A DNA stretch of 62,403 bases, filler included, from Dugesia japonica (lineage: Eukaryota), in NCBI GenBank assembly GCA_001938525.1. It is 6 parts of 6 records of this genome, joined end to end, with 100 filler letters (N's around TTAATTAATTAA, not from the genome) between each part and the next. Parts side by side here need not be neighbours in the genome. Positions count along the whole stretch, not along the records: positions 9,432 to 19,506 come from MQRL01260189.1; 5 more parts are not named here. The stretch is one strand, 5' to 3'. The notes beneath the pieces were generated by a model, which worked only from the letters and a program-made list of their open reading frames with translations, did not search any database and had not been told where the DNA came from. Below, in pieces: positions 1-62,403 of the stretch. Numbering within the stretch: the stretch's first letter is position 1; each line of letters starts with the position of its first letter. A program made the translations under genes and the position numbers.

Positions 1-435
1 CTTTGTGATTTCGTTTAATAATATTTCTTTTTATTATTTACCGATTTATTCATTTATGATTTTAATAATGTTTATTTCTATTCTATATCATTTCTTTTCG
101 GTTCTAATTTCAATAAGAATTTCTAACGTATTCAAAGTTCTTTATCTCTAATTTCTTGATTAACTCAAATTCTTTTCTAACTGAGCTGTTTCAGCCCAAC
201 ACATATATTTATTTATATTTATATACGTATTTATATTTGTGTCTTTGATAGATAATTAATGTTCCATCTTTTGTAATAATAAGAAATGGAAATTATTATA
301 TCATAATTTAACCTATGATATATGAAATAATATGTTAAAATTTGATATATATATTTCGATGAATCAGAAATGATTCAGAGTTTTTTGTTATTTAATAAAT
401 ACTTGCAATAGATTGATTTTGTACTCTAACCTAAC

Positions 436-610
436 ATGGCGACCACACAGGCTCTAATAAACAGACTTTTACCAAATTTATATGATAGAAGAATGGATCT
501 ATAAGCATTCATTTTAGATTGCCGGAGATTTGTTCACATCGCAAATATTGACTAAAATTAAAGAGGATTAATCATCAAAACAAAAATCAACCGAAAATTG
601 ATTCCAATTT
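436..610 (+). pseudogene. Gypsy-type gag N-terminal fragment (stop-disrupted)
   Basis: Reads MATTQALINRLLPNLYDRRMDL*AFILDCRRF. This aligns by eye with the gag N-terminus at ~42770 (NTDAITERL*PKIFCRGDDLEKFIKRCGIYF). Confidence 0.55.
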
Positions 611-1538
611 AATGGACAATTCATTCTTCTATGTCTTGTATCTCCNCAGCAGAAACATGCTTCCGGTGCAAAACTGCTTCTCGTGGAGGATTTTTTCCTT
701 TGGCTTTGCAATAAAACTTATTGACTTTATTGTTTCGGGCCAGGCTTTGCGTCTGAATTTTATTTGCGCGATACTGATCCTCATTGAAAACAATTGGCCG
801 ACTTCTTGTACTTGGATCATTTTGAGTATTCATTCGTGAATGAGTTTTTAAAAACTTTGACTGATAATCATCTTTCTTCACTGTATCTGCATAGCTTTTT
901 TTTTACCACATTAACGGAATATGCCAATATTAATTTATCCAAATTGTTGGATAATTCTCGTCTTTGCACATCAGTAAGTTCTGGTTGAAGAACAAAAGAT
1001 TCTTTCAATTTTTTGCTCCTTACACCATTAATTACAAATATTGTTGCAATTTCATCTAGAGATTTTTACTCGTAAAAACTTTGTTTACTATTTTTCTGAC
1101 CATTAACTCAAAATTACGATATTTTTCAGTTGGGTTTTGTTTGATCTTCGACAAAATTATTATTTTATCCACCAGTGTCTCTGAAATCACAAATGACTCA
1201 CGAAACCATTTTTCTCAGACCTTGTTCGTCAAAATTCTATCTTCTTTGTATTTTTCCACCCATAATTCATTCACATCTTGTCTCATTAACATATAAAACG
1301 CCAATGGTAGCTCCATTTGATTAAACGCAACAAATTCTTTTTTCTTCNNNNNNNNNNNNNNNNNNNNNNNNNNNNNNNNNNNNNNNNNNNNNNNNNNTTT
1401 GATTAAACGCAACAAATTCTTTTTTCTTCTGAATTCATTCATCAGTTGCTTTAGATAAACCCTTGAAAAAGGTTGGCTTTGGAATAAGTAATTCTTGTGT
1501 TGAAGACGGCAGCTTTGCAAAAATCTTTTGGGGATCAT
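605..1538 (-). mobile_element. Degenerate LTR-retrotransposon gag with CCHC zinc knuckle
   Basis: Frameshifted minus-strand reading gives KSYADTVKK (SYA motif) and a C-terminal CFCxGDTRHRRMNCP (CX2CX4HX4C) at ~612-660. Confidence 0.7.
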
Positions 1539-2299
1539 TTTTTTCTTTTTTCGTCAGTACGCTTATTTTGGCGTGGTCGTCAGTTAAAAGGTTAATGATA
1601 ATTAAAATAACAATCCTTGATTAGTTTGTTAAAAATTAAAAAAATTCTTAATAAGATCAACATAAACACCTTTACCGATTTTTCGCTTACAGCCTATCAT
1701 TTCTTCGTCCACCGCTTCTAGGATCCAAACGAGAAAAATGAGACAGTTGGCCCATCTTTTTTCGTTTGAGCCCCTAAAAAATTCGCATAATTGTTGAGTG
1801 GTGTGTAGTATTCATTATCGCTTGCACACAACTATCATATCATACTCAGTTGGGACATTCCAAAAAACTTGGGTTGAATGTGATTAAGGTAATCTTTTTT
1901 TAGGAATATTGAATTAAAATATATTAAATTTTCTATTTAATTAAACAATGCATTTCAAATTTGGCAAAGTAAATATGGAACGTAAAAATCTGATTTTAGA
2001 CCGTTTATATAATAAAAAAATATGATTATTCGAAAAGTAAATTAGTTAATAGCGTTAAAATTATCATATTTCATCATCAAATTTACAAATCAGCTAGAAT
2101 AAATTATACGTTAAAATTGCTATTAATAATGACACAAAAATGAAACGGAATTTCTCAAAAATAAAATAAATATTTCCCAAAGAAATCAGAATCGAGCTCC
2201 AATAATTCTTTACTCTCGTATATCATTATTTCACCCTCATTTGCTTGTGATTTCTATAGCTTTGTTGCACATAATTCTCTTTCAATTTCCTGTAATTAT

Positions 2300-2545
2300 G
2301 TCGAATTATCTGTGGTCCAAAATTCGTTTTAAAATCTCTGTGATTTTCGCGAACCACTTTTGACAAAATTCCCTTTAAATTCTCTATAGCTTGTCAATAT
2401 CATTTCCGACAACATTCACTTTAAATTTTTAATAATTTTCTCGGATTATTTTCGACCAAAATTTATTTAGCTTCCCGATAATTTTCTCAAACTTATATTG
2501 GACGCAAATTCATTAAGATTTTCGATAATCTTCTCAAATTTATAT
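2300..2545. repeat. Degenerate ~41-bp tandem repeat
   Basis: Recurring units such as ...gaccaaaattt...ccgataattttctcaaacttatatt / gacgcaaattc...tcgataatcttctcaaatttatatt. Confidence 0.5.
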
Positions 2546-2825
2546 TATATTTCGAATTAGAATCTCGGCGAGCCCTACCATCTATGTTATCTTACGCACT
2601 CGGATATAAGTTCAAATATGATTACTAATAATAATAAAATTTACTTTTCAAAATATTTAGTCACTTATCCAATTGATAATACTATTTCTTCTAAATTTTA
2701 TATCTGATTACCACTTGTGATAAAAGATTCTTTCTCTTGTCAAAACTTTGTTTTTAAATCAAAAATAAATTTAACTTTTCTGCATTTTTGTGTTTGCAAT
2801 TTGGTTTTATTATTATCGTCACCGA

Positions 2826-3477
2826 CAGAGCTGAATTTTTCTATACGCTAACTAGGCTTCAGACTAGGGCCTCGAGACTAAGAGGGGCCTACATTCCAAA
2901 TGTTAGCAAAATTAAAATTACACTTTTCTAAAAACAGTGAACACCAAAACACTGGACCGAAAATAAGGAGAAATATCCCACTAAGCATCAGCGCTTTACG
3001 AGGGGACACGCGCCAAACCAGAAGAAAGGCGAGCGCAATGCGTCTATAGTAATAGGTAGGTAGAGCAGTTCCACTACGCGGCTGTGGCAGCTCCGGCAGG
3101 AAGGGGTTCCGGGTCCTGCTCGTTGGGTGGAATCTAGGGAAAGCTCTCTGAAAAAACTCTTCAAAACATTCCACATTGTCGCAAAATATTCAAGTGGCCT
3201 TCCCCAATGTGGAATCAATCTTACGGCTGTTTTTCAGTTTAAAAGTCACTAATTGTACTTGAGAAAGGTCATTTTCAAGACTTTAAAATATCAAAAATCA
3301 ATTAAGAAGCAGAATGACCCAGATGAGGTTGTCTTCATTGAGTATTTTGTGCATCGAAAATGAGACCTTCAGAAAAATTGATCTTGCTGAACTTACAGAA
3401 GACTTTTGTGTAAAAGAGTGTAGAAAGAAATTCTTCTTATCTATTTCGTTTTAAATGTATACTTGAATTAAATCAGT
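2826..3477 (+). mobile_element. hAT (Tip100/ZMYM1-like) deletion derivative with C-terminal dimerisation domain
   Basis: Starts CAGAGCTGAATTT...CTAGGCTTCAGACTAGGGCCTC, a Tip100-like end. 3182-3440 reads AFPNVESILRLFFSLKVTNCT*ERSFSRL*NIKNQLRSRMTQMRLSSLSILCIENE, the hAT dimerisation domain. Confidence 0.85.
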
Positions 3478-5044
3478 NNNNNNNNNNNNNNNNNNNNNNN
3501 NNNNNNNNNNNNNNNNNNNNNNNNNNNNNNNNNNNNNNNNNNTTGTTTGAATAAAGATCCATTTTTGGTTTAGTTAAGGACTTAAAATTCATAATAATTC
3601 CTACTTGTTAGATGAGTTTGAAATACTCATCGGATCACTTATATCAAAACTCGATTACATAGCAAAATTTATTCACAAACAAAACTATAAACATAAATTT
3701 GCTTTTTTCAAACAAATTTAAAAATTCATATTCAATAATGAAAAATATCAAATACCAGCATTTGTTAAATATTTTAATTTTAAAAGTTTATTAATATCAA
3801 ATTTTAAAATACAGTAAAAATATACATTTCATTTAAATATCTTAATACACATTAAAATTTTATATTCAACACACATTCTACCTTTCTCATTCCCTAGTTA
3901 TACACAATTAAATTTTAAAAATTTATTTTATAAATTATTTTTCTTATAATATATTTATTATATTTATTTATTTATTATATTTAATATATTTATCTTATAA
4001 TACTTAAACGTTAAATGTGAATTATTATTAAATAAATTTATCTGAATTGAATTTGGTTTAATCTTCAAAGTATTGAATATTTTTAATTTAGTTTTATAGA
4101 AATTAAAATTTTTATTGTGTATTTTAGTTTCGTAGTCAAAGATCTTCATTATTTGAGTTTTGTTTATTTGTAAATGTTGTGTGTTATTAGTTATTGTTAC
4201 AAGTACTATCTATGATACTGAGAATAAATGTCCAAATAAGTGTTCTCATTACTCGGCCAATCATCGTCATTCATTTTAGAATTTCACCATCTCATTGGTT
4301 GATTTTACTTTTACCTCTACCGATACACATTGGTGCGGGTGATTTATACAGCTCCTTCGGTGTTGCTGTATAAGTAACCTCGTTTTCACTCGATTTTCTG
4401 CGGGTCACCTCATATAGAAAACTGGGATGGAGGAAGATGATTCACGTCGATCACAGTAAATTGGAAGAAATTATCAAAATCAATAATAAAATAAAGAAAA
4501 TTATTAATCAAAATAATTAATTACAAAAAAAAAGAAAAAACTGTTAATTAATTTAGAAATAAATTAAATTAAAATTAGAACAAAATTCGTTTTATACGAA
4601 TAACTTTGCGTCGGGAAGTCACCGGAGCTGGGTTTAAGAAAATTGGGAAAGGATTTGAATTGGGTCATTAGAATTTTGACACTAGAAAATGGTGCCACCA
4701 TCAGAGGGTCGCCAGGAAGATTTTAAGATCTATCCAATAGCATCCTACAATTAAAAAATAAGACAAAGAACAAAAAAACAAGACAACAAAAAACATTTTC
4801 TACAAGTTTAGCAACAACAATTTTACTAAGTATTTCTACTACATTAGAGAAAGAACTTTTCACGGGAGAATATTTAATTTAATACGGTATTTTACACGAG
4901 AAGAAAGATTCTACTAATTAACGAAAGAGATTGAATCGAATCGGACCAATAAACTCAGGTGCAACTAATTTATATTTAAGTGAATCAACCGTTGCAGAAA
5001 TCCTTATTTTAATAGTAAGTGTCGTTGCTGTATTACATTACTGT

Positions 5045-5290
5045 AAAAATAATTTATGCCATTAATAATAAACATGTTTAAAATTTGATTTATGGACTTA
5101 AATTGAAATTATAAGAAATTATCAATAAAAATAATTTATGCCATTAATAGTAACCATGCTTAAGATTCGATTTATGCATTTATATTGAAATTATAAGTAA
5201 TCATCACAACAATAATTTCTGCCATTAATAATAAGAACCGCTTAAAGCTGGACTTTTGCATCTATATTGAAATTACAGGAAATCTTCAAT
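5045..5290. repeat. ~82-bp tandem repeat, 3 units
   Basis: AATAATTTATGCCATTAATA...TTGAAATTAT recurs at ~5048, ~5129 and ~5211. Confidence 0.8.
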
Positions 5291-6600
5291 TAACCGATAA
5301 ATCATAAAGTACATCATCGAAGTTTACGATAATTTGATTTATGTAAATTAACCCAACAATTGTAACCAGATAGTAAGATAAGCAGGCGTGAATTTTAGCA
5401 GGGGCGATCTAGATTTTTTTTGTTTTCCTTCGACAAATTCGACTAGCAACAATTCGATAATATAACCTGAAGAATATAGTCTCTTTATATTTACAATAGA
5501 CAACTTAATAATTACCTCACTCAGAAGTAGATGTGAATAATCTACTAATCAATGATTGCTGAATGAGTCACCCAAGTGTGAATATTGAAGTCAGAATACA
5601 GATTAGTATCTAACCGCTAACCCTATTGAAAAAATCTACATTTTCCGTCGGGGCAAGTCATGATTGTTCATTCAACGAATGCTGCCATTGTCTAGTCCAA
5701 TTTTAACTCTGTTACGTTAGTGGATTTCTTTTCTAGAAATGGAATATTCAATCGTCTCAACATATAACTGCGACCTAAGAATATGCTTCATTCATGATGG
5801 ATCACTTTTTTTATTTCTAAGTCCTAGATCGAATAGAGAAGCCAGGTGATTAAAGTCCCCAATATATTATTCAATCTGCATCCAGGCATAGTGGAACTTT
5901 TAGGTGACAGCGAGTTCATAACGTTGAATGGAAATGTTATAGTTCTCGTGATGGAAATTGAAAAAGTGATTTTCATAATAAGTTGGAGACAGTTGACGAT
6001 GCTACAGATCCTTTGACAGTCAGCTAACACCGTTATAGCCCAAGTTAGCGGTAAGAACTTCATCGACTGTAACATTTAATAAATTGAAATCTTTGTGATT
6101 AGTATCATTATTATAATTAATAAAAAAAAATTTTCTCTATTATTTTATTGATGTTATTAGAGTAGTTACCATTGGCGGAATGATTAGTCCTATTATAAAT
6201 TGTTTTCTATTTTGCGTGATTGATGTTTACCAATAATTCGGTCATCATATCATGACTAAACATTGTGGTTACGGTCACTGTAGGTCTATCTACTACCTCT
6301 GAGATCGCAAATAATATAAACTACGGGAATTACTGCGTGTTTGAAGAATTTTAGAGTACCTCATACTAAGTATTGGATAGTATCACCCCAGAGATTATAA
6401 AGTCTTTTTCTATTATACATTCGTGCTATTCGTGAACATACGGGATTAGCAAGGGTCTTCTGGGTACTTCTTTTTCAGTCAGTGTTATAGTCAGAAGTCG
6501 GTATGGCAAAATAAATGCTTTCCGTACATTCATGTACGAATCATACAAATCTCTTTTGAATCTACCTTATCAATATGTTAATTAAGGAATAGATTTTCCC

Positions 6601-6786
6601 ATGGGTGACATTCTAACAAGAACACTCCGTTGGTTGCGACAAGAGCGGGAGTAATGTCGTAGGAAACAGTTAATCAGACGTCTACTCTTTCCCAATCTCA
6701 TTCCGTCACCAGACGAATTGGACCTCCAGTGCTTCGTAGAATTACTTCTTTTACCTTGTGCCGTTGATATGGACGAGGGAGACTGA
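6601..6786 (+). pseudogene. Element ORF1 homolog, one in-frame stop
   Basis: MGDILTRTLRWLRQERE*CRRKQLIRRLLFPNLIPSPDELDLQCFVELLLLPCAVDMDEGD*. Ungapped 32/59 identity to 14843-15022. Confidence 0.75.
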
Positions 6787-6932
6787 CTACCATATATGAT
6801 TTTTTTTCCAATAAATTGCATTAAGTATAGTTGATGTGTTTACCTCCTTATGTAAAATTGTTAATTTATGTTTGTTTAGTGTAATATAGCCTAAATTATA
6901 ATTATAACTTGTTATAGAGCCAAATCCAACTA

Positions 6933-7316
6933 ATGGAGTATATTTGGGAACGGGTAGTCGATCGAAGAACTCGCCGTATAATCTTTAGGCGCCACCATAA
7001 CCCTTTTAACCGAGATGCAGGCATCTTGGTGGATCGATCGAATCTGCCTCCCGTGGAAGCCGCAGTAACTCGCATCTAGAACTTCGGCGAGAGGTAAAAT
7101 TTTCAACAGTGGAATAGGCCAATGCGAAGCCATGATACACCTTTTAATTTCCAACCTCCGGCTCCACCCCCAGTCATGCAAGCTTTCATCACCAATTTGC
7201 TCTGGGGCGCTAGGGAACCCTCTGGTGTTGCAGATGTTGAAAACACCGTTCCTACTACTATCGTTCAACTTTTTACTAACTGATCCGGCCCAGTGGATGC
7301 ATTGGATCTCATGTAA
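6933..7316 (+). pseudogene. Element ORF2 homolog, three in-frame stops
   Basis: MEYIWERVVDRRTRRIIFRRHHNPFNRDAGILVDRSNL... has 22/38 identity to the N-terminus of 15167-15361. Confidence 0.75.
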
Positions 7317-8113
7317 TTATTATATAAAATAAATTTACCCTGTTTGACTCATTCTAGCGTTTAATAAATTCGGAATAATAGGGAAAACATGAGACGGGAG
7401 GTCAACCGCTTTATGCTAAATGGCTAACTTAGGGGCATTAGGCTAAATTCTTGAACGAGTTCCCCGAAGGCTGTTGTTCCCCAGCCACCCGTTGTTTCGA
7501 TATGTCTGTGTGATGTCAACAGAACGATTGACACTTGCGATGGAAATGTTAGATCCTAGTGGGCTCAGATACCTAACAAGAAATTATCTCCAAATTAATT
7601 AATAGGTGTTTAGGTAAAACGTTATTTTATTTATTATAAATAATATAAATAAAGATAAATCAATTTTTGGGACTCGCTAATTTTAAAATTTATTTTAGGA
7701 AAATTTAGGATACCTGTTAACAAATATGTCTAACAGTATCTTTCAATTAATATTTTAATAACTGTTTTGTTTACTAGTCAGTAACTGACTTTTGAAGTAG
7801 TGTTACTGAATTATTATATAAAATAATCAAACTAGTCTTTAACAGACTTCAAAAAAATAATTATCAATTTTAAAAATAAAAACTAAAATTGATATTATTC
7901 AAGAATTGTAATCCCAGTTATATCAACTGGATTTACAATTTTCATTATTTAAAAATAAAAATTACTTATTCAAATAATTTCTGCAAATAATAGTACATAC
8001 TTAAGTATGTAAGTATAATAAGTCATTAATCTGTGTTTGGAAAAAGTAAAAAGGGGATATACTTTGACTTTAGCTAGCTCAAAATGCTGGATGCTTTGNA
8101 ATATGCACAATAT

Positions 8114-8350
8114 TTTAGCTCAATAGAATTGGAAAAATCATAATATCAAGGATCTCAATTTTGTAATTGCAGCAGCGCCAGGTAAGTTCCAGTAAATGAT
8201 GAATAAAGTAAACGGAAAAATAAAGGAGCAATGGTTTACCTAGATTATATACTCATATTTACCAAGGGAGCAACACTATGAAATAGTCAATAAAGTATTG
8301 ACAGAAATTAAGAATCTCGATATAAGAGTTAACCTGAAGAGATGTCAATT
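8114..8350 (+). mobile_element. Gypsy reverse transcriptase fragment (second copy of the 44120-44430 family)
   Basis: Shares long nucleotide stretches (aattgcagcagc.ccaggta.gttccag...atgatgaataaagtaa...ggagcaacactatgaaata) with 44120-44430. Confidence 0.85.
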
Positions 8351-9331
8351 NNNNNNNNNNNNNNNNNNNNNNNNNNNNNNNNNNNNNNNNNNNNNNNNNN
8401 NNNNNNNNNNNNNNNNNNNNNNNNNNNNNNNNNNNNNNNNNNNNNNNNNNNNNNNNNNNNNNNNNNNNNNNNNNNNNNNNNNNNNNNNNNNNNNNNNNNN
8501 NNNNNNNNNNNNNNNNATTGAAAAGTCAATCATATTTAATGAAACATAATTACAGACGATGCATTGGTAAATTTAAAAATAGTTATTAAATTAATAATTG
8601 TAACGAAAACATAATTAAGACGGTTGTCAAATATTTAATTTATTGCAACATATTATAATTTTAACAAAAATGAATTAACATCACTTTTTTCACATATTCG
8701 AAAATCAATATGTATTAATTGATTTTTAAATATTTCTAAGGTGGACTTAAAATAAAAAAGAAATTTCTATCAATAATTTTATATACACAAAAGCTTTTTA
8801 TAACAGTTATTATAAAATATTCTTCTTAAATATATTAACCATTTCTAAAATTTGTAAACTGTAAACTTAATATATTTCCACACATTAGAACACGAACCGT
8901 TCTATTATTTAAAATAAATTTTTTAGACTGAATATAGAATTTAATTTATATATAATAAACAATAACAATGAACAATAAGATAAAAAATTTATTTTTAAAT
9001 ATATTAGATGTAACAACAACCATTTTTAAATTAATGATTAATTGTTTTCATTTCGGCTTAGCTTGACTACCTTAACNNNNNNNNNNNNNNNNNNNNNNNN
9101 NNNNNNNNNNNNNNNNNNNNNNNNNNNNNNNNNNNNNNNNNNNNNNNNNNNNNNNNNNNNNNNNNNNNNNTAATCAGATTTTATTTTGTAATCAAATCTC
9201 ATAGGATTGACAGATAAAATTCATCATTTTAATACTGATTTCAAATTAGCTCAAAGATTCCATTTCATTAATATATCTAAAATAAAACATAATAAAAATA
9301 TATATTCATTCCATTATGAATTTTAAAATTA

Positions 9332-9430
9332 NNNNNNNNNNNNNNNNNNNNNNNNNNNNNNNNNNNNNNNNNNNNTTAATTAATTAANNNNNNNNNNNNN
9401 NNNNNNNNNNNNNNNNNNNNNNNNNNNNNN
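9332..9430. other. Artificial scaffold linker N44-TTAATTAATTAA-N44 (12-mer also at 19551, 27995, 41925, 50452)
   Basis: An identical 12-mer with stops in all six frames is centred in ~100-nt N spacers five times. Confidence 0.9.
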
Positions 9431-9759
9431 NAAATAATAAATAAATAATAAATAAATAATAAATAAATAATAAATAAATAATTTCACAGGCACTTTAAAT
9501 GAATCGCGAAACTTCTGACTTCCAGGTTAGCCTACAATTTATTATAGTGACGAAATTCTTATTTATTACAAATGAAATTCTGGTATTATTCGAGGAAGGG
9601 AATGTAAAGAGATAGTTGATTTTGGTATTGACAAGTTTCATGACCCACTAATTTGTTTGTGTGATTGCTTAACGAAACATTGATTTAAAATGTTCATATT
9701 CTTCACAGGAAGTGTTGAGTATTGATAGTTCAATTTTGTATACTTTTATGAAATGTGCA

Positions 9760-10135
9760 TCAAATTCAGCCGTATCTGTAGATCTTGTTGATGCTATGAA
9801 TTTTACTACCAAATTTCTAAATTAGTTGATTCCATCTGACATGACCTCATACACATTGTTGCTTAAGAGTGGAACTATTATCATTCTGTTTATAAATTTG
9901 AATCCAAAGAATGGTTAATACAACGGCATAAAATTGGTGGTTGGATATCTTTCTCGAAATGCAATCATTACACTAATTATTTCTTAGTGTGAACGGGGTA
10001 ATGTAGCCCTAGTTCCTTGAATTAATCTTGAACCCTTCGACACTACCTTGCCATTTGCCTTGCGACAACGCCAATTTTAGGTGACTCTGGCGTTATGCAT
10101 TACCATGAACAAATTCCAATGTCAAACATATGACA
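9760..10135 (+). mobile_element. Helitron Pif1-like helicase remnant
   Basis: FLN*LIPSDMTSYTLLLKSGTIIILFINLNPKNG*YNGIKLVV...DTTLPFALRQRQF*VTLALCITMNKFQCQT matches the Helitron LLRNLNP..GLCNGTRL...RRQFPVRLAFAMTINKSQGQT motifs. Confidence 0.9.
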
Positions 10136-10999
10136 TGTTTTAATTGACATAGAGCTTTCAGTAACGGTGTGGTTTTCCTTCCATAAAATTACATTACCTC
10201 ATCCGACATGTATAGTCCAACGGAGCTAATCCATCAAGGTCCGTTAGCATCCAATTGAGTCCATTCATAGTTGAACTTATCGATCAGCTTGCGTAGTTTT
10301 AACTAGACTAACATCGATTAAGGTATGTGCATTTCTGGTAGCGGTGCTTCCGTCTGTTCACATCTGGTCATAAATTGAACACCGCTACAATTGTTTAAAA
10401 ACAATCAATCATTATCGACAATAATTAACTAGTCCAAGATCCACAAAATGGTAAGGAATTCCATCGCAACTGTTACTTAGTCAATACATGACATATTTTA
10501 TATTATTTAGAACATATTAGGCATCTTTGTCACATTTTTTACCATATTAATGGAACCTTTAAACATCATAGACCATATAATAATAAAACATTTTAATAGA
10601 TTTACCTAAATTTCAATTTATATTAAATTTATATTAAATTAACTTAAAGAAAAATCTTTTTAAAAAATTTCATATCAAAAATTTAACATTGGAAAAATTT
10701 AAAATATATAAAAAAATTAATAAACTCACTATTTTTAATATCATCTTGTAGTGTAAAGTGAAAATACTGATTTGCATTTATAACAAAATATTTAAATAGT
10801 TAAGAATAATTTTCTGTAAAATATTTATTTGATTTTTTTAACTATGTTATGTATAAATCATCTTTGAACTGTATAGTGTGATTATTGACGGTAGAATAAG
10901 CTATTTTAATTTTTACTGCTTTATATGTCACGCATTTCAGATTTTAATAATTTAAATGTTACTATGTTAGAGCACTAGATCAGATTACATAAATTAGTT

Positions 11000-11420
11000 G
11001 GTGGAATCACTTGCAATTTTGCTCATAGAAATTTCCTTGTATGATATTATTCTCATAACCTTTAACCACATATATGACTGCATTTTTTGTAGTATTGATT
11101 TTTGTTATTCGAAACAACTCATCACTCCAAATACTATCAAAATACTTGATGGAGATACAATTATTTTTGATATTCTGACCTGGTCACCAGTTTTATATTT
11201 TGGTTTCTTTATGGCTTTACATGGTTTCCATAAAAGTCATATTTTTAATATGGTAGCGAGTGGGGTTTAAATTTTAAAATTTTATTAAATGTTTACCTTC
11301 ACACTTGATTAAACGTTTAACAACGTAATCGTGCTAATCATACAATTCTGCATCAGAATGCAAAAGTTCTATTATCATAGCACCTTGATCTTGACCGATT
11401 TTATCGGTCTTTTTTCTTTA
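11000..11420 (-). mobile_element. Polinton/Maverick-type (RVE) integrase C-terminal remnant
   Basis: Minus strand reads KKPKYKTGDQVRISK...WSDELFRITKINTTKNAVIYVVKGYENNIIQGNFYEQ. This resembles the KFKVGD.VRIS...NWS.E.F.I...Y..KD..GE.I.G.FYEQEL tail. Confidence 0.7.
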
Positions 11421-14400
11421 TTTTAAGAATTATACAGAAACAAAGCACTTTACAATAGTAATCGTATAAATTAATTCGGTGGCAATGTATAGGGAATTTT
11501 TAATTCTCTATCAAAAATTATAAGATTCGATTTTAAAAATTTAAAAAATAGCGGCTATAAGCCATTATTAAATTTAAATCTTCGATAACCTTTAACCCTT
11601 ACATCATATAGTAAATTTAAAACAACTGTAATGTATTATCTATATATTTGGGAGTCCAAAGATATCAAGTTTGTCATCTTAGCTCCTTTTAAACTTGAAT
11701 TTTACTGATTTCTAAAATATAAAAATTTATAAAATTCCTGTATCTTAAATCTCGATTTTTATAAGAAAGAAAGCATTATACTATACAAGTTCATGAGACA
11801 ATCCTATCTCATATTTTCATTTTCTATATTATACGTCTGTTTCAAATTCAAAAGGTCTTGTAGTGCGCCACTCACTATCTACCTACTCTGTAGTGAATGC
11901 CGTTTTTATACCATGAAAAAAGCGTTTTTTGTTACTATTTTTTTATGCAATGTATAAGTATTTTTTAATTTTCCTTCGAATGGTACATAGTACAAAGCTA
12001 TTTAAAAATAATGGCTGTAGGTTGTTTTTTATCTTTAAAATTTTAAAAACATTTTACCTGCTTGCCCGATTGAAAATTTAGCCTACAATTCGTCTTTATA
12101 TTACGCATCAAATGATACCATAACATTAAAAAATAATTTTAATTTAAAAATAAAATAATTTTAAAAAAAAATAATTGAAAAAATTAAAACAAAATATTTT
12201 TTTACTGATATGTATTGACCAATTAGATTGTAGGATACAATATCATTGAAATTTTTCTACTGTTTTTGTCGACCAATATGATCCCTGGATACTGTATTGC
12301 TTATTTTTAGTAACATGCTTCCCACCAATTATATTGCAGGATATTGTATAACTGAAATTCTATATCAGTGTGCTAGCGGGGTAAAAGGGGGATACAGCGC
12401 CCAACTATCTTTCTACTTTGATTTGTCGGGGTGAAACACCCGAATATAAAAATAATAAAACATGCTTCTCAAAATAAAGAAATTTTGTAAAATTAATTAG
12501 AGAAATTATGATTCCCCATTAAAAAACAACAAAATTGTCGCTAAAAATAATAATTAATTAACAAGAAAAAATTAATTAATTTTTTGCAAAAAAGAGGAAT
12601 AATTGACTGAAAATCAGTTTTTGTAAGATATCTTCACTCTAGAAGATCATAAATAATCCTAGTAAGAAAATCTGAAGAAAAGTTATGGGGCAATAGAATT
12701 TTGCAACAAGAAAACTTAACCAACATCAGAAGGTTCAAGAAAAGGGTTTGAAAATTCAGCCAATCACAGACCAGAAAAGAAACATGAAACAAAGATGCGA
12801 AAAACACGAGGTGGCTTAAAAATATATACCAATGGAAGATCAAAGTCTTAGGAAAAATCAGAAAATTGGTGCCAGCACAAATAAGAATTGAGAAATTCAA
12901 AACAAAAATAGACGGCCAATGGTAAGAGAGTCGAGTTGCGAAGAAAATCCTATAAAAGCCCCCCAAAAAAACTTAAAATTTCACCGATAAAAAATCTATT
13001 TCTTACAGTTTAACAATCTACGTGAAATTCGTGATAACGAAACTCTTAAATTACTTCAAGGTCAATAGTCAAATTATTTGGATCTTATCGAGATTACTCC
13101 GGGAAAGATTATTAAGTGGAATAAAAGAAGTTGGTCTTCACAGAGAATCGAGGATTAATTAAAAGAAAAATTATTTGTTCTATCCCCTTTGCAAACCATT
13201 TATCTAGTAAGTATAAATTTAATTTTTATTATAATACCGTTACATTATTATTATGCAATAGTTAATATAAAATATTAGAAATGTGATCTTACATTATTAT
13301 TTTTCATATTTATAAATCATAACTGAAATAGACATTTTTTTCCAATTCATGCACCGCCCCACCAAATCTTATCCCAGTAATCTGACAAACCCACGGAAAC
13401 CACAAGTTGAAAAAACTTTTTCAGATAATGTAAATTTTCCCTACCACGCCACAAGTGATTGTTTACACTGGCATCAGTACTGTTTCCGTTCTTTCGTCGA
13501 GAAGTTGTAGACTCATTGGAAGATGCATGAAATTTGAAATTTGCATCCTATACTAGAATTATAGCGAGATTTCACCAGCAAATAAAGATATAATCTATAA
13601 TCACCGAGTCACTTCGGAGTATGCAAACAATACACTAAAAAAAGTTTAAGAAGTGAATAGTTACAATCAAATTCTTACCTGATAATAAATTGCTTAATTT
13701 TTATTGGATCCCTATAATTTAAGAAAATTAAATTAAATACATAAAAATTAAAAAATATAAAAATTTTTAATAATAAAGAACTTACAATATTAAGCATTGT
13801 AGCTCTTAAACTTATGATAGTGTATAACATCGAAATATCGCATTGAATTAACGAGTTGTCTAATAGATATCACATAAATTACTCACGCAATATCACTATT
13901 TACCTGTTAAGTAATCAGCAGTCATGCCATTACACACCGGTCAGCGCACACAGAACTACTAGAGAGAGTTACTGATAACCTCGGATTTTCTTGATGAGTT
14001 ACGCTAACAAGTTTTTACCAACTGTTTTAGTTTAACAAAGCATGCGAGTTCTTCACTGATCTCAATTTTAGTTTATATATAACAGATTAGCGATTTTGCT
14101 GACAAATAAAAATTCAGAGACTCGGCGAATACAATGAACCAGGGAATTGGATTGCCATTAGATATGATGATATCAAATTTCGAAGGTTACTTTGATTATG
14201 AGGGGAACTCTACTAAAACGCAGACGCTCATATATTTTTAAGGGCTCAGATATGGGATCTTTACTCTTCAGGGTTTGAAATATTAAGAAATATAGTGTCG
14301 GGAATTTTGCTGGCAAATTTCGTCAGAGTTTCATGGTTCTCCTTAATGTAACGTACATAAATTTTCAGCTAAACTTGTTCTCGTACAGCCCTACTAATAC

Positions 14401-14842
14401 TAAATGCGGCATTGAGGTAGAACCGATTCGGGTATGCACTGTAATATTTTTATTATTATTATTATTTTTGCCGTTATCATTATTGTCTTTGCTGATTGTT
14501 ATTGTTGTTAATATTAATAACCTCATGAATTAATTATCCATTATGGCAAATTGGTAACTTTACTATTAGAGTTCCCAGTTTTATTATTATTGAAATTAAT
14601 ATGTTTACTGTCGGCATTATTACATAATTATGATAAGATCCTTATGATCCCTTGTAGAATTATACAGTGTAATGTTATTACCATTGATGTCTCTGTGATG
14701 ATAGTTAATAAAAGTACTACCCCTGAGATGATATTACGACAGGAGCTGTGCCAGTAACGAGTTTTAATGCAACAACCGGGTAAATTAATTCGCGAACCAT
14801 GATCCGTGACGTTGACGAATGTTTATAATTTACTTCAGGTAG

Positions 14843-15022
14843 ATGTCTCGAATTCTGAAGGACACATTGAATTTCATACGTCAGAAAATGAATCGAGCAC
14901 GCCAAAAGAAGTTAATCGGTCATCTTCTCTTCTCCAATCTCGTTCTTTCCCCGGATGAATTAGATCTGAGATGTTTTAGGGAATTATACCCCATTCCGTG
15001 TGAGGTCGATTTAGATAATTGA
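14843..15022 (+). CDS. Element ORF1, intact 59-aa unknown protein
   Basis: MSRILKDTLNFIRQKMNRARQKKLIGHLLFSNLVLSPDELDLRCFRELYPIPCEVDLDN*, just under the ORF-track cutoff. Conserved with 6601-6786. Confidence 0.65.
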   Translation: MSRILKDTLNFIRQKMNRARQKKLIGHLLFSNLVLSPDELDLRCFRELYPIPCEVDLDN

Positions 15023-15166
15023 TTTGTGTCATTTATGGTTAAATAAATTTCTGTTTCAACTGTTGTGTTATTTATATGATTTATCTTCTAATTTTATTCT
15101 TTTTATAATGATAAGATTCGTACTTGAACATTGATTTGTTGGCATTGCCATTAATTTCAGTTTAGT

Positions 15167-15361
15167 ATGGAATATAAATGGAAAATATTGCTAGACCGTC
15201 GGACAGGCCGAACGGTTTTCAAGCGATACAAGAACCCCTACGATAGAAACGCTGGAGTTCTTGTAGATGGATCGAATCTGAATACTGAGGAAGCAGAGGA
15301 GGAAAGGCACTGGGACACCACTGATTGCCAGGCCTGTTATGATTGGTCCGGTCCCAGGTGA
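15167..15361 (+). CDS. Element ORF2, unknown protein (64 aa, possibly truncated by premature stop)
   Basis: MEYKWKILLDRRTGRTVFKRYKNPYDRNAGVLVDGSNL... is homologous to 6933-7316. Confidence 0.65.
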   Translation: MEYKWKILLDRRTGRTVFKRYKNPYDRNAGVLVDGSNLNTEEAEEERHWDTTDCQACYDWSGPR

Positions 15362-15750
15362 GCTCGAGAGGTTTACCTTGCTGTTAACATTACCTCCCCG
15401 GATAGCAATGGTCAGTTGACTACTACAAGAGAGTGGCGTGAGGGCCCATCTGTGATGTTGATAACTACTCCACACTTGCGCCCTTTTTTCTGGGCTTGGT
15501 GTGTTCATTGATAATTTGTTGGACAGACTCAAATGCTCTGAAAATTAATTAAGTGTTTTTTAGGTAGTAGTTAATAAAACATTTGGTATAACTTTGTTTT
15601 CCTGTTTTCGTAATTATTAACGATTTTTTCTTTTACAGTGCATTTCTTACTTAACCGATTATAATAATTTTGAATAGTTAAATTGACTGTAATGATTGTG
15701 AGTAATTTTTACTTTTCTATTACTTTTCACTGCCAAGAATCCTGTTACCT

Positions 15751-16091
15751 AATAGTCTCCGTCGCTGTCAACGACTTATTCAGAAATTACTACTTGAGTA
15801 TCATGTTAGACGGCAGAATGAGCGGACGTTATTACGGCATCTGACTCAGAGAAATCGCTTAATTAAAAAGCTTGACGTCATTGTCAAAAAACAGGAGATT
15901 TGGCAGAGCAGACTAACCAATTACTCACCCATAAGGTTGAATTCCTAGAGCAATACATTGCTGACTTTTCTAGTCGACTTGAGCAAGAGACATGGACGCG
16001 CTGGAATAGAGACGATGATGAAGCCGCTTTTGGTTTTATGTTTGGAGAGCCTACCCAGTGGTTAGACCCGGGTGCTATGGATTATATGTAA
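15751..16091 (+). pseudogene. Element ORF3, frameshifted coiled-coil-like protein
   Basis: NSLRRCQRLIQKLLLEYHVRRQNERTLLRHLTQRNRLIKKLDVIVKK, then a frameshift to LAEQTNQLLTHKVEFLEQYIADFSSRLEQE...GAMDYM*. The tail resembles DALDLM* in copy A. Confidence 0.45.
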
Positions 16092-17504
16092 TTTAGAACA
16101 AAATAAACGTTAATGGTAATATATATTTTTTATGATATTAAATGGGAAAATAACGAACCCAAAAATAAAGGTATACGAGGGTGTACTTCAAATAAATGAT
16201 GGAAGTCAACCACTCTATACTGAAGACCTAATAAGGGACGCTTGAAGGAGGTCTCCTGAAGGCTGTTTTTCCCTAGTCATATTTTTCAATAACACCAACT
16301 CAGATGGAACCCCAACAGATTTTTGTTATTATGTATTTCTATCTGTGATGTTGCAGATTTTGTTTTTTATCTTTAAAGTTTTACTTTCTTTTTCTTATCT
16401 CAAGGTTGTGTGGTTATTTTTTTCGAACTTTAAAGTTCTTATATAGTGGCTTGGTAATTGAAAGACTTGTCTATTGATTGTCTCTTTATGTAAAATTGTT
16501 CATCTTTTTGATTTGATTTTTTCTTTAAATCCTTTTTCTTTAGTTAATATCGAATAGTCATTTGAATTTTTTGATTGTTCTTCGTTAAACACATTTATTC
16601 TATTTATCACGTGATATCACTATATCTTTTCGGGAATTAAATTTTGAATTTTTGAATAATTTTGTTGATTTCTGTCCAAATACCATTTTTTCGAGTTTTA
16701 TAATTAAGTTTTTCTAGAAAATTCATTTCTTTTATTTAAACTTGTCCTGTATGTAAAATAATTCTATTTGATTTTTGTGTTGATGTAATGAGACACTTGT
16801 TAGTCCTAACATTCACTAATATTTAAATATTTAAGACGAATTTGATCCATAAACGTTTATTCAAATTAAAAAGATAAAAAAAATTATTAAAACCAATTTA
16901 CTTACTTTCTTTTCAATTTAAATTAATTAATTTAAAAATTATCATAATTTCAACATTTCTTACTTTTAGGCAAATAAGGATAAATCTAATAACGGATCAA
17001 CCGGGAAGATGATGGCGGCTCTTGTCTCGCTATATCCGGATTTAGAAAAGGTTATATGACGATAAGGAAAGACTACTCGCACGAATATTAGGATGGTAGT
17101 ATCAGAAAGTAAAGAAGAAATGGTTAAAAACAATTTTGTATCTAAAAATCAAAATGAATAAGAGAAAAATAATTGTAAAAATATCAAATACTAAAAAGGA
17201 TAAATTAAATAAATAAAATTTTATTGGATCATTTTGATTAAATTTAAATTAAACTCAAATTTAAATTTTATTCCAAATTTAAATCTTAAATTATAATTAA
17301 ATAAAGACTGTTTAAATAAATCAATCTAAATCATTACGAATAATTTTAAAAGGCATAATAGGTTATTTATTATAAATATGAGAATTTTTGATTTTTTTAG
17401 AAATGAAACGATCAGTGCAAACACTGATTTTACAATATTTCAAAAAACAAAAGCATAGTAGATAGCATTGTAGATTTAGAAAGTATGAAACCAGGGAAGC
17501 ACTT

Positions 17505-18324
17505 TTGTCGGAAGAAACATCTTCTTTCCCACCATCACTTTTGCCATCGTTATCAAAATTATTATCGTCATCTTATGCTTCAAGGGACAATGATCATTTT
17601 ATCAATAGAAAGGATGGTCTAGACGACATCAAAAAACTCTTAATTTACCGTAACCGAAAATTAACTGATTTCGAACTTAGATTTGAGCACGTATTTGTGA
17701 GGAAATTTAAATTAAAATTTCAAAAAAAATCTCAACCTCTTTCATTGATCCTCACAACCAGAAACGTAGCATTAAAGAAAGGAGGTATATCCAACATAAT
17801 CATCTTTTAAATCATGAAGTATATTCCGATATTTATAAAGGTATCTTCTGCAAATATTGTTCACTATTTGATGATTTTTGTGGTACTTATAGAAAAATAA
17901 GTGGAAATGTTTGTAACAAAACCTTTCATAAAGTTTGCAAAAATATTTGGAAAGGATGGTGAATTTCAAACACATGAAAATTATCTTTATCACAGAAGCT
18001 CTGTAATAATAATAATCAAAGATAATCGCGAACGGTAAATACTTATTTTTAAAACTATTCTTCTCATTTACTTTTAGTTTTCATTACAATAGTATTTAAG
18101 TAATTTTATTGTTATATACGAATATTATAGGTATAAAGTTGTATGCTAATAGTATGTAACTGTTATTATAAGCGCTTTATGCATAAATGTAATATTTATT
18201 ATAAATATCTTTCTTGAAAATAAACATTTCCGATGTATTAATTAAAATTTCTATTAAAATAAAAATATTTTTATAAATTTTTTATATTGTCCCCCTCACG
18301 AAAAATTCCTGGATCCATCTCTGG
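17505..18324 (+). mobile_element. hAT (ZMYM1-like) N-terminal TTF zinc-finger remnant
   Basis: YSDIYKGIFCKYCSLF...FVTKPFIKFAKIFGKDGEFQTHENYLYH. Ends with hAT-like CCTGGATCCATCTCTG. Confidence 0.7.
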
Positions 18325-19606
18325 ATAAATCTATAATAGTTTTATCATAAAAAATTATCAAAACTTGCAAATTCACAATTTATATTGCAGATCATCTTTA
18401 ATTAAATTTAAATCTTCATTAATAATAATTAATTTACAAATCAATGAATGTCCTTGCTTACATTTACTCAAGTACGAACCAATTGTAATGTCGTCTTCGT
18501 AAAAAAACCCAATCACATGATTACAAATCACATTGGCAATAAATATATTAGTCATAAAAAATCTATTGAAAATTTCCAAATTGGGATTTTACTGTTTCAT
18601 TGTAGCTAAATTTACACTTTCTCAAAATAAGTAATTCATGTTGAAGCCTAATTATAATTTTTCTGAAATAATTTTTGTGATTTTATTCAAAATCAAGCCA
18701 ACAATAAAACAGATTTGAACTTTATTTACACGTAAATTGTGAAGAATTTTAAATGAATGAAAATAATCTCAACTAAATAGAATCAATAATTTAGGATTAA
18801 CCATTTTTGATTAAAATTTGTATATTTAAATTGAGAAAATGTGATAATCTATTTTTAGTACATAATTTGGCTGATTTATTTACGAGTGATATTAATTTCT
18901 CTCAATTTGTTTAGGAACAAATTTGCACTTAAATAAGTGGAACAATTTAAGAATAAATTGTAAAACATTTCATAAAATCAAGTTAAAATTTTTCAGGAAT
19001 TTTATACTAATTCCCATTTAAATATAGAAACTTCATTTTTATTGTTATATTAATTCAACTAATATTATTCAATTATATTAACTTAAATTAAACAGTACGT
19101 TTTCGAGTTTTAAAGTTCATATTGTTCCGTTCTCGATATCATTCATTTTCGTGTTTGACCCTCATGCTGCGAGCGACGGATTTCTTTCGCTGTATCACTA
19201 CAAAAGGCATAAAAATCATTAACATGACATTAAACTTAAAATTCGAGTCACAGTTAACATTTTTTTAAATTATAAAATAGCCCAAAGTCATTAATAACTG
19301 ACTTTATTAAAAATGAACATTCTAAATTATAGCAGCAGGTCAATCAGCTAATTGTTGAGATGCTTTGGGGATNGTTGCCAAAGCAAATCAGCAATTGCGT
19401 GAGTTTAGTAGTCTTCAAATATATTCTTAAAAAATCCGGTTGTATTGTGTTAAACTTAGATAATTTTTCTTATATAACCTTAATAAATTTATTATATATA
19501 TTATATNNNNNNNNNNNNNNNNNNNNNNNNNNNNNNNNNNNNNNNNNNNNTTAATTAATTAANNNNNNNNNNNNNNNNNNNNNNNNNNNNNNNNNNNNNN
19601 NNNNNN

Positions 19607-19647
<41 letters not shown>

Positions 19648-21773
19648 TGTATGCAAAAATGATTAAAATTAACTAAATAGTAGATTGTAGGTGTCAGCTC
19701 CAGACCACAGTTTTCAGACACGCCGAGCAAAGTTATTATTTGACACCCCACCCGTTCCCAACTTTTTAAAATTAACAAATGCATTTTAATAGTATAGCCC
19801 TGGCTAGTAGCTAATTACAGAAAATTTCAACCAAAAACATTAGTATTTCTTAAATTTGAGAAATATCATAATGTAGAACTTTTATTTAAAAAATACAAAA
19901 AAGAAATCGATGTTTTGTGGGTTTATGATATCGTAACCATAGTTTTAATGATTTGATAATAAAATTAATCGAAACACAAAGTGGTGTCAAGGGAAAAGCA
20001 AACTTTTCTTCGTATGCATTTAATTTACTTAATTTCATAGATAGAATTTTGCACCCTGAGCGATTGCCTGGTCAGCTACCCTCTTAATTTGGCACTAGTA
20101 GGTGTGCAACAGAACCAAAGAAAATGCTGATTACATTTGAGGTGTTGAAATAAAATATAAATATGCCCGATAAATACAAAATGTGGACTTTTATCCTTGT
20201 GTTTTTATTAATGTGAGCTATTGTCAGAATTGTTATGAATTTTTATACATTCCTTATAAACAATTGATTAGTCTTTTTGGTACTAATTTCACGAATGCTT
20301 CAATATAAACAATTAGAAATGGAAGTAAAGTGTTCAAANTTTTTTTAATGAGTAGTGAGGAGTGATTACTGCAAGATAATTTTATGCATAACTGGATTTA
20401 AATCCTAAAATTCTATATGCATGCACCTTTGAATTAAGTCGCTAGTATTGATGAGAAAATGAAAAGAAGAATGATCAGTTAAATTCTATGATTTTGTTGT
20501 ATTGTCATTATATTCTGGTAGATTAACAATTTTTAAAATTAAATGCTGAATTTAAAGCTAGACAAAACTCAAATTTAATAGTAACACCACCACATCACTA
20601 TAAATGACAAGAAACAATAAATATAATGATAAAATAATGAAAAAAATCATACCATTTATTGTTAATAAGTCACCTTCTTTGCATTGGAAAATATTCATTA
20701 TATTTAATTGAAGAACCCTTTTTCTCATTGTATGAAAAAACCGTTTTGTATTTGTAAATTGAATATCAATTGCTGTAAATTGATCAGCTAACAAAATTCC
20801 TGAGAAAAATAGTTATATCACACTTTCAAAGAACAACTTTATTTTTAACCTTCTTTTTGAAGGCAATCCCTAAAAATAATTTTGCATATTTTTTTCCAAG
20901 CCAACGGTGGATAGTAACACGTTTTTTTAATATTAATTTTGCTAATGTTGCTTTGTGAATTTTGAGAGAGAACATTGACTACTAGAAAGATACTTGTGTT
21001 GGAAATATAGAAACTCTATAAAAAAAACGTTATACATATCAAATATAATTCTCGTGAAAATATTTTTAAATTTCATGATTAATAGTAGAACTAGAAACTA
21101 CTGAAAATAAACCAAACAAATTTATGTTAATTTCCAAATTCGAAGTTTACATTTTATTATCAAAAGATTTGTACTTTTATTTTTAGGCGAGTCTGAATTT
21201 AAAAGATTTTAAATATCCATAAATTTATTAATAAAATAAAAGAGAAATATTTAGATTTGTTTTCAAACAGAGCGAAATAATCTGAAATTCAACTTCATTT
21301 TTTAAGATAAATTTTTATAATTATTAAATTAAATAATTTCTGATTTTATTTAAAAACAAATATTGCAAAATTTAAATTTATTCTCAATTTAATAAACAAT
21401 TTAAAATTTAAAGAAATATTTTTATCATATTGTCTTCAACAATTTAATAATTTTTTTTATAATTTTTAAAATTTAATTTCTTTTCACACTTTTAAAGTTA
21501 CTTTATTTTAAAATTTTTAAAATCGCAGTTAAAATCTCAAAAACTCGAGCTCTTCTTACAATTACAATGGTGAGTTACTTTGTCTTTATGAAGAAACATT
21601 CCGTGGTTTCCAATATTTAAGTTTATTTAATTTCTTAGATTGAATTTTAAGTTTTCCTAAATAGAGAAGTCAAATAAAAGATAAAAACCATCAAAAGACA
21701 ATATAGATCAAATCAAAAAGTGTAATAGCATCCCAATAAATTGCATCAAGAAAATAAAGGTCCTTTTTGAAAG

Positions 21774-22778
21774 TACACCAAGACCTTGTTTAACACTTTC
21801 TTGATTACCGCAGACTCGATGTAACGCTGTCTGCTCGAAGCCTAAAAAACTGTACGCTCATTCAAATAATCTCAGCATTTTTACAACCATCTCGCTAACT
21901 TGTTCAAGTTAAAACTTGTATTCTGGTTGAAGTAGTTTTCCTACAATCCAACACTATGTCGTTAATTCAGTCGATGAATCAAGTAATCATATCAAACTTT
22001 AAAACATATTGTCTTCGTTGCAGTTTTCAACAATTTATGCATAAAAAAGATGCAAAAGTAAAGAATCAATTGAACAATTTTGGAAAAAGTATAGCATAAT
22101 GAATATCATAGGCAATATTGAACTCGCTAGTCAAGAAATAACTGAAAAATGCATAAACAGTGTTGAAATAAGTAAAAGCGGAGAAAAACAAAGTAATACA
22201 GAGAGAAGAGTCTATCGTTGACCATATAGTCAACCTACAGCAGGACTAGGAGATATAGATGAGCAGGACATTAAGGAATTACTGCAAGTTACTGGTGAGA
22301 GCCTTAAAAACGACGACATTCAAGAACTGACAAGACAAGGAATTCTTGAAGAACTTGAAAATAGTTACTCTGGAAACAAAGAGCCCAAAACACTTAGTAC
22401 AAATTTCATTAGTAAAAGTTTGGTTACTATAACTGAAGTCATTAAAATTGTGGAAAATGATCCAAATTTTGAAAAGAGTGCAAGGAGGAAGAATCCGTGT
22501 CTTGATACCGACATGTAATTAATAAGAGACGAACAATGCGATAAATAGCAATAAATGACTTTATCTCAAAAAATCAAAAACTTCAGAAGAGACAGAACTT
22601 TCATCACAAGAAAACCTCCTATATCTTAGTTCATACGTTTAGATGTTAAAAACTTTTATTTTTGTTCACAAACTCGCATTTAATTATTTACTAGATGTTA
22701 AAATGACTTCGTTTACGCTGTTTCGTTTAGGGCATTAAATGTAGGAACACCTCCTAAGCGCTAAACAAGGTCATAATT
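21774..22778 (+). mobile_element. Tigger/pogo (TIGD-like) deletion derivative
   Basis: Imperfect TIRs GACCTTGTTTAACAC / GCGCTAAACAAGGTC. Internal VEVVFLQSNTMSLIQSMNQVIISNFKTY (FLPPNTTSLIQPMDQG motif) and QFWKKYSI. Confidence 0.85.
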
Positions 22779-22945
22779 TAAAGATCAATGCTACTAAAAG
22801 ATTAAATTATTAACAGAAATAAAAAACAATCGAAACAAATTTTACAGAAAAACGATTAAAAAATAAATAAAATGTTTGGAAAATTATTAGAGATTATATA
22901 TCACTATTAACTCTTTAGGTAAGATTTGCTGTGAAATATTAGCCT

Positions 22946-22963
22946 TAACCCTAACCCTAACCC
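22946..22963. repeat. Interstitial (TAACCC)3 telomere-type repeat
   Basis: TAACCCTAACCCTAACCC seen directly. Confidence 0.6.
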
Positions 22964-23197
22964 TGAATAATTAGCAAAGATCGATAATATAATGTGATGA
23001 GACAACAAGATGTGAAGTAGACGAAACATTTCCCCGATTTTTGAAACTAAGGGGTTAAGTAATTTTATTTCATCGTAGGGCAATTAAGTGCGGACAATTT
23101 GAAGCAAAAAACGGACAATTCGTCGTAGAAAATTCATATTTAACGCTTTTAAATTTTAAAACAATAATTATATATTAGTTAAATTGATTTTGATATA

Positions 23198-23838
23198 CAA
23201 TGCCGTCCATATGTTTTGGGCTACCCCTATAATATCCATAAAATGATGAAAATATATAATTATAAGTACTTTAATTTAGTCTATATTTAAATATATCAAA
23301 GAATATGTTGAAGTACATGTTTTCAATCAAAGATTTCCAAAGTAAAATTGTAAATGTAAAAAAATTGATTTTTCAAAAAACATCAATTTTTAGGTCATTT
23401 TGAATACAAGAGTAAAAATTCAATAAAACATCTTTTATTTACATTTCNNNNNNNNNNNNNNNNNNNNNNNNNNNNNNNNNNNNNNNNNNNNNNNNNNTTA
23501 AATATATCAAAAAATATGTTGAAGTACATGTTTCCAATCAAAAATTTCCAAAGTAAAATTGTTGTCAATTTAGAAAAACCGATTTTTCCAAAAACATCAA
23601 TTTTTAGGTCATTTGGAATACAAGAGTAAAATTTCAATATAACATCTTTTATTTACGTTTCAAATGAGGAAACATATTATAAAAAAATAGTCAACCTCAT
23701 GAACAATCAAGACACTCGAAATTAGTACCTTGTATTCATACCTTTATTTTTAATTACCTCTTGAATCCTTCTTGGCATGCTTTCATAAAGATGTTTAATT
23801 TTAGATGTTGGAATCATCGCCCATTGCTCCTCACAAAT
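23198..23838 (-). mobile_element. Tc1-like transposon 3' remnant
   Basis: Minus strand ICEEQWAMIPTSKIKHLYESMPRRIQEVIKNKGMNTRY* is the Tc1 C-terminus. TA|CAATGCCGTCCATATG is a TIR-like end at 23196. Confidence 0.85.
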
Positions 23839-24084
23839 ATATATATCACAAATAATATTAGGTTTTCCTAAATAATCTAAAATAAATTAATACTATGTCA
23901 AGTAAAATAAAACATCTTACTTGATATTGTTAAATAGTGAAATAATATGAAATTATTCCATTCAGTCCATATTTATTTAATATGTTTAAACAAAATTATT
24001 TAATAAAAAATAATTGTCGAAAATATTTTAATAAATTAATTAATTTAATTTAACAAAAATCAATTTTTAAAAACATTCATTAAA

Positions 24085-26900
24085 ACTGTTTAATTTGATT
24101 CGTATTAATTTAAGCAGATAAAATTTGATTCATGTTAAATTTAAATTGATCGATTTTTTTTAATATTAATTATAAGCTGCTAAACCTTGATTCATATTAA
24201 TTTCAAGCTGTTAAATTTGATTTATATTAATTTCAAACTGATAAATTTTAATTGGTATTAATTTTAAACTTTATAATTTTGATTCTTATGAATTTTATGC
24301 TGGTAAAATTTGATTCTTATTAAATTGAAACAAATTAATTCTTTCCTTAAAATCTTATGAATTTTAAGGTTTTTTGATGAAAGTTGTATTTTAAATGACG
24401 AATTATATACTTTCTATGTAGTTTTCTCTAATTTTCTATGAAGACTCCTGTATTAACCATGATGATACCTATATATTATATGATGAAGTGCCTATGTTTT
24501 GGTTGAAACTATAATTTCCAATGACAAAGTGTTTATTTTCAACTATGAACCTATATTTTAAATGTTGACTTAGAAATTTATTGTGTTGTTTTAGAATTTC
24601 ATGTGATGAAATGTAAATTTAATGACTTCTATATAACTTTAGCATGATGAATAATAATTTTTTTGTACTGATTTAGAAATTTAATGTGTCTACTTTGAAT
24701 TTGATTGTGTTATTGTGTTGGGTATTTCTACTCAACAAGTTATTTTATGGTTCGTTTACTTTGTAACTATTGTTAGATAACATGTTCGTGAGTTTACGGT
24801 AGTTGAATTTACCTTGTGTATGTTTATACGATATTATATAAATGATATTTTATCCAAATATTGATTTGGTGATATATTGTAATTACATTATATAAATAAA
24901 TGAAAAATATACCCTTTAAAAAATATTTTATTTCTGATGTATAAAAATATGAATACAATTCAGTAATCCCAAGACCTTATTAGCAATAATTTAGATCAAG
25001 TTAACGATGCCGCCCAGAGAGGTTGGATGTTAACTGATTAAAAGTTACTAAAAAATTGAGTGAAATCAGTCAGTATTTATACTGATTTTACTCGCATGCA
25101 AAATATCCTTAACCAATGAAAACAAAACACCTTTACACAATAAATAAAATTTTTCTTGACAAATAAATAAAATTTCCTAGTTTAGCTAATTTAATTTTCT
25201 ACAGTTAATAATATTTTCACAAAAAAATCGATTTATTATTTCCGATTAGAAATATTTTTTGTAAGAAATTAACACACTGCATATAATAATTTCAAAAAAA
25301 TAAATATACACCAATCAAAATTTCTTTACAATAACTTTATACATAATTCACAAAATGAAATAAATAATGGATCAATTATAAAGTCTAAAAACATAATTAA
25401 CAAAATGAAATAAATAGATCGATTATAAAGTCTAAAGACAAATTAAATGTCTGTTTAAAGGATACATTTGAATGTTAATACTAAGGGTATTTTGATATTT
25501 GTAGATACTGAGTATTGATACGGAGGGTAATTTGATAATAATTAGTTGATGATTTGATTATGTGGGTGTATGTTTTTGTGTTTGTGATGTCCTCGATCTC
25601 AACAATTGAATGAAAATTTGTGAGATAGAATGTAATTTTAGTGTTATAGATTATAACATTTTATGCGTTAAAACTTAGAGTTTTACTTGTTTAGTGTTAA
25701 TTTTTATGGGCTATATTAGGCTTTTGTGAGATGGATTAAAATTTTAAAGCGGTGACTTAGAAATTGCAATGTGATGAACTATATTTTAGTGTGACAAATT
25801 ATTATTATGTGACAAGAATTATTATTTTGAATGATAGATTGTAATTCTAGTGTGATCGATTATACTTTTATGTGATGAATTATAATTTCATGTGTTGACT
25901 TAGAAATTTTGTGTGATTGAATATACTTTTAATGTGATGTATTATAGTTTTTATGCGTTGACTTAGAAAGTTTACATGTTGTTTTATAATTTTTATTTGT
26001 TAGTGTAGAAATTTATGTAAATGTTTGTAAGTTTTACATTACCTCTAAAAATCACTTATAAAACCATAGTAATGCTTAAAATTATATTCACAAATACTTA
26101 TTTTCTCTATGTTATTAAATTCTTCCCGGACTATATTAACAATAATGTCCTCCGAGCTATATTAATGTTAAAACCAGTGAATAGTGAGAGAGACTAATTG
26201 ATATTGAAAGAATGCCAGTGAGTAGTGAAAGAAAGCTAGTAAGTTATTGAGAAGAGTGAAAAGTTCGATAAAATCAGCAACTGCAAGGAACGTCAAGTGC
26301 AGAGTGGGTAGATACTAGTAAAGAGTGTGAGGAAAATTTCTAAGTCAACACATAAAATTATAATTTATCACATAAAAGTCTAATCGATCACACTAGAATT
26401 ACAATCTATCATTCCAAATTCTAACAAATTACATTAAAATTATAATCAATCACACAAAATTTTTATTTCATTATACAAAATTTAAGTCATCTCATGAAAT
26501 TAAAGCTCAAGGCATATAACTGTATAGACGTCATTAATAATTTTCAAAGATTGTAAAGAATTGTTTGAAATTATCATAGATTACATAAAAGTAATCAAAC
26601 TCTTTCAAAATTACATAGACGTCATTAAAAAGTCTGAAAAATGCATAATAGTTAATACAGATTTACTAGAAGTCAATTAAAGTTTTCAAACATTACATAG
26701 AAGTCAATAAAAATTTAAGTTCATAACATTAAATTACATTCCATCAAACAAAGAATTATAACGCAACATGTAAACATTTTAACTCATCATATAAAACATA
26801 ATATATTCCACTAAAACTACATTCAATCACATTAAAACTGTAATCCATTACATAGAAATTAAATTTCATTACACAAAATTTTAAGTCAACACATTTTAAA
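24085..26900. repeat. Foldback-like region of short-period repeats in inverted arms
   Basis: ~29-bp repeats at 24085-24330 and ~22-bp TGACTTAGAAATTT-type repeats. 25830-25910 is a close reverse complement of 26335-26415. Confidence 0.65.
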
Positions 26901-27028
26901 TCTTTCAAAATTTTAATGAGCAGGGCGCGAATAATAAAAAGTACTTTGTACATGTTGGTAAAAAACTTGGATAAATGTTTTACCAAAACGTATTCACATT
27001 TGTAATCATTCAGGTCATAGAGGATTAA

Positions 27029-27950
27029 CCCTTAACCGCCCAGTAGTGTCTCAGAGACACTGTTTACATTTCGTTTTCATAGTAAATCTAAAGTTTTGAA
27101 TGTATACAAAGTAAACTTCATATAATTTATCACTATAGTCTTGTCAACCAAAATTACTAATCGAAGTTATTCAAATCAAATTATTACTTTGGCAATTATT
27201 AAAAGGTCATAAATGTGACACAAAGACCNNNNNNNNNNNGATAGACACAACATATAGTGTTATAAGGTTAACAGTAATAAAATAACCTTGGTGATGTAAG
27301 TTACTTACGCAAATAACTATAAATATAATTTCAATAAATTCAAATAACAGAATAATGTGGATTTCACAGAATATTGGGATTTAATGTTTGGTCGCCCTTT
27401 TTTCGTGCTACAATGGGTAAAATATATTTGCGGATATCCAACGTTTTTTAAGATTTAATAATAAAGCTACAAGGTCTCAAAGAAGATCAAAAGATAAATT
27501 GGCGCCTATCAGAGATCTTTGGACCGATATCAATATTAATCTTCAAAAGTTCTATTTACCTGGTGAAAACCTAGCGATTGACGAACAACTTATTCCGTTC
27601 AAAAGCTGAGTATCATTTAAACAATACTTGCCATCTAAGCCTGACAATTATGGTATGAAGGTATGGTAGATTTGCGATAGTGAAATAAGTTATCCTCTTG
27701 CTGGTTTACCATACCTTGGAAAACTTGAAAAGAATAAGACAGAAAATTTAGCTCATCATGTTGTACTTACATTATGTGAACCATATTATGGAACGCATAG
27801 AAATATTACATTTGATAACTATTTTACAAGCCTTGAGGTGGCACAATCACTACTTCATAATGGTCTGACAATGGTTGGTACTCTTAGAAAAAATAAACGC
27901 TGTATTCCAGACAATTTTCAGCCAATTAGAGGACAGAATATTGAAACTAA
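27029..27950 (+). mobile_element. piggyBac transposon remnant (PGBD-like transposase pseudogene)
   Basis: TTAA|CCCT left end. Reads DKLAPIRDLW...AIDEQLIPFKS*VSFKQYLPSKPDNYGMKVW...ITFDNYFTSL...VGTLRKNK. Confidence 0.92.
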
Positions 27951-28264
27951 NNNNNNNNNNNNNNNNNNNNNNNNNNNNNNNNNNNNNNNNNNNNTTAATT
28001 AATTAANNNNNNNNNNNNNNNNNNNNNNNNNNNNNNNNNNNNNNNNNNNNTAATAATAATAATAGTAATATTAATAATATTATTATTAATAATAATAATA
28101 TAAATAAAGAATTATAATTCTATTTAATTTTATTTTACTATTATATTATTATTCACGTTATTCATATTATTTACATTGTGTACATTATTATTGCAAGAAT
28201 TTATAAAAAATATTATTAAAAATATTAAATAAAAACTAAATCAATATTATTTATTAAAATAATC

Positions 28265-28560
28265 AAGCAAATGATTGGATTTCTTCATCTGTCTGCTAAT
28301 GACAAAATAAAGAAGCCCGTTAAGGCAGATGATGAGAAAAAGAATTAATTAGGACTTGTATTTTTCTACCATTGAAACTCAATAAATCTCTCTTGCACGA
28401 TGCAAGGAAGCCTCTCATTGGAAACTGCTCAATATGGGATACAGAAATCATTTAATTAACCAATCATTTCATCATTGGGCTTCTTTAATGCGCAGTATCA
28501 GCATCGTCCGTTACGCAGAATATAAATGGATACCAAAGTGCTTTAATTTAATATTAATAT
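28265..28560 (+). promoter_or_regulatory. Candidate glass proximal promoter
   Basis: A non-repetitive, relatively GC-richer island with four CCAAT/ATTGG boxes and TATAAAT at 28521, ~190 nt upstream of the ATG. Confidence 0.4.
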
Positions 28561-28710
28561 TATATATACATCGAACGATAGAATTATAAATTTGTTTATT
28601 TTAGACATTTTTTGGACTTTATTTTTTCTTTTGTTAATAAAAACGTGAAGCAATTTGTAAATTTATTGAATAAAATTTGTAAAGGATAAATAAGAAGTTG
28701 ATTTTACAAA

Positions 28711-30093
28711 ATGGTTTTTCCTTATACTTCTCTTACGGCTGCTTGCAATTTTTCTGCGTCTTCAAATTTTCAAATTTCAGAAACATGTTTAAACAATGAA
28801 ACTCCTTCAGCGTTTGTTAGCGGAAATGGACAAAACTATTCCAGGCCCAATATGGGCTACAATTCTGATTTTCAAGTTTCAAGTAGTCAGTGCAGTGAAA
28901 CAACAGACAGTGTTGGTAATAGTCATAACACATCTTCAGATATGAATTACGATCCAAATAATTGTCAAAACTTTTCTTTTTCATCGAATGTGTTAGGTAA
29001 TTTACAAAACTGGAATGGTAAACGATCAAATTATTTTAGCTATAAACTGAATGACATGAAACAATTTTACAATCAAGAAATACCGATTGTAGAGAATTCT
29101 GTACCAATGTATGGTAATGGTCCTCATTTGAATAGTGACAATGGTTATTATTCATCACCGAACATTATTGACACAGAAATCGACCATATTCAACCAACTT
29201 CATGTAACATTTTTCCAACTTGTATGAATATTAATCTTTCAATGAAAATGAATGTTGATTTAGAAGCAGCATATACGAGACATGAGAAATATCCATCTCG
29301 GTATCATATGAGTCCATTTTGTCAAAACTATCCATTATCTCCAATAGATATTCATAAATCATCACAATATAGACAAATGAATACAATTGATCCATTTCCT
29401 TATACTCTTTCTCATAATCAATATTCTGAAAACGAAATCAACCCCTTCATTAATTCTAATAATACTTCATTGATTGATGAACGAGCTATGTCTCAGTTGT
29501 ATAATTATGGACACATTGACAATTATAGAATTCGAATACATCCCGGTCCAAATTCTAATACACCTCTGTTTAAATATCCGAATATGGGTAATTTAGTAAA
29601 AGAAGGAAGTCAGCGAGATCTTAAATTGTTAGCTAGTCATTTATATTTGGATGAACCGAATCAATGTCATCTTTGTGGAAGATCTTATGCTCGTCCTAGC
29701 ACATTGAAAATACATATGAGAACTCATTCTGGTGAAAGGCCATTTAAATGTAATGTTTGTTCAAAAACCTTCTCACAAGTTGCAAATTTAACTGCTCACA
29801 AAAGAATTCATTCTGGCGAAAAACCGTTTTCCTGTCATATTTGTTGTAGAACTTTTTCACAAAGTTCTTCTGTAACAACTCATATGAGAACGCATTCTGG
29901 AGAACGACCATATCGATGTCATCATTGTAGTAAAGCATTTTCTGATAGTTCAACTCTAACAAAACATACTCGTGTTCATTCTGGAGAAAAGCCTTACAAA
30001 TGCAGAATTTGTTTATTAAAATTCTCTCAATCCGGAAATCTTAATCGACACATGAGAGTTCATTTAAACAGTATTAATTCATCTGCAGAATAA
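28711..30093 (+). CDS. gl: Glass-type five-C2H2 zinc-finger transcription factor, single coding exon, 460 aa
   Basis: Finger helices [38 protein letters not shown] and [10 protein letters not shown] match Drosophila Glass. N/S-rich N-terminus; AATAAA at ~30250. Confidence 0.95.
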
Positions 30094-31707
30094 ACAATTA
30101 AATACGCTAGTGAATTTGTGTGATTTTCATTTGTATACTGACTTCGAATGGAAAACAATACTGACCAATTCTTAAATTATGTAAATTATCAAGTTGTTTT
30201 TTTTTGTTTGAAATTTATTTATAGTAAATATTTCTGATGACTACTGGAAAATAAATAAATATTTTTCAAAATTAATTTTTAAATTGATAAATAAGTTTCA
30301 ATAATTTTCTTAAAAATATTACAAATTAGATATATTGTAAAAAAAAATTAGATTTCTTTTTCCTTGAAATGATTTCATGTTACACCTATTTATACAGACA
30401 TCTGTCATTTTGATGCATAAATGTTTAATGCGATATGTTATATCCGATTTTATATTAGGGGTGGTATTTGAAAAATCGCATAAAAAAGACCGCATAAAAA
30501 CTGTAGTTTTAAATTTAATAAACAATAAATAACTTGATTGAAAATATTCAATCGTATAAATTTTGAAATATTTCATAATTTATATTTAAAATTAGTAATG
30601 AATTAGTAATAATAATAAAATTAATATTAATTAAAATTAATAATATTCAAATTAATTTATATTTACATTCAGAATTTATATTTAAAAATAATAATAATAA
30701 TAAATTTAATTAATTTTAAAGGAATATGATGGATACTATGGTTACTGGTTCAAGTATCATTAAATTAATTATTATTAAATTTATTATTAAAGACGAATAA
30801 TTAAGAAAATAGTAATTTCAGAGAAAAATTTATATAAACCAGTGATTTACATTAATTAATTAAAATTAATTCAAATCTCTATGAAAATTAAATTTAAGTA
30901 TCTATTTAAAGTTTTGTTTTAGACCAGTAGATTATTAAATTTCATATTTCAATGACCATTTTGATTCTACAAAAAAATTTTGACATTAAATAATTTTTAA
31001 AATTCATACAACAAATTCAAAGAACATAATACCAAAGAAACATACTCACTCGACCTTTTAATGAAGTTCTGTTTATTTTCTTTATTTTAATGAAGATTTT
31101 TGATTTTTAATAATTATTGTAATTTATTAGAATTAATCGCATTAATTAATTTATTTTTAATATATTTTTATTTATTTTTAAAATAGGATATTGATGTCTT
31201 TTAACTAGACTATGTTTTGATCTTAAAATTTTTTTTTCTTTCAAATTCTACATGTTTTGCTGCTTAATTTCAAGTATGTCAGAATAATTACACTCAATTT
31301 CAATAATAAATAAACATAAATGGTAGTGCTGTTTCAAAAAATTTAGGATTTCTAGTATTAATTATTCATTTATTCAAACCAAATTTTGTAATTTTCTTCC
31401 GACTATTTCTTTTGTTTCGAGATCAACACACATGTCCATAAATTCATCAAAAATTTGTTGATTTTCTATATTTTGTATTTTTTATTTTTTTTAGCCTTGT
31501 GTTGGTTTTTTTCTATTTTCTAGGATATTTAAAATGTTAAATGCGAAAATTTCTTGTAAAGTAGATTATTAAATAATGTTTAATTTTTAAAAATTTACTC
31601 GATTCTACATATTTTATAGATTTAAATAATTTTTTCTTATTAAATAAAAATTGTTTTAAATATTATAATATAATAAATATGTCATTAATTATTTTAATTA
31701 TTTAGAT

Positions 31708-32075
31708 CAGGGGTTCCCAACATGGGGTACGAAATAAAATTAACAATAATCAATTTTTAAAAAATAAATAAAAACCAAGCATAGAAATCGTTTGAATCCA
31801 CAATCAGATCTTCGAATTGCAATTAGTGAGCAAAATCCAAGATTCGAAAAATTAATAATACAAAAACAAGAACAAAAAATTCATTAAATATAATTTCATT
31901 ATATTTTTAATAAAATTTTTAATAATTTTGTTTGATTTGCAACTTTCTTTTTAACCTATTTACTATCTTTTACCATAAATTGCATGCCAATTAAATAATA
32001 TTTTTTTAATGGGGGTGCGAAAGTTAAATAACACTTTTTAGGTGTGGGAAATACGAAAAAGGTTGGGAACCCCTG
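31708..32075 (+). mobile_element. Non-autonomous hAT-Charlie/Buster element, 368 bp
   Basis: TIRs CAGGGGTTCCCAAC / GTTGGGAACCCCTG and a perfect 8-bp TSD ATTTAGAT. Retains KTKHRNRLNPQSDLRIAISEQNPRFEKLI...H* from the transposase C-terminus. Confidence 0.95.
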
Positions 32076-33751
32076 ATTTAGATTATAAACACAAAAAATA
32101 GACTACATTATTCAAGTAATTTTGTGAGTAACAATATCAATATCAATATTATTTTATAAAGAATTAATTCAGATTTTAATATTTTTTAAATATTTATTTA
32201 TATACTATTTTATTGGGATGATAAGAGAAAATTATTTTAATGAACAAATTTTCATTGTTTATAACACCCGCATAATTTATTAAACTTCTCAAACCAGTAT
32301 TAGCAGTGGGGTTGAAAACTATAATCTGTAGCAGACTTAGATATACCGATTTTGTTTTGGACTTATTTATACGAGAACAATTTAAGGTTTCTCTTTCCTT
32401 AATTACACATGCATAGCATGATTGAAATACAAATTGTATAAATTTAACAAGATACAATGAGTACAGAATAGCACAACTGTATGCAATTACGAGTGATATT
32501 CAAGTTTCATATTTGACCTGTGAGGATTAACAATAAAAATGCAATTGTATTAACATTGTATTACAATTACTATTGGAAATTTTCTTACTTGATTATCAAT
32601 ACAGATTCATAAATAAAATAGATAGAAATTAGATAGAAAAGAACAAGACATTCTTTAAATTAAAGTTATCCGAATCTGTTGTTCTCTTACAAACATCTAT
32701 TTTCTGATCTTATTGCTATACTAATTGATTAATTCTATTTGATTTGATATTGAGGTAACTGGTTTTTTGTAATGGATTCTTCTGAGTGAATTTCTAAGTA
32801 AAATAATCGCGATTTTAATTGAAATTATTTGAATTCTAATATTGATTGAAACTATTTGAATTGAACTTTATGATTGAAACCAATTTAATCGATACCCGAG
32901 TTTTACAGAGTTGTCTATTTTCTTGTCAAAATAGTTTTTAATAATCTACTTTTTCTACTTCCTATGCATACAATAGATTATTCATCTCTAATTTTCTTCC
33001 GAACAATAAACAAATGCACCGAATTAACCCATTTTTCCTGACATGTTGGAATCCTGTGAGATGGGCGTCAAATTTTAGGGACCGTCCCGGGTGGCATATA
33101 CTCTTGCTGCTCCACTGTATGAATCTGTGTGAGCTGTTTCATCATTGATTGATGAATGATTTTAATTTATTTTCAATTATTTGTAAATTCTTAGATTAAT
33201 CAATCAGTTTTTTGCAAAGTTTTTTATTTAGTGATAATTTATTTGAGTGGATAATTTATAAATTAATTTTATAATAACTAATTTTGTGTATTTTCTGTTT
33301 GCAATTTTCTTTACTGCAGGTTACTAATTTCACTAATTTTCAATATTAATGGTTTGATTTCGTTGTTGTCGTTTAATTATTGTTGAATATTGTTCAAGTG
33401 TTCGAAGTGTCACTTATCTGAAGGTTTTTTATTGACTCCATAAAACACAGGGATTGAATTTAGTGTTCCTAATCTAATACTTTAAAGTTGTGCAACTAAA
33501 CCTCATCCGTATCGCTATGTATACATTCCTCTCTTTGAATTCAGGTTTCTTTGGAACCCGTGATTTTTTACAGCCTAATTTTGGTGCAATTCTCCACAAT
33601 TTTCAGTAAAAAAAGTACCAGAGTCGACGGAATGTATTTATACAGTTTTCTTCTTAAATCCTGAAAAATTTTGACAACATCAACAGCTTTCAACGACTTC
33701 TTAACAAAGTACTTTAACAATTTTTTGTACAGGAATTTTTATATATATATG

Positions 33752-35430
33752 TGTGTGTGTGTGTGGGGGGGAGGAGGAGTGGTGGGTGTGAGGATATTAT
33801 ATTATATATTAATATCTATTAATATATACCGAAAATAAAAATGGCGATAAGTATACTCGAAATTCAAAACATGGTCGTCAAAAAAGAAAGCAAAACACTC
33901 AGATCTAAGAAGAATATAATTCAGTGAAAGGAAGAGATAATGAAAAGGAAAACCAAGNNNNNNNNNNNNNNNNNNNNNNNNNNNCAAAATTACAGCAAGA
34001 AACAACTCAGAAATAAGTAAACCAAAGAAGAAAAGAAGTAATAGAAGCTGTGGCAGGACGATGAAAAATAATGAATAACCTCCATTTCATTAGGCAAAAT
34101 CAAGAAAATCACATTGAATTATACTGGAAGAAAGGAAAAATTAATTACATGAATTAATTAATAGAAGAAAACAGTGAAATTAAATTTTAAAAAAATCAGA
34201 AAAAAACAAAGAAATGAACACTNNNNNNNNNNNNNNNNNNNNNNNNNNNNNNNNNNNNNNNNNNNNNNNNNNATTATTTATTTATTTAAATAAAATAAAT
34301 CAGACGAATTAAAATGATTTATTTTGGAGCAGAAAATAAATTATTTTAAAAAATAAGAAAAATAAAGGTTTCCGATGGAGCTAAAATCGGCAAATAAGAA
34401 AATGATGGACTAGAAAAAATCGGGGAATTCAAAAATTTTGGTTAGAAAATCGTAGCAAGATCCAGAAAAAAAGATATAAGGGTTTGAATATTGACCAATA
34501 ATTTTGAAATCCTAAAATAACCACCAATAAAAGAACTCCCGTGACGTTCACGTCAATGGAAACGTCAGAAAAATCTTACGACTCCAAATAACCAATGAAC
34601 GGAATGGGGGTGTGAAGAGAAACCGGTATTAATACCGATGAAAATCTCACCAAAAATTAATCTTCATCAAGAAAAATATCGAGTTTGACCGAAAAATATT
34701 CAATTATCACAAAAGGTGATTATTTCTACTCTATTTGATTCATGGTGCAACGATTTCCGACTCGATGGATTATAGAAGTTATGGAACCCATAATAATCAG
34801 TGTCGTGATGAAGATGGGGATCCCAAGTTAATGGTTAATTGTTACGCAATTGATAGTCATGATAAATCAAATAATTCCTGTGTGCTTGCTCCGGATTGGG
34901 ATTCAGTCAGTTGTTTGCTTATTATAATTGTTAAATTTATGTACTAGTAACAGTAAAATTTAGAATATAATTTTTCACTCATTGAATTCTTCTATTCCTT
35001 ATAACAGTAAAAACATAAGGTATTGATTTTTAACCTAAAAGTAGTAATTAAGCAAACTCAGTTAAAAATGTTTACCCGTTAATACGAAAAGATTTTAATT
35101 AATTAGGACCTCATTAATTGATAAAATTAACTCTAAATAAACGATTTATAAGTTGAAGTATAATGGACTTATGACTGATAAGTAATAAGTATGATTTGTA
35201 AATCAAGCGAGTATTATGAAATATGGACCCAAACCAAAGGAGTGCGAGTCTGTACTCAGATTTCGAGTCAACGGCTCCATTCCGAAGATCTGGATCTTTG
35301 GGGACACCAGATTCAAATTCATTGCGGGGTTTTACGAGATCAGTTACCCTAGATTTAATTTTATATATAGTTCGACCCCCCTAGATTTAACCATATAAGA
35401 AATCAACGCACCTAGGGTAAAACCCCAACA
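33752..35430 (+). mobile_element. LTR-like element, possible third member of the multi-ORF family
   Basis: Begins TGT(GT)nGGGG and ends CCCCAACA, with TATG on both sides. 34481-34500 resembles 12737-12765. Contains small ORFs at 34735-34947 and 35216-35398. Confidence 0.5.
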
Positions 35431-38400
35431 TATGTACTAAGATGCAGAAAACTATTTTCTAAATCGTTTACGGAAAATCAGCACCTTTTCTATCAAATTT
35501 GCCTTTGTAAATCATATTCAAAGGTGATTTATTTACTAAATTTTCTAGCTCTTCCTTTTGCACGTCATTATTTAAAGGATTCTGAAAATCGTAGATAACA
35601 TCCATATAAATCAAGCATCAAGCATAAACAAAGAAAAACTTACTACAAGGTAAACAGCACTGGATAAACACTATAATAAACATTTTTAATTAAATATATG
35701 TATTAATTAAATTGTGAATTTCACAACTATCCATAATTCTTATTCAAAATCACATTTATTTTACTTACGGCGAAAAGATGTAAAAACAATACATCATATT
35801 TAAAGAAGTAATCCATATCTGAGAATATTACATTTTATTTAAAAAATATCGATTTATTTTTAAAAAAATACACATCCAATATTTTCTTAAAATATATATT
35901 TCAATAATCCTTCAAAGCAATCTTATAATTTTTCAAAATAATTTTTAATATTTATAAAATTGATATTATATTTCCTACTATAAATATTTCAAAAAATATA
36001 TTCTTACTATAATTTGAAAAATATTTTCATTCAAAATAATTTTTGATATAATACAATATATAACAATTATTTAAATTAAATTACATTTTCAAAAAAATTT
36101 CTAAAAATTGTCTTCTATTTCAAAAATCTCTAATATACTTTTTTACTATAAAATATTCTAAATAATTTTTTTAAAATATTTCATAAAATAATTTCAAAAA
36201 TATAAAAAATATACCAAATTGTTTAAATTAAATTAATAAATTCTCCCGCATATGCATCATTTATGAATTTTTCTTACATTCCCCATGTTAAAAAAATTGT
36301 TAGTTTTTTCCACATTTCTTTCGATTATCTCGCCTTCTGAACTCTTCACCAGGTATCGCCTTTCAATTTCTTCTACGTTACTTTGCCATTTGTATGTCTC
36401 TGAACCTGATATACCATTAATTGTTCTCTTTTTTATTTTTTTTCCTTTGGATTTTTGTGTTTTGTATATTTAATTTATAGTATTTTTCTAAAATTTTTGT
36501 CTGATTTGTATAAATAGTTAGTTAATTAATGGAAATTTTAGAAATATTTTTATAAAATCAATAATTTTATTTTTTTATTTCATAAAAATATTGAAAATTA
36601 AATAAATGTAATTTCGTAGAAAAAAATAATGTTAAAATAAAAGTTTGAAAACTGAATTTCAAAATGTCAAATTTTTTAATTAAAACCATATTAAACAGTA
36701 CAAATCAAAATAAAAACATTTAAGAAATTATTTTAAAAATAGCGTGCTAAAATTACACATCACTAATTGCTTTCAATTGGCAACAAGATCTGATTTTCAT
36801 GTGGGGATATCAATCTACGCTGTTTGAAGCTTGATTTACTGTCCCAATTAGTAAGGTTGATTTTCATTAATTTCATGAAAATTGAAAATAATGTTTACGT
36901 TTTTCAAATGATGTGTTTTTTAAATTATCTTGTAATTTATCTTCTTATTATATTAAAATTTAGATATTCATTTAGAAGTTAACTTAAAGCTTATTTTTAC
37001 TCGATAATGTTATACTCCAAATAAAAAACTTACTTTTATAAAACTTTCATTGTCTTCAATTTACATAAAAGTAACATTAAAAAATAACCTGGTTTTATTA
37101 TTGAAAATAAATACAGCTGAAAAATCTAAATATACATAAATAATTGTTTTACAAGTGAACCATTGACTTGTCAATTGTTAAATACCGAGCTAGTAATGCC
37201 ATGGCTCATGGCGCACGGAAAATTGGGACGCCAAATAAATACAAAAAAATAAAATCAATCCTTCACAAGATATTAGGGCGCCATGAGACTAAATTTTTTT
37301 ATAGTAAATTAAAATTATGATATGTACATAAAAACAATCACTCAATATGGTACGATGTTTATTCAATATGATAAATATATGTATGTATATATGCATATAC
37401 ATCCAAGAAAACAAAATTACGCGTATCAATCGTAGTAATGTAAATTTTTAATAAACAGTTGAAGTAAAATAAAAATATTTATTAATAATTCATATTTTTG
37501 GGTTTTTTTGGCCTAGATATATTCTCTGCAGGCCGGGTCTGTAAATATATTCTCTGATATGTACAATGGAAACTCGGCAATTGGGATTAGGAAAACAACG
37601 CAATTCTGAGAAATATCAAAATCCCTGCCCAGACAATCAAAAACATGAAAACCAAGTGCGTTGCTTCAAACATTAACTTAAAAATATATAGAAACATCAA
37701 ATGAGTAATGAATGAAGATTCGGGGTTTGAAAAGGGGAGAAAATAAAACGCGACTATAAGAATTGAACTCGAATAGTTGGAAAACGTGAATTCCTGGCAC
37801 GTAAAAACGGGTTTCATTGCAACTAAAAAATTNAGAGTNGGGGAATTAGATAGATATCTCATTTATAAAACTAATAATATTCTTTTTATCTACAAACTTG
37901 AACGAATAACAATACTTTTGATTCATCTTGACTCATGCAAACTTTCAAATATTGACAAATATAGACAGAGTTAATATCAGCTTAATGGCTTAGAATTTTG
38001 AATTATTCATGTTAGAAATCATGTCTTGATTAATGACAATGTTGTAGCAGCCTAATTTTCAAGTCGAGTTGTCGAAATTTACATTTTCATTATTATACCA
38101 AAATAAATTAAAAGCAGCCAACATGGTTCTCACTTAGAAAATGTATTTTCATTCAGAAATAATTAGAACTGTGACGAAAATTGTTATATTGTGGAGATTC
38201 AAGTGTTAACCATGCTTCAAAAACATGTATTATGATAAGGACAACCCAAAAGTTTCAATTATTTTTGATAAAAAGTTGCAAACAAATTTAAAGATTAAAG
38301 TATAAAAGTTCATTAAATTTTTTATTGCATTTTTATTGCGTAAAATGCAATATAGACTTCCATTTGCTACCTTAATAATAAACTTTATTTTATATTGTCT

Positions 38401-38769
38401 TGCGCATTTCACTTGGTTTCTGGTGATTGAGTTAGAATTAGGTGCCATATGAGTAAAATTAAAAACAAAACAAATAAAATAATCAAGAACACTTATTTTA
38501 AAATGTTACAAAATAGTTGCATTTTTGCTCAAAAGTTGCGTCGGTTGCCTTAATTATGATCAATTTCCAAATACTAGGAAATTGGTAAATGATTTAAAAT
38601 TATTGATATTTGTTTGTTATTTAATCCCCAAATACTTTTAATTAAAAAATATTTATATTAATATTGCAAAAAGTTAACAAAATAATAATTTATTATTCTA
38701 ATCCTGAATTTTATAACACTTTCAGAAATAGTAAATGACAAACGATCAAGTGTTGCATCAATGGAATAC

Positions 38770-39000
38770 CGGCAATGGCTTCAATCATCTGACCGTTAAC
38801 CATTCTATTTCCTTTATTGATCCAATAACAAGCTCAGACATTCAAAATATTGAGAAGGCGTAGAAAACTGCAAAATACATGAACACACAGAAACATGATT
38901 GATACTTATGTGCTAATTTATGTAGAAAGAGACGGAAGAACAAATAGAACAGAAATATTTTACTGTAATACGTGATGTATCATAATACTGGCCACCACAA
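38770..39000 (+). mobile_element. Merlin (IS1016/ISXO2-like) transposase remnant
   Basis: GFNHLTVNHSISFIDPITSSDIQNIEKA*KTAK matches H.TVNHS..FVDP.TG.HTQ.IE..W..AK, followed by YWPP. Confidence 0.8.
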
Positions 39001-40102
39001 TGAAATAAATAAAAATATTACTTTATTAATTAAAAAATTTGGGGGTGAAATAATAAATTAATTTTTATGAACTTGCTTCCAATAAATCGAGCAATAAAAC
39101 AGAAGACGAAAATCTTTATTTGATTATTTTTACATTCGGTACTAGTAAAAAATCTTATAAAAAAACTGTTGTTTTTTGACGACGCATCGAATTTTACTCT
39201 CTCAACCCTTAAATGCATAGCGATCTAGATCTGCATCGTATGTTTAATACCTCATACCTCTTTATGTAGCAACCTTTGCATAGTTTTTTTAAATTTAGCA
39301 ACTATTTTATCGTTTCCAAACGCAATTAGAATCGTTAACGTTAAATTTTTTTTTCTCTATCTGAGTATAATTACACAAAAATAAAGTGTATTACATTTTT
39401 GTGTTAACCCTTAAATTCACGAATTTTTAAAAAAAAATTTTTTAAATAAAAAATGTTGGATTAATTTTAAAATCACTAGGTAAAATATTTTAAAACAGGG
39501 ATGTCCAACCTTTTAATTTAATGGGCCGCATTGAAAACTTTCATATTTAACTGGGCCGTAAAACTGAAAAAGAAATGAACCATTAATAGGTATACTGAGC
39601 AGTAGTTTACTGAAAATGTATTAATTTCAACAACAAAAATTTAAAAATCCATTAATATAATTAATTAATCTAATAATTAATCCAATAATGTTAATTTAGT
39701 TTTAACAAGNNNNNNNNNNNNNNNNNNNNNNNNNNNNNNNNNNNNNNNNNNNNNNNNNNNNNNNNNNNNNNNNNNNNNNNNNNNNNNNNNNNNNNNNNNN
39801 NNNNNNNNNNNNNNNNNNNNNNNNNNNNNNNNNNNNNNNNNNNNNNNNNNNNNNNNNNNNNNNNNNNNNNNNNNNNNNNNNNNNNNNNNNNNNNNNNNNN
39901 NNNNNNNNNNNNNNNNNNNNNNNNNNNNNNNNNNNNNNNNNNNNNNNNNNNNNNNNNNNNNNNNNNNNNNNNNNNNNNNNNNNAAAAAAAGAACAAGGGG
40001 CATTTTTAATCGCAAATAATGTATTTTAATCTATATATATATTCAAAAACATCTTTACAATACAAGACTGTAAAAAATATATTAAATGTAAAAATCTGAC
40101 AA

Positions 40103-41880
40103 TCAAGATCTCCATCTGAATAAAAAAAATTAAATNNNNNNNNNNNNNNNNNNAAGCCTACAGTTTCACAAGACCATCTTTACCACCAGATGCGACTGTC
40201 ATTCCGTCAGGACTCCAATCTAATGCATATACCGAATCAGCATGTCCCGGTAAAGCTTCTTGAAGATGACTTATTCTGACTTTTTTGCAATTTGGAGCAG
40301 TGATTTTCTTCTGGAAACTTTTATCTTCTTTCAATTGGTCAATTGGAACTAGAAGACCGCGAATTTGAGCCATTGACCACAATTTGATTGTCGAATCCTG
40401 ACTGCATGACACCAACAAACGACTGTCAGACGACCACGACACCAAGTTCACTTCTTGCACATGTCCATGAAGACTCACCAAGAATTTCCCGGTCATTCCG
40501 TCCCAGATCTTCACCGACCTATCGAAACTTGCACTGGCAAGCAACAATCCATCGGGTGAAAATCTGACATCATTAACAACATTCTGGTGTCCTGTCATTC
40601 TCGCACAAATCGCTTTATTCGATTCTTCCGGTTTCCAAAGAGAAATCGTATTGTCATCACTACACACCGCCATTCTCTCTGGAGCGTTCCGTCTGGCAGT
40701 ATTGTAAATCAATAATGCCCGCTTCTGTAATTCATCGGCTAATTCATCAATCAAATTTTGTTCTACTTTTACAACAACTCATTTTTATTACCATCAAGCT
40801 TTTCAATCAGTCCCTTCGTCGACTCATACATCGGATTAAACGCTCCGGTGCGTATTGCGTAATCCGTATTCAAACTAATACTATTGATCCAGTGACTGTG
40901 CATATTCATCGATCTGCACAGAACCCCATCATCCGCTCGCCAGATTTTAATTTCACAATCTTCTCCCCCGGTATAAATCAAATTCGAACCGCCCCATTTC
41001 ATACAACGCACAGGTTGCGTATGCCCCGATAGAGATAATTTCGGTAGCGATAAAACCGTATCCCAAATCGTTACGGTTTTATCGTCATATGCCGCAGCTA
41101 ACAATCTACAATTTCCATCTCTAAATCACGAAAAAGACAAAGACAATCTTAGAATTTAATTTCAATAAATAAAAAAAATCAATACAGATGCAACGGTTTC
41201 CATGCCAGACTTTTAACGAGTTTTTTACAGGTGGAATTTTTCTTAATTAACGTCGAACTCTTCTGACTCCATTTGTTATTGATCTTTGCCCAAGGAATAA
41301 TTTCTCCGGTTTGGCTGGAAGAAACGAGAACTCTTCCATTTGGACTCCAGGATAATAACAGAACGTTGGAGTTGTGACCTTCTTCCATACATGCTTCAGG
41401 AGTTTGAGTGTTTAAATCCCAAAATCTAACAGTACGATCTGCTGAACCAGTTGCTAAATATCTGAATATTTTGTTTAATTATCGACAATAATTAAGAATT
41501 TATTTGCATAAAAAATAAAGACAATACCTTCCATCGGGAGAAAATTGTGCTACAAGAACAGCTTTTTTATGTCCTGGCATTGAACTTGTACAACGTGTAA
41601 TTGGCTTAACACGAAATACCGATTGTGGATGATAAACTATTCTTAATACAGTTTCAATTCCACAATTATCAGAATTTTCTTGAGACTCTACCAATCCATA
41701 AAACGTTTTTAATTTTTCACAATTCATAATTGAATTTTCGATGGTAGTAATTATAGCATTACCACCAGAAAATTCGTTTTTCTCATCTTCTAGATTGTTA
41801 GTTATAAAGAATGAATATACAGATTGATCTGGCCCTTCGTTTTCGAGAATTTTATTAATAACATTGCTTAATGTTTTCAC
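40103..41880 (-). CDS. NLE1: Notchless homolog 1 (NLE domain + WD40; ribosome biogenesis Rsa4), 5'-partial
   Basis: Exons 41880-41528, 41461-41186, 41120-40792, 40762-40162 and 40115-40103 (GT-AG; the third junction is uncertain). Motifs IVYHPQSVFRVKPITRCTSSMPGH, NTDYAIRTGAF, ARMTGHQ, LPGHADSVYALDWSPDG, KLWRS*. Confidence 0.93.
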
Positions 41881-42756
41881 NNNNNNNNNNNNNNNNNNNN
41901 NNNNNNNNNNNNNNNNNNNNNNNNTTAATTAATTAANNNNNNNNNNNNNNNNNNNNNNNNNNNNNNNNNNNNNNNNNNNNAGGAGCATGTAAACGCAAAT
42001 ATAAATACTTGAAGTGTTTATCAAATAGCGTATTAAAGAGTCAGACTAATGCTAATAACAGATACAATAAGAATGGAAATCAAGTTATAAATCCCTCGCG
42101 CTTATTAAGTTAGACTCAGATTCAGAAGAAAGGGTTAAAAGTACTTTACACTAATGACTGCGTTATAAAATGAGAAAATAATTACAATATAAAACATTTG
42201 AAGCTTAATGAATATCGACATATATATATATATACACTAATACTGTTTTGCGAGAACTGGTGACGTCAATTCCATAAAATAATTATTGCTTCATTTTTAG
42301 TTATCTGACTGGACTTGAATACGAAAACACCTGTATGATTAATTTTTATCAATTTTCATAAATTTGTTTTTATTTTTAACATTTTATATAAGGGATTTTA
42401 ATTATTATTGTTTCGAATTTTAAAAAAAAACTATTAACATAAGGAAACTCTAAAGAATTAAAAAAAATAACATCATAATAAGATAGTTTTTTTAAAAACA
42501 GATTTAAATTTTTTTGTATTTTAAAAACGGAATCCATTAAAATCAAAAGTATATTTAAATTTGTATCATGAAAATAATTTATAAAATAAATTACTAAAAG
42601 TTAAAGATTTTTAAGAAGAATAAAATATAAAATAAATGAATGAAAAATGTTTATTTTAAGGTTTTTAAAATTAGATATTAATACAATTTAAGAATTAATT
42701 TTATGGAATTGAATTTTGATATTGATAATCCAATGAGTTCTCAAAACTCATCTAAC

Positions 42757-44510
42757 ATGGTGCAGCGGTAAACACCGATGCGATCACAGAGAGATTGTAG
42801 CCAAAAATATTTTGCAGAGGTGATGATCTAGAAAAGTTTATTAAACGGTGTGGAATATACTTTGAGGCAAAGAACATCGTTATTAAGAAAGATCAGGAAC
42901 GTTGGATAACATGTATGCTTTATGAAGATTTAATGGATTCATATGTGAAGACATTGAAAAAAGTGGATGGATATCGAGATAGATTGTGATTAGCTTTTGA
43001 AAGCAACAGAGACATAATAAAATATTTACATAATCTTGTAAACTATCAATGTGGTGATGAAGAACTTGAGGTGTTTTTTAAAAAAGTGGAAGATTTGGTC
43101 GATAGATTTTTAGCAATTGAAGAGCTGACGAAAAAAAAACTTTTATCAAAAATGCTAATAATTTGTGCAAATAGTAAAAAAAGAAGAAGAAGAGATTATC
43201 ATGCGAAAATTGGAGAAAGTAGAAATTATAAAAGAAACGTTATCATTAGTTTAAAAAATAGAAAGAAGAGAACCTATTAACGCAGTGAAGAGTTACGCTT
43301 GTGTAACACATGAAGAACGTTTCGGAGATAGGAGACAAAATATGGAGAGAGTTACAAAAAGAACAGAACCACAGTGTTAGACATGCCAGAGTTATTGGCA
43401 AACAAAATAGAGTGTCCAAAAAATTATCATGTGGAATGTTGGACTTTTCACAAAAAGGGCATTTAATTAGAAATTGTCCAGACAAGAAACCACCAAAATG
43501 TCTTGGGTGTGGAAAAATTGGTCATATCAGAAGGATGTGCACAGAAATTATATGTGGTAGATGTAAAAGACCGGGTCACAGACCGGAAGAATGTTATTCG
43601 AACATTAATAAACCTAGACTAGAAGAGAGAAGATGCAATTTTAAAAGCGGACAACAAATAAAAGATTGGAGTCGGACAAAACCAATTTATCCCGTTCGAA
43701 AAGAGGATAATAAAGAGAATGAAGAGATATTTTCTGGGAGCATAATAGAAAATGAAGGTCCAAGAAGAGAATACCCAAAGGTCAGGGCTCCATCAGTAGA
43801 GGAGTTGGTCGGAGCTATTCATTAAATGAGATACCATTTGAAAATCCTCAAGAAGCCGAGAAATGGGATGAGACGAGTAAAGTGAGAGAAATGTTTTACA
43901 GATTCATAAAAAGGGAAAGTTTCAATGATGCGGATGTTAACAAAGCAGAAGTGATAGGAATAATTGAAGAGAAACAGAATGTAGAAATGTCGTATGATAA
44001 GATGCAAATGAGACCTAGCATTTCATTGGTGATAAAGGACAAACATTTCGATTGTTTGTTGGATACAGGAGCAAGAATAAATGTGATGAGTATGAAGGGA
44101 TTTAATAGACTCCGAAAATTAGCTCAATAGACTTGGGAAATGCATACTACCAAGTGTAACTCAGTGAAGATTCTCAAGAAATGACGGTTTTTTCGATCAA
44201 ACAATGGCAATTTTGTTTTAAAAGAATGCCTTTTGGAATTGCAGCAGCACCAGGTACGTTCCAGGCAATGATGAATAAAGTAATTGGGGAAATAAAAGGA
44301 GCGATGGTTTATCTCGATGAAATTCTCTTATTTACCGAAACAAAGGAGCAACACTATGAAATAATCAATAGAGTATTAACAGAAATTAAGAAGACTTGTC
44401 TAAGAATTAATCCAGAGAAATGTCAATTNATGCCAAAAGAGATCAAATTTTTTGGGACACGTTATCAGTATAGAAGATATCAAAACAGATCCAACTAAAA
44501 TAGAAGCCAA
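42757..44510 (+). mobile_element. Ty3/gypsy gag-protease-RT remnant, internally deleted
   Basis: Three CCHC knuckles (one frameshifted; CLGCGKIGHIRRMC; CGRCKRPGHRPEEC), protease LLDTGA, and RT FKRMPFGIAAAPGTFQ...VYLDEILL. Confidence 0.92.
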
Positions 44511-44576
44511 AATGTTTTTGGCTTTTTAAGCGGTAATATTTTTTTCAAGTTTTTGTTTTTTTTCGGTGAGGTTGAA

Positions 44577-47500
44577 TGTGGTTAATTCATGTATGGTTTT
44601 AGGGGGTTTTGTCTGGAATTTCCACTGTGAGGTCGACATTTGGTTGGTTCAGGTGAATTTAGTTGAAAATGTTCTGAGTAATGTCAAATAAGAGTAATTT
44701 TTAAGCTATTTGGTGACTTATTTTCTCAGGCAAGGTAAATCTTTGGGTTATTGCGTTCAAGTTGTTCTCGGCATGATTAATTTGGGTAAAATAGGGTGAA
44801 ATCGGTCCAATCTTTACTCGTGAATGGCCAGTTTGGGTAACTTTTGTTCACTCTTAATTAATTATTTACTTAGAACTGTAAGTTTTAAGTAAAATCGAGT
44901 GATAATTTCCTCGTGCTTGTCAATTTGGGTTGAATTTTTATGAAAATCCATGTGAAAAATTGAATTTGTGTAAATTTTAAAGTTTTAAAGATAATTAAAA
45001 TTATTTTATAAGAATCCATGTAAACAGGTCATGTCACTTAAACAATATGAAAATTTTAATTTTTTTAAATCAATACAATCTAATCAATACAATTTAATAC
45101 AATCTACCAATTGTTCACTCAATCAAACGAAATAATTAAATCATTAAAAATAATTCACAAATTTTTCACCTTAATATAATAAAATCCTTTGAAAATATCT
45201 GTTCAATCCATCTAATCTGTATTATTCAAATATTAATCATACTTAGTATAATATTCACTATCTTAAGGTTTAAGTCATAATACACAACACTCACTATCAT
45301 AAAGTCATAACACACATAATACTCGTTATCATCCTTACCTATTGATTATTCAGTTAATGGTTGTATCTGCTCATCACTTAATCCATATAGTTAACTCTAT
45401 AATTCACACTAAATATATACTTTACAACCAACAATCGGTTAATTATTTACATATTTTAACCTTAATATAGAAAATTCCTTTGAAAATAGACCTTCTAATG
45501 TNNNNNNNNNNNNNNNNNNNNNNNNNNNNNNNNNNNNNNNNNNNNNNNNNNTTTAATACAATCTACCAATTGTTCACTCAATCAAACGAAATAATTAAAT
45601 CATTAAAAATAATTCACAAATTTTTTACCTTAATATAATAAAATCCTTTGAAAATATCTGTTCAATCCATCTAATCTGTAATATTCAAATATTAATCATA
45701 CTTAGTATAATATTTACTATCTTGAGGTTTAAGTCATAGTACACAACACTCACTATCATAAAGTCTTAACATACATAATACTCGTTATCATCCTTACCTA
45801 TTGATTATTCAGTTAATGGTTTTATCTGCTCATCGCTTAATCCATATAATTAACTCTAATTCACACTAAATATATACTTTACAGCCAACAATCGGTTAAT
45901 TATTTACATATTTTAACCTTAATATAGAAAATTCCTTTGAAAATAGACCTTCTAATGTTCCTTATTATTAATTATTCATGAACCTAATATTTACCTTTGA
46001 AATTGATTGATTTATTCATTTAAATATTTTAAAAATAATTAGTTAAATCTTTACAAAAGTTATATTCAATCAAAGTAAAATTTAGAACCAACATATAAAA
46101 ATTTATAAATTCAATTTTAAAATTGTAACATCCTTATTGAAAATAAAAATTATCCTTAATTGAATTTAATTTTAGAATTATCTTCATTTATTTTAGAATT
46201 TACTGAATGTGAAACCATAAATTATAAATAATTATAATAAGCATCTATTTATGAAAAAGCTTAAATTTTCCCTTCTTATTTAAAAAAGTCTAAAGTTCTA
46301 TTTTAAACTTTAAAGTAATGTATTCATACATAAAATTAATCCATCATACTTAATTTATTCAATCAATATTTTTTGCAATATTTTCAATAAATATAATTTT
46401 CAATCAAAATTATCTCAAAATTTTCAATACTTAATAAATTTGCTATTATAATTTTAATTTATCCATAAAAATTTTAAATTTATTTTCAAAGTTATCTTAA
46501 AAAATTTATTCAAAACATAATTTAATTTACACACAAAAGCAATTTTAATTAAATTACACATTGAAAATTACTCAATTCATCATACTTAATTTATGCAATC
46601 AATTATATGAATTATTTTCAATAAATGCTTAGAAATTATTTCAAAAAATCTTTATAAAAAATTCATATTATAAATTAAATTTAAATTAGATTTTTACGAT
46701 AAAATAGAACAATTTATTAAAAATACTGGAAATCTAATTAAATTTCAAAATTTCAAGTAAATTTTAGAACAGGCTAAATAATTAAAAATTAATTGAATAT
46801 TAGTTCACAGTGAGCAGACTTTTGATGTCTGAGAGTCAGTGTATAGTGCACAGAGTTTTAATAACTAAAGACTAATTAAGAGTAAAATTTCATCTAAAAT
46901 ACCATCACAAAATTGACCTTATCGAATAAGTTATCATCCTATTTTCATGTTCATCGGGGACTCGAAAACTAAGTATTTGTTTTTTTATAACTTTTTATCT
47001 AAACAGTTTTTTTGATTTTTAACCGTGTTATTCGTACTCACCGTGAAATTTTGTATTGAATAGTATCAATTTCAATAAAGTTTGAGTTACTTTTGATATT
47101 TTCTAAAAATGTTACCAAGTCCGGGAGGACAGCTCTATATATAATAGTTAGGAATTATTTTTCCCGAGACGATATTTTAACTTTGCAGTCACTTTTTCAT
47201 CTTGAATAAAATAACACCAAATTTGAATCGAAAGCTGTCATCTACAAACAAAGCTTTGAGTGCTAAAATTGGATTTTTGAGATATTTTGGCGACAAAATA
47301 TCATTTATTTAAACGAGGATTAACTTCGGCAATTTTAGGTTAACATATTTGAAATAACAAAACACTTCTTTATTGAATATACACTTTGTTGACTTATTTG
47401 AAGAAAAAATCCTTTCAAAAAATTTTGTTTAAAATACTGGGAAAACCATAAATGATCGCCGTAAAATTCAAAGTCAACTGATGCAAAAATATCTATATGT

Positions 47501-49052
47501 TGTAAAAATTGAAAAAGTATTTTTTCAATTTTAGAAGCTCAAAATTCTAACAAAAAATTTATTTATAAAAATTTTAATTTTCATATTATGTAAACGACAT
47601 GACATGTTTACATGGATTCTTATAAAAAAAATTTAATTATCTTTAAAACTTCAAAATTTAAACAAATTCGATTTTTCACATGAATTTCCATAAAAATTCA
47701 ACCCAAATTGACAAGCACGAGGAAATTATCACTCTGATTTATCTAAAACTTACCATTGTGAGTAAATAATTGACTAAGTCACCAAAAATTACCCAAACTG
47801 ACCATTCACGATTAACAATATGACTGATTTCCCCCTATTTTACCCAAATTGATCATGCCGACGAAATATTCAACCAAATCATACAAAAATTACCCAAAAC
47901 CGACTGATGTGATAAAGAACTCGACCAATATTGCCCAAACTGAGTAANNNNNNNNNNNNNNNNNNNNNNNNNNNNNNNNNNNNNNNNNNNNNNNNNNGGA
48001 CAGCTCTATATATAATAGTTAGGAATTATTTTTCCCGAGACGATATTTTAACTTTGCAGTCACTTTTTCATCTTGAATAAAATAACACCAAATTTGAATC
48101 GAAAGCTGTCATCTACAAACAAAGCTTTGAGTGCTAAAATTGGATTTTTGAGATATTTTGGCGACAAAATATCATTTATTTAAACGAGGATTAACTTCGG
48201 CAATTTTAGGTTAACATATTTGAAATAACAAAACACTTCTTTATTGAATATACACTTTGTTGACTTATTTGAAGAAAAAATCCTTTCAAAACATTTTGTT
48301 TAAAATACTGGGAAAACCATAAATGATCGCCGTAAAATTCTAAGTCAACTGATGCAAAAATATCTATATGTTGTAAAAATTGAAAAAGTATTTTTTCAAT
48401 TTTAGATGCTCAAGATTCTAACAAAAAATTTATTTATAAAAATTTTAATTTTCATATTATGTAAACGACATGACATGTTTACATGGATTCTTATAAAAAA
48501 AATTTAATTATCTTTAAAACTTCAAAATTTAAACAAATTCGATTTTTCACATGAATTTCCATAAAAATTCAACCCAAATTGACAAGCACGAGGAAATTAT
48601 CACTCTGATTTATCTAAAACTTACCATTGTGAGTAAATAATTGACTAAGTCACCAAAAATTACCCAAACTGACCATTCACGATTAACAATATGACTGATT
48701 TCCCCCTATTTTACCCAAATTGATCATGCCGACGAAATATTCAACCAAATCATACAAAAATTACCCAAAACCGACTGATGTGATAAAGAACTCGACCAAT
48801 ATTGCCCAAACTGAGTAAGATCATTCAAACTGACCAGCCCGAGAAAATAATTAACCAAATTCAACGAAAATATTGAAACTAAACTTTCCCGAGAAAATAA
48901 GTGACAAAAAAACTAAAAAATTACTATAATTCTACAACACTCAGAACACTTTCAAACAAATTCACCTGAACCAACCAAAAGTTGACCTCATTCGACCTCA
49001 CAGTGGAAATTCCAGACAAAACGCCCCTAAAATCATACATGAATTAACCACA
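44577..49052. mobile_element. Long-TIR (foldback-type) non-coding DNA element
   Basis: 44577-45060 is the reverse complement of ~48440-49052. Termini TGTGG...CCACA, with GAA on both flanks. Confidence 0.8.
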
Positions 49053-50859
49053 GAATAAACACAATGTCATTTTTAATTTCCCAAATAAATGCATTTGGAT
49101 TAAGTTTCATTACATCACTAATCGGGGGGGGGGTACATAATGTCTACAGAGGCTGTACGCTACTATCTCTCTACTTGTATCTGATTGATTTATTAAATAA
49201 TTTCATTCATTTATTTTATTTCATTTTGAAAATTCTGATTTATTCTATTTTTTATTATAAATTTATTTATAATTATTTTATTTGTTTTAATTAATTCATT
49301 TGACTTTGAGTAAAAGATGCAATAATATTATTTTTATTATTTCACAAACTATTTGTTTTAACGTTAAATTAAATGAGTAGAGTTGCACTTTTTGAACGAA
49401 GAAATAAATCATTTATAAACTTTTCAATTTTGTTAATAATTATTTTAAAACAAACTATTTAAAGACTGAATTAAAACTAAAATTTTGATTTTTTGTTAAA
49501 TTAAAATTATATTTTAAATTTTTTTGAATATATATTGGATAAATGTTTATTAAAAAAGCTTTNTGTAATATTTTAAAAACTCAAAAAACATTGGCAACTT
49601 TGTCATAATACAATCAAAATTAAATTACTGCTGTAACCGAGTTGCAGCAGTATTATCAGAGCTCTTCACGGATCCAAGCTATCAGAAAGTTAAAAATACG
49701 GATTTTCTTAAAGACTATCAATGGATGATTGTCAGAAATCTTTAGTCCAATACATGAGCTTACAATAAAAAGAAGAAATTGTTTAATATCATTGTTTAAA
49801 TTTATTAATATCGCATCGGAACTGACATCATTTAATCCAATTACTTAAGTGACTTTAAAATTTAATCTGTTTTTTAGGTAATAAATCAAGTCAAATCACA
49901 TGATGCATCTTTGAGTACGCGGTATTTCATGATAGCATCATCATTACATAATGAATACATAATCATTCATATATTACGTAATTGTCATTATTATATCAGA
50001 TGTTCGTTATAATTACGCAATATCTCGCAAATACCATAGCAATGATTATTGAATAACCATTATATTATATATTACGTAATCAATTTTAGAACTTCGTTGG
50101 AAAAGCTCATTTTAAAATTAACCAAATGATGAATTAATATTAAATATAAATAAAAATACAAATAAAACAATTTGTTTAAATATTTTATTTGAAATAAGGA
50201 TATTAATTTTAAAAAGATGTTTTAATGATAAAATCAGATTATTTTATTATAAACAATGGTTTATCATGATAATTTATTCCAAAAGATTCTATCAGTTTAC
50301 TTCTGAAATATATCCTTCTATTTGATATTTTGACAATTTTAATTTGTAAAAACAAAAAAGAGATCACAATAAAATAAAAGTGTTGATATTATAATTATTA
50401 TTATAATNNNNNNNNNNNNNNNNNNNNNNNNNNNNNNNNNNNNNNNNNNNNTTAATTAATTAANNNNNNNNNNNNNNNNNNNNNNNNNNNNNNNNNNNNN
50501 NNNNNNNATTTGATAATTTCATTTATTTCGTTAAATTGTTGAAAATACCCAAAAATTAAATTAATTATTTTTAAAACCTATCATAAATTTACGCATAATT
50601 TATTTCAGAAACTAATAGTAAGTTACCAAATAAACAGTTTAAAAAATGAAAAACCTTATTCTCACTATTTCTAAAAGAATTTTCAAAAACTATCAAATTA
50701 TTTGTGCGTTTTCTTCTGAAATTACATACATTGTCTATTGTTGATAACACTAGCTGTAAGCAATTCAAGTGCACTGAAACTTTTATCTCAATTATACCTC
50801 ACAGTGATACTTAGTTAATTAATATTTTTTTAATTATCTCCCTCTTTGTTTTGGCTATA

Positions 50860-50861
<2 letters not shown>

Positions 50862-50901
<40 letters not shown>

Positions 50902-50985
50902 NNNNNNNNNNNNNNNNNNNNNNNNNNNNNNNNNNNNNNNNNNNNNNNNNNTATTATTATTATTATTATTATTATTATAATAATA

Positions 50986-51024
<39 letters not shown>

Positions 51025-51050
51025 TATTATTATTACTATTATTATTATAA
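50862..51050. repeat. (ATT)n microsatellite
   Basis: Seen directly. Similar (AAT)n tracts lie at 19607-19643 and 28051-28100. Confidence 0.95.
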
Positions 51051-51693
51051 AAATAATAATATTAAAATTCCAAAAAAGTTAAAATAATTCCAACTAATTG
51101 AAACAATTTCATTAGTAGAATATGGAAATTAACCTTTAGCATCGCACAATTTATTGTGACATTTCAAATTGAAAAGCCACTACTGAATAGTTCAAATTTC
51201 AACTTGAAATGAAAAATGTTTCTCATAATGAAAAATTAATTTAAAAATGTTTCCAGTGATTTATAACGTTTTGAATATGTCAATTAGATGGATGTGGAAT
51301 TTATTTATTTTACAGTTTACATTTGGAATTGAATTGGAGAATTTGTTTGATTGTGTCTGTGTGTGTGTGTGTGATTTGAAAGATTAAACAAAATTAGAAA
51401 ATTTATCTGTTTTGAATTGTTGAATAGTTGATAAATTCATTATGCTGGAACATTAAAATCAGAAAAATTCTTCTAATTATGAAATAATCTTTTTTTAAAT
51501 TTTAAATTAAATCTTTTAAAACAAAAATCTCTAAAATTTGCAAAAGTCAATGTTTATTTGAATAGTTTTGAAAGAATAGTTTTAAAACATTACATAAAAA
51601 CTTAGATCGACCTGTTAGAATATTAATTTTTGTATTTCGAGATTAAGTCTCACACTTTTTATATGACTGCTTCAAAAATGTATAAAGTATGTA

Positions 51694-53274
51694 TATTAGG
51701 AATGCAGAAAATCTTTTACCAAAATCAACACTATTTTATCTATTAACTATAGGGTTCCCATTTCCCGACAATTTTTTACTTCCAGGGAATCGGTATTTCC
51801 GAAGAGTTTCTCAGAGATCCCGGGATTTCCCGGGATTCAGTTTTTCTTAATAAATAAGCAATATAGTTTTTAATTTTTGTATAGATGTTTTGAGTTTCAA
51901 AATGTANTGTTTTCGTGCACCATTTCTTCAGCACTTGCTCACCAAATTACTGTAATTTAGTAATTTTGTGATCTGCGGTCATATAAAAACAAATTAAAAA
52001 AAACAAATTTGAAAGCTCGTTGAAACAAAATGCTGTAAGAAATTCGATGAAAAGTAAGTCCTTCAACAGCCACAAGCTTTGAGATCATTTCTTCAACGCT
52101 TTCACGTTTTTTACTGAAGAAANAATCAATTTTTATTATTTTGGTTGGTGGTTTTCAAGTTTCTAAGATTTTCAGTTCAATGTGATGTTTTAATTTTAGA
52201 TGGGTAATGAGACCTTTAGTACTGGAACCTGATACCATTAGTATCGCAGCACAAATCTTACACCTGGTCTTTTCCTCACTATTTTTCAACAAAAATTACT
52301 GCCATACTTGCGGTTTTCGTAGTGTGCTAACATCTTCAAAGTCATCCATGATATTTTTATTAACCTTTCAATATTTTAAAATTTAATAATGATAGAGGAC
52401 TTGAATATTAGATCAAATTTTTATAATTTATAATTTAAATAAACTATATTACTAAAAGAAAAATATGTCGATGGTTTTATTTTAAAGTGGTCTAATTTTC
52501 TAGTATACATCTGTGAAGGGAAAATCTAAAATCTCTAATCTAAAATTATTTTTTAATAATAATGTCTTATTAATTCTAATAGTTTGTAAATTGATTAATT
52601 AAGTTAACTAATTAAAACAATTACAAATTGTAACGTAATAAAATGTTAGAAATATCGACCAAATTCAAAATATTTATTAGTATTTAACTAGAAAGCTTGT
52701 TTTATTTCAATTTTTATTTTGGGAATATTTCCCGGGAAGTTTTTCAAAAAGCCCCTGGAAACGGGAAAATAATTTTTGGGAAATTCCCGGAATGGAAACC
52801 CTAATTATCTATTAATTGCCATCATTTTCAATAACTCTTTGCCATCTATTTACCAAAGAATGAATCCCATCCAAAAAAAATTTTTTTAACAAAATATTTA
52901 CAAAGGTTCAATTTTATGTCTTCTAAAATTTTATAAGTTTTACCTCTTAAAAAGTGTTCGAGAGAACGGAAAAGGTAATAATCTGATGGGGCAATGTCGG
53001 GACTATATGGCGGATGTTGCAAAACTTCAAACCCTAAATTTCTGATTTTTTAACTGGAAGAACATGCAATGTCGAATATGCTCTTTATGAAAATCCATGA
53101 TTTTCAACTATAATTTTAAAAGTTAATCAAATTAAGTTTATGAATAATTGATAGTTTATTAATTGATTATTGAATTTAAATGTTCGCAAATAAAAATAAA
53201 TTATTTAAACAATTTGTTAAAAACTTAACAACAATAACAATTAACGCAATTACTTATTCCTTTGCCAAATATTA
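51694..53274 (-). mobile_element. Internally deleted mariner element interrupted by a hAT insertion
   Basis: MDFHKEHIRHCMF is fused to LGFEVLQHPPYSPDIAPSDYYLFRSL...GIHSLVNRWQRVIENDG. TATTAGG-type end at 51694. Confidence 0.85.
51750..52803 (-). mobile_element. Non-autonomous hAT element with BED zinc finger
   Basis: TIRs TAGGGTTCCCATT / AATGGAAACCCTA and TSD ATTAACTA/ATTATCTA. Reads VWQ*F...TRCKICAAILMVSGSSTKGLITHLKLKH. Confidence 0.9.
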
Positions 53275-53352
53275 TCACAAGTAAGTTATTTGATTTTGTA
53301 AATAAATTATAATTGTAATGTGATCTATTATAATATTTTCAATTTATTTCCA

Positions 53353-53768
53353 TTGGTTAAAGATACGATGGCACCCTTATGTCTAGTAAAAAATTCTTTA
53401 TATCCGAAAATTATCCAACTGGATTATATACGGATTGTATGAGTCACGGCATGAATTTGACATTAACAGATTTTTCCAACATAAAATTACTAAGAAATTA
53501 TAATGAGATCATCAAGAAAATTTAAAATTTTTTGAACACACTTTGGTGAGAAGTTATTTCAAAAAATAGAAGAATTTTTAGAAAGCACAAAGAAAAAATC
53601 AAAAATGTTTATCCAACATGATTTTCTGAAAGACATCAAACAACAACAGAATTTATCGAAATATTCGATGGTATTATTTAGGCGTTACAACAACCTTTAT
53701 AAAGGTTATTTATAATTCAAAAATAATTCTAAAGCCCCACCTTAAAGAAAAATAATGGCTACACCCCT
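53353..53768 (+). mobile_element. hAT (ZMYM1-like) core remnant
   Basis: G*RYDG...YPTGLYTDCMSHGMNL...PT*FSERH corresponds to the GQGYDGA / HC.SH.LNL / TRWSERH motifs. Confidence 0.65.
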
Positions 53769-54054
53769 ATAAAGTCTTATTAGCAATTCTACCAAGAATA
53801 AAAGGCAAGAATATAAAAGTTAATAAATAATATTGATAAATATTAAAAAAATAACAGAGATATTCTAATAATAATGAGATTCATATACGAACTATATAGT
53901 GATAATTACAGAGTATTCCAAATTGTGTTTGAGAATTTTCTGAGAAATCAAATTCTAAAAAACGTTTTCCCAAGATTATTCTTGAATAACTAAAGTATCA
54001 TTTTCGTAAACGTTTTCAATTCGATTTATGATAAATTGCTTTTTTATTATTCAG

Positions 54055-56899
54055 CCTACGAATAAAGAAAAAGTTCTCAATTTTCTCAATAAATTTCTCA
54101 ATAAACCAACAAAAACACTTTATTATGAAGTATCAAAGATAATTCGGCATCCCTCGTTTGATCCATGTATGTTTAAAAAATAGATTTTCAACAAATAATT
54201 TTTATTTCAGTGTATTTAGAAAATGATATTGCCTTAATAAAATTAAAAATGCCTTTAAATATTAGTCAGCACAGTAATATTCGAATTATTCCAATGACCT
54301 CAAAGGACCATTCGAATGCTTTGTGGCCAGCATCGGGCCAGGTAGGAAATTTAATAAATTTATTTATTCATTGTTTGTCTAGAAATTATTTTCCAGCAAG
54401 AACAATTACTTACTATATTTCAGGAAGAGCAATTAATTTGTAAATTAACCTTTCTAGCCTACCTACATTTTGTGTTAATTTAAACTTATCTGAGGTCATT
54501 TTTGACACCAGATGAAAATGATTATAAATGTTTATAACTATATTACATTTATATATAAGTATATTTCATTTAAACAAAATTTTATTCATTACAAGACATT
54601 AAAATGAATTTAATATTGAAAACTGATTCGAATTGGAAGGAATTATAAAATCAAAATTGGAAGTATATTTCAGAACCGAAATTTTCGGTGACCTGTCTAA
54701 ATAGCCCAAGACAAAATTGTCAGATAAAAAGAGNNNNNNNNNNNNNNNNNNNNNNNNNNNATTCAGTCACAAAGTCAAAATCTTTCTGAAACTCTTATAA
54801 AGACGATCCTTCTATACTTTACAAAATTAGAGAATTTATACTGTTTTTAATCCATTAAATTTGAAAGTTCTTCATTCTCATTCTTGATTTCAGAAAATAC
54901 AATATTCGAATATTTAAGTTAACAAAATCTTAAAAATACTCTTCACTGAAAATAAAACGACTAATTCTTACTCTTAATTCTTGGGAATGAATACGCTGTC
55001 CAATTCATTGCTGAAATATAAGAAATTCAGTCTGCAAAGACCCCAACTTTATACATCACAATGACAAACCAGAAAATTGTATTCATAAAACGCAATAGGA
55101 ACGTAAAAGTAACAACTTGTATAAATAAGGAATGGTCGTTGTATGAATGTATTTTCTTCTTCTGGTGTTATTTTCATCTTCCTATTCATAGCAAGGGTAT
55201 ATGATGTTCTTACTATTTTCTTAAATTATTGTTGCTAAATTATAAATACAGTCTGATCCGATAAATTAATGATGTTTTTATTCGTTAGTAAAATTATTTA
55301 CTAACAAAAGCTCTGCTAATGTAGCTACATTTTTCTGAGGATAAATAGAATCCTATCCCAAAACTGATTCAAAATCAGCGTAAATAACAAATGAATTAGT
55401 CACCGTTTTGAATTATCTGTAAATATTAATTTCTTTTTTGTAGGTATTGCATAAAGAGTGGTTCAGATGGTTCATTGGTCTTAAAATACAATTTGGACAC
55501 CAAATTGATTGAATTCTTACTCCAGAGCTTTGTTTAATGTTTATGTTTATAAGCCTATTCAAATTCATANNNNNNNNNNNNNNNNNNNNNNNNNNNNNNN
55601 NNNNNNNNNNNNNNNNNNNNNNNNNNNNNNNNNNNNNNNNNNATCCATGAATAATATCCAAATTAAGATGTTTCATAAAAACTTCATTGGCAAATCTTTT
55701 TCATCGAATACACGTTCTGACATGAAATCCATGTATTTTTCTATACGGTGTTTATTTTATCTAACTTTATCTTGCTTAAGCACAGCATGCTATACGGAAA
55801 ACATTTATAATCGTTAATCTTGATGTTAACAATAGCTTTGTTTTGAATACTATCTTATTGGTTTTTGGATATAACTACTTCCTGATAATCTACTTATATT
55901 GCGTATTTTTGTCGATTTGAAATATATTCAGCTACCTCGTAGTTCCCTTTTTACAGCGATCTTCTCATTTAATAATTTAATTCCTTCTCCAGAAATTTAT
56001 CACGAGGATGAACAGCGCTATTGGATATTTGACAAGTTTTTATTTCATGATCCATTATTAACTCAACATGAATTCCAAACTGAATTATTACATTCTATTT
56101 TTCTTTAAATTACTTTTAACAATTTTTGTACTAAAGTATCTGTTAAAAATATCTCTTGCATGTGAAATCTTGAAACATTTAATTTCAATATTTGATGTCA
56201 TCTATACAAATCACTTTTAATAACAGATTCGTTTATGGATCTACCAACTTGGGTTCCTTCACGCATGTTTTGTGCAATTAAATGTGCTTAACCATCCTAA
56301 AAGGTTAAGAACATCTGAGCTAGAATGTTGTGTTTAAATTTTTTTAATAAATAATTTAGTTTAATTATAATTATAATAAGTGTTAATTTAAATAATTAAT
56401 TAATTAGCAATATTTTAATTATTATCGGATAATCCATTGAAAAATTAAATAATGGTTATAATAAAAAAAGTATATTTTTTATATTAAATTAGTTTATGTA
56501 TCACATAGATTTGCAAAGCGATAGGATGGGGATGCAAAGAACCAGATGGACCAATAATGAATGAACCACATTCTATATATTTACCTATTCTCAAACCAGA
56601 TTATTGTAGAGAAATCTACAATGGATATATAAATCTTACCGATCACCACGAATTTTGTGCGGGTTATTTTTCGGCAAATAAAGGAATTTGTCCAGTAAAT
56701 AATTTTCTAATTTTTACAAATTTTACTAATTAATTAGGGGGATAGTGGTGGTCCTCTATTGTGTGATGAAGATGGAATATCCGTGTTGTCAGGTATAGCA
56801 TCTGCAACACACACTGGATTTCCAAATGATTACCCAGGAATATATACAAGAATTAGTTATTTTAAAAGATGGATAAATGATATTATGAAGCATAATTAA
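54055..56899 (+). CDS. S1 (chymotrypsin-clan) serine protease, 3' exons only
   Basis: Exons 54055-54166, 54211-54341, 56509-56694 and 56738-56899 splice in frame: IIRHPSFDPLYLENDIALIKL...CKAIGWG...FCAG...GICPGDSGGPLLC...YPGIYTRISYFKRWI. The His57 exon was not found. Confidence 0.9.
54449..56304. mobile_element. Decayed piggyBac-like insertion filling the protease intron
   Basis: TTAA|CCTTTCTAG ... CCTAAAAGG|TTAA. Subterminal GGTCATTTTTGACACC and a weak Cys-rich WCPNC...LC remnant. Confidence 0.45.
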
Positions 56900-57090
56900 T
56901 ATTTATTAATTTACATTATTATATTTTCATTATAATGATAGTTTTACCTAACATAATATATTAATATTTTTATCGTTTGAAATTGTTGAAACCAGACAAA
57001 GAAAAATAATTTTGTATTATAACATGGAATTTAGATTTTGATTTTTTATTGTTTATTTTAAATATTATTTTTACAAATAAGTAAATGTCT

Positions 57091-57295
57091 GAAGCTTTGA
57101 TTATAAGGGTATTAAATCCCAAAATTAATGTTCAATTGACGGATTCAACATCGCTCTTTAAATTAAGTTATTGATTATTTATTGAGACTGCATAATTGAA
57201 ATTATAGTCATTTAAATATTTTAAATAATTTGTTTTAATAATCATTAATTACCTGATGATGCCGGTTATTCAGTCNAAATTAATTACAGCGATAA
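57091..57295 (+). mobile_element. Penelope-like element 3' end with degenerate hammerhead core
   Basis: EALIIRVLNPKINVQLTDSTSLFKL resembles the GIY-YIG ORF tail. It is followed by CTGATGA-N16-nAAA-TTAATT at 57253-57285. Confidence 0.5.
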
Positions 57296-58999
57296 TCAGA
57301 CAAAATTGAAATAAATGAGTTTATTCAGTCTGTATTATTCAAACAAAGATTAAAATGGCTAAAATTCTTAATTTTTAAAATAAAATTCTTAATTTTTTAA
57401 AATTTTTAACGACTTTTCAATAAAATTANNNNNNNNNNNNNNNNNNNNNNNNNNNNNNNNNNNNNNNNNNNNNNNNNNAACGACTTTTCAATAAAATTAA
57501 TTTATATACTAATATTTTATTACTGTTACCTATAAAATCAAAGATGTTTTACATACAATAAATCCGAACCCCGTCATAGATGTTTTTACGATACAATAAA
57601 CAATTTCTAAACAATATATAAAAAATACGAATGAATAAGTCAGCAGTTACAAAAATAAAGCGCTTACACGTTTATCTGTTTATCAATTTTTTCAACACGT
57701 TTCAACCTAAAATATAATTGATAAATATTGTTGAAAAAAAAATCTCATGTACCTGTTGTTGAGATATTGATTAATTTCAAGTCTGAACTTTCACAAATCA
57801 CTCAAGATTTTGACGATGAAAAAAATTAGGTGCATTGGCTGGGCGGCAATTTAATTTGTGAATGAGAGCTTGGTAAATCAATTTTCAGTCAAGTAGGTAT
57901 ATAAGCGCATATTCAGAAGATCTTCACACTTGCTAATCACTTCATGTAAAATTTTAATTATTATTGGCAGCGCAACTTTCATATTTAATAAGAAAGTCAT
58001 TCTAACGAATTTGTTTATTATTGGCAACGATGATAAATCAGAATTATTAAAAAGTTAATATGCTTTATTTTGTAAAAGATTGATTAATATAAATTCTATG
58101 TGATTCGAGTGACAATCTAGGCACGATGATCGTGCTCCCGACTGTATTATGTAATGCCAGATGTAAAACGAATTAATTTATTGAAAACAAATTGAAAACG
58201 AAATGATAAATAAAAAGTAAAAGCAGTAATGATGATTGAAAGACGAATTAATCAAATGTAGAGCAGGTGGGTAGAGTTGAACAAAGTATGAAAAGTAAAT
58301 TGGTAGGCGATTAGTGGATCATAAAGGGAGCTCAGAATCAATAAATTAATTATAAGTCCTTAATATTTATTTATTATTTTACTTTTATATATGCTTTGTC
58401 ACTAATGGTTAAGAAATTTATTAGAATATATTAATAAATATATTAAAATATATTAATAAATATATTAATAAATATATTAAAATATATTAATAAATATATT
58501 AATAAAATATATTTCAATTTTAATACATTTTGATTTTATTTTTCAATTTTAATTCCAGTAAATTAAAAATGAATAATTACAAGCTGAATTTGGTATAAGG
58601 TTNNNNNNNNNNNNNNNNNNNNNNNNNNNNNNNNNNNNNNNNNNNNNNNNNNNNNNNNNNNNNNNNNNNNNNNNNNNNNNNNNNNNNNNNNNNNNNNNNN
58701 NNNNNNNNNNNNNNNNNNNNNNAAATGTAAAGTGTAAAATGTTAGATACAAATTTTACATGTAAAATGTGATATTCAGCCACAGTTAGTTTTCGACATCA
58801 AATGAATTTAACAGTTGTAAAATATAAAAATATTACATAGGAATTTTACATGTAAAATCTAACATTCAGCCACAGTTAATTTCTAGATTTAAGAGAAATA
58901 TTTTACATGTTAGAAAAAATGTTAGATGTTTTTGTCCATAATAAATTGTCAAATATTACATAGGAATTTTACATGTAAAATCTAACATTCAGCCACAGT

Positions 59000-61854
<2,855 letters not shown>

Positions 61855-62403
61855 GGTAAATTTAAATGTTAATAATTAATAAGAATAATTAAATTTGAAG
61901 TCGTATTATTTGTAATTTACGCAAAACGTTGTTTAGCTAATATTTTAATTAATTGAATAATTATATTTTAAAATATAATAAGCAGAAATATATATTTACA
62001 AATTTCTTATAAGAATATAACTAAATTATCTTCGACGAGAAGTATAATTTGTAGATAATGAACACAAAATTGCTTAAATAATATGGAAATTAATTTAATA
62101 GTTGATAAAAATTTAAGTATTACTAAATACATATGTACTTAGAATTTTGTTTTAAAAAAGCAGAGTTGGACAAATTCCATTGAGAACACTAACTAACTTA
62201 TGCTTATTTATTTAATTTTTAAAAACCAACTATTAAAGAACTTTTTTGAATATACCAGTTGCTATAGTAGCAAAAATAATTAACACTTACTATATACTAC
62301 AATTAAATCTAGCATTTTTTGCAAATACCGCGTATTTAAAGAAATTTTTGAAAATTAAAATTTGTAAGCTTTATAAAAAAATTTCAATATTGAAACTAAC
62401 TTA

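What the first reader, a model, noticed from the sequence alone, without database searches (positions are those of the whole stretch)
4400..7578. A second, deeply diverged copy keeps the same ORF order
Copy A shows homologous blocks in the same order and on the same strand as copy B: W....RVARKIL vs W...RVAKKIL, STTSEI vs STTPEM, ORF1, ORF2, GGQPLY..PEGCCS vs GSQPLY..PEGCFS. The 3' terminus is similar (CTCAGAT..CC.AACA). The spacers are not alignable by eye while the peptides are, which implies selection on the proteins before these copies decayed. A scaffold linker at 9332 separates the copies, so their proximity may be artificial.
Basis: seen in the sequence. Interest (0 to 1): 0.75.

Follow-up and report, generated by a model that had tools for sequence, protein, structure and literature searches.

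The report
Eroded non-coding island, no genes

Summary
Copy B lies outside the piece I was given, so I could not repeat the comparison.

Nothing in copy A supports proteins. The strings lie in three frames inside short open stretches. The longest open frame (128 codons, minus strand) is reached by 5-7% of composition-matched shuffles. About 53 open segments match no Pfam family. No relative came from an exhaustive HMMER search of 1.84 billion protein representatives, three word-index searches, PDB, or viral, metagenome and prokaryote scans. I found no LTR, TIR, tail, tRNA, Rfam family or significant target-site duplication.

What is there is a GC-richer island (about 4150-7580; 34% GC against 16-18% in the flanks). 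AT-rich spacers interrupt it, and one holds an 82-bp x3 tandem repeat related to flank DNA. The one weak sign of old coding is a period-3 signal at about 5790-6130.

Best reading: an eroded, non-coding remnant of an old dispersed repeat or pseudogene. Low interest.

The parts
4150..7580 (.). GC-richer mosaic island (34% GC) embedded in 16-18% GC DNA. The right edge is sharp at about 7580; the left edge at about 4150-4200 is set by composition only.
   Evidence: Composition profiles and region statistics. The island alternates patches of 34-52% GC with spacers of 12-22% GC.
4690..4725 (+).
4476..4800 (+). A-rich low-complexity DNA on the + strand (AT skew up to +0.46) with short 13-22 bp tandem arrays, interrupted by the 4600-4735 GC patch.
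5044..5290 (.). Tandem repeat, 82-bp unit x3, 80% matches, inside an AT-rich spacer. Part of the unit recurs downstream of the island at about 7947-8005.
   Evidence: Self-blastn gives 5102-5164 vs 7947-8005 at 76% (E 3.6e-5) and 5005-5233 vs 7751-7995 at 61%. Alignment.
5790..6130 (+). The only stretch with a codon-like period-3 signal. It holds a 59-codon open segment on + (5837-6013) and an 83-codon one on - (5827-6075). Codon-position composition fits the + frame better (purine-rich first position). Possible relic of old coding sequence; no relatives found.
   Evidence: signal-to-noise 4.5-5.9; 2 of 5000 shuffles for window 5788-6138; 27 windows scanned in the island. Blank searches.
6289..6306 (+).
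6933..7079 (+).
   Evidence: Pfam blank. Viral scan blank.
7122..7283 (+). An alternative 66-aa ORF at 7132-7332 lies in another frame.
   Evidence: Pfam blank. Word-index search blank. Viral, prokaryote-genome and PDB searches blank.
6933..7316 (-). Longest open frame of the island, 128 codons, antisense to ORF1 and ORF2. Chance-sized and without relatives.
   Evidence: HMMER against 1.84 billion representatives gave only two marginal repeat-driven LRR matches and no self hit. PDB, viral and metagenome searches blank.
7397..7480 (+). Same frame, but not one open stretch.
7565..7579 (+). It coincides with the sharp fall in GC content. No A-run or simple-repeat tail follows.
7578..7588 (+). 11-mer AAGAAATTATC directly at the 3' edge. 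It is also present at 4465-4475 and at 5113-5123 (inside the tandem unit). Candidate target-site duplication, not significant.
   Evidence: 138 of 1000 shuffles give an exact match at least as long.

Best explanation
Region 4400-7578 is part of a roughly 3.4-kb compositional island (about 4150-7580) in very AT-rich, repeat-laden, gap-ridden and apparently eukaryotic nuclear DNA. It codes for nothing today and shows no sign of forming a structured RNA.

Most likely it is the eroded remnant of an old interspersed repeat, or of a pseudogene. AT-biased decay and later AT-rich insertions and expansions, such as the 82-bp tandem array, have cut it into GC-richer patches.

If a similar series of patches exists on another scaffold, it reflects residual nucleotide homology between two old copies of a dispersed sequence. 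That homology is visible only where sequence complexity is high, and it does not indicate protein-level selection.

Shown: the strings exist; no open frame exceeds chance; no protein, RNA-family, viral or transposon hallmark was found; the composition is mosaic. Inferred: that the island was once one unit, that it is a repeat copy, and that the spacers are secondary.
For: 1. The strings lie in three frames within short open stretches.
2. The longest open frame, 128 codons, is reached in 5-7% of shuffles.
3. About 53 ORFs and open segments on both strands gave no Pfam match below E 0.1.
4. Exhaustive HMMER of the 128-codon frame against 1.84 billion representatives gave only two marginal, repeat-inflated LRR hits.
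5. Word-index searches of ORF2 and of the 5837-6013 segment were blank.
6. PDB was blank.
7. Viral (7 scans), metagenome (2) and prokaryote-genome (2) scans, plus phage and plasmid blastn, were blank.
8. There is no tRNA, no Rfam family in the island, and fold z-scores of -1.2 and +0.5.
9. There is no LTR or TIR and no significant flanking duplication.
10. The island is a mosaic of 34-52% GC patches and 12-22% GC spacers, with a sharp edge at 7580.
11. One spacer carries a tandem repeat related to DNA outside the island, which fits secondary interruption.
Against:
- Eukaryotic genome DNA cannot be searched with these tools, so copy number is unknown.
- A period-3 signal at about 5790-6130 hints that at least one patch was once coding.
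- Sensitivity is limited. Pfam cannot call pieces under about 50 aa.
- The word-index search only sees proteins of 0.55-1.75 times the query length, so longer relatives of the + strand ORFs would be missed.
- Only the minus-strand 128-codon frame had the exhaustive search.
Confidence: 0.5

Rival explanations
1. A 5'-truncated, heavily decayed copy of an autonomous non-LTR retroelement (the reader's implied 'ORF1/ORF2, shared 3' end, unknown 5' end, TSD' picture).
For: Undefined 5' edge. An 11-mer repeated at 4465 and directly after the 3' edge. Internal tandem repeats.
Against: No trace of a reverse transcriptase, endonuclease or ORF1-type domain in about 53 open segments. No A-rich or simple-repeat tail after 7579. 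The 11-mer is not significant and also occurs in the tandem unit. The 'ORFs' are about 50 codons and chance-sized.
Confidence: 0.15
2. There is no homology at all. The island is unique intergenic DNA, and the reader's co-linear peptide matches to the other piece are chance resemblances picked out by eye.
For: The one quoted pair still visible is weak (STTSEI vs STTPEM, 4 of 6). No relatives were found anywhere. The strings lie in different frames.
Against: Five co-linear blocks on one strand, including a 7-residue exact core (RVARKIL) and two 6-mers, would be unlikely by chance if they were faithfully reported. I cannot check them.
Confidence: 0.15
3. A lineage-restricted gene, or its pseudogenised paralogue, with short exons. 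The GC-richer patches would be exons and the AT-rich spacers introns, on either strand.
For: The patch-and-spacer pattern resembles exon/intron composition in AT-rich genomes. Plausible GT...AG pairs flank some spacers when read by eye. There is a period-3 signal at about 5790-6130.
Against: No patch has an open frame beyond chance. Patches searched one by one have no relatives. Period-3 is absent from the ORF1/ORF2 patch. The spacer tandem repeat has kin outside the island.
Confidence: 0.12
4. An endogenous viral insertion too diverged to recognise.
For: An island of foreign-looking composition with sharp edges. One patch has third-position composition much GC-richer than the host background.
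Against: Six protein-guided scans and one DNA-pattern scan of 2.9 million viral contigs, plus Pfam and PDB, gave nothing. The single Pfam line with a viral name (E 0.12, 12 bits) is at chance level for about 50 queries.
Confidence: 0.03

Closest known systems
Old unclassified or non-autonomous interspersed repeats, as catalogued in AT-rich, repeat-rich eukaryotic (for example arthropod) genome annotations
   Same: No coding capacity. Patchy preservation. Internal tandem arrays. Embedded among other repeat debris. A possible second diverged copy on another scaffold.
   Different: Copy number and termini are unknown here. No second copy was seen with my tools, so membership of a repeat family is inferred, not shown.
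5'-truncated non-LTR (LINE-type) retrotransposon copies
   Same: A defined 3' edge with an undefined 5' edge. A short direct repeat at the edges.
   Different: No reverse transcriptase, endonuclease or ORF1 domains. No 3' tail. The flanking repeat is not significant. The ORFs are about 50 codons rather than hundreds.
Duplicated or decayed host gene (pseudogene) with short exons
   Same: GC-richer patches separated by AT-rich spacers. One patch has codon-like periodicity.
   Different: No patch has relatives in the protein searches made (1.84 billion representatives for the 128-codon frame; 5.8 billion clusters, length-limited, for two others). No continuous frame. Most patches show no periodicity.

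Membership tests
Non-LTR retrotransposon (LINE) | Reverse-transcriptase (and usually endonuclease) domain in a long ORF2 | tested here: not met
   About 53 open segments of 4150-7600, both strands, against Pfam at E up to 1: no RT or EN family. Caveat: short, decayed pieces are hard to detect.
Non-LTR retrotransposon (LINE) | 3' poly-A or simple-repeat tail at the element's end | tested here: not met
   The sequence after 7579 reads AGAAATTATCTCC...; no A-run or microsatellite.
Non-LTR retrotransposon (LINE) | Target-site duplication flanking the copy | tested here: inconclusive
   The 11-mer lies at 4465-4475 and 7578-7588, but also at 5113-5123. 138 of 1000 shuffles do as well. The 5' end is not independently known.
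LTR retrotransposon / endogenous retrovirus | Long terminal direct repeats and gag/pol domains | tested here: not met
   No long direct repeats in 1-9331. No gag, protease, RT or integrase family. An LTR lying beyond the piece cannot be excluded.
TIR DNA transposon | Terminal inverted repeats and a transposase | tested here: not met
   Only AT-rich, low-identity inverted pairs, none at the island's edges. No transposase family (Pfam calls above).
Helitron | 5' TC and 3' CTRR ends with a subterminal GC-rich hairpin; Rep/helicase protein | tested here: not met
   Read by eye, there is no GC-rich hairpin before the 3' edge. No Rep or helicase family (Pfam calls). The 5' end is unknown.
Endogenous viral element | Recognisable similarity of an open segment to a viral protein | tested here: not met
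   Viral-contig scans with six different open segments and one DNA pattern. Pfam, PDB and HMMER representatives all blank.
Protein-coding gene or paralogue | Open frame longer than chance, codon periodicity, relatives | tested here: not met
   Open frames at chance level. Periodicity only at about 5790-6130. No relatives. The spliced model was not joined or tested, by instruction.
Structured non-coding RNA | Rfam family match or thermodynamic stability beyond shuffles | tested here: not met
   No Rfam hit in the island at E up to 1. z = -1.23 (+) and +0.47 (-) for 6900-7580. No tRNA.
Dispersed repeat family (any class) | Two or more homologous copies at unlinked sites | not testable with these tools
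   Copy B is outside my piece. No searchable collection of eukaryotic genome DNA is available. There is no second copy within 1-9331.

The most novel reading that the evidence does not exclude
The island is one copy of a lineage-restricted element or gene family whose only conserved parts are a few very small ORFs or peptide blocks. These would have no relatives among the 1.84 billion protein-cluster representatives searched, and would be kept co-linear in copies that have otherwise diverged beyond nucleotide alignment.
Probability: 0.05. Interest if true: 0.45.

Novelty: already known. Interest (0 to 1): 0.08.

Why it matters
It matters little. If the best reading holds, this is routine repeat or pseudogene debris in an AT-rich genome, and it should be masked rather than annotated.

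The useful lesson is about method. Short peptide matches read by eye out of GC-richer patches are not evidence of selection on proteins. They need a codon-position test between real copies.

The region would be worth a closer look only if such a test showed constraint on the roughly 50-codon ORFs. That would point to a family of conserved micro-ORFs with no known relatives.

Tried and rejected
- **Alternative genetic codes.** Longer 'ORFs' appear only where TAA/TAG are read as sense, as expected in AT-rich DNA. Rejected.
- **Fungal RIP.** The indices are negative (TpA/ApT 0.85-0.88, composite 1.09-1.21) and CpG o/e is about 1. Rejected.
- **Structured RNA.** Rfam and folding gave nothing. Rejected.
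- **Phage, plasmid or bacterial origin.** blastn and genome-contig scans were blank. Rejected.
- **LRR protein.** The two marginal HMMER hits are repeat-inflated matches to about 46 residues, and the query has no Pfam LRR. Rejected as chance.
- **Target-site duplication from the 11-mer.** Not significant.
- **Finding the source contig or other copies through exact-protein look-ups of four window ORFs.** None is on record.
- **Tool confirmation of a by-eye, from-memory resemblance of 3127-3454 (+) to the C-terminal dimerisation region of hAT transposases.** Pfam and the word-index search were both blank. It stays an unconfirmed impression.
Full report
**What I was given.** I hold only the piece 1-9331. 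The piece is 28.5% GC and holds 377 N: four long runs, which I left untouched, and three single Ns. Under the standard code it has no open frame longer than 128 codons. It has no tRNA. Its only Rfam match is a weak snoRNA-like one outside the region. It reads like non-coding nuclear DNA of a repeat-rich, AT-rich eukaryote. No tool identified the organism.

**Checking the observation.**
- WCHHQRVARKIL 4690-4725
- STTSEI 6289-6306
- GGQPLY 7397-7414
- PEGCCS 7463-7480
- 3' motif CTCAGATACCTAACA 7565-7579

The only ATG ORFs between STTSEI and GGQPLY are 6933-7079 (48 aa), 7122-7283 (53 aa) and 7132-7332 (66 aa). I take them to be 'ORF1' and 'ORF2'. No second copy exists within the piece. The comparison with copy B, which is the core of the finding, could not be repeated.

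**Are these proteins?** The quoted strings lie in three different frames, each in a short open stretch. The longest open frame of the island is 128 codons (6933-7316), on the minus strand, antisense to ORF1 and ORF2. Dinucleotide shuffles in 200-nt blocks reach that length in 52-68 of 1000 trials.

About 53 ORFs and stop-to-stop segments from both strands gave no Pfam match below E 0.1. The two weakest lines (E 0.12 and 0.27) are what about 50 queries yield by chance.

An exhaustive HMMER search of the 128-codon frame against 1.84 billion cluster representatives returned two marginal hits. Both are leucine-rich-repeat proteins whose scores sum several repeats matching about 46 residues of the query. 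I treat them as chance.

The other searches were blank:
- word-index searches with ORF2 and with the 5837-6013 segment
- PDB
- seven scans of viral contigs
- two scans of metagenome contigs
- two scans of prokaryotic genomes
- blastn against phages and plasmids
- exact-product look-ups for four window ORFs, none on record

**Is it a recognisable mobile element or RNA?** I found no long direct repeats (LTRs) and no terminal inverted repeats. No tail follows the 3' motif. It also occurs inside the tandem unit at 5113-5123, and 138 of 1000 shuffles give an equally long match. A target-site duplication is therefore not established. Folding 6900-7580 gives z = -1.23 on the + strand and +0.47 on the - strand.

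**What is actually there.**
- A compositional island runs from about 4150-4200 to 7580. It is 34% GC, against 16% to its left and 18% to its right.
- It is a mosaic. Patches of 34-52% GC lie at about 4200-4450, 4600-4735, 5340-6090, 6200-6560, 6600-6800, 6900-7300 and 7400-7580. Spacers of 12-22% GC separate them.
- The 4476-4800 stretch is A-rich on the + strand.
- The spacer at 5044-5290 is an 82-bp x3 tandem repeat. Part of its unit recurs outside the island at about 7947-8005: 76% over 63 nt, and 61% over 251 nt for the wider region. The spacers therefore look like the surrounding AT-rich DNA rather than part of a conserved unit.
- RIP indices are negative and CpG is not depleted.

**One weak positive sign.** A Fourier test for codon-like periodicity finds nothing over ORF1 and ORF2. 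It does give signal-to-noise 4.5-5.9 at about 5790-6130. Two of 5000 shuffles match it for one window, and 27 windows were scanned in the island. After correcting for the number of windows this is suggestive rather than firm. Codon-position composition fits the + strand frame of the 59-codon segment 5837-6013 better than the antisense 83-codon frame. That segment has no relatives either.

**Interpretation.** The best-supported reading (about 0.5) is an eroded, now non-coding remnant of an old dispersed repeat or pseudogene. AT-biased decay and AT-rich insertions or expansions have broken it up. The 'peptides' are simply how the better-preserved, higher-complexity patches read.

That also explains why blocks would align while spacers do not, without invoking selection. 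Similarity cannot be seen by eye in 12-22% GC low-complexity DNA.

Rivals:
- a deeply decayed 5'-truncated non-LTR retroelement (0.15)
- no homology at all, with chance matches picked by eye (0.15)
- an orphan gene or paralogue with short exons (0.12)
- an unrecognisable viral insertion (0.03)

**Limits.**
- Eukaryotic genome DNA is not searchable here, so copy number, true termini and the codon-position test between copies remain undone.
- Pfam is insensitive to pieces under about 50 aa.
- The word-index search sees only proteins of 0.55-1.75 times the query length, so longer relatives of the + strand ORFs could be missed.
- Only one frame had the exhaustive search.
- One search printed bounds of open segments to make references for the scans. 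I flag this for the record.

**Verdict.** The interpretation cannot be judged without copy B, and nothing in copy A supports its protein half. The feature is ordinary. Interest is 0.08.

Noticed in passing
window 1316-1347 and 1398-1429: Identical 32-mers stand on both sides of a 50-N run. This looks like overlapping contig ends left unmerged by the assembler. I did not fill or resolve the gap.
   Followed up: partly
window 3127-3454 (+): By eye and from memory, short open pieces here resemble the C-terminal dimerisation region of hAT-type transposases. They are split over several frames and truncated upstream. Neither Pfam nor the word-index search confirms this, so it remains an impression.
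   Followed up: partly
window 570-1560 (-): A run of open segments on the minus strand reads like decayed coding sequence. The longest is 112 codons and spans an N run. No Pfam family was found.
   Followed up: partly
window 2880-3250: A GC-richer patch (about 38-50% GC) with a 103-codon open frame on the minus strand. No Pfam family was found.
   Followed up: partly
window 2421-2546: Tandem repeat of a 47-bp unit, 2.7 copies, 74% matches.
   Followed up: no
window 9170-9232 (-): Weak C/D-box snoRNA-like match: SNORD110, 28.4 bits against a gathering score of 64, E 0.018. It starts right at the edge of an N run and is probably chance.
   Followed up: no
window 5790-6130: This is the only codon-like period-3 signal in the piece. 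It coincides with open segments on both strands that have no relatives.
   Followed up: yes
window 5005-5233 vs 7751-7995; 3791-3868 vs 9229-9308: Low-identity (61-76%) similarities link AT-rich stretches inside and outside the island. This suggests a common AT-rich repeat or satellite-like background.
   Followed up: partly

Follow-up and report, generated by a model that had tools for sequence, protein, structure and literature searches.

Does the 59-codon open frame at positions 14843-15022 (plus strand) of a Dugesia japonica sequence encode a protein, and if so, does this protein belong to the planarian or to an element that moves within its genome? We addressed this question in a 62,403-nt stretch of assembly GCA_001938525.1 that consists of six joined parts (hereafter the window; GC content about 27%). 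An earlier inspection of the sequence (the sequence-only reading) had described the frame, here called ORF1, as a microprotein with a diverged second copy at 6601-6786 (plus strand).

The protein sequence of ORF1 is under constraint

The open frame is present and intact in copy A (14843-15022, 59 aa), and the reported ungapped, Met-anchored match to copy B (61 codons) holds with 32 of 59 identical residues, the aligned part of B being 6601-6777. The DELDL codons also read in both copies as they had been quoted. The two sequences differ at 77 bases, which are distributed 22/17/38 over codon positions 1, 2, and 3 (binomial p 0.0026 for the third-position excess), and 19 codons are synonymously different, in agreement with the claimed silent-site divergence. 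Silent sites are saturated (pS 0.86), and pN is 0.31. When the same substitutions were placed randomly, 17.3 ± 2.6 identities were obtained, and none of 20,000 draws reached 32. In a six-frame comparison of A and B, the plus frame was best. Constraint from an opposite-strand frame, the alternative that the sequence-only reading had itself raised, does not explain the pattern, as the best reverse frame has 25/58 identities and two stops in copy A. The coding constraint on ORF1 is thus real. Copy B is nevertheless broken by an in-frame TAA at codon 18 (6652-6654), which the earlier reading did not mention.

A profile HMM built from the two copies and searched against 1.84 billion representatives returned a single match, P0005, a protein of 60 aa (E 4e-9) that is the sole member of a Logan cluster without a name. 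P0005 aligns end to end with the plus frame of ORF1, beginning at the same Met and stopping one codon later. Conservation of start and stop was therefore seen in part: the start is the same in all three sequences, whereas the stop shifts by one to two codons (59, 60, and 61 aa). Twenty-two columns are invariant in P0005, A, and B, among them PDELDL, F45, E47, L48, and V55-D56-x-D58. The two cysteines that had been called conserved are not among the constant features of the family, as P0005 has neither of them, with Leu and Trp in their places. In addition, the codon of Cys53 carries a residue-changing difference in 15 contigs of the DNA run X1 (251 of 262 depth) and in three contigs of run X8. 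Among the 40 differences listed for these reads, nine lie in ORF1, of which four are silent, five are residue-changing, and none creates a stop. The ORF1 stop has a 1-base gap in three X1 contigs, and codons 14-17 contain a compensated gap pair in two.

The division into a basic N-terminal and an acidic C-terminal half was borne out, with a charge of +7 in residues 1-30 and -5 in the remainder of copy A, and the same holds for all three sequences (+6 to +8 in residues 1-30, -5 to -8 after). The N-terminus is amphipathic in all three, and a helix is predicted for residues 3-29. The AlphaFold2 model of ORF1 (pLDDT 68, pTM 0.39) places a second helix at residues 37-48. No transmembrane segment was found in the three sequences, whose best 19-residue hydropathy values are 0.91, 1.24, and 0.41, and an N-terminal MGxxxS/T is present only in one of them (copy B). 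In both respects ORF1 differs from the sORF2/FAST-like fusogens, which have a single transmembrane helix.

Searches for a family returned little else. No match to ORF1 was found among near lengths in a set of 5.8 billion sequences, where the ORF2 alignment and the 3' part of ORF3 (see below) were likewise without match, nor in a sequence search of the PDB. The scanned frames of the unit described below had no Pfam or PHROGs match above cut-off, viral and metagenome contigs contained no relative of the frames, and the ESM Atlas gave nothing usable for ORF1 and values below 0.9 for ORF3. With the ORF1 model, Foldseek found nothing at E 0.001 in viral structures and the PDB, and the best match of the VIA fold search (Z 5.3) consisted of generic helices. 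The codon pattern, the null test, and the profile and Pfam searches hence support the earlier view of a short protein under purifying selection without a known family.

Two further frames accompany ORF1

A second frame, ORF2, follows in copy A at 15167-15361 (plus strand; 64 aa to a stop at 15359-61, after which the same frame reopens to 15511) and in copy B at 6933-7079 (plus strand; 48 aa to the first stop). The copies share 25 of 48 residues, their differences are distributed 20/11/30 over the codon positions, only 1 of 20,000 null draws gave as many identities, and the plus frame has the most identities among the frames compared. All five X1 contigs that cover the ORF2 stop codon of copy A differ from A there. 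ORF1 and ORF2 are unrelated to each other. A third frame, ORF3, is found in copy A at 15706-16091 (plus strand), where it is split over two frames (15706-15948 and 15876-16091) and followed by an AATAAA 11 nt past the stop; it is absent from copy B.

DUF3213 and phrog_26521 were considered as families for ORF2 and rejected as weak matches, and the comparison to PDB sequences gave E 0.04 to a hypothetical protein. The ORF2 model has three strands and a helix (pLDDT 55), and chromo and chromoshadow domains lead its list of structure matches (top Z 4.2, rmsd 3.2, 52 aligned residues). The N-terminal EY...DRR of ORF2 resembles the first strand of the chromodomain (PF00385), but the KW.G aromatic core of this domain is absent, and no PF00385 match was found for ORF2 of A or B up to E 10 with filters that drop weak matches. 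We also built a chromodomain profile from 31 loci fetched by a short motif, of which 16 were kept after the removal of duplicates and of broken and unrelated frames; six of these 16 were scanned against Pfam, and all six are PF00385. ORF2 of copy B scored 3.9 bits against this profile, a value reached by 6 of 1000 shuffles and the best of 400 window frames, and ORF2 of copy A scored -1.9, with 952 of 1000 shuffles as high. A profile-profile comparison gave a probability of 4% over 16 columns, restricted to the first strand; none of 200 column shuffles was as high, with the best nearly tied (15.17 vs 15.59). A chromodomain-like ORF2 is therefore a doubtful lead, picked after the structure list was known. 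As a side aspect, several of the prokaryote genome records among these loci (L011-L031) contain eukaryote-type chromodomain frames on short contigs, probably by bin contamination.

The frames lie in a repeated unit with mobile-element ends

ORF1 to ORF3 of copy A are enclosed in a unit of 3,894 bp at 12424-16317 (plus strand; unit A, a candidate solo LTR) that has TG...CA ends with an 8/9 terminal inverted match. The scan for ends also revealed the flanking target-site duplication GATT at 12420-12423 and 16318-16321. Such pairs of TG...CA ends and duplication are common in this AT-rich window (66 at 0.3-8 kb spacing); when boxes of the searched size were slid, 4 of 375 positions contained one. 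The 4-bp duplication is seen at one insertion only, that of unit A. Copy B belongs to an older, diverged unit B at 4396-7525 (plus strand), whose ends are approximate and were placed by alignment to A; GATT stands outside both ends, and the B termini have decayed and are not TG...CA. The two units have four blocks in common, in the same order, namely a 5' non-coding block, ORF1, ORF2, and a 3' non-coding block. The 5' block (12495-12809, plus strand; B 4459-4783) is 63% identical over 329 columns and includes an aligned CCAAT at 12760, and the 3' block was aligned at 16164-16291 (plus strand; B 7363-7502).

Several short signals surround the frames. A pattern scan found a candidate splice donor, AGTAAGT, at 13206-13212 (plus strand; 5014 in B), and an AG lies within 15 bases of the ATG of each frame, a weak signal that is frequent by chance. 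An AATAAA follows ORF1 at 15042-15047 (plus strand), 20 nt past the stop in A and 24 nt past it in B. In total, AATAAA occurs at most 25 bases past the stop in three of five cases compared with a background of 8%, the two exceptions being the long ORF2 frames (+62, +45). Neither a direct repeat between the ends of unit A nor a long inverted repeat was found, and these ends have no TGG primer site or purine tract next to them. Among the stop-to-stop frames of at least 45 aa in the unit there is no integrase or polymerase frame, and capsid, helicase, and polymerase frames are all absent from it. Rfam, applied to window positions 1-20000, found no ribozyme and one chance snoRNA match outside the units. 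The folding of the terminal blocks as RNA was no better than that of shuffles, apart from one 33-nt hairpin in B (4/200).

Both units also have features of their own. Immediately outside the left end of unit A, a 36-bp direct repeat (81%) occupies 12218-12253 and 12324-12359, and upstream of ORF1, 14134-14322 (plus strand) contains protein-like short frames, possibly of a decayed gene, with no match in B. Downstream of unit A, exon-like frames at 16970-18080 (one of 114 codons at 17466-17810), without Pfam match, possibly belong to a host gene beside the insertion. Unit B contains three 82-bp tandem copies at 5044-5290 that are absent from A, and at 5824-6075 (minus strand) an 83-aa ATG frame with hydrophobic stretches, for which we found no counterpart in A and no Pfam match.

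The abundance of related copies was assessed with the reads of 4 out of 24 listed runs, aligned to 14530-16360 at 80% likeness. In the DNA run X1, 1,465 of 8,500,430 contig records aligned, 76 of them at 99% likeness or more, 153 and 388 in the two classes below, and 848 at less than 90%. The summed depth relative to the flank was 103 over ORF1, 53 over the first part of ORF2, and on average 260 over ORF3, the highest value, none of which is a copy number. It reached 155 times the flank over the 3' block (16080-16327), compared with 1.3 over 14530-14777, 9 and 11 over the spacers, and 1 beyond 16327. This shows that many diverged copies exist, and because the depth is high over the frames and the 3' block and low over the spacers, their likeness is concentrated in the former. 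At the right end of unit A, the X1 depth is 211 in the final bin within the unit and 7.8 past 16327, and this boundary coincides with the end that the TG...CA scan had placed independently. In run X8, which is RNA only by guess, 87 contigs aligned, two of which have a loose end that reaches a stretch like the last bases of unit A and then departs from the A flank (two letters).

Transcripts were scarce in the two poly(A)/cDNA runs, which were read in part. Only 20 of 13,591,480 raw reads in X11 and 4 of 10,544,396 in X10 aligned, all of them less than 90% alike, so that no read at or above 90% likeness points to expression of the unit A copy in these runs. Neither a splice joint nor a pile of read ends was seen in the 24 reads over 14530-16360. 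Planarian poly(A) libraries have been described as carrying much less transposon RNA than ribodepleted ones (extracts of PMC6884822).

The remainder of the window contains a variety of genes and repeats, and an exact look-up of window proteins in the protein collection gave no match. A decayed Gypsy gag-protease-RT fragment lies at 42758-44498 (plus strand), with a TGG primer-site-like word at 42758, and an RT piece 81% like this fragment lies at 8159-8350 (plus strand), about 630 bp past unit B and across one N. A piggyBac-type transposase fragment (PF13843, E 1e-14) was found at 27670-27948 (plus strand). The frame-shifted fragments at 59451-60501 (minus strand), two pieces of which were scanned without a Pfam match, resemble a hAT/SCAND3-type transposase. 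Long inverted repeats (83-87%) connect 44577-45074 with 47557-47861 and 48428-49052, and near-identical direct duplicates across gaps (47127-47947/47998-48818 and 45093-45501/45552-45958) are probably assembly overlaps. Arrays of 31-bp and 20-21-bp units at 24022-26900, which are partly inverted (25824-25910 with 26333-26419, 95%), resemble a foldback or minisatellite-bearing element. A multi-exon WD40 gene at 40158-41928 (minus strand) has Notchless/Rsa4 as its best natural matches. A single-frame gene for a five-finger C2H2 protein at 28711-30093 (plus strand) is close to the Schmidtea Glass sequence of PMC6399963 supplement 3; judged by eye, about 20 of the first 92 residues differ, and the portion of the fingers shown there is unchanged. 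On this basis the host is a dugesiid planarian whose sequence lies close to that of Schmidtea without matching it fully.

A probable accessory gene of a planarian LTR element

Integrases of the retroviral type characteristically produce TG...CA ends that have a short inverted match and are flanked by a 4-bp duplication. A single unit that has such ends and is free of internal repeats is most simply a solo LTR, and the lack of a direct repeat, primer site, or purine tract at the ends is as expected of one. The picture of a free-standing microprotein is not supported. ORF1 sits in an element that is present in many copies and whose mobile-element ends are flanked by a target-site duplication, the second copy of the frame within the window carries a stop, the cysteine pair is no constant of the family, and two RNA runs yielded no read at least 90% alike. 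ORF1 is very probably a protein gene of a mobile element, and the element itself is probably a Gypsy LTR. Taken together, our main reading, to which we assign a probability of about 0.6, is that ORF1 resides in the solo LTR of a planarian Ty3/Gypsy element, possibly a Burro-like one, and likely codes for a soluble accessory protein. No gag, pol, or full-length copy is joined to the units within the window, and the Gypsy fragments at 42990-44498 and 8159-8350 do not have these ends alongside.

Unit A would be what remained after the two LTRs of a full-length element had recombined. AATAAA signals near the stops and AGs near the ATGs suggest separate, spliced, and internally polyadenylated mRNAs, from which each frame would be translated. 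Saturated silent sites together with a nonsense codon in B are compatible with a course in which selection acted while separate lineages replicated and the inserted copies then decayed, with the stop in ORF1 of B and the breaks in ORF2 and ORF3 of A as the marks of this decay.

The alternative that survives best, which we nevertheless consider unlikely, is a complete non-autonomous DNA element that is moved in trans by a Gypsy-type integrase/transposase (Ginger- or Polinton-like) and carries ORF1 to ORF3 as cargo, with a separate poly(A) signal for each gene. Ginger elements have TGT...ACA ends with a 4-bp duplication, so that the ends and duplication of unit A fit them too, and compact frames followed by AATAAA, many copies, and the missing tie to gag-pol also agree with such an element. 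However, the terminal inverted repeats of Ginger and Polinton elements measure tens to hundreds of bases, whereas the inverted match is only 9 bases here, with no long inverted repeat, and non-autonomous elements would seldom retain several constrained frames over such diverged lineages.

Quite improbable is a family of host genes for microproteins, with bicistronic or alternatively spliced transcripts, that has grown by duplication and whose apparent ends are due to chance. The purifying selection and the kept start would be expected of it, the two copies lie 8 kb apart in the window in the same orientation with a conserved upstream block, and the window contains 66 end/duplication pairs anyway. 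But the depth boundary coincides with the right end that the scan had placed, and a total of 1,465 aligned contigs, together with the stop in ORF1 of B and the breaks in ORF2 and ORF3 of A, does not describe a low-copy family with intact paralogues. The missing RNA reads at 90% likeness or more in two runs and the single relative in 1.84 billion representatives also argue against it. Even less probable is an origin from a DNA virus, or an element resembling one, that integrated and left behind small genes with individual poly(A) signals. Small frames, AT-rich spacers, and AATAAA would suit it, and endogenous densovirus sequences have been reported from flatworms (PMC13055364, in extracts), but capsid, helicase, and polymerase frames, relatives in viral contigs, and viral fold matches are all lacking, and the precise TG...CA ends with their duplication point to an integrase. 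Finally, chance similarity or constraint from an opposite-strand frame is practically negligible, as the 85-codon open minus-strand frame over ORF1 in copy B and the minus frames over ORF2 in both copies are outweighed by stops in the minus frames over ORF1 of copy A, by the plus frames having the most identities (32/59 and 25/48) with most differences at third positions, and by 0 and 1 of 20,000 null draws and an outside protein that fits the plus frame end to end, which together refute chance as the source of the likeness in ORF1 and ORF2.

With respect to the function of an LTR-encoded ORF1, a nuclear regulatory role is possible; we propose it tentatively from the composition, the modest model, and analogy, with no sequence or fold match behind it. 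ORF1 could act in the nucleus to raise or protect the expression of its own element. Its basic amphipathic helix might contact nucleic acid or chromatin, and its acidic-hydrophobic PDELDL.xF.EL motif might bind a host partner. Small viral transactivators have acidic-hydrophobic activation motifs. According to excerpts of PMC8532177, SMEDWI-2 silencing in planarians has LTR elements as its main direct targets, and these wake in differentiation and lose H3K9me3 on knock-down. Such silencing would supply the motive for a protein of this kind.

Gypsy elements with small accessory ORFs and complex retroviruses with genes in their LTRs are already known. MMTV Sag and HIV Nef are encoded in U3, and MMTV Sag is a singly spliced accessory protein. 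The likeness consists of an accessory protein in the terminal repeat and a spliced mRNA, the latter inferred here. In contrast to the one gene per LTR of complex retroviruses, two or three are found here, in a probable invertebrate Gypsy-type element with no sequence likeness to them. Of the small accessory frames in Gypsy elements, those of Drosophila 412/MDG1 are comparable by their description in the accessible text of bioRxiv 2025.03.14.642691: the two small ORFs, sORF1 and sORF2, have low dN/dS and are separated by a poly(A) site, and sORF1 is nuclear. The giant Ty3/Gypsy elements Burro/GYPSM1 share with the units, again by description, the dugesiid host family, many copies, accessory ORFs, and decayed copies with stops and frameshifts. 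Burro is further characterised by a giant polyprotein that includes MATH, BIR, BCL2, and env-like parts. Burro elements occur in thousands of copies and exceed 30 kb in total with an internal region of up to 25 kb, from which LTRs of several kb follow; the accessible part of their description mentions accessory ORFs for the internal region but not for the LTR (PMC6431247). In the literature on planarian LTRs, we found no description of ORFs inside them or of this family, for which prior annotation (Grohme 2018, Repbase) is possible, and we found no report of an invertebrate LTR that holds two or three small frames under constraint within its termini and whose encoded proteins match no library. 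The searched files among the supplements of PMC11410931 contained no match.

A bolder and rather unlikely extension would be that the LTR of a giant planarian retrotransposon encodes three small proteins, each from an mRNA spliced and polyadenylated on its own, which act against host silencing, with ORF1 as a basic-acidic transactivator, ORF2 as a degenerate chromodomain decoy for H3K9-methyl/HP1, and ORF3 as a coiled-coil partner. If this were true, hundreds of solo LTRs would scatter these genes genome-wide, some of them intact and able to fire when PIWI control lapses in differentiation. As a caution for planarian genomes in general, a conserved short ORF in a repeat can satisfy a dN/dS test and still not be a host gene. 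With small proteins encoded in their LTRs, these elements would possess an accessory layer like that of retroviruses, and the proteins would be concrete, testable candidates for transposon counter-defence.
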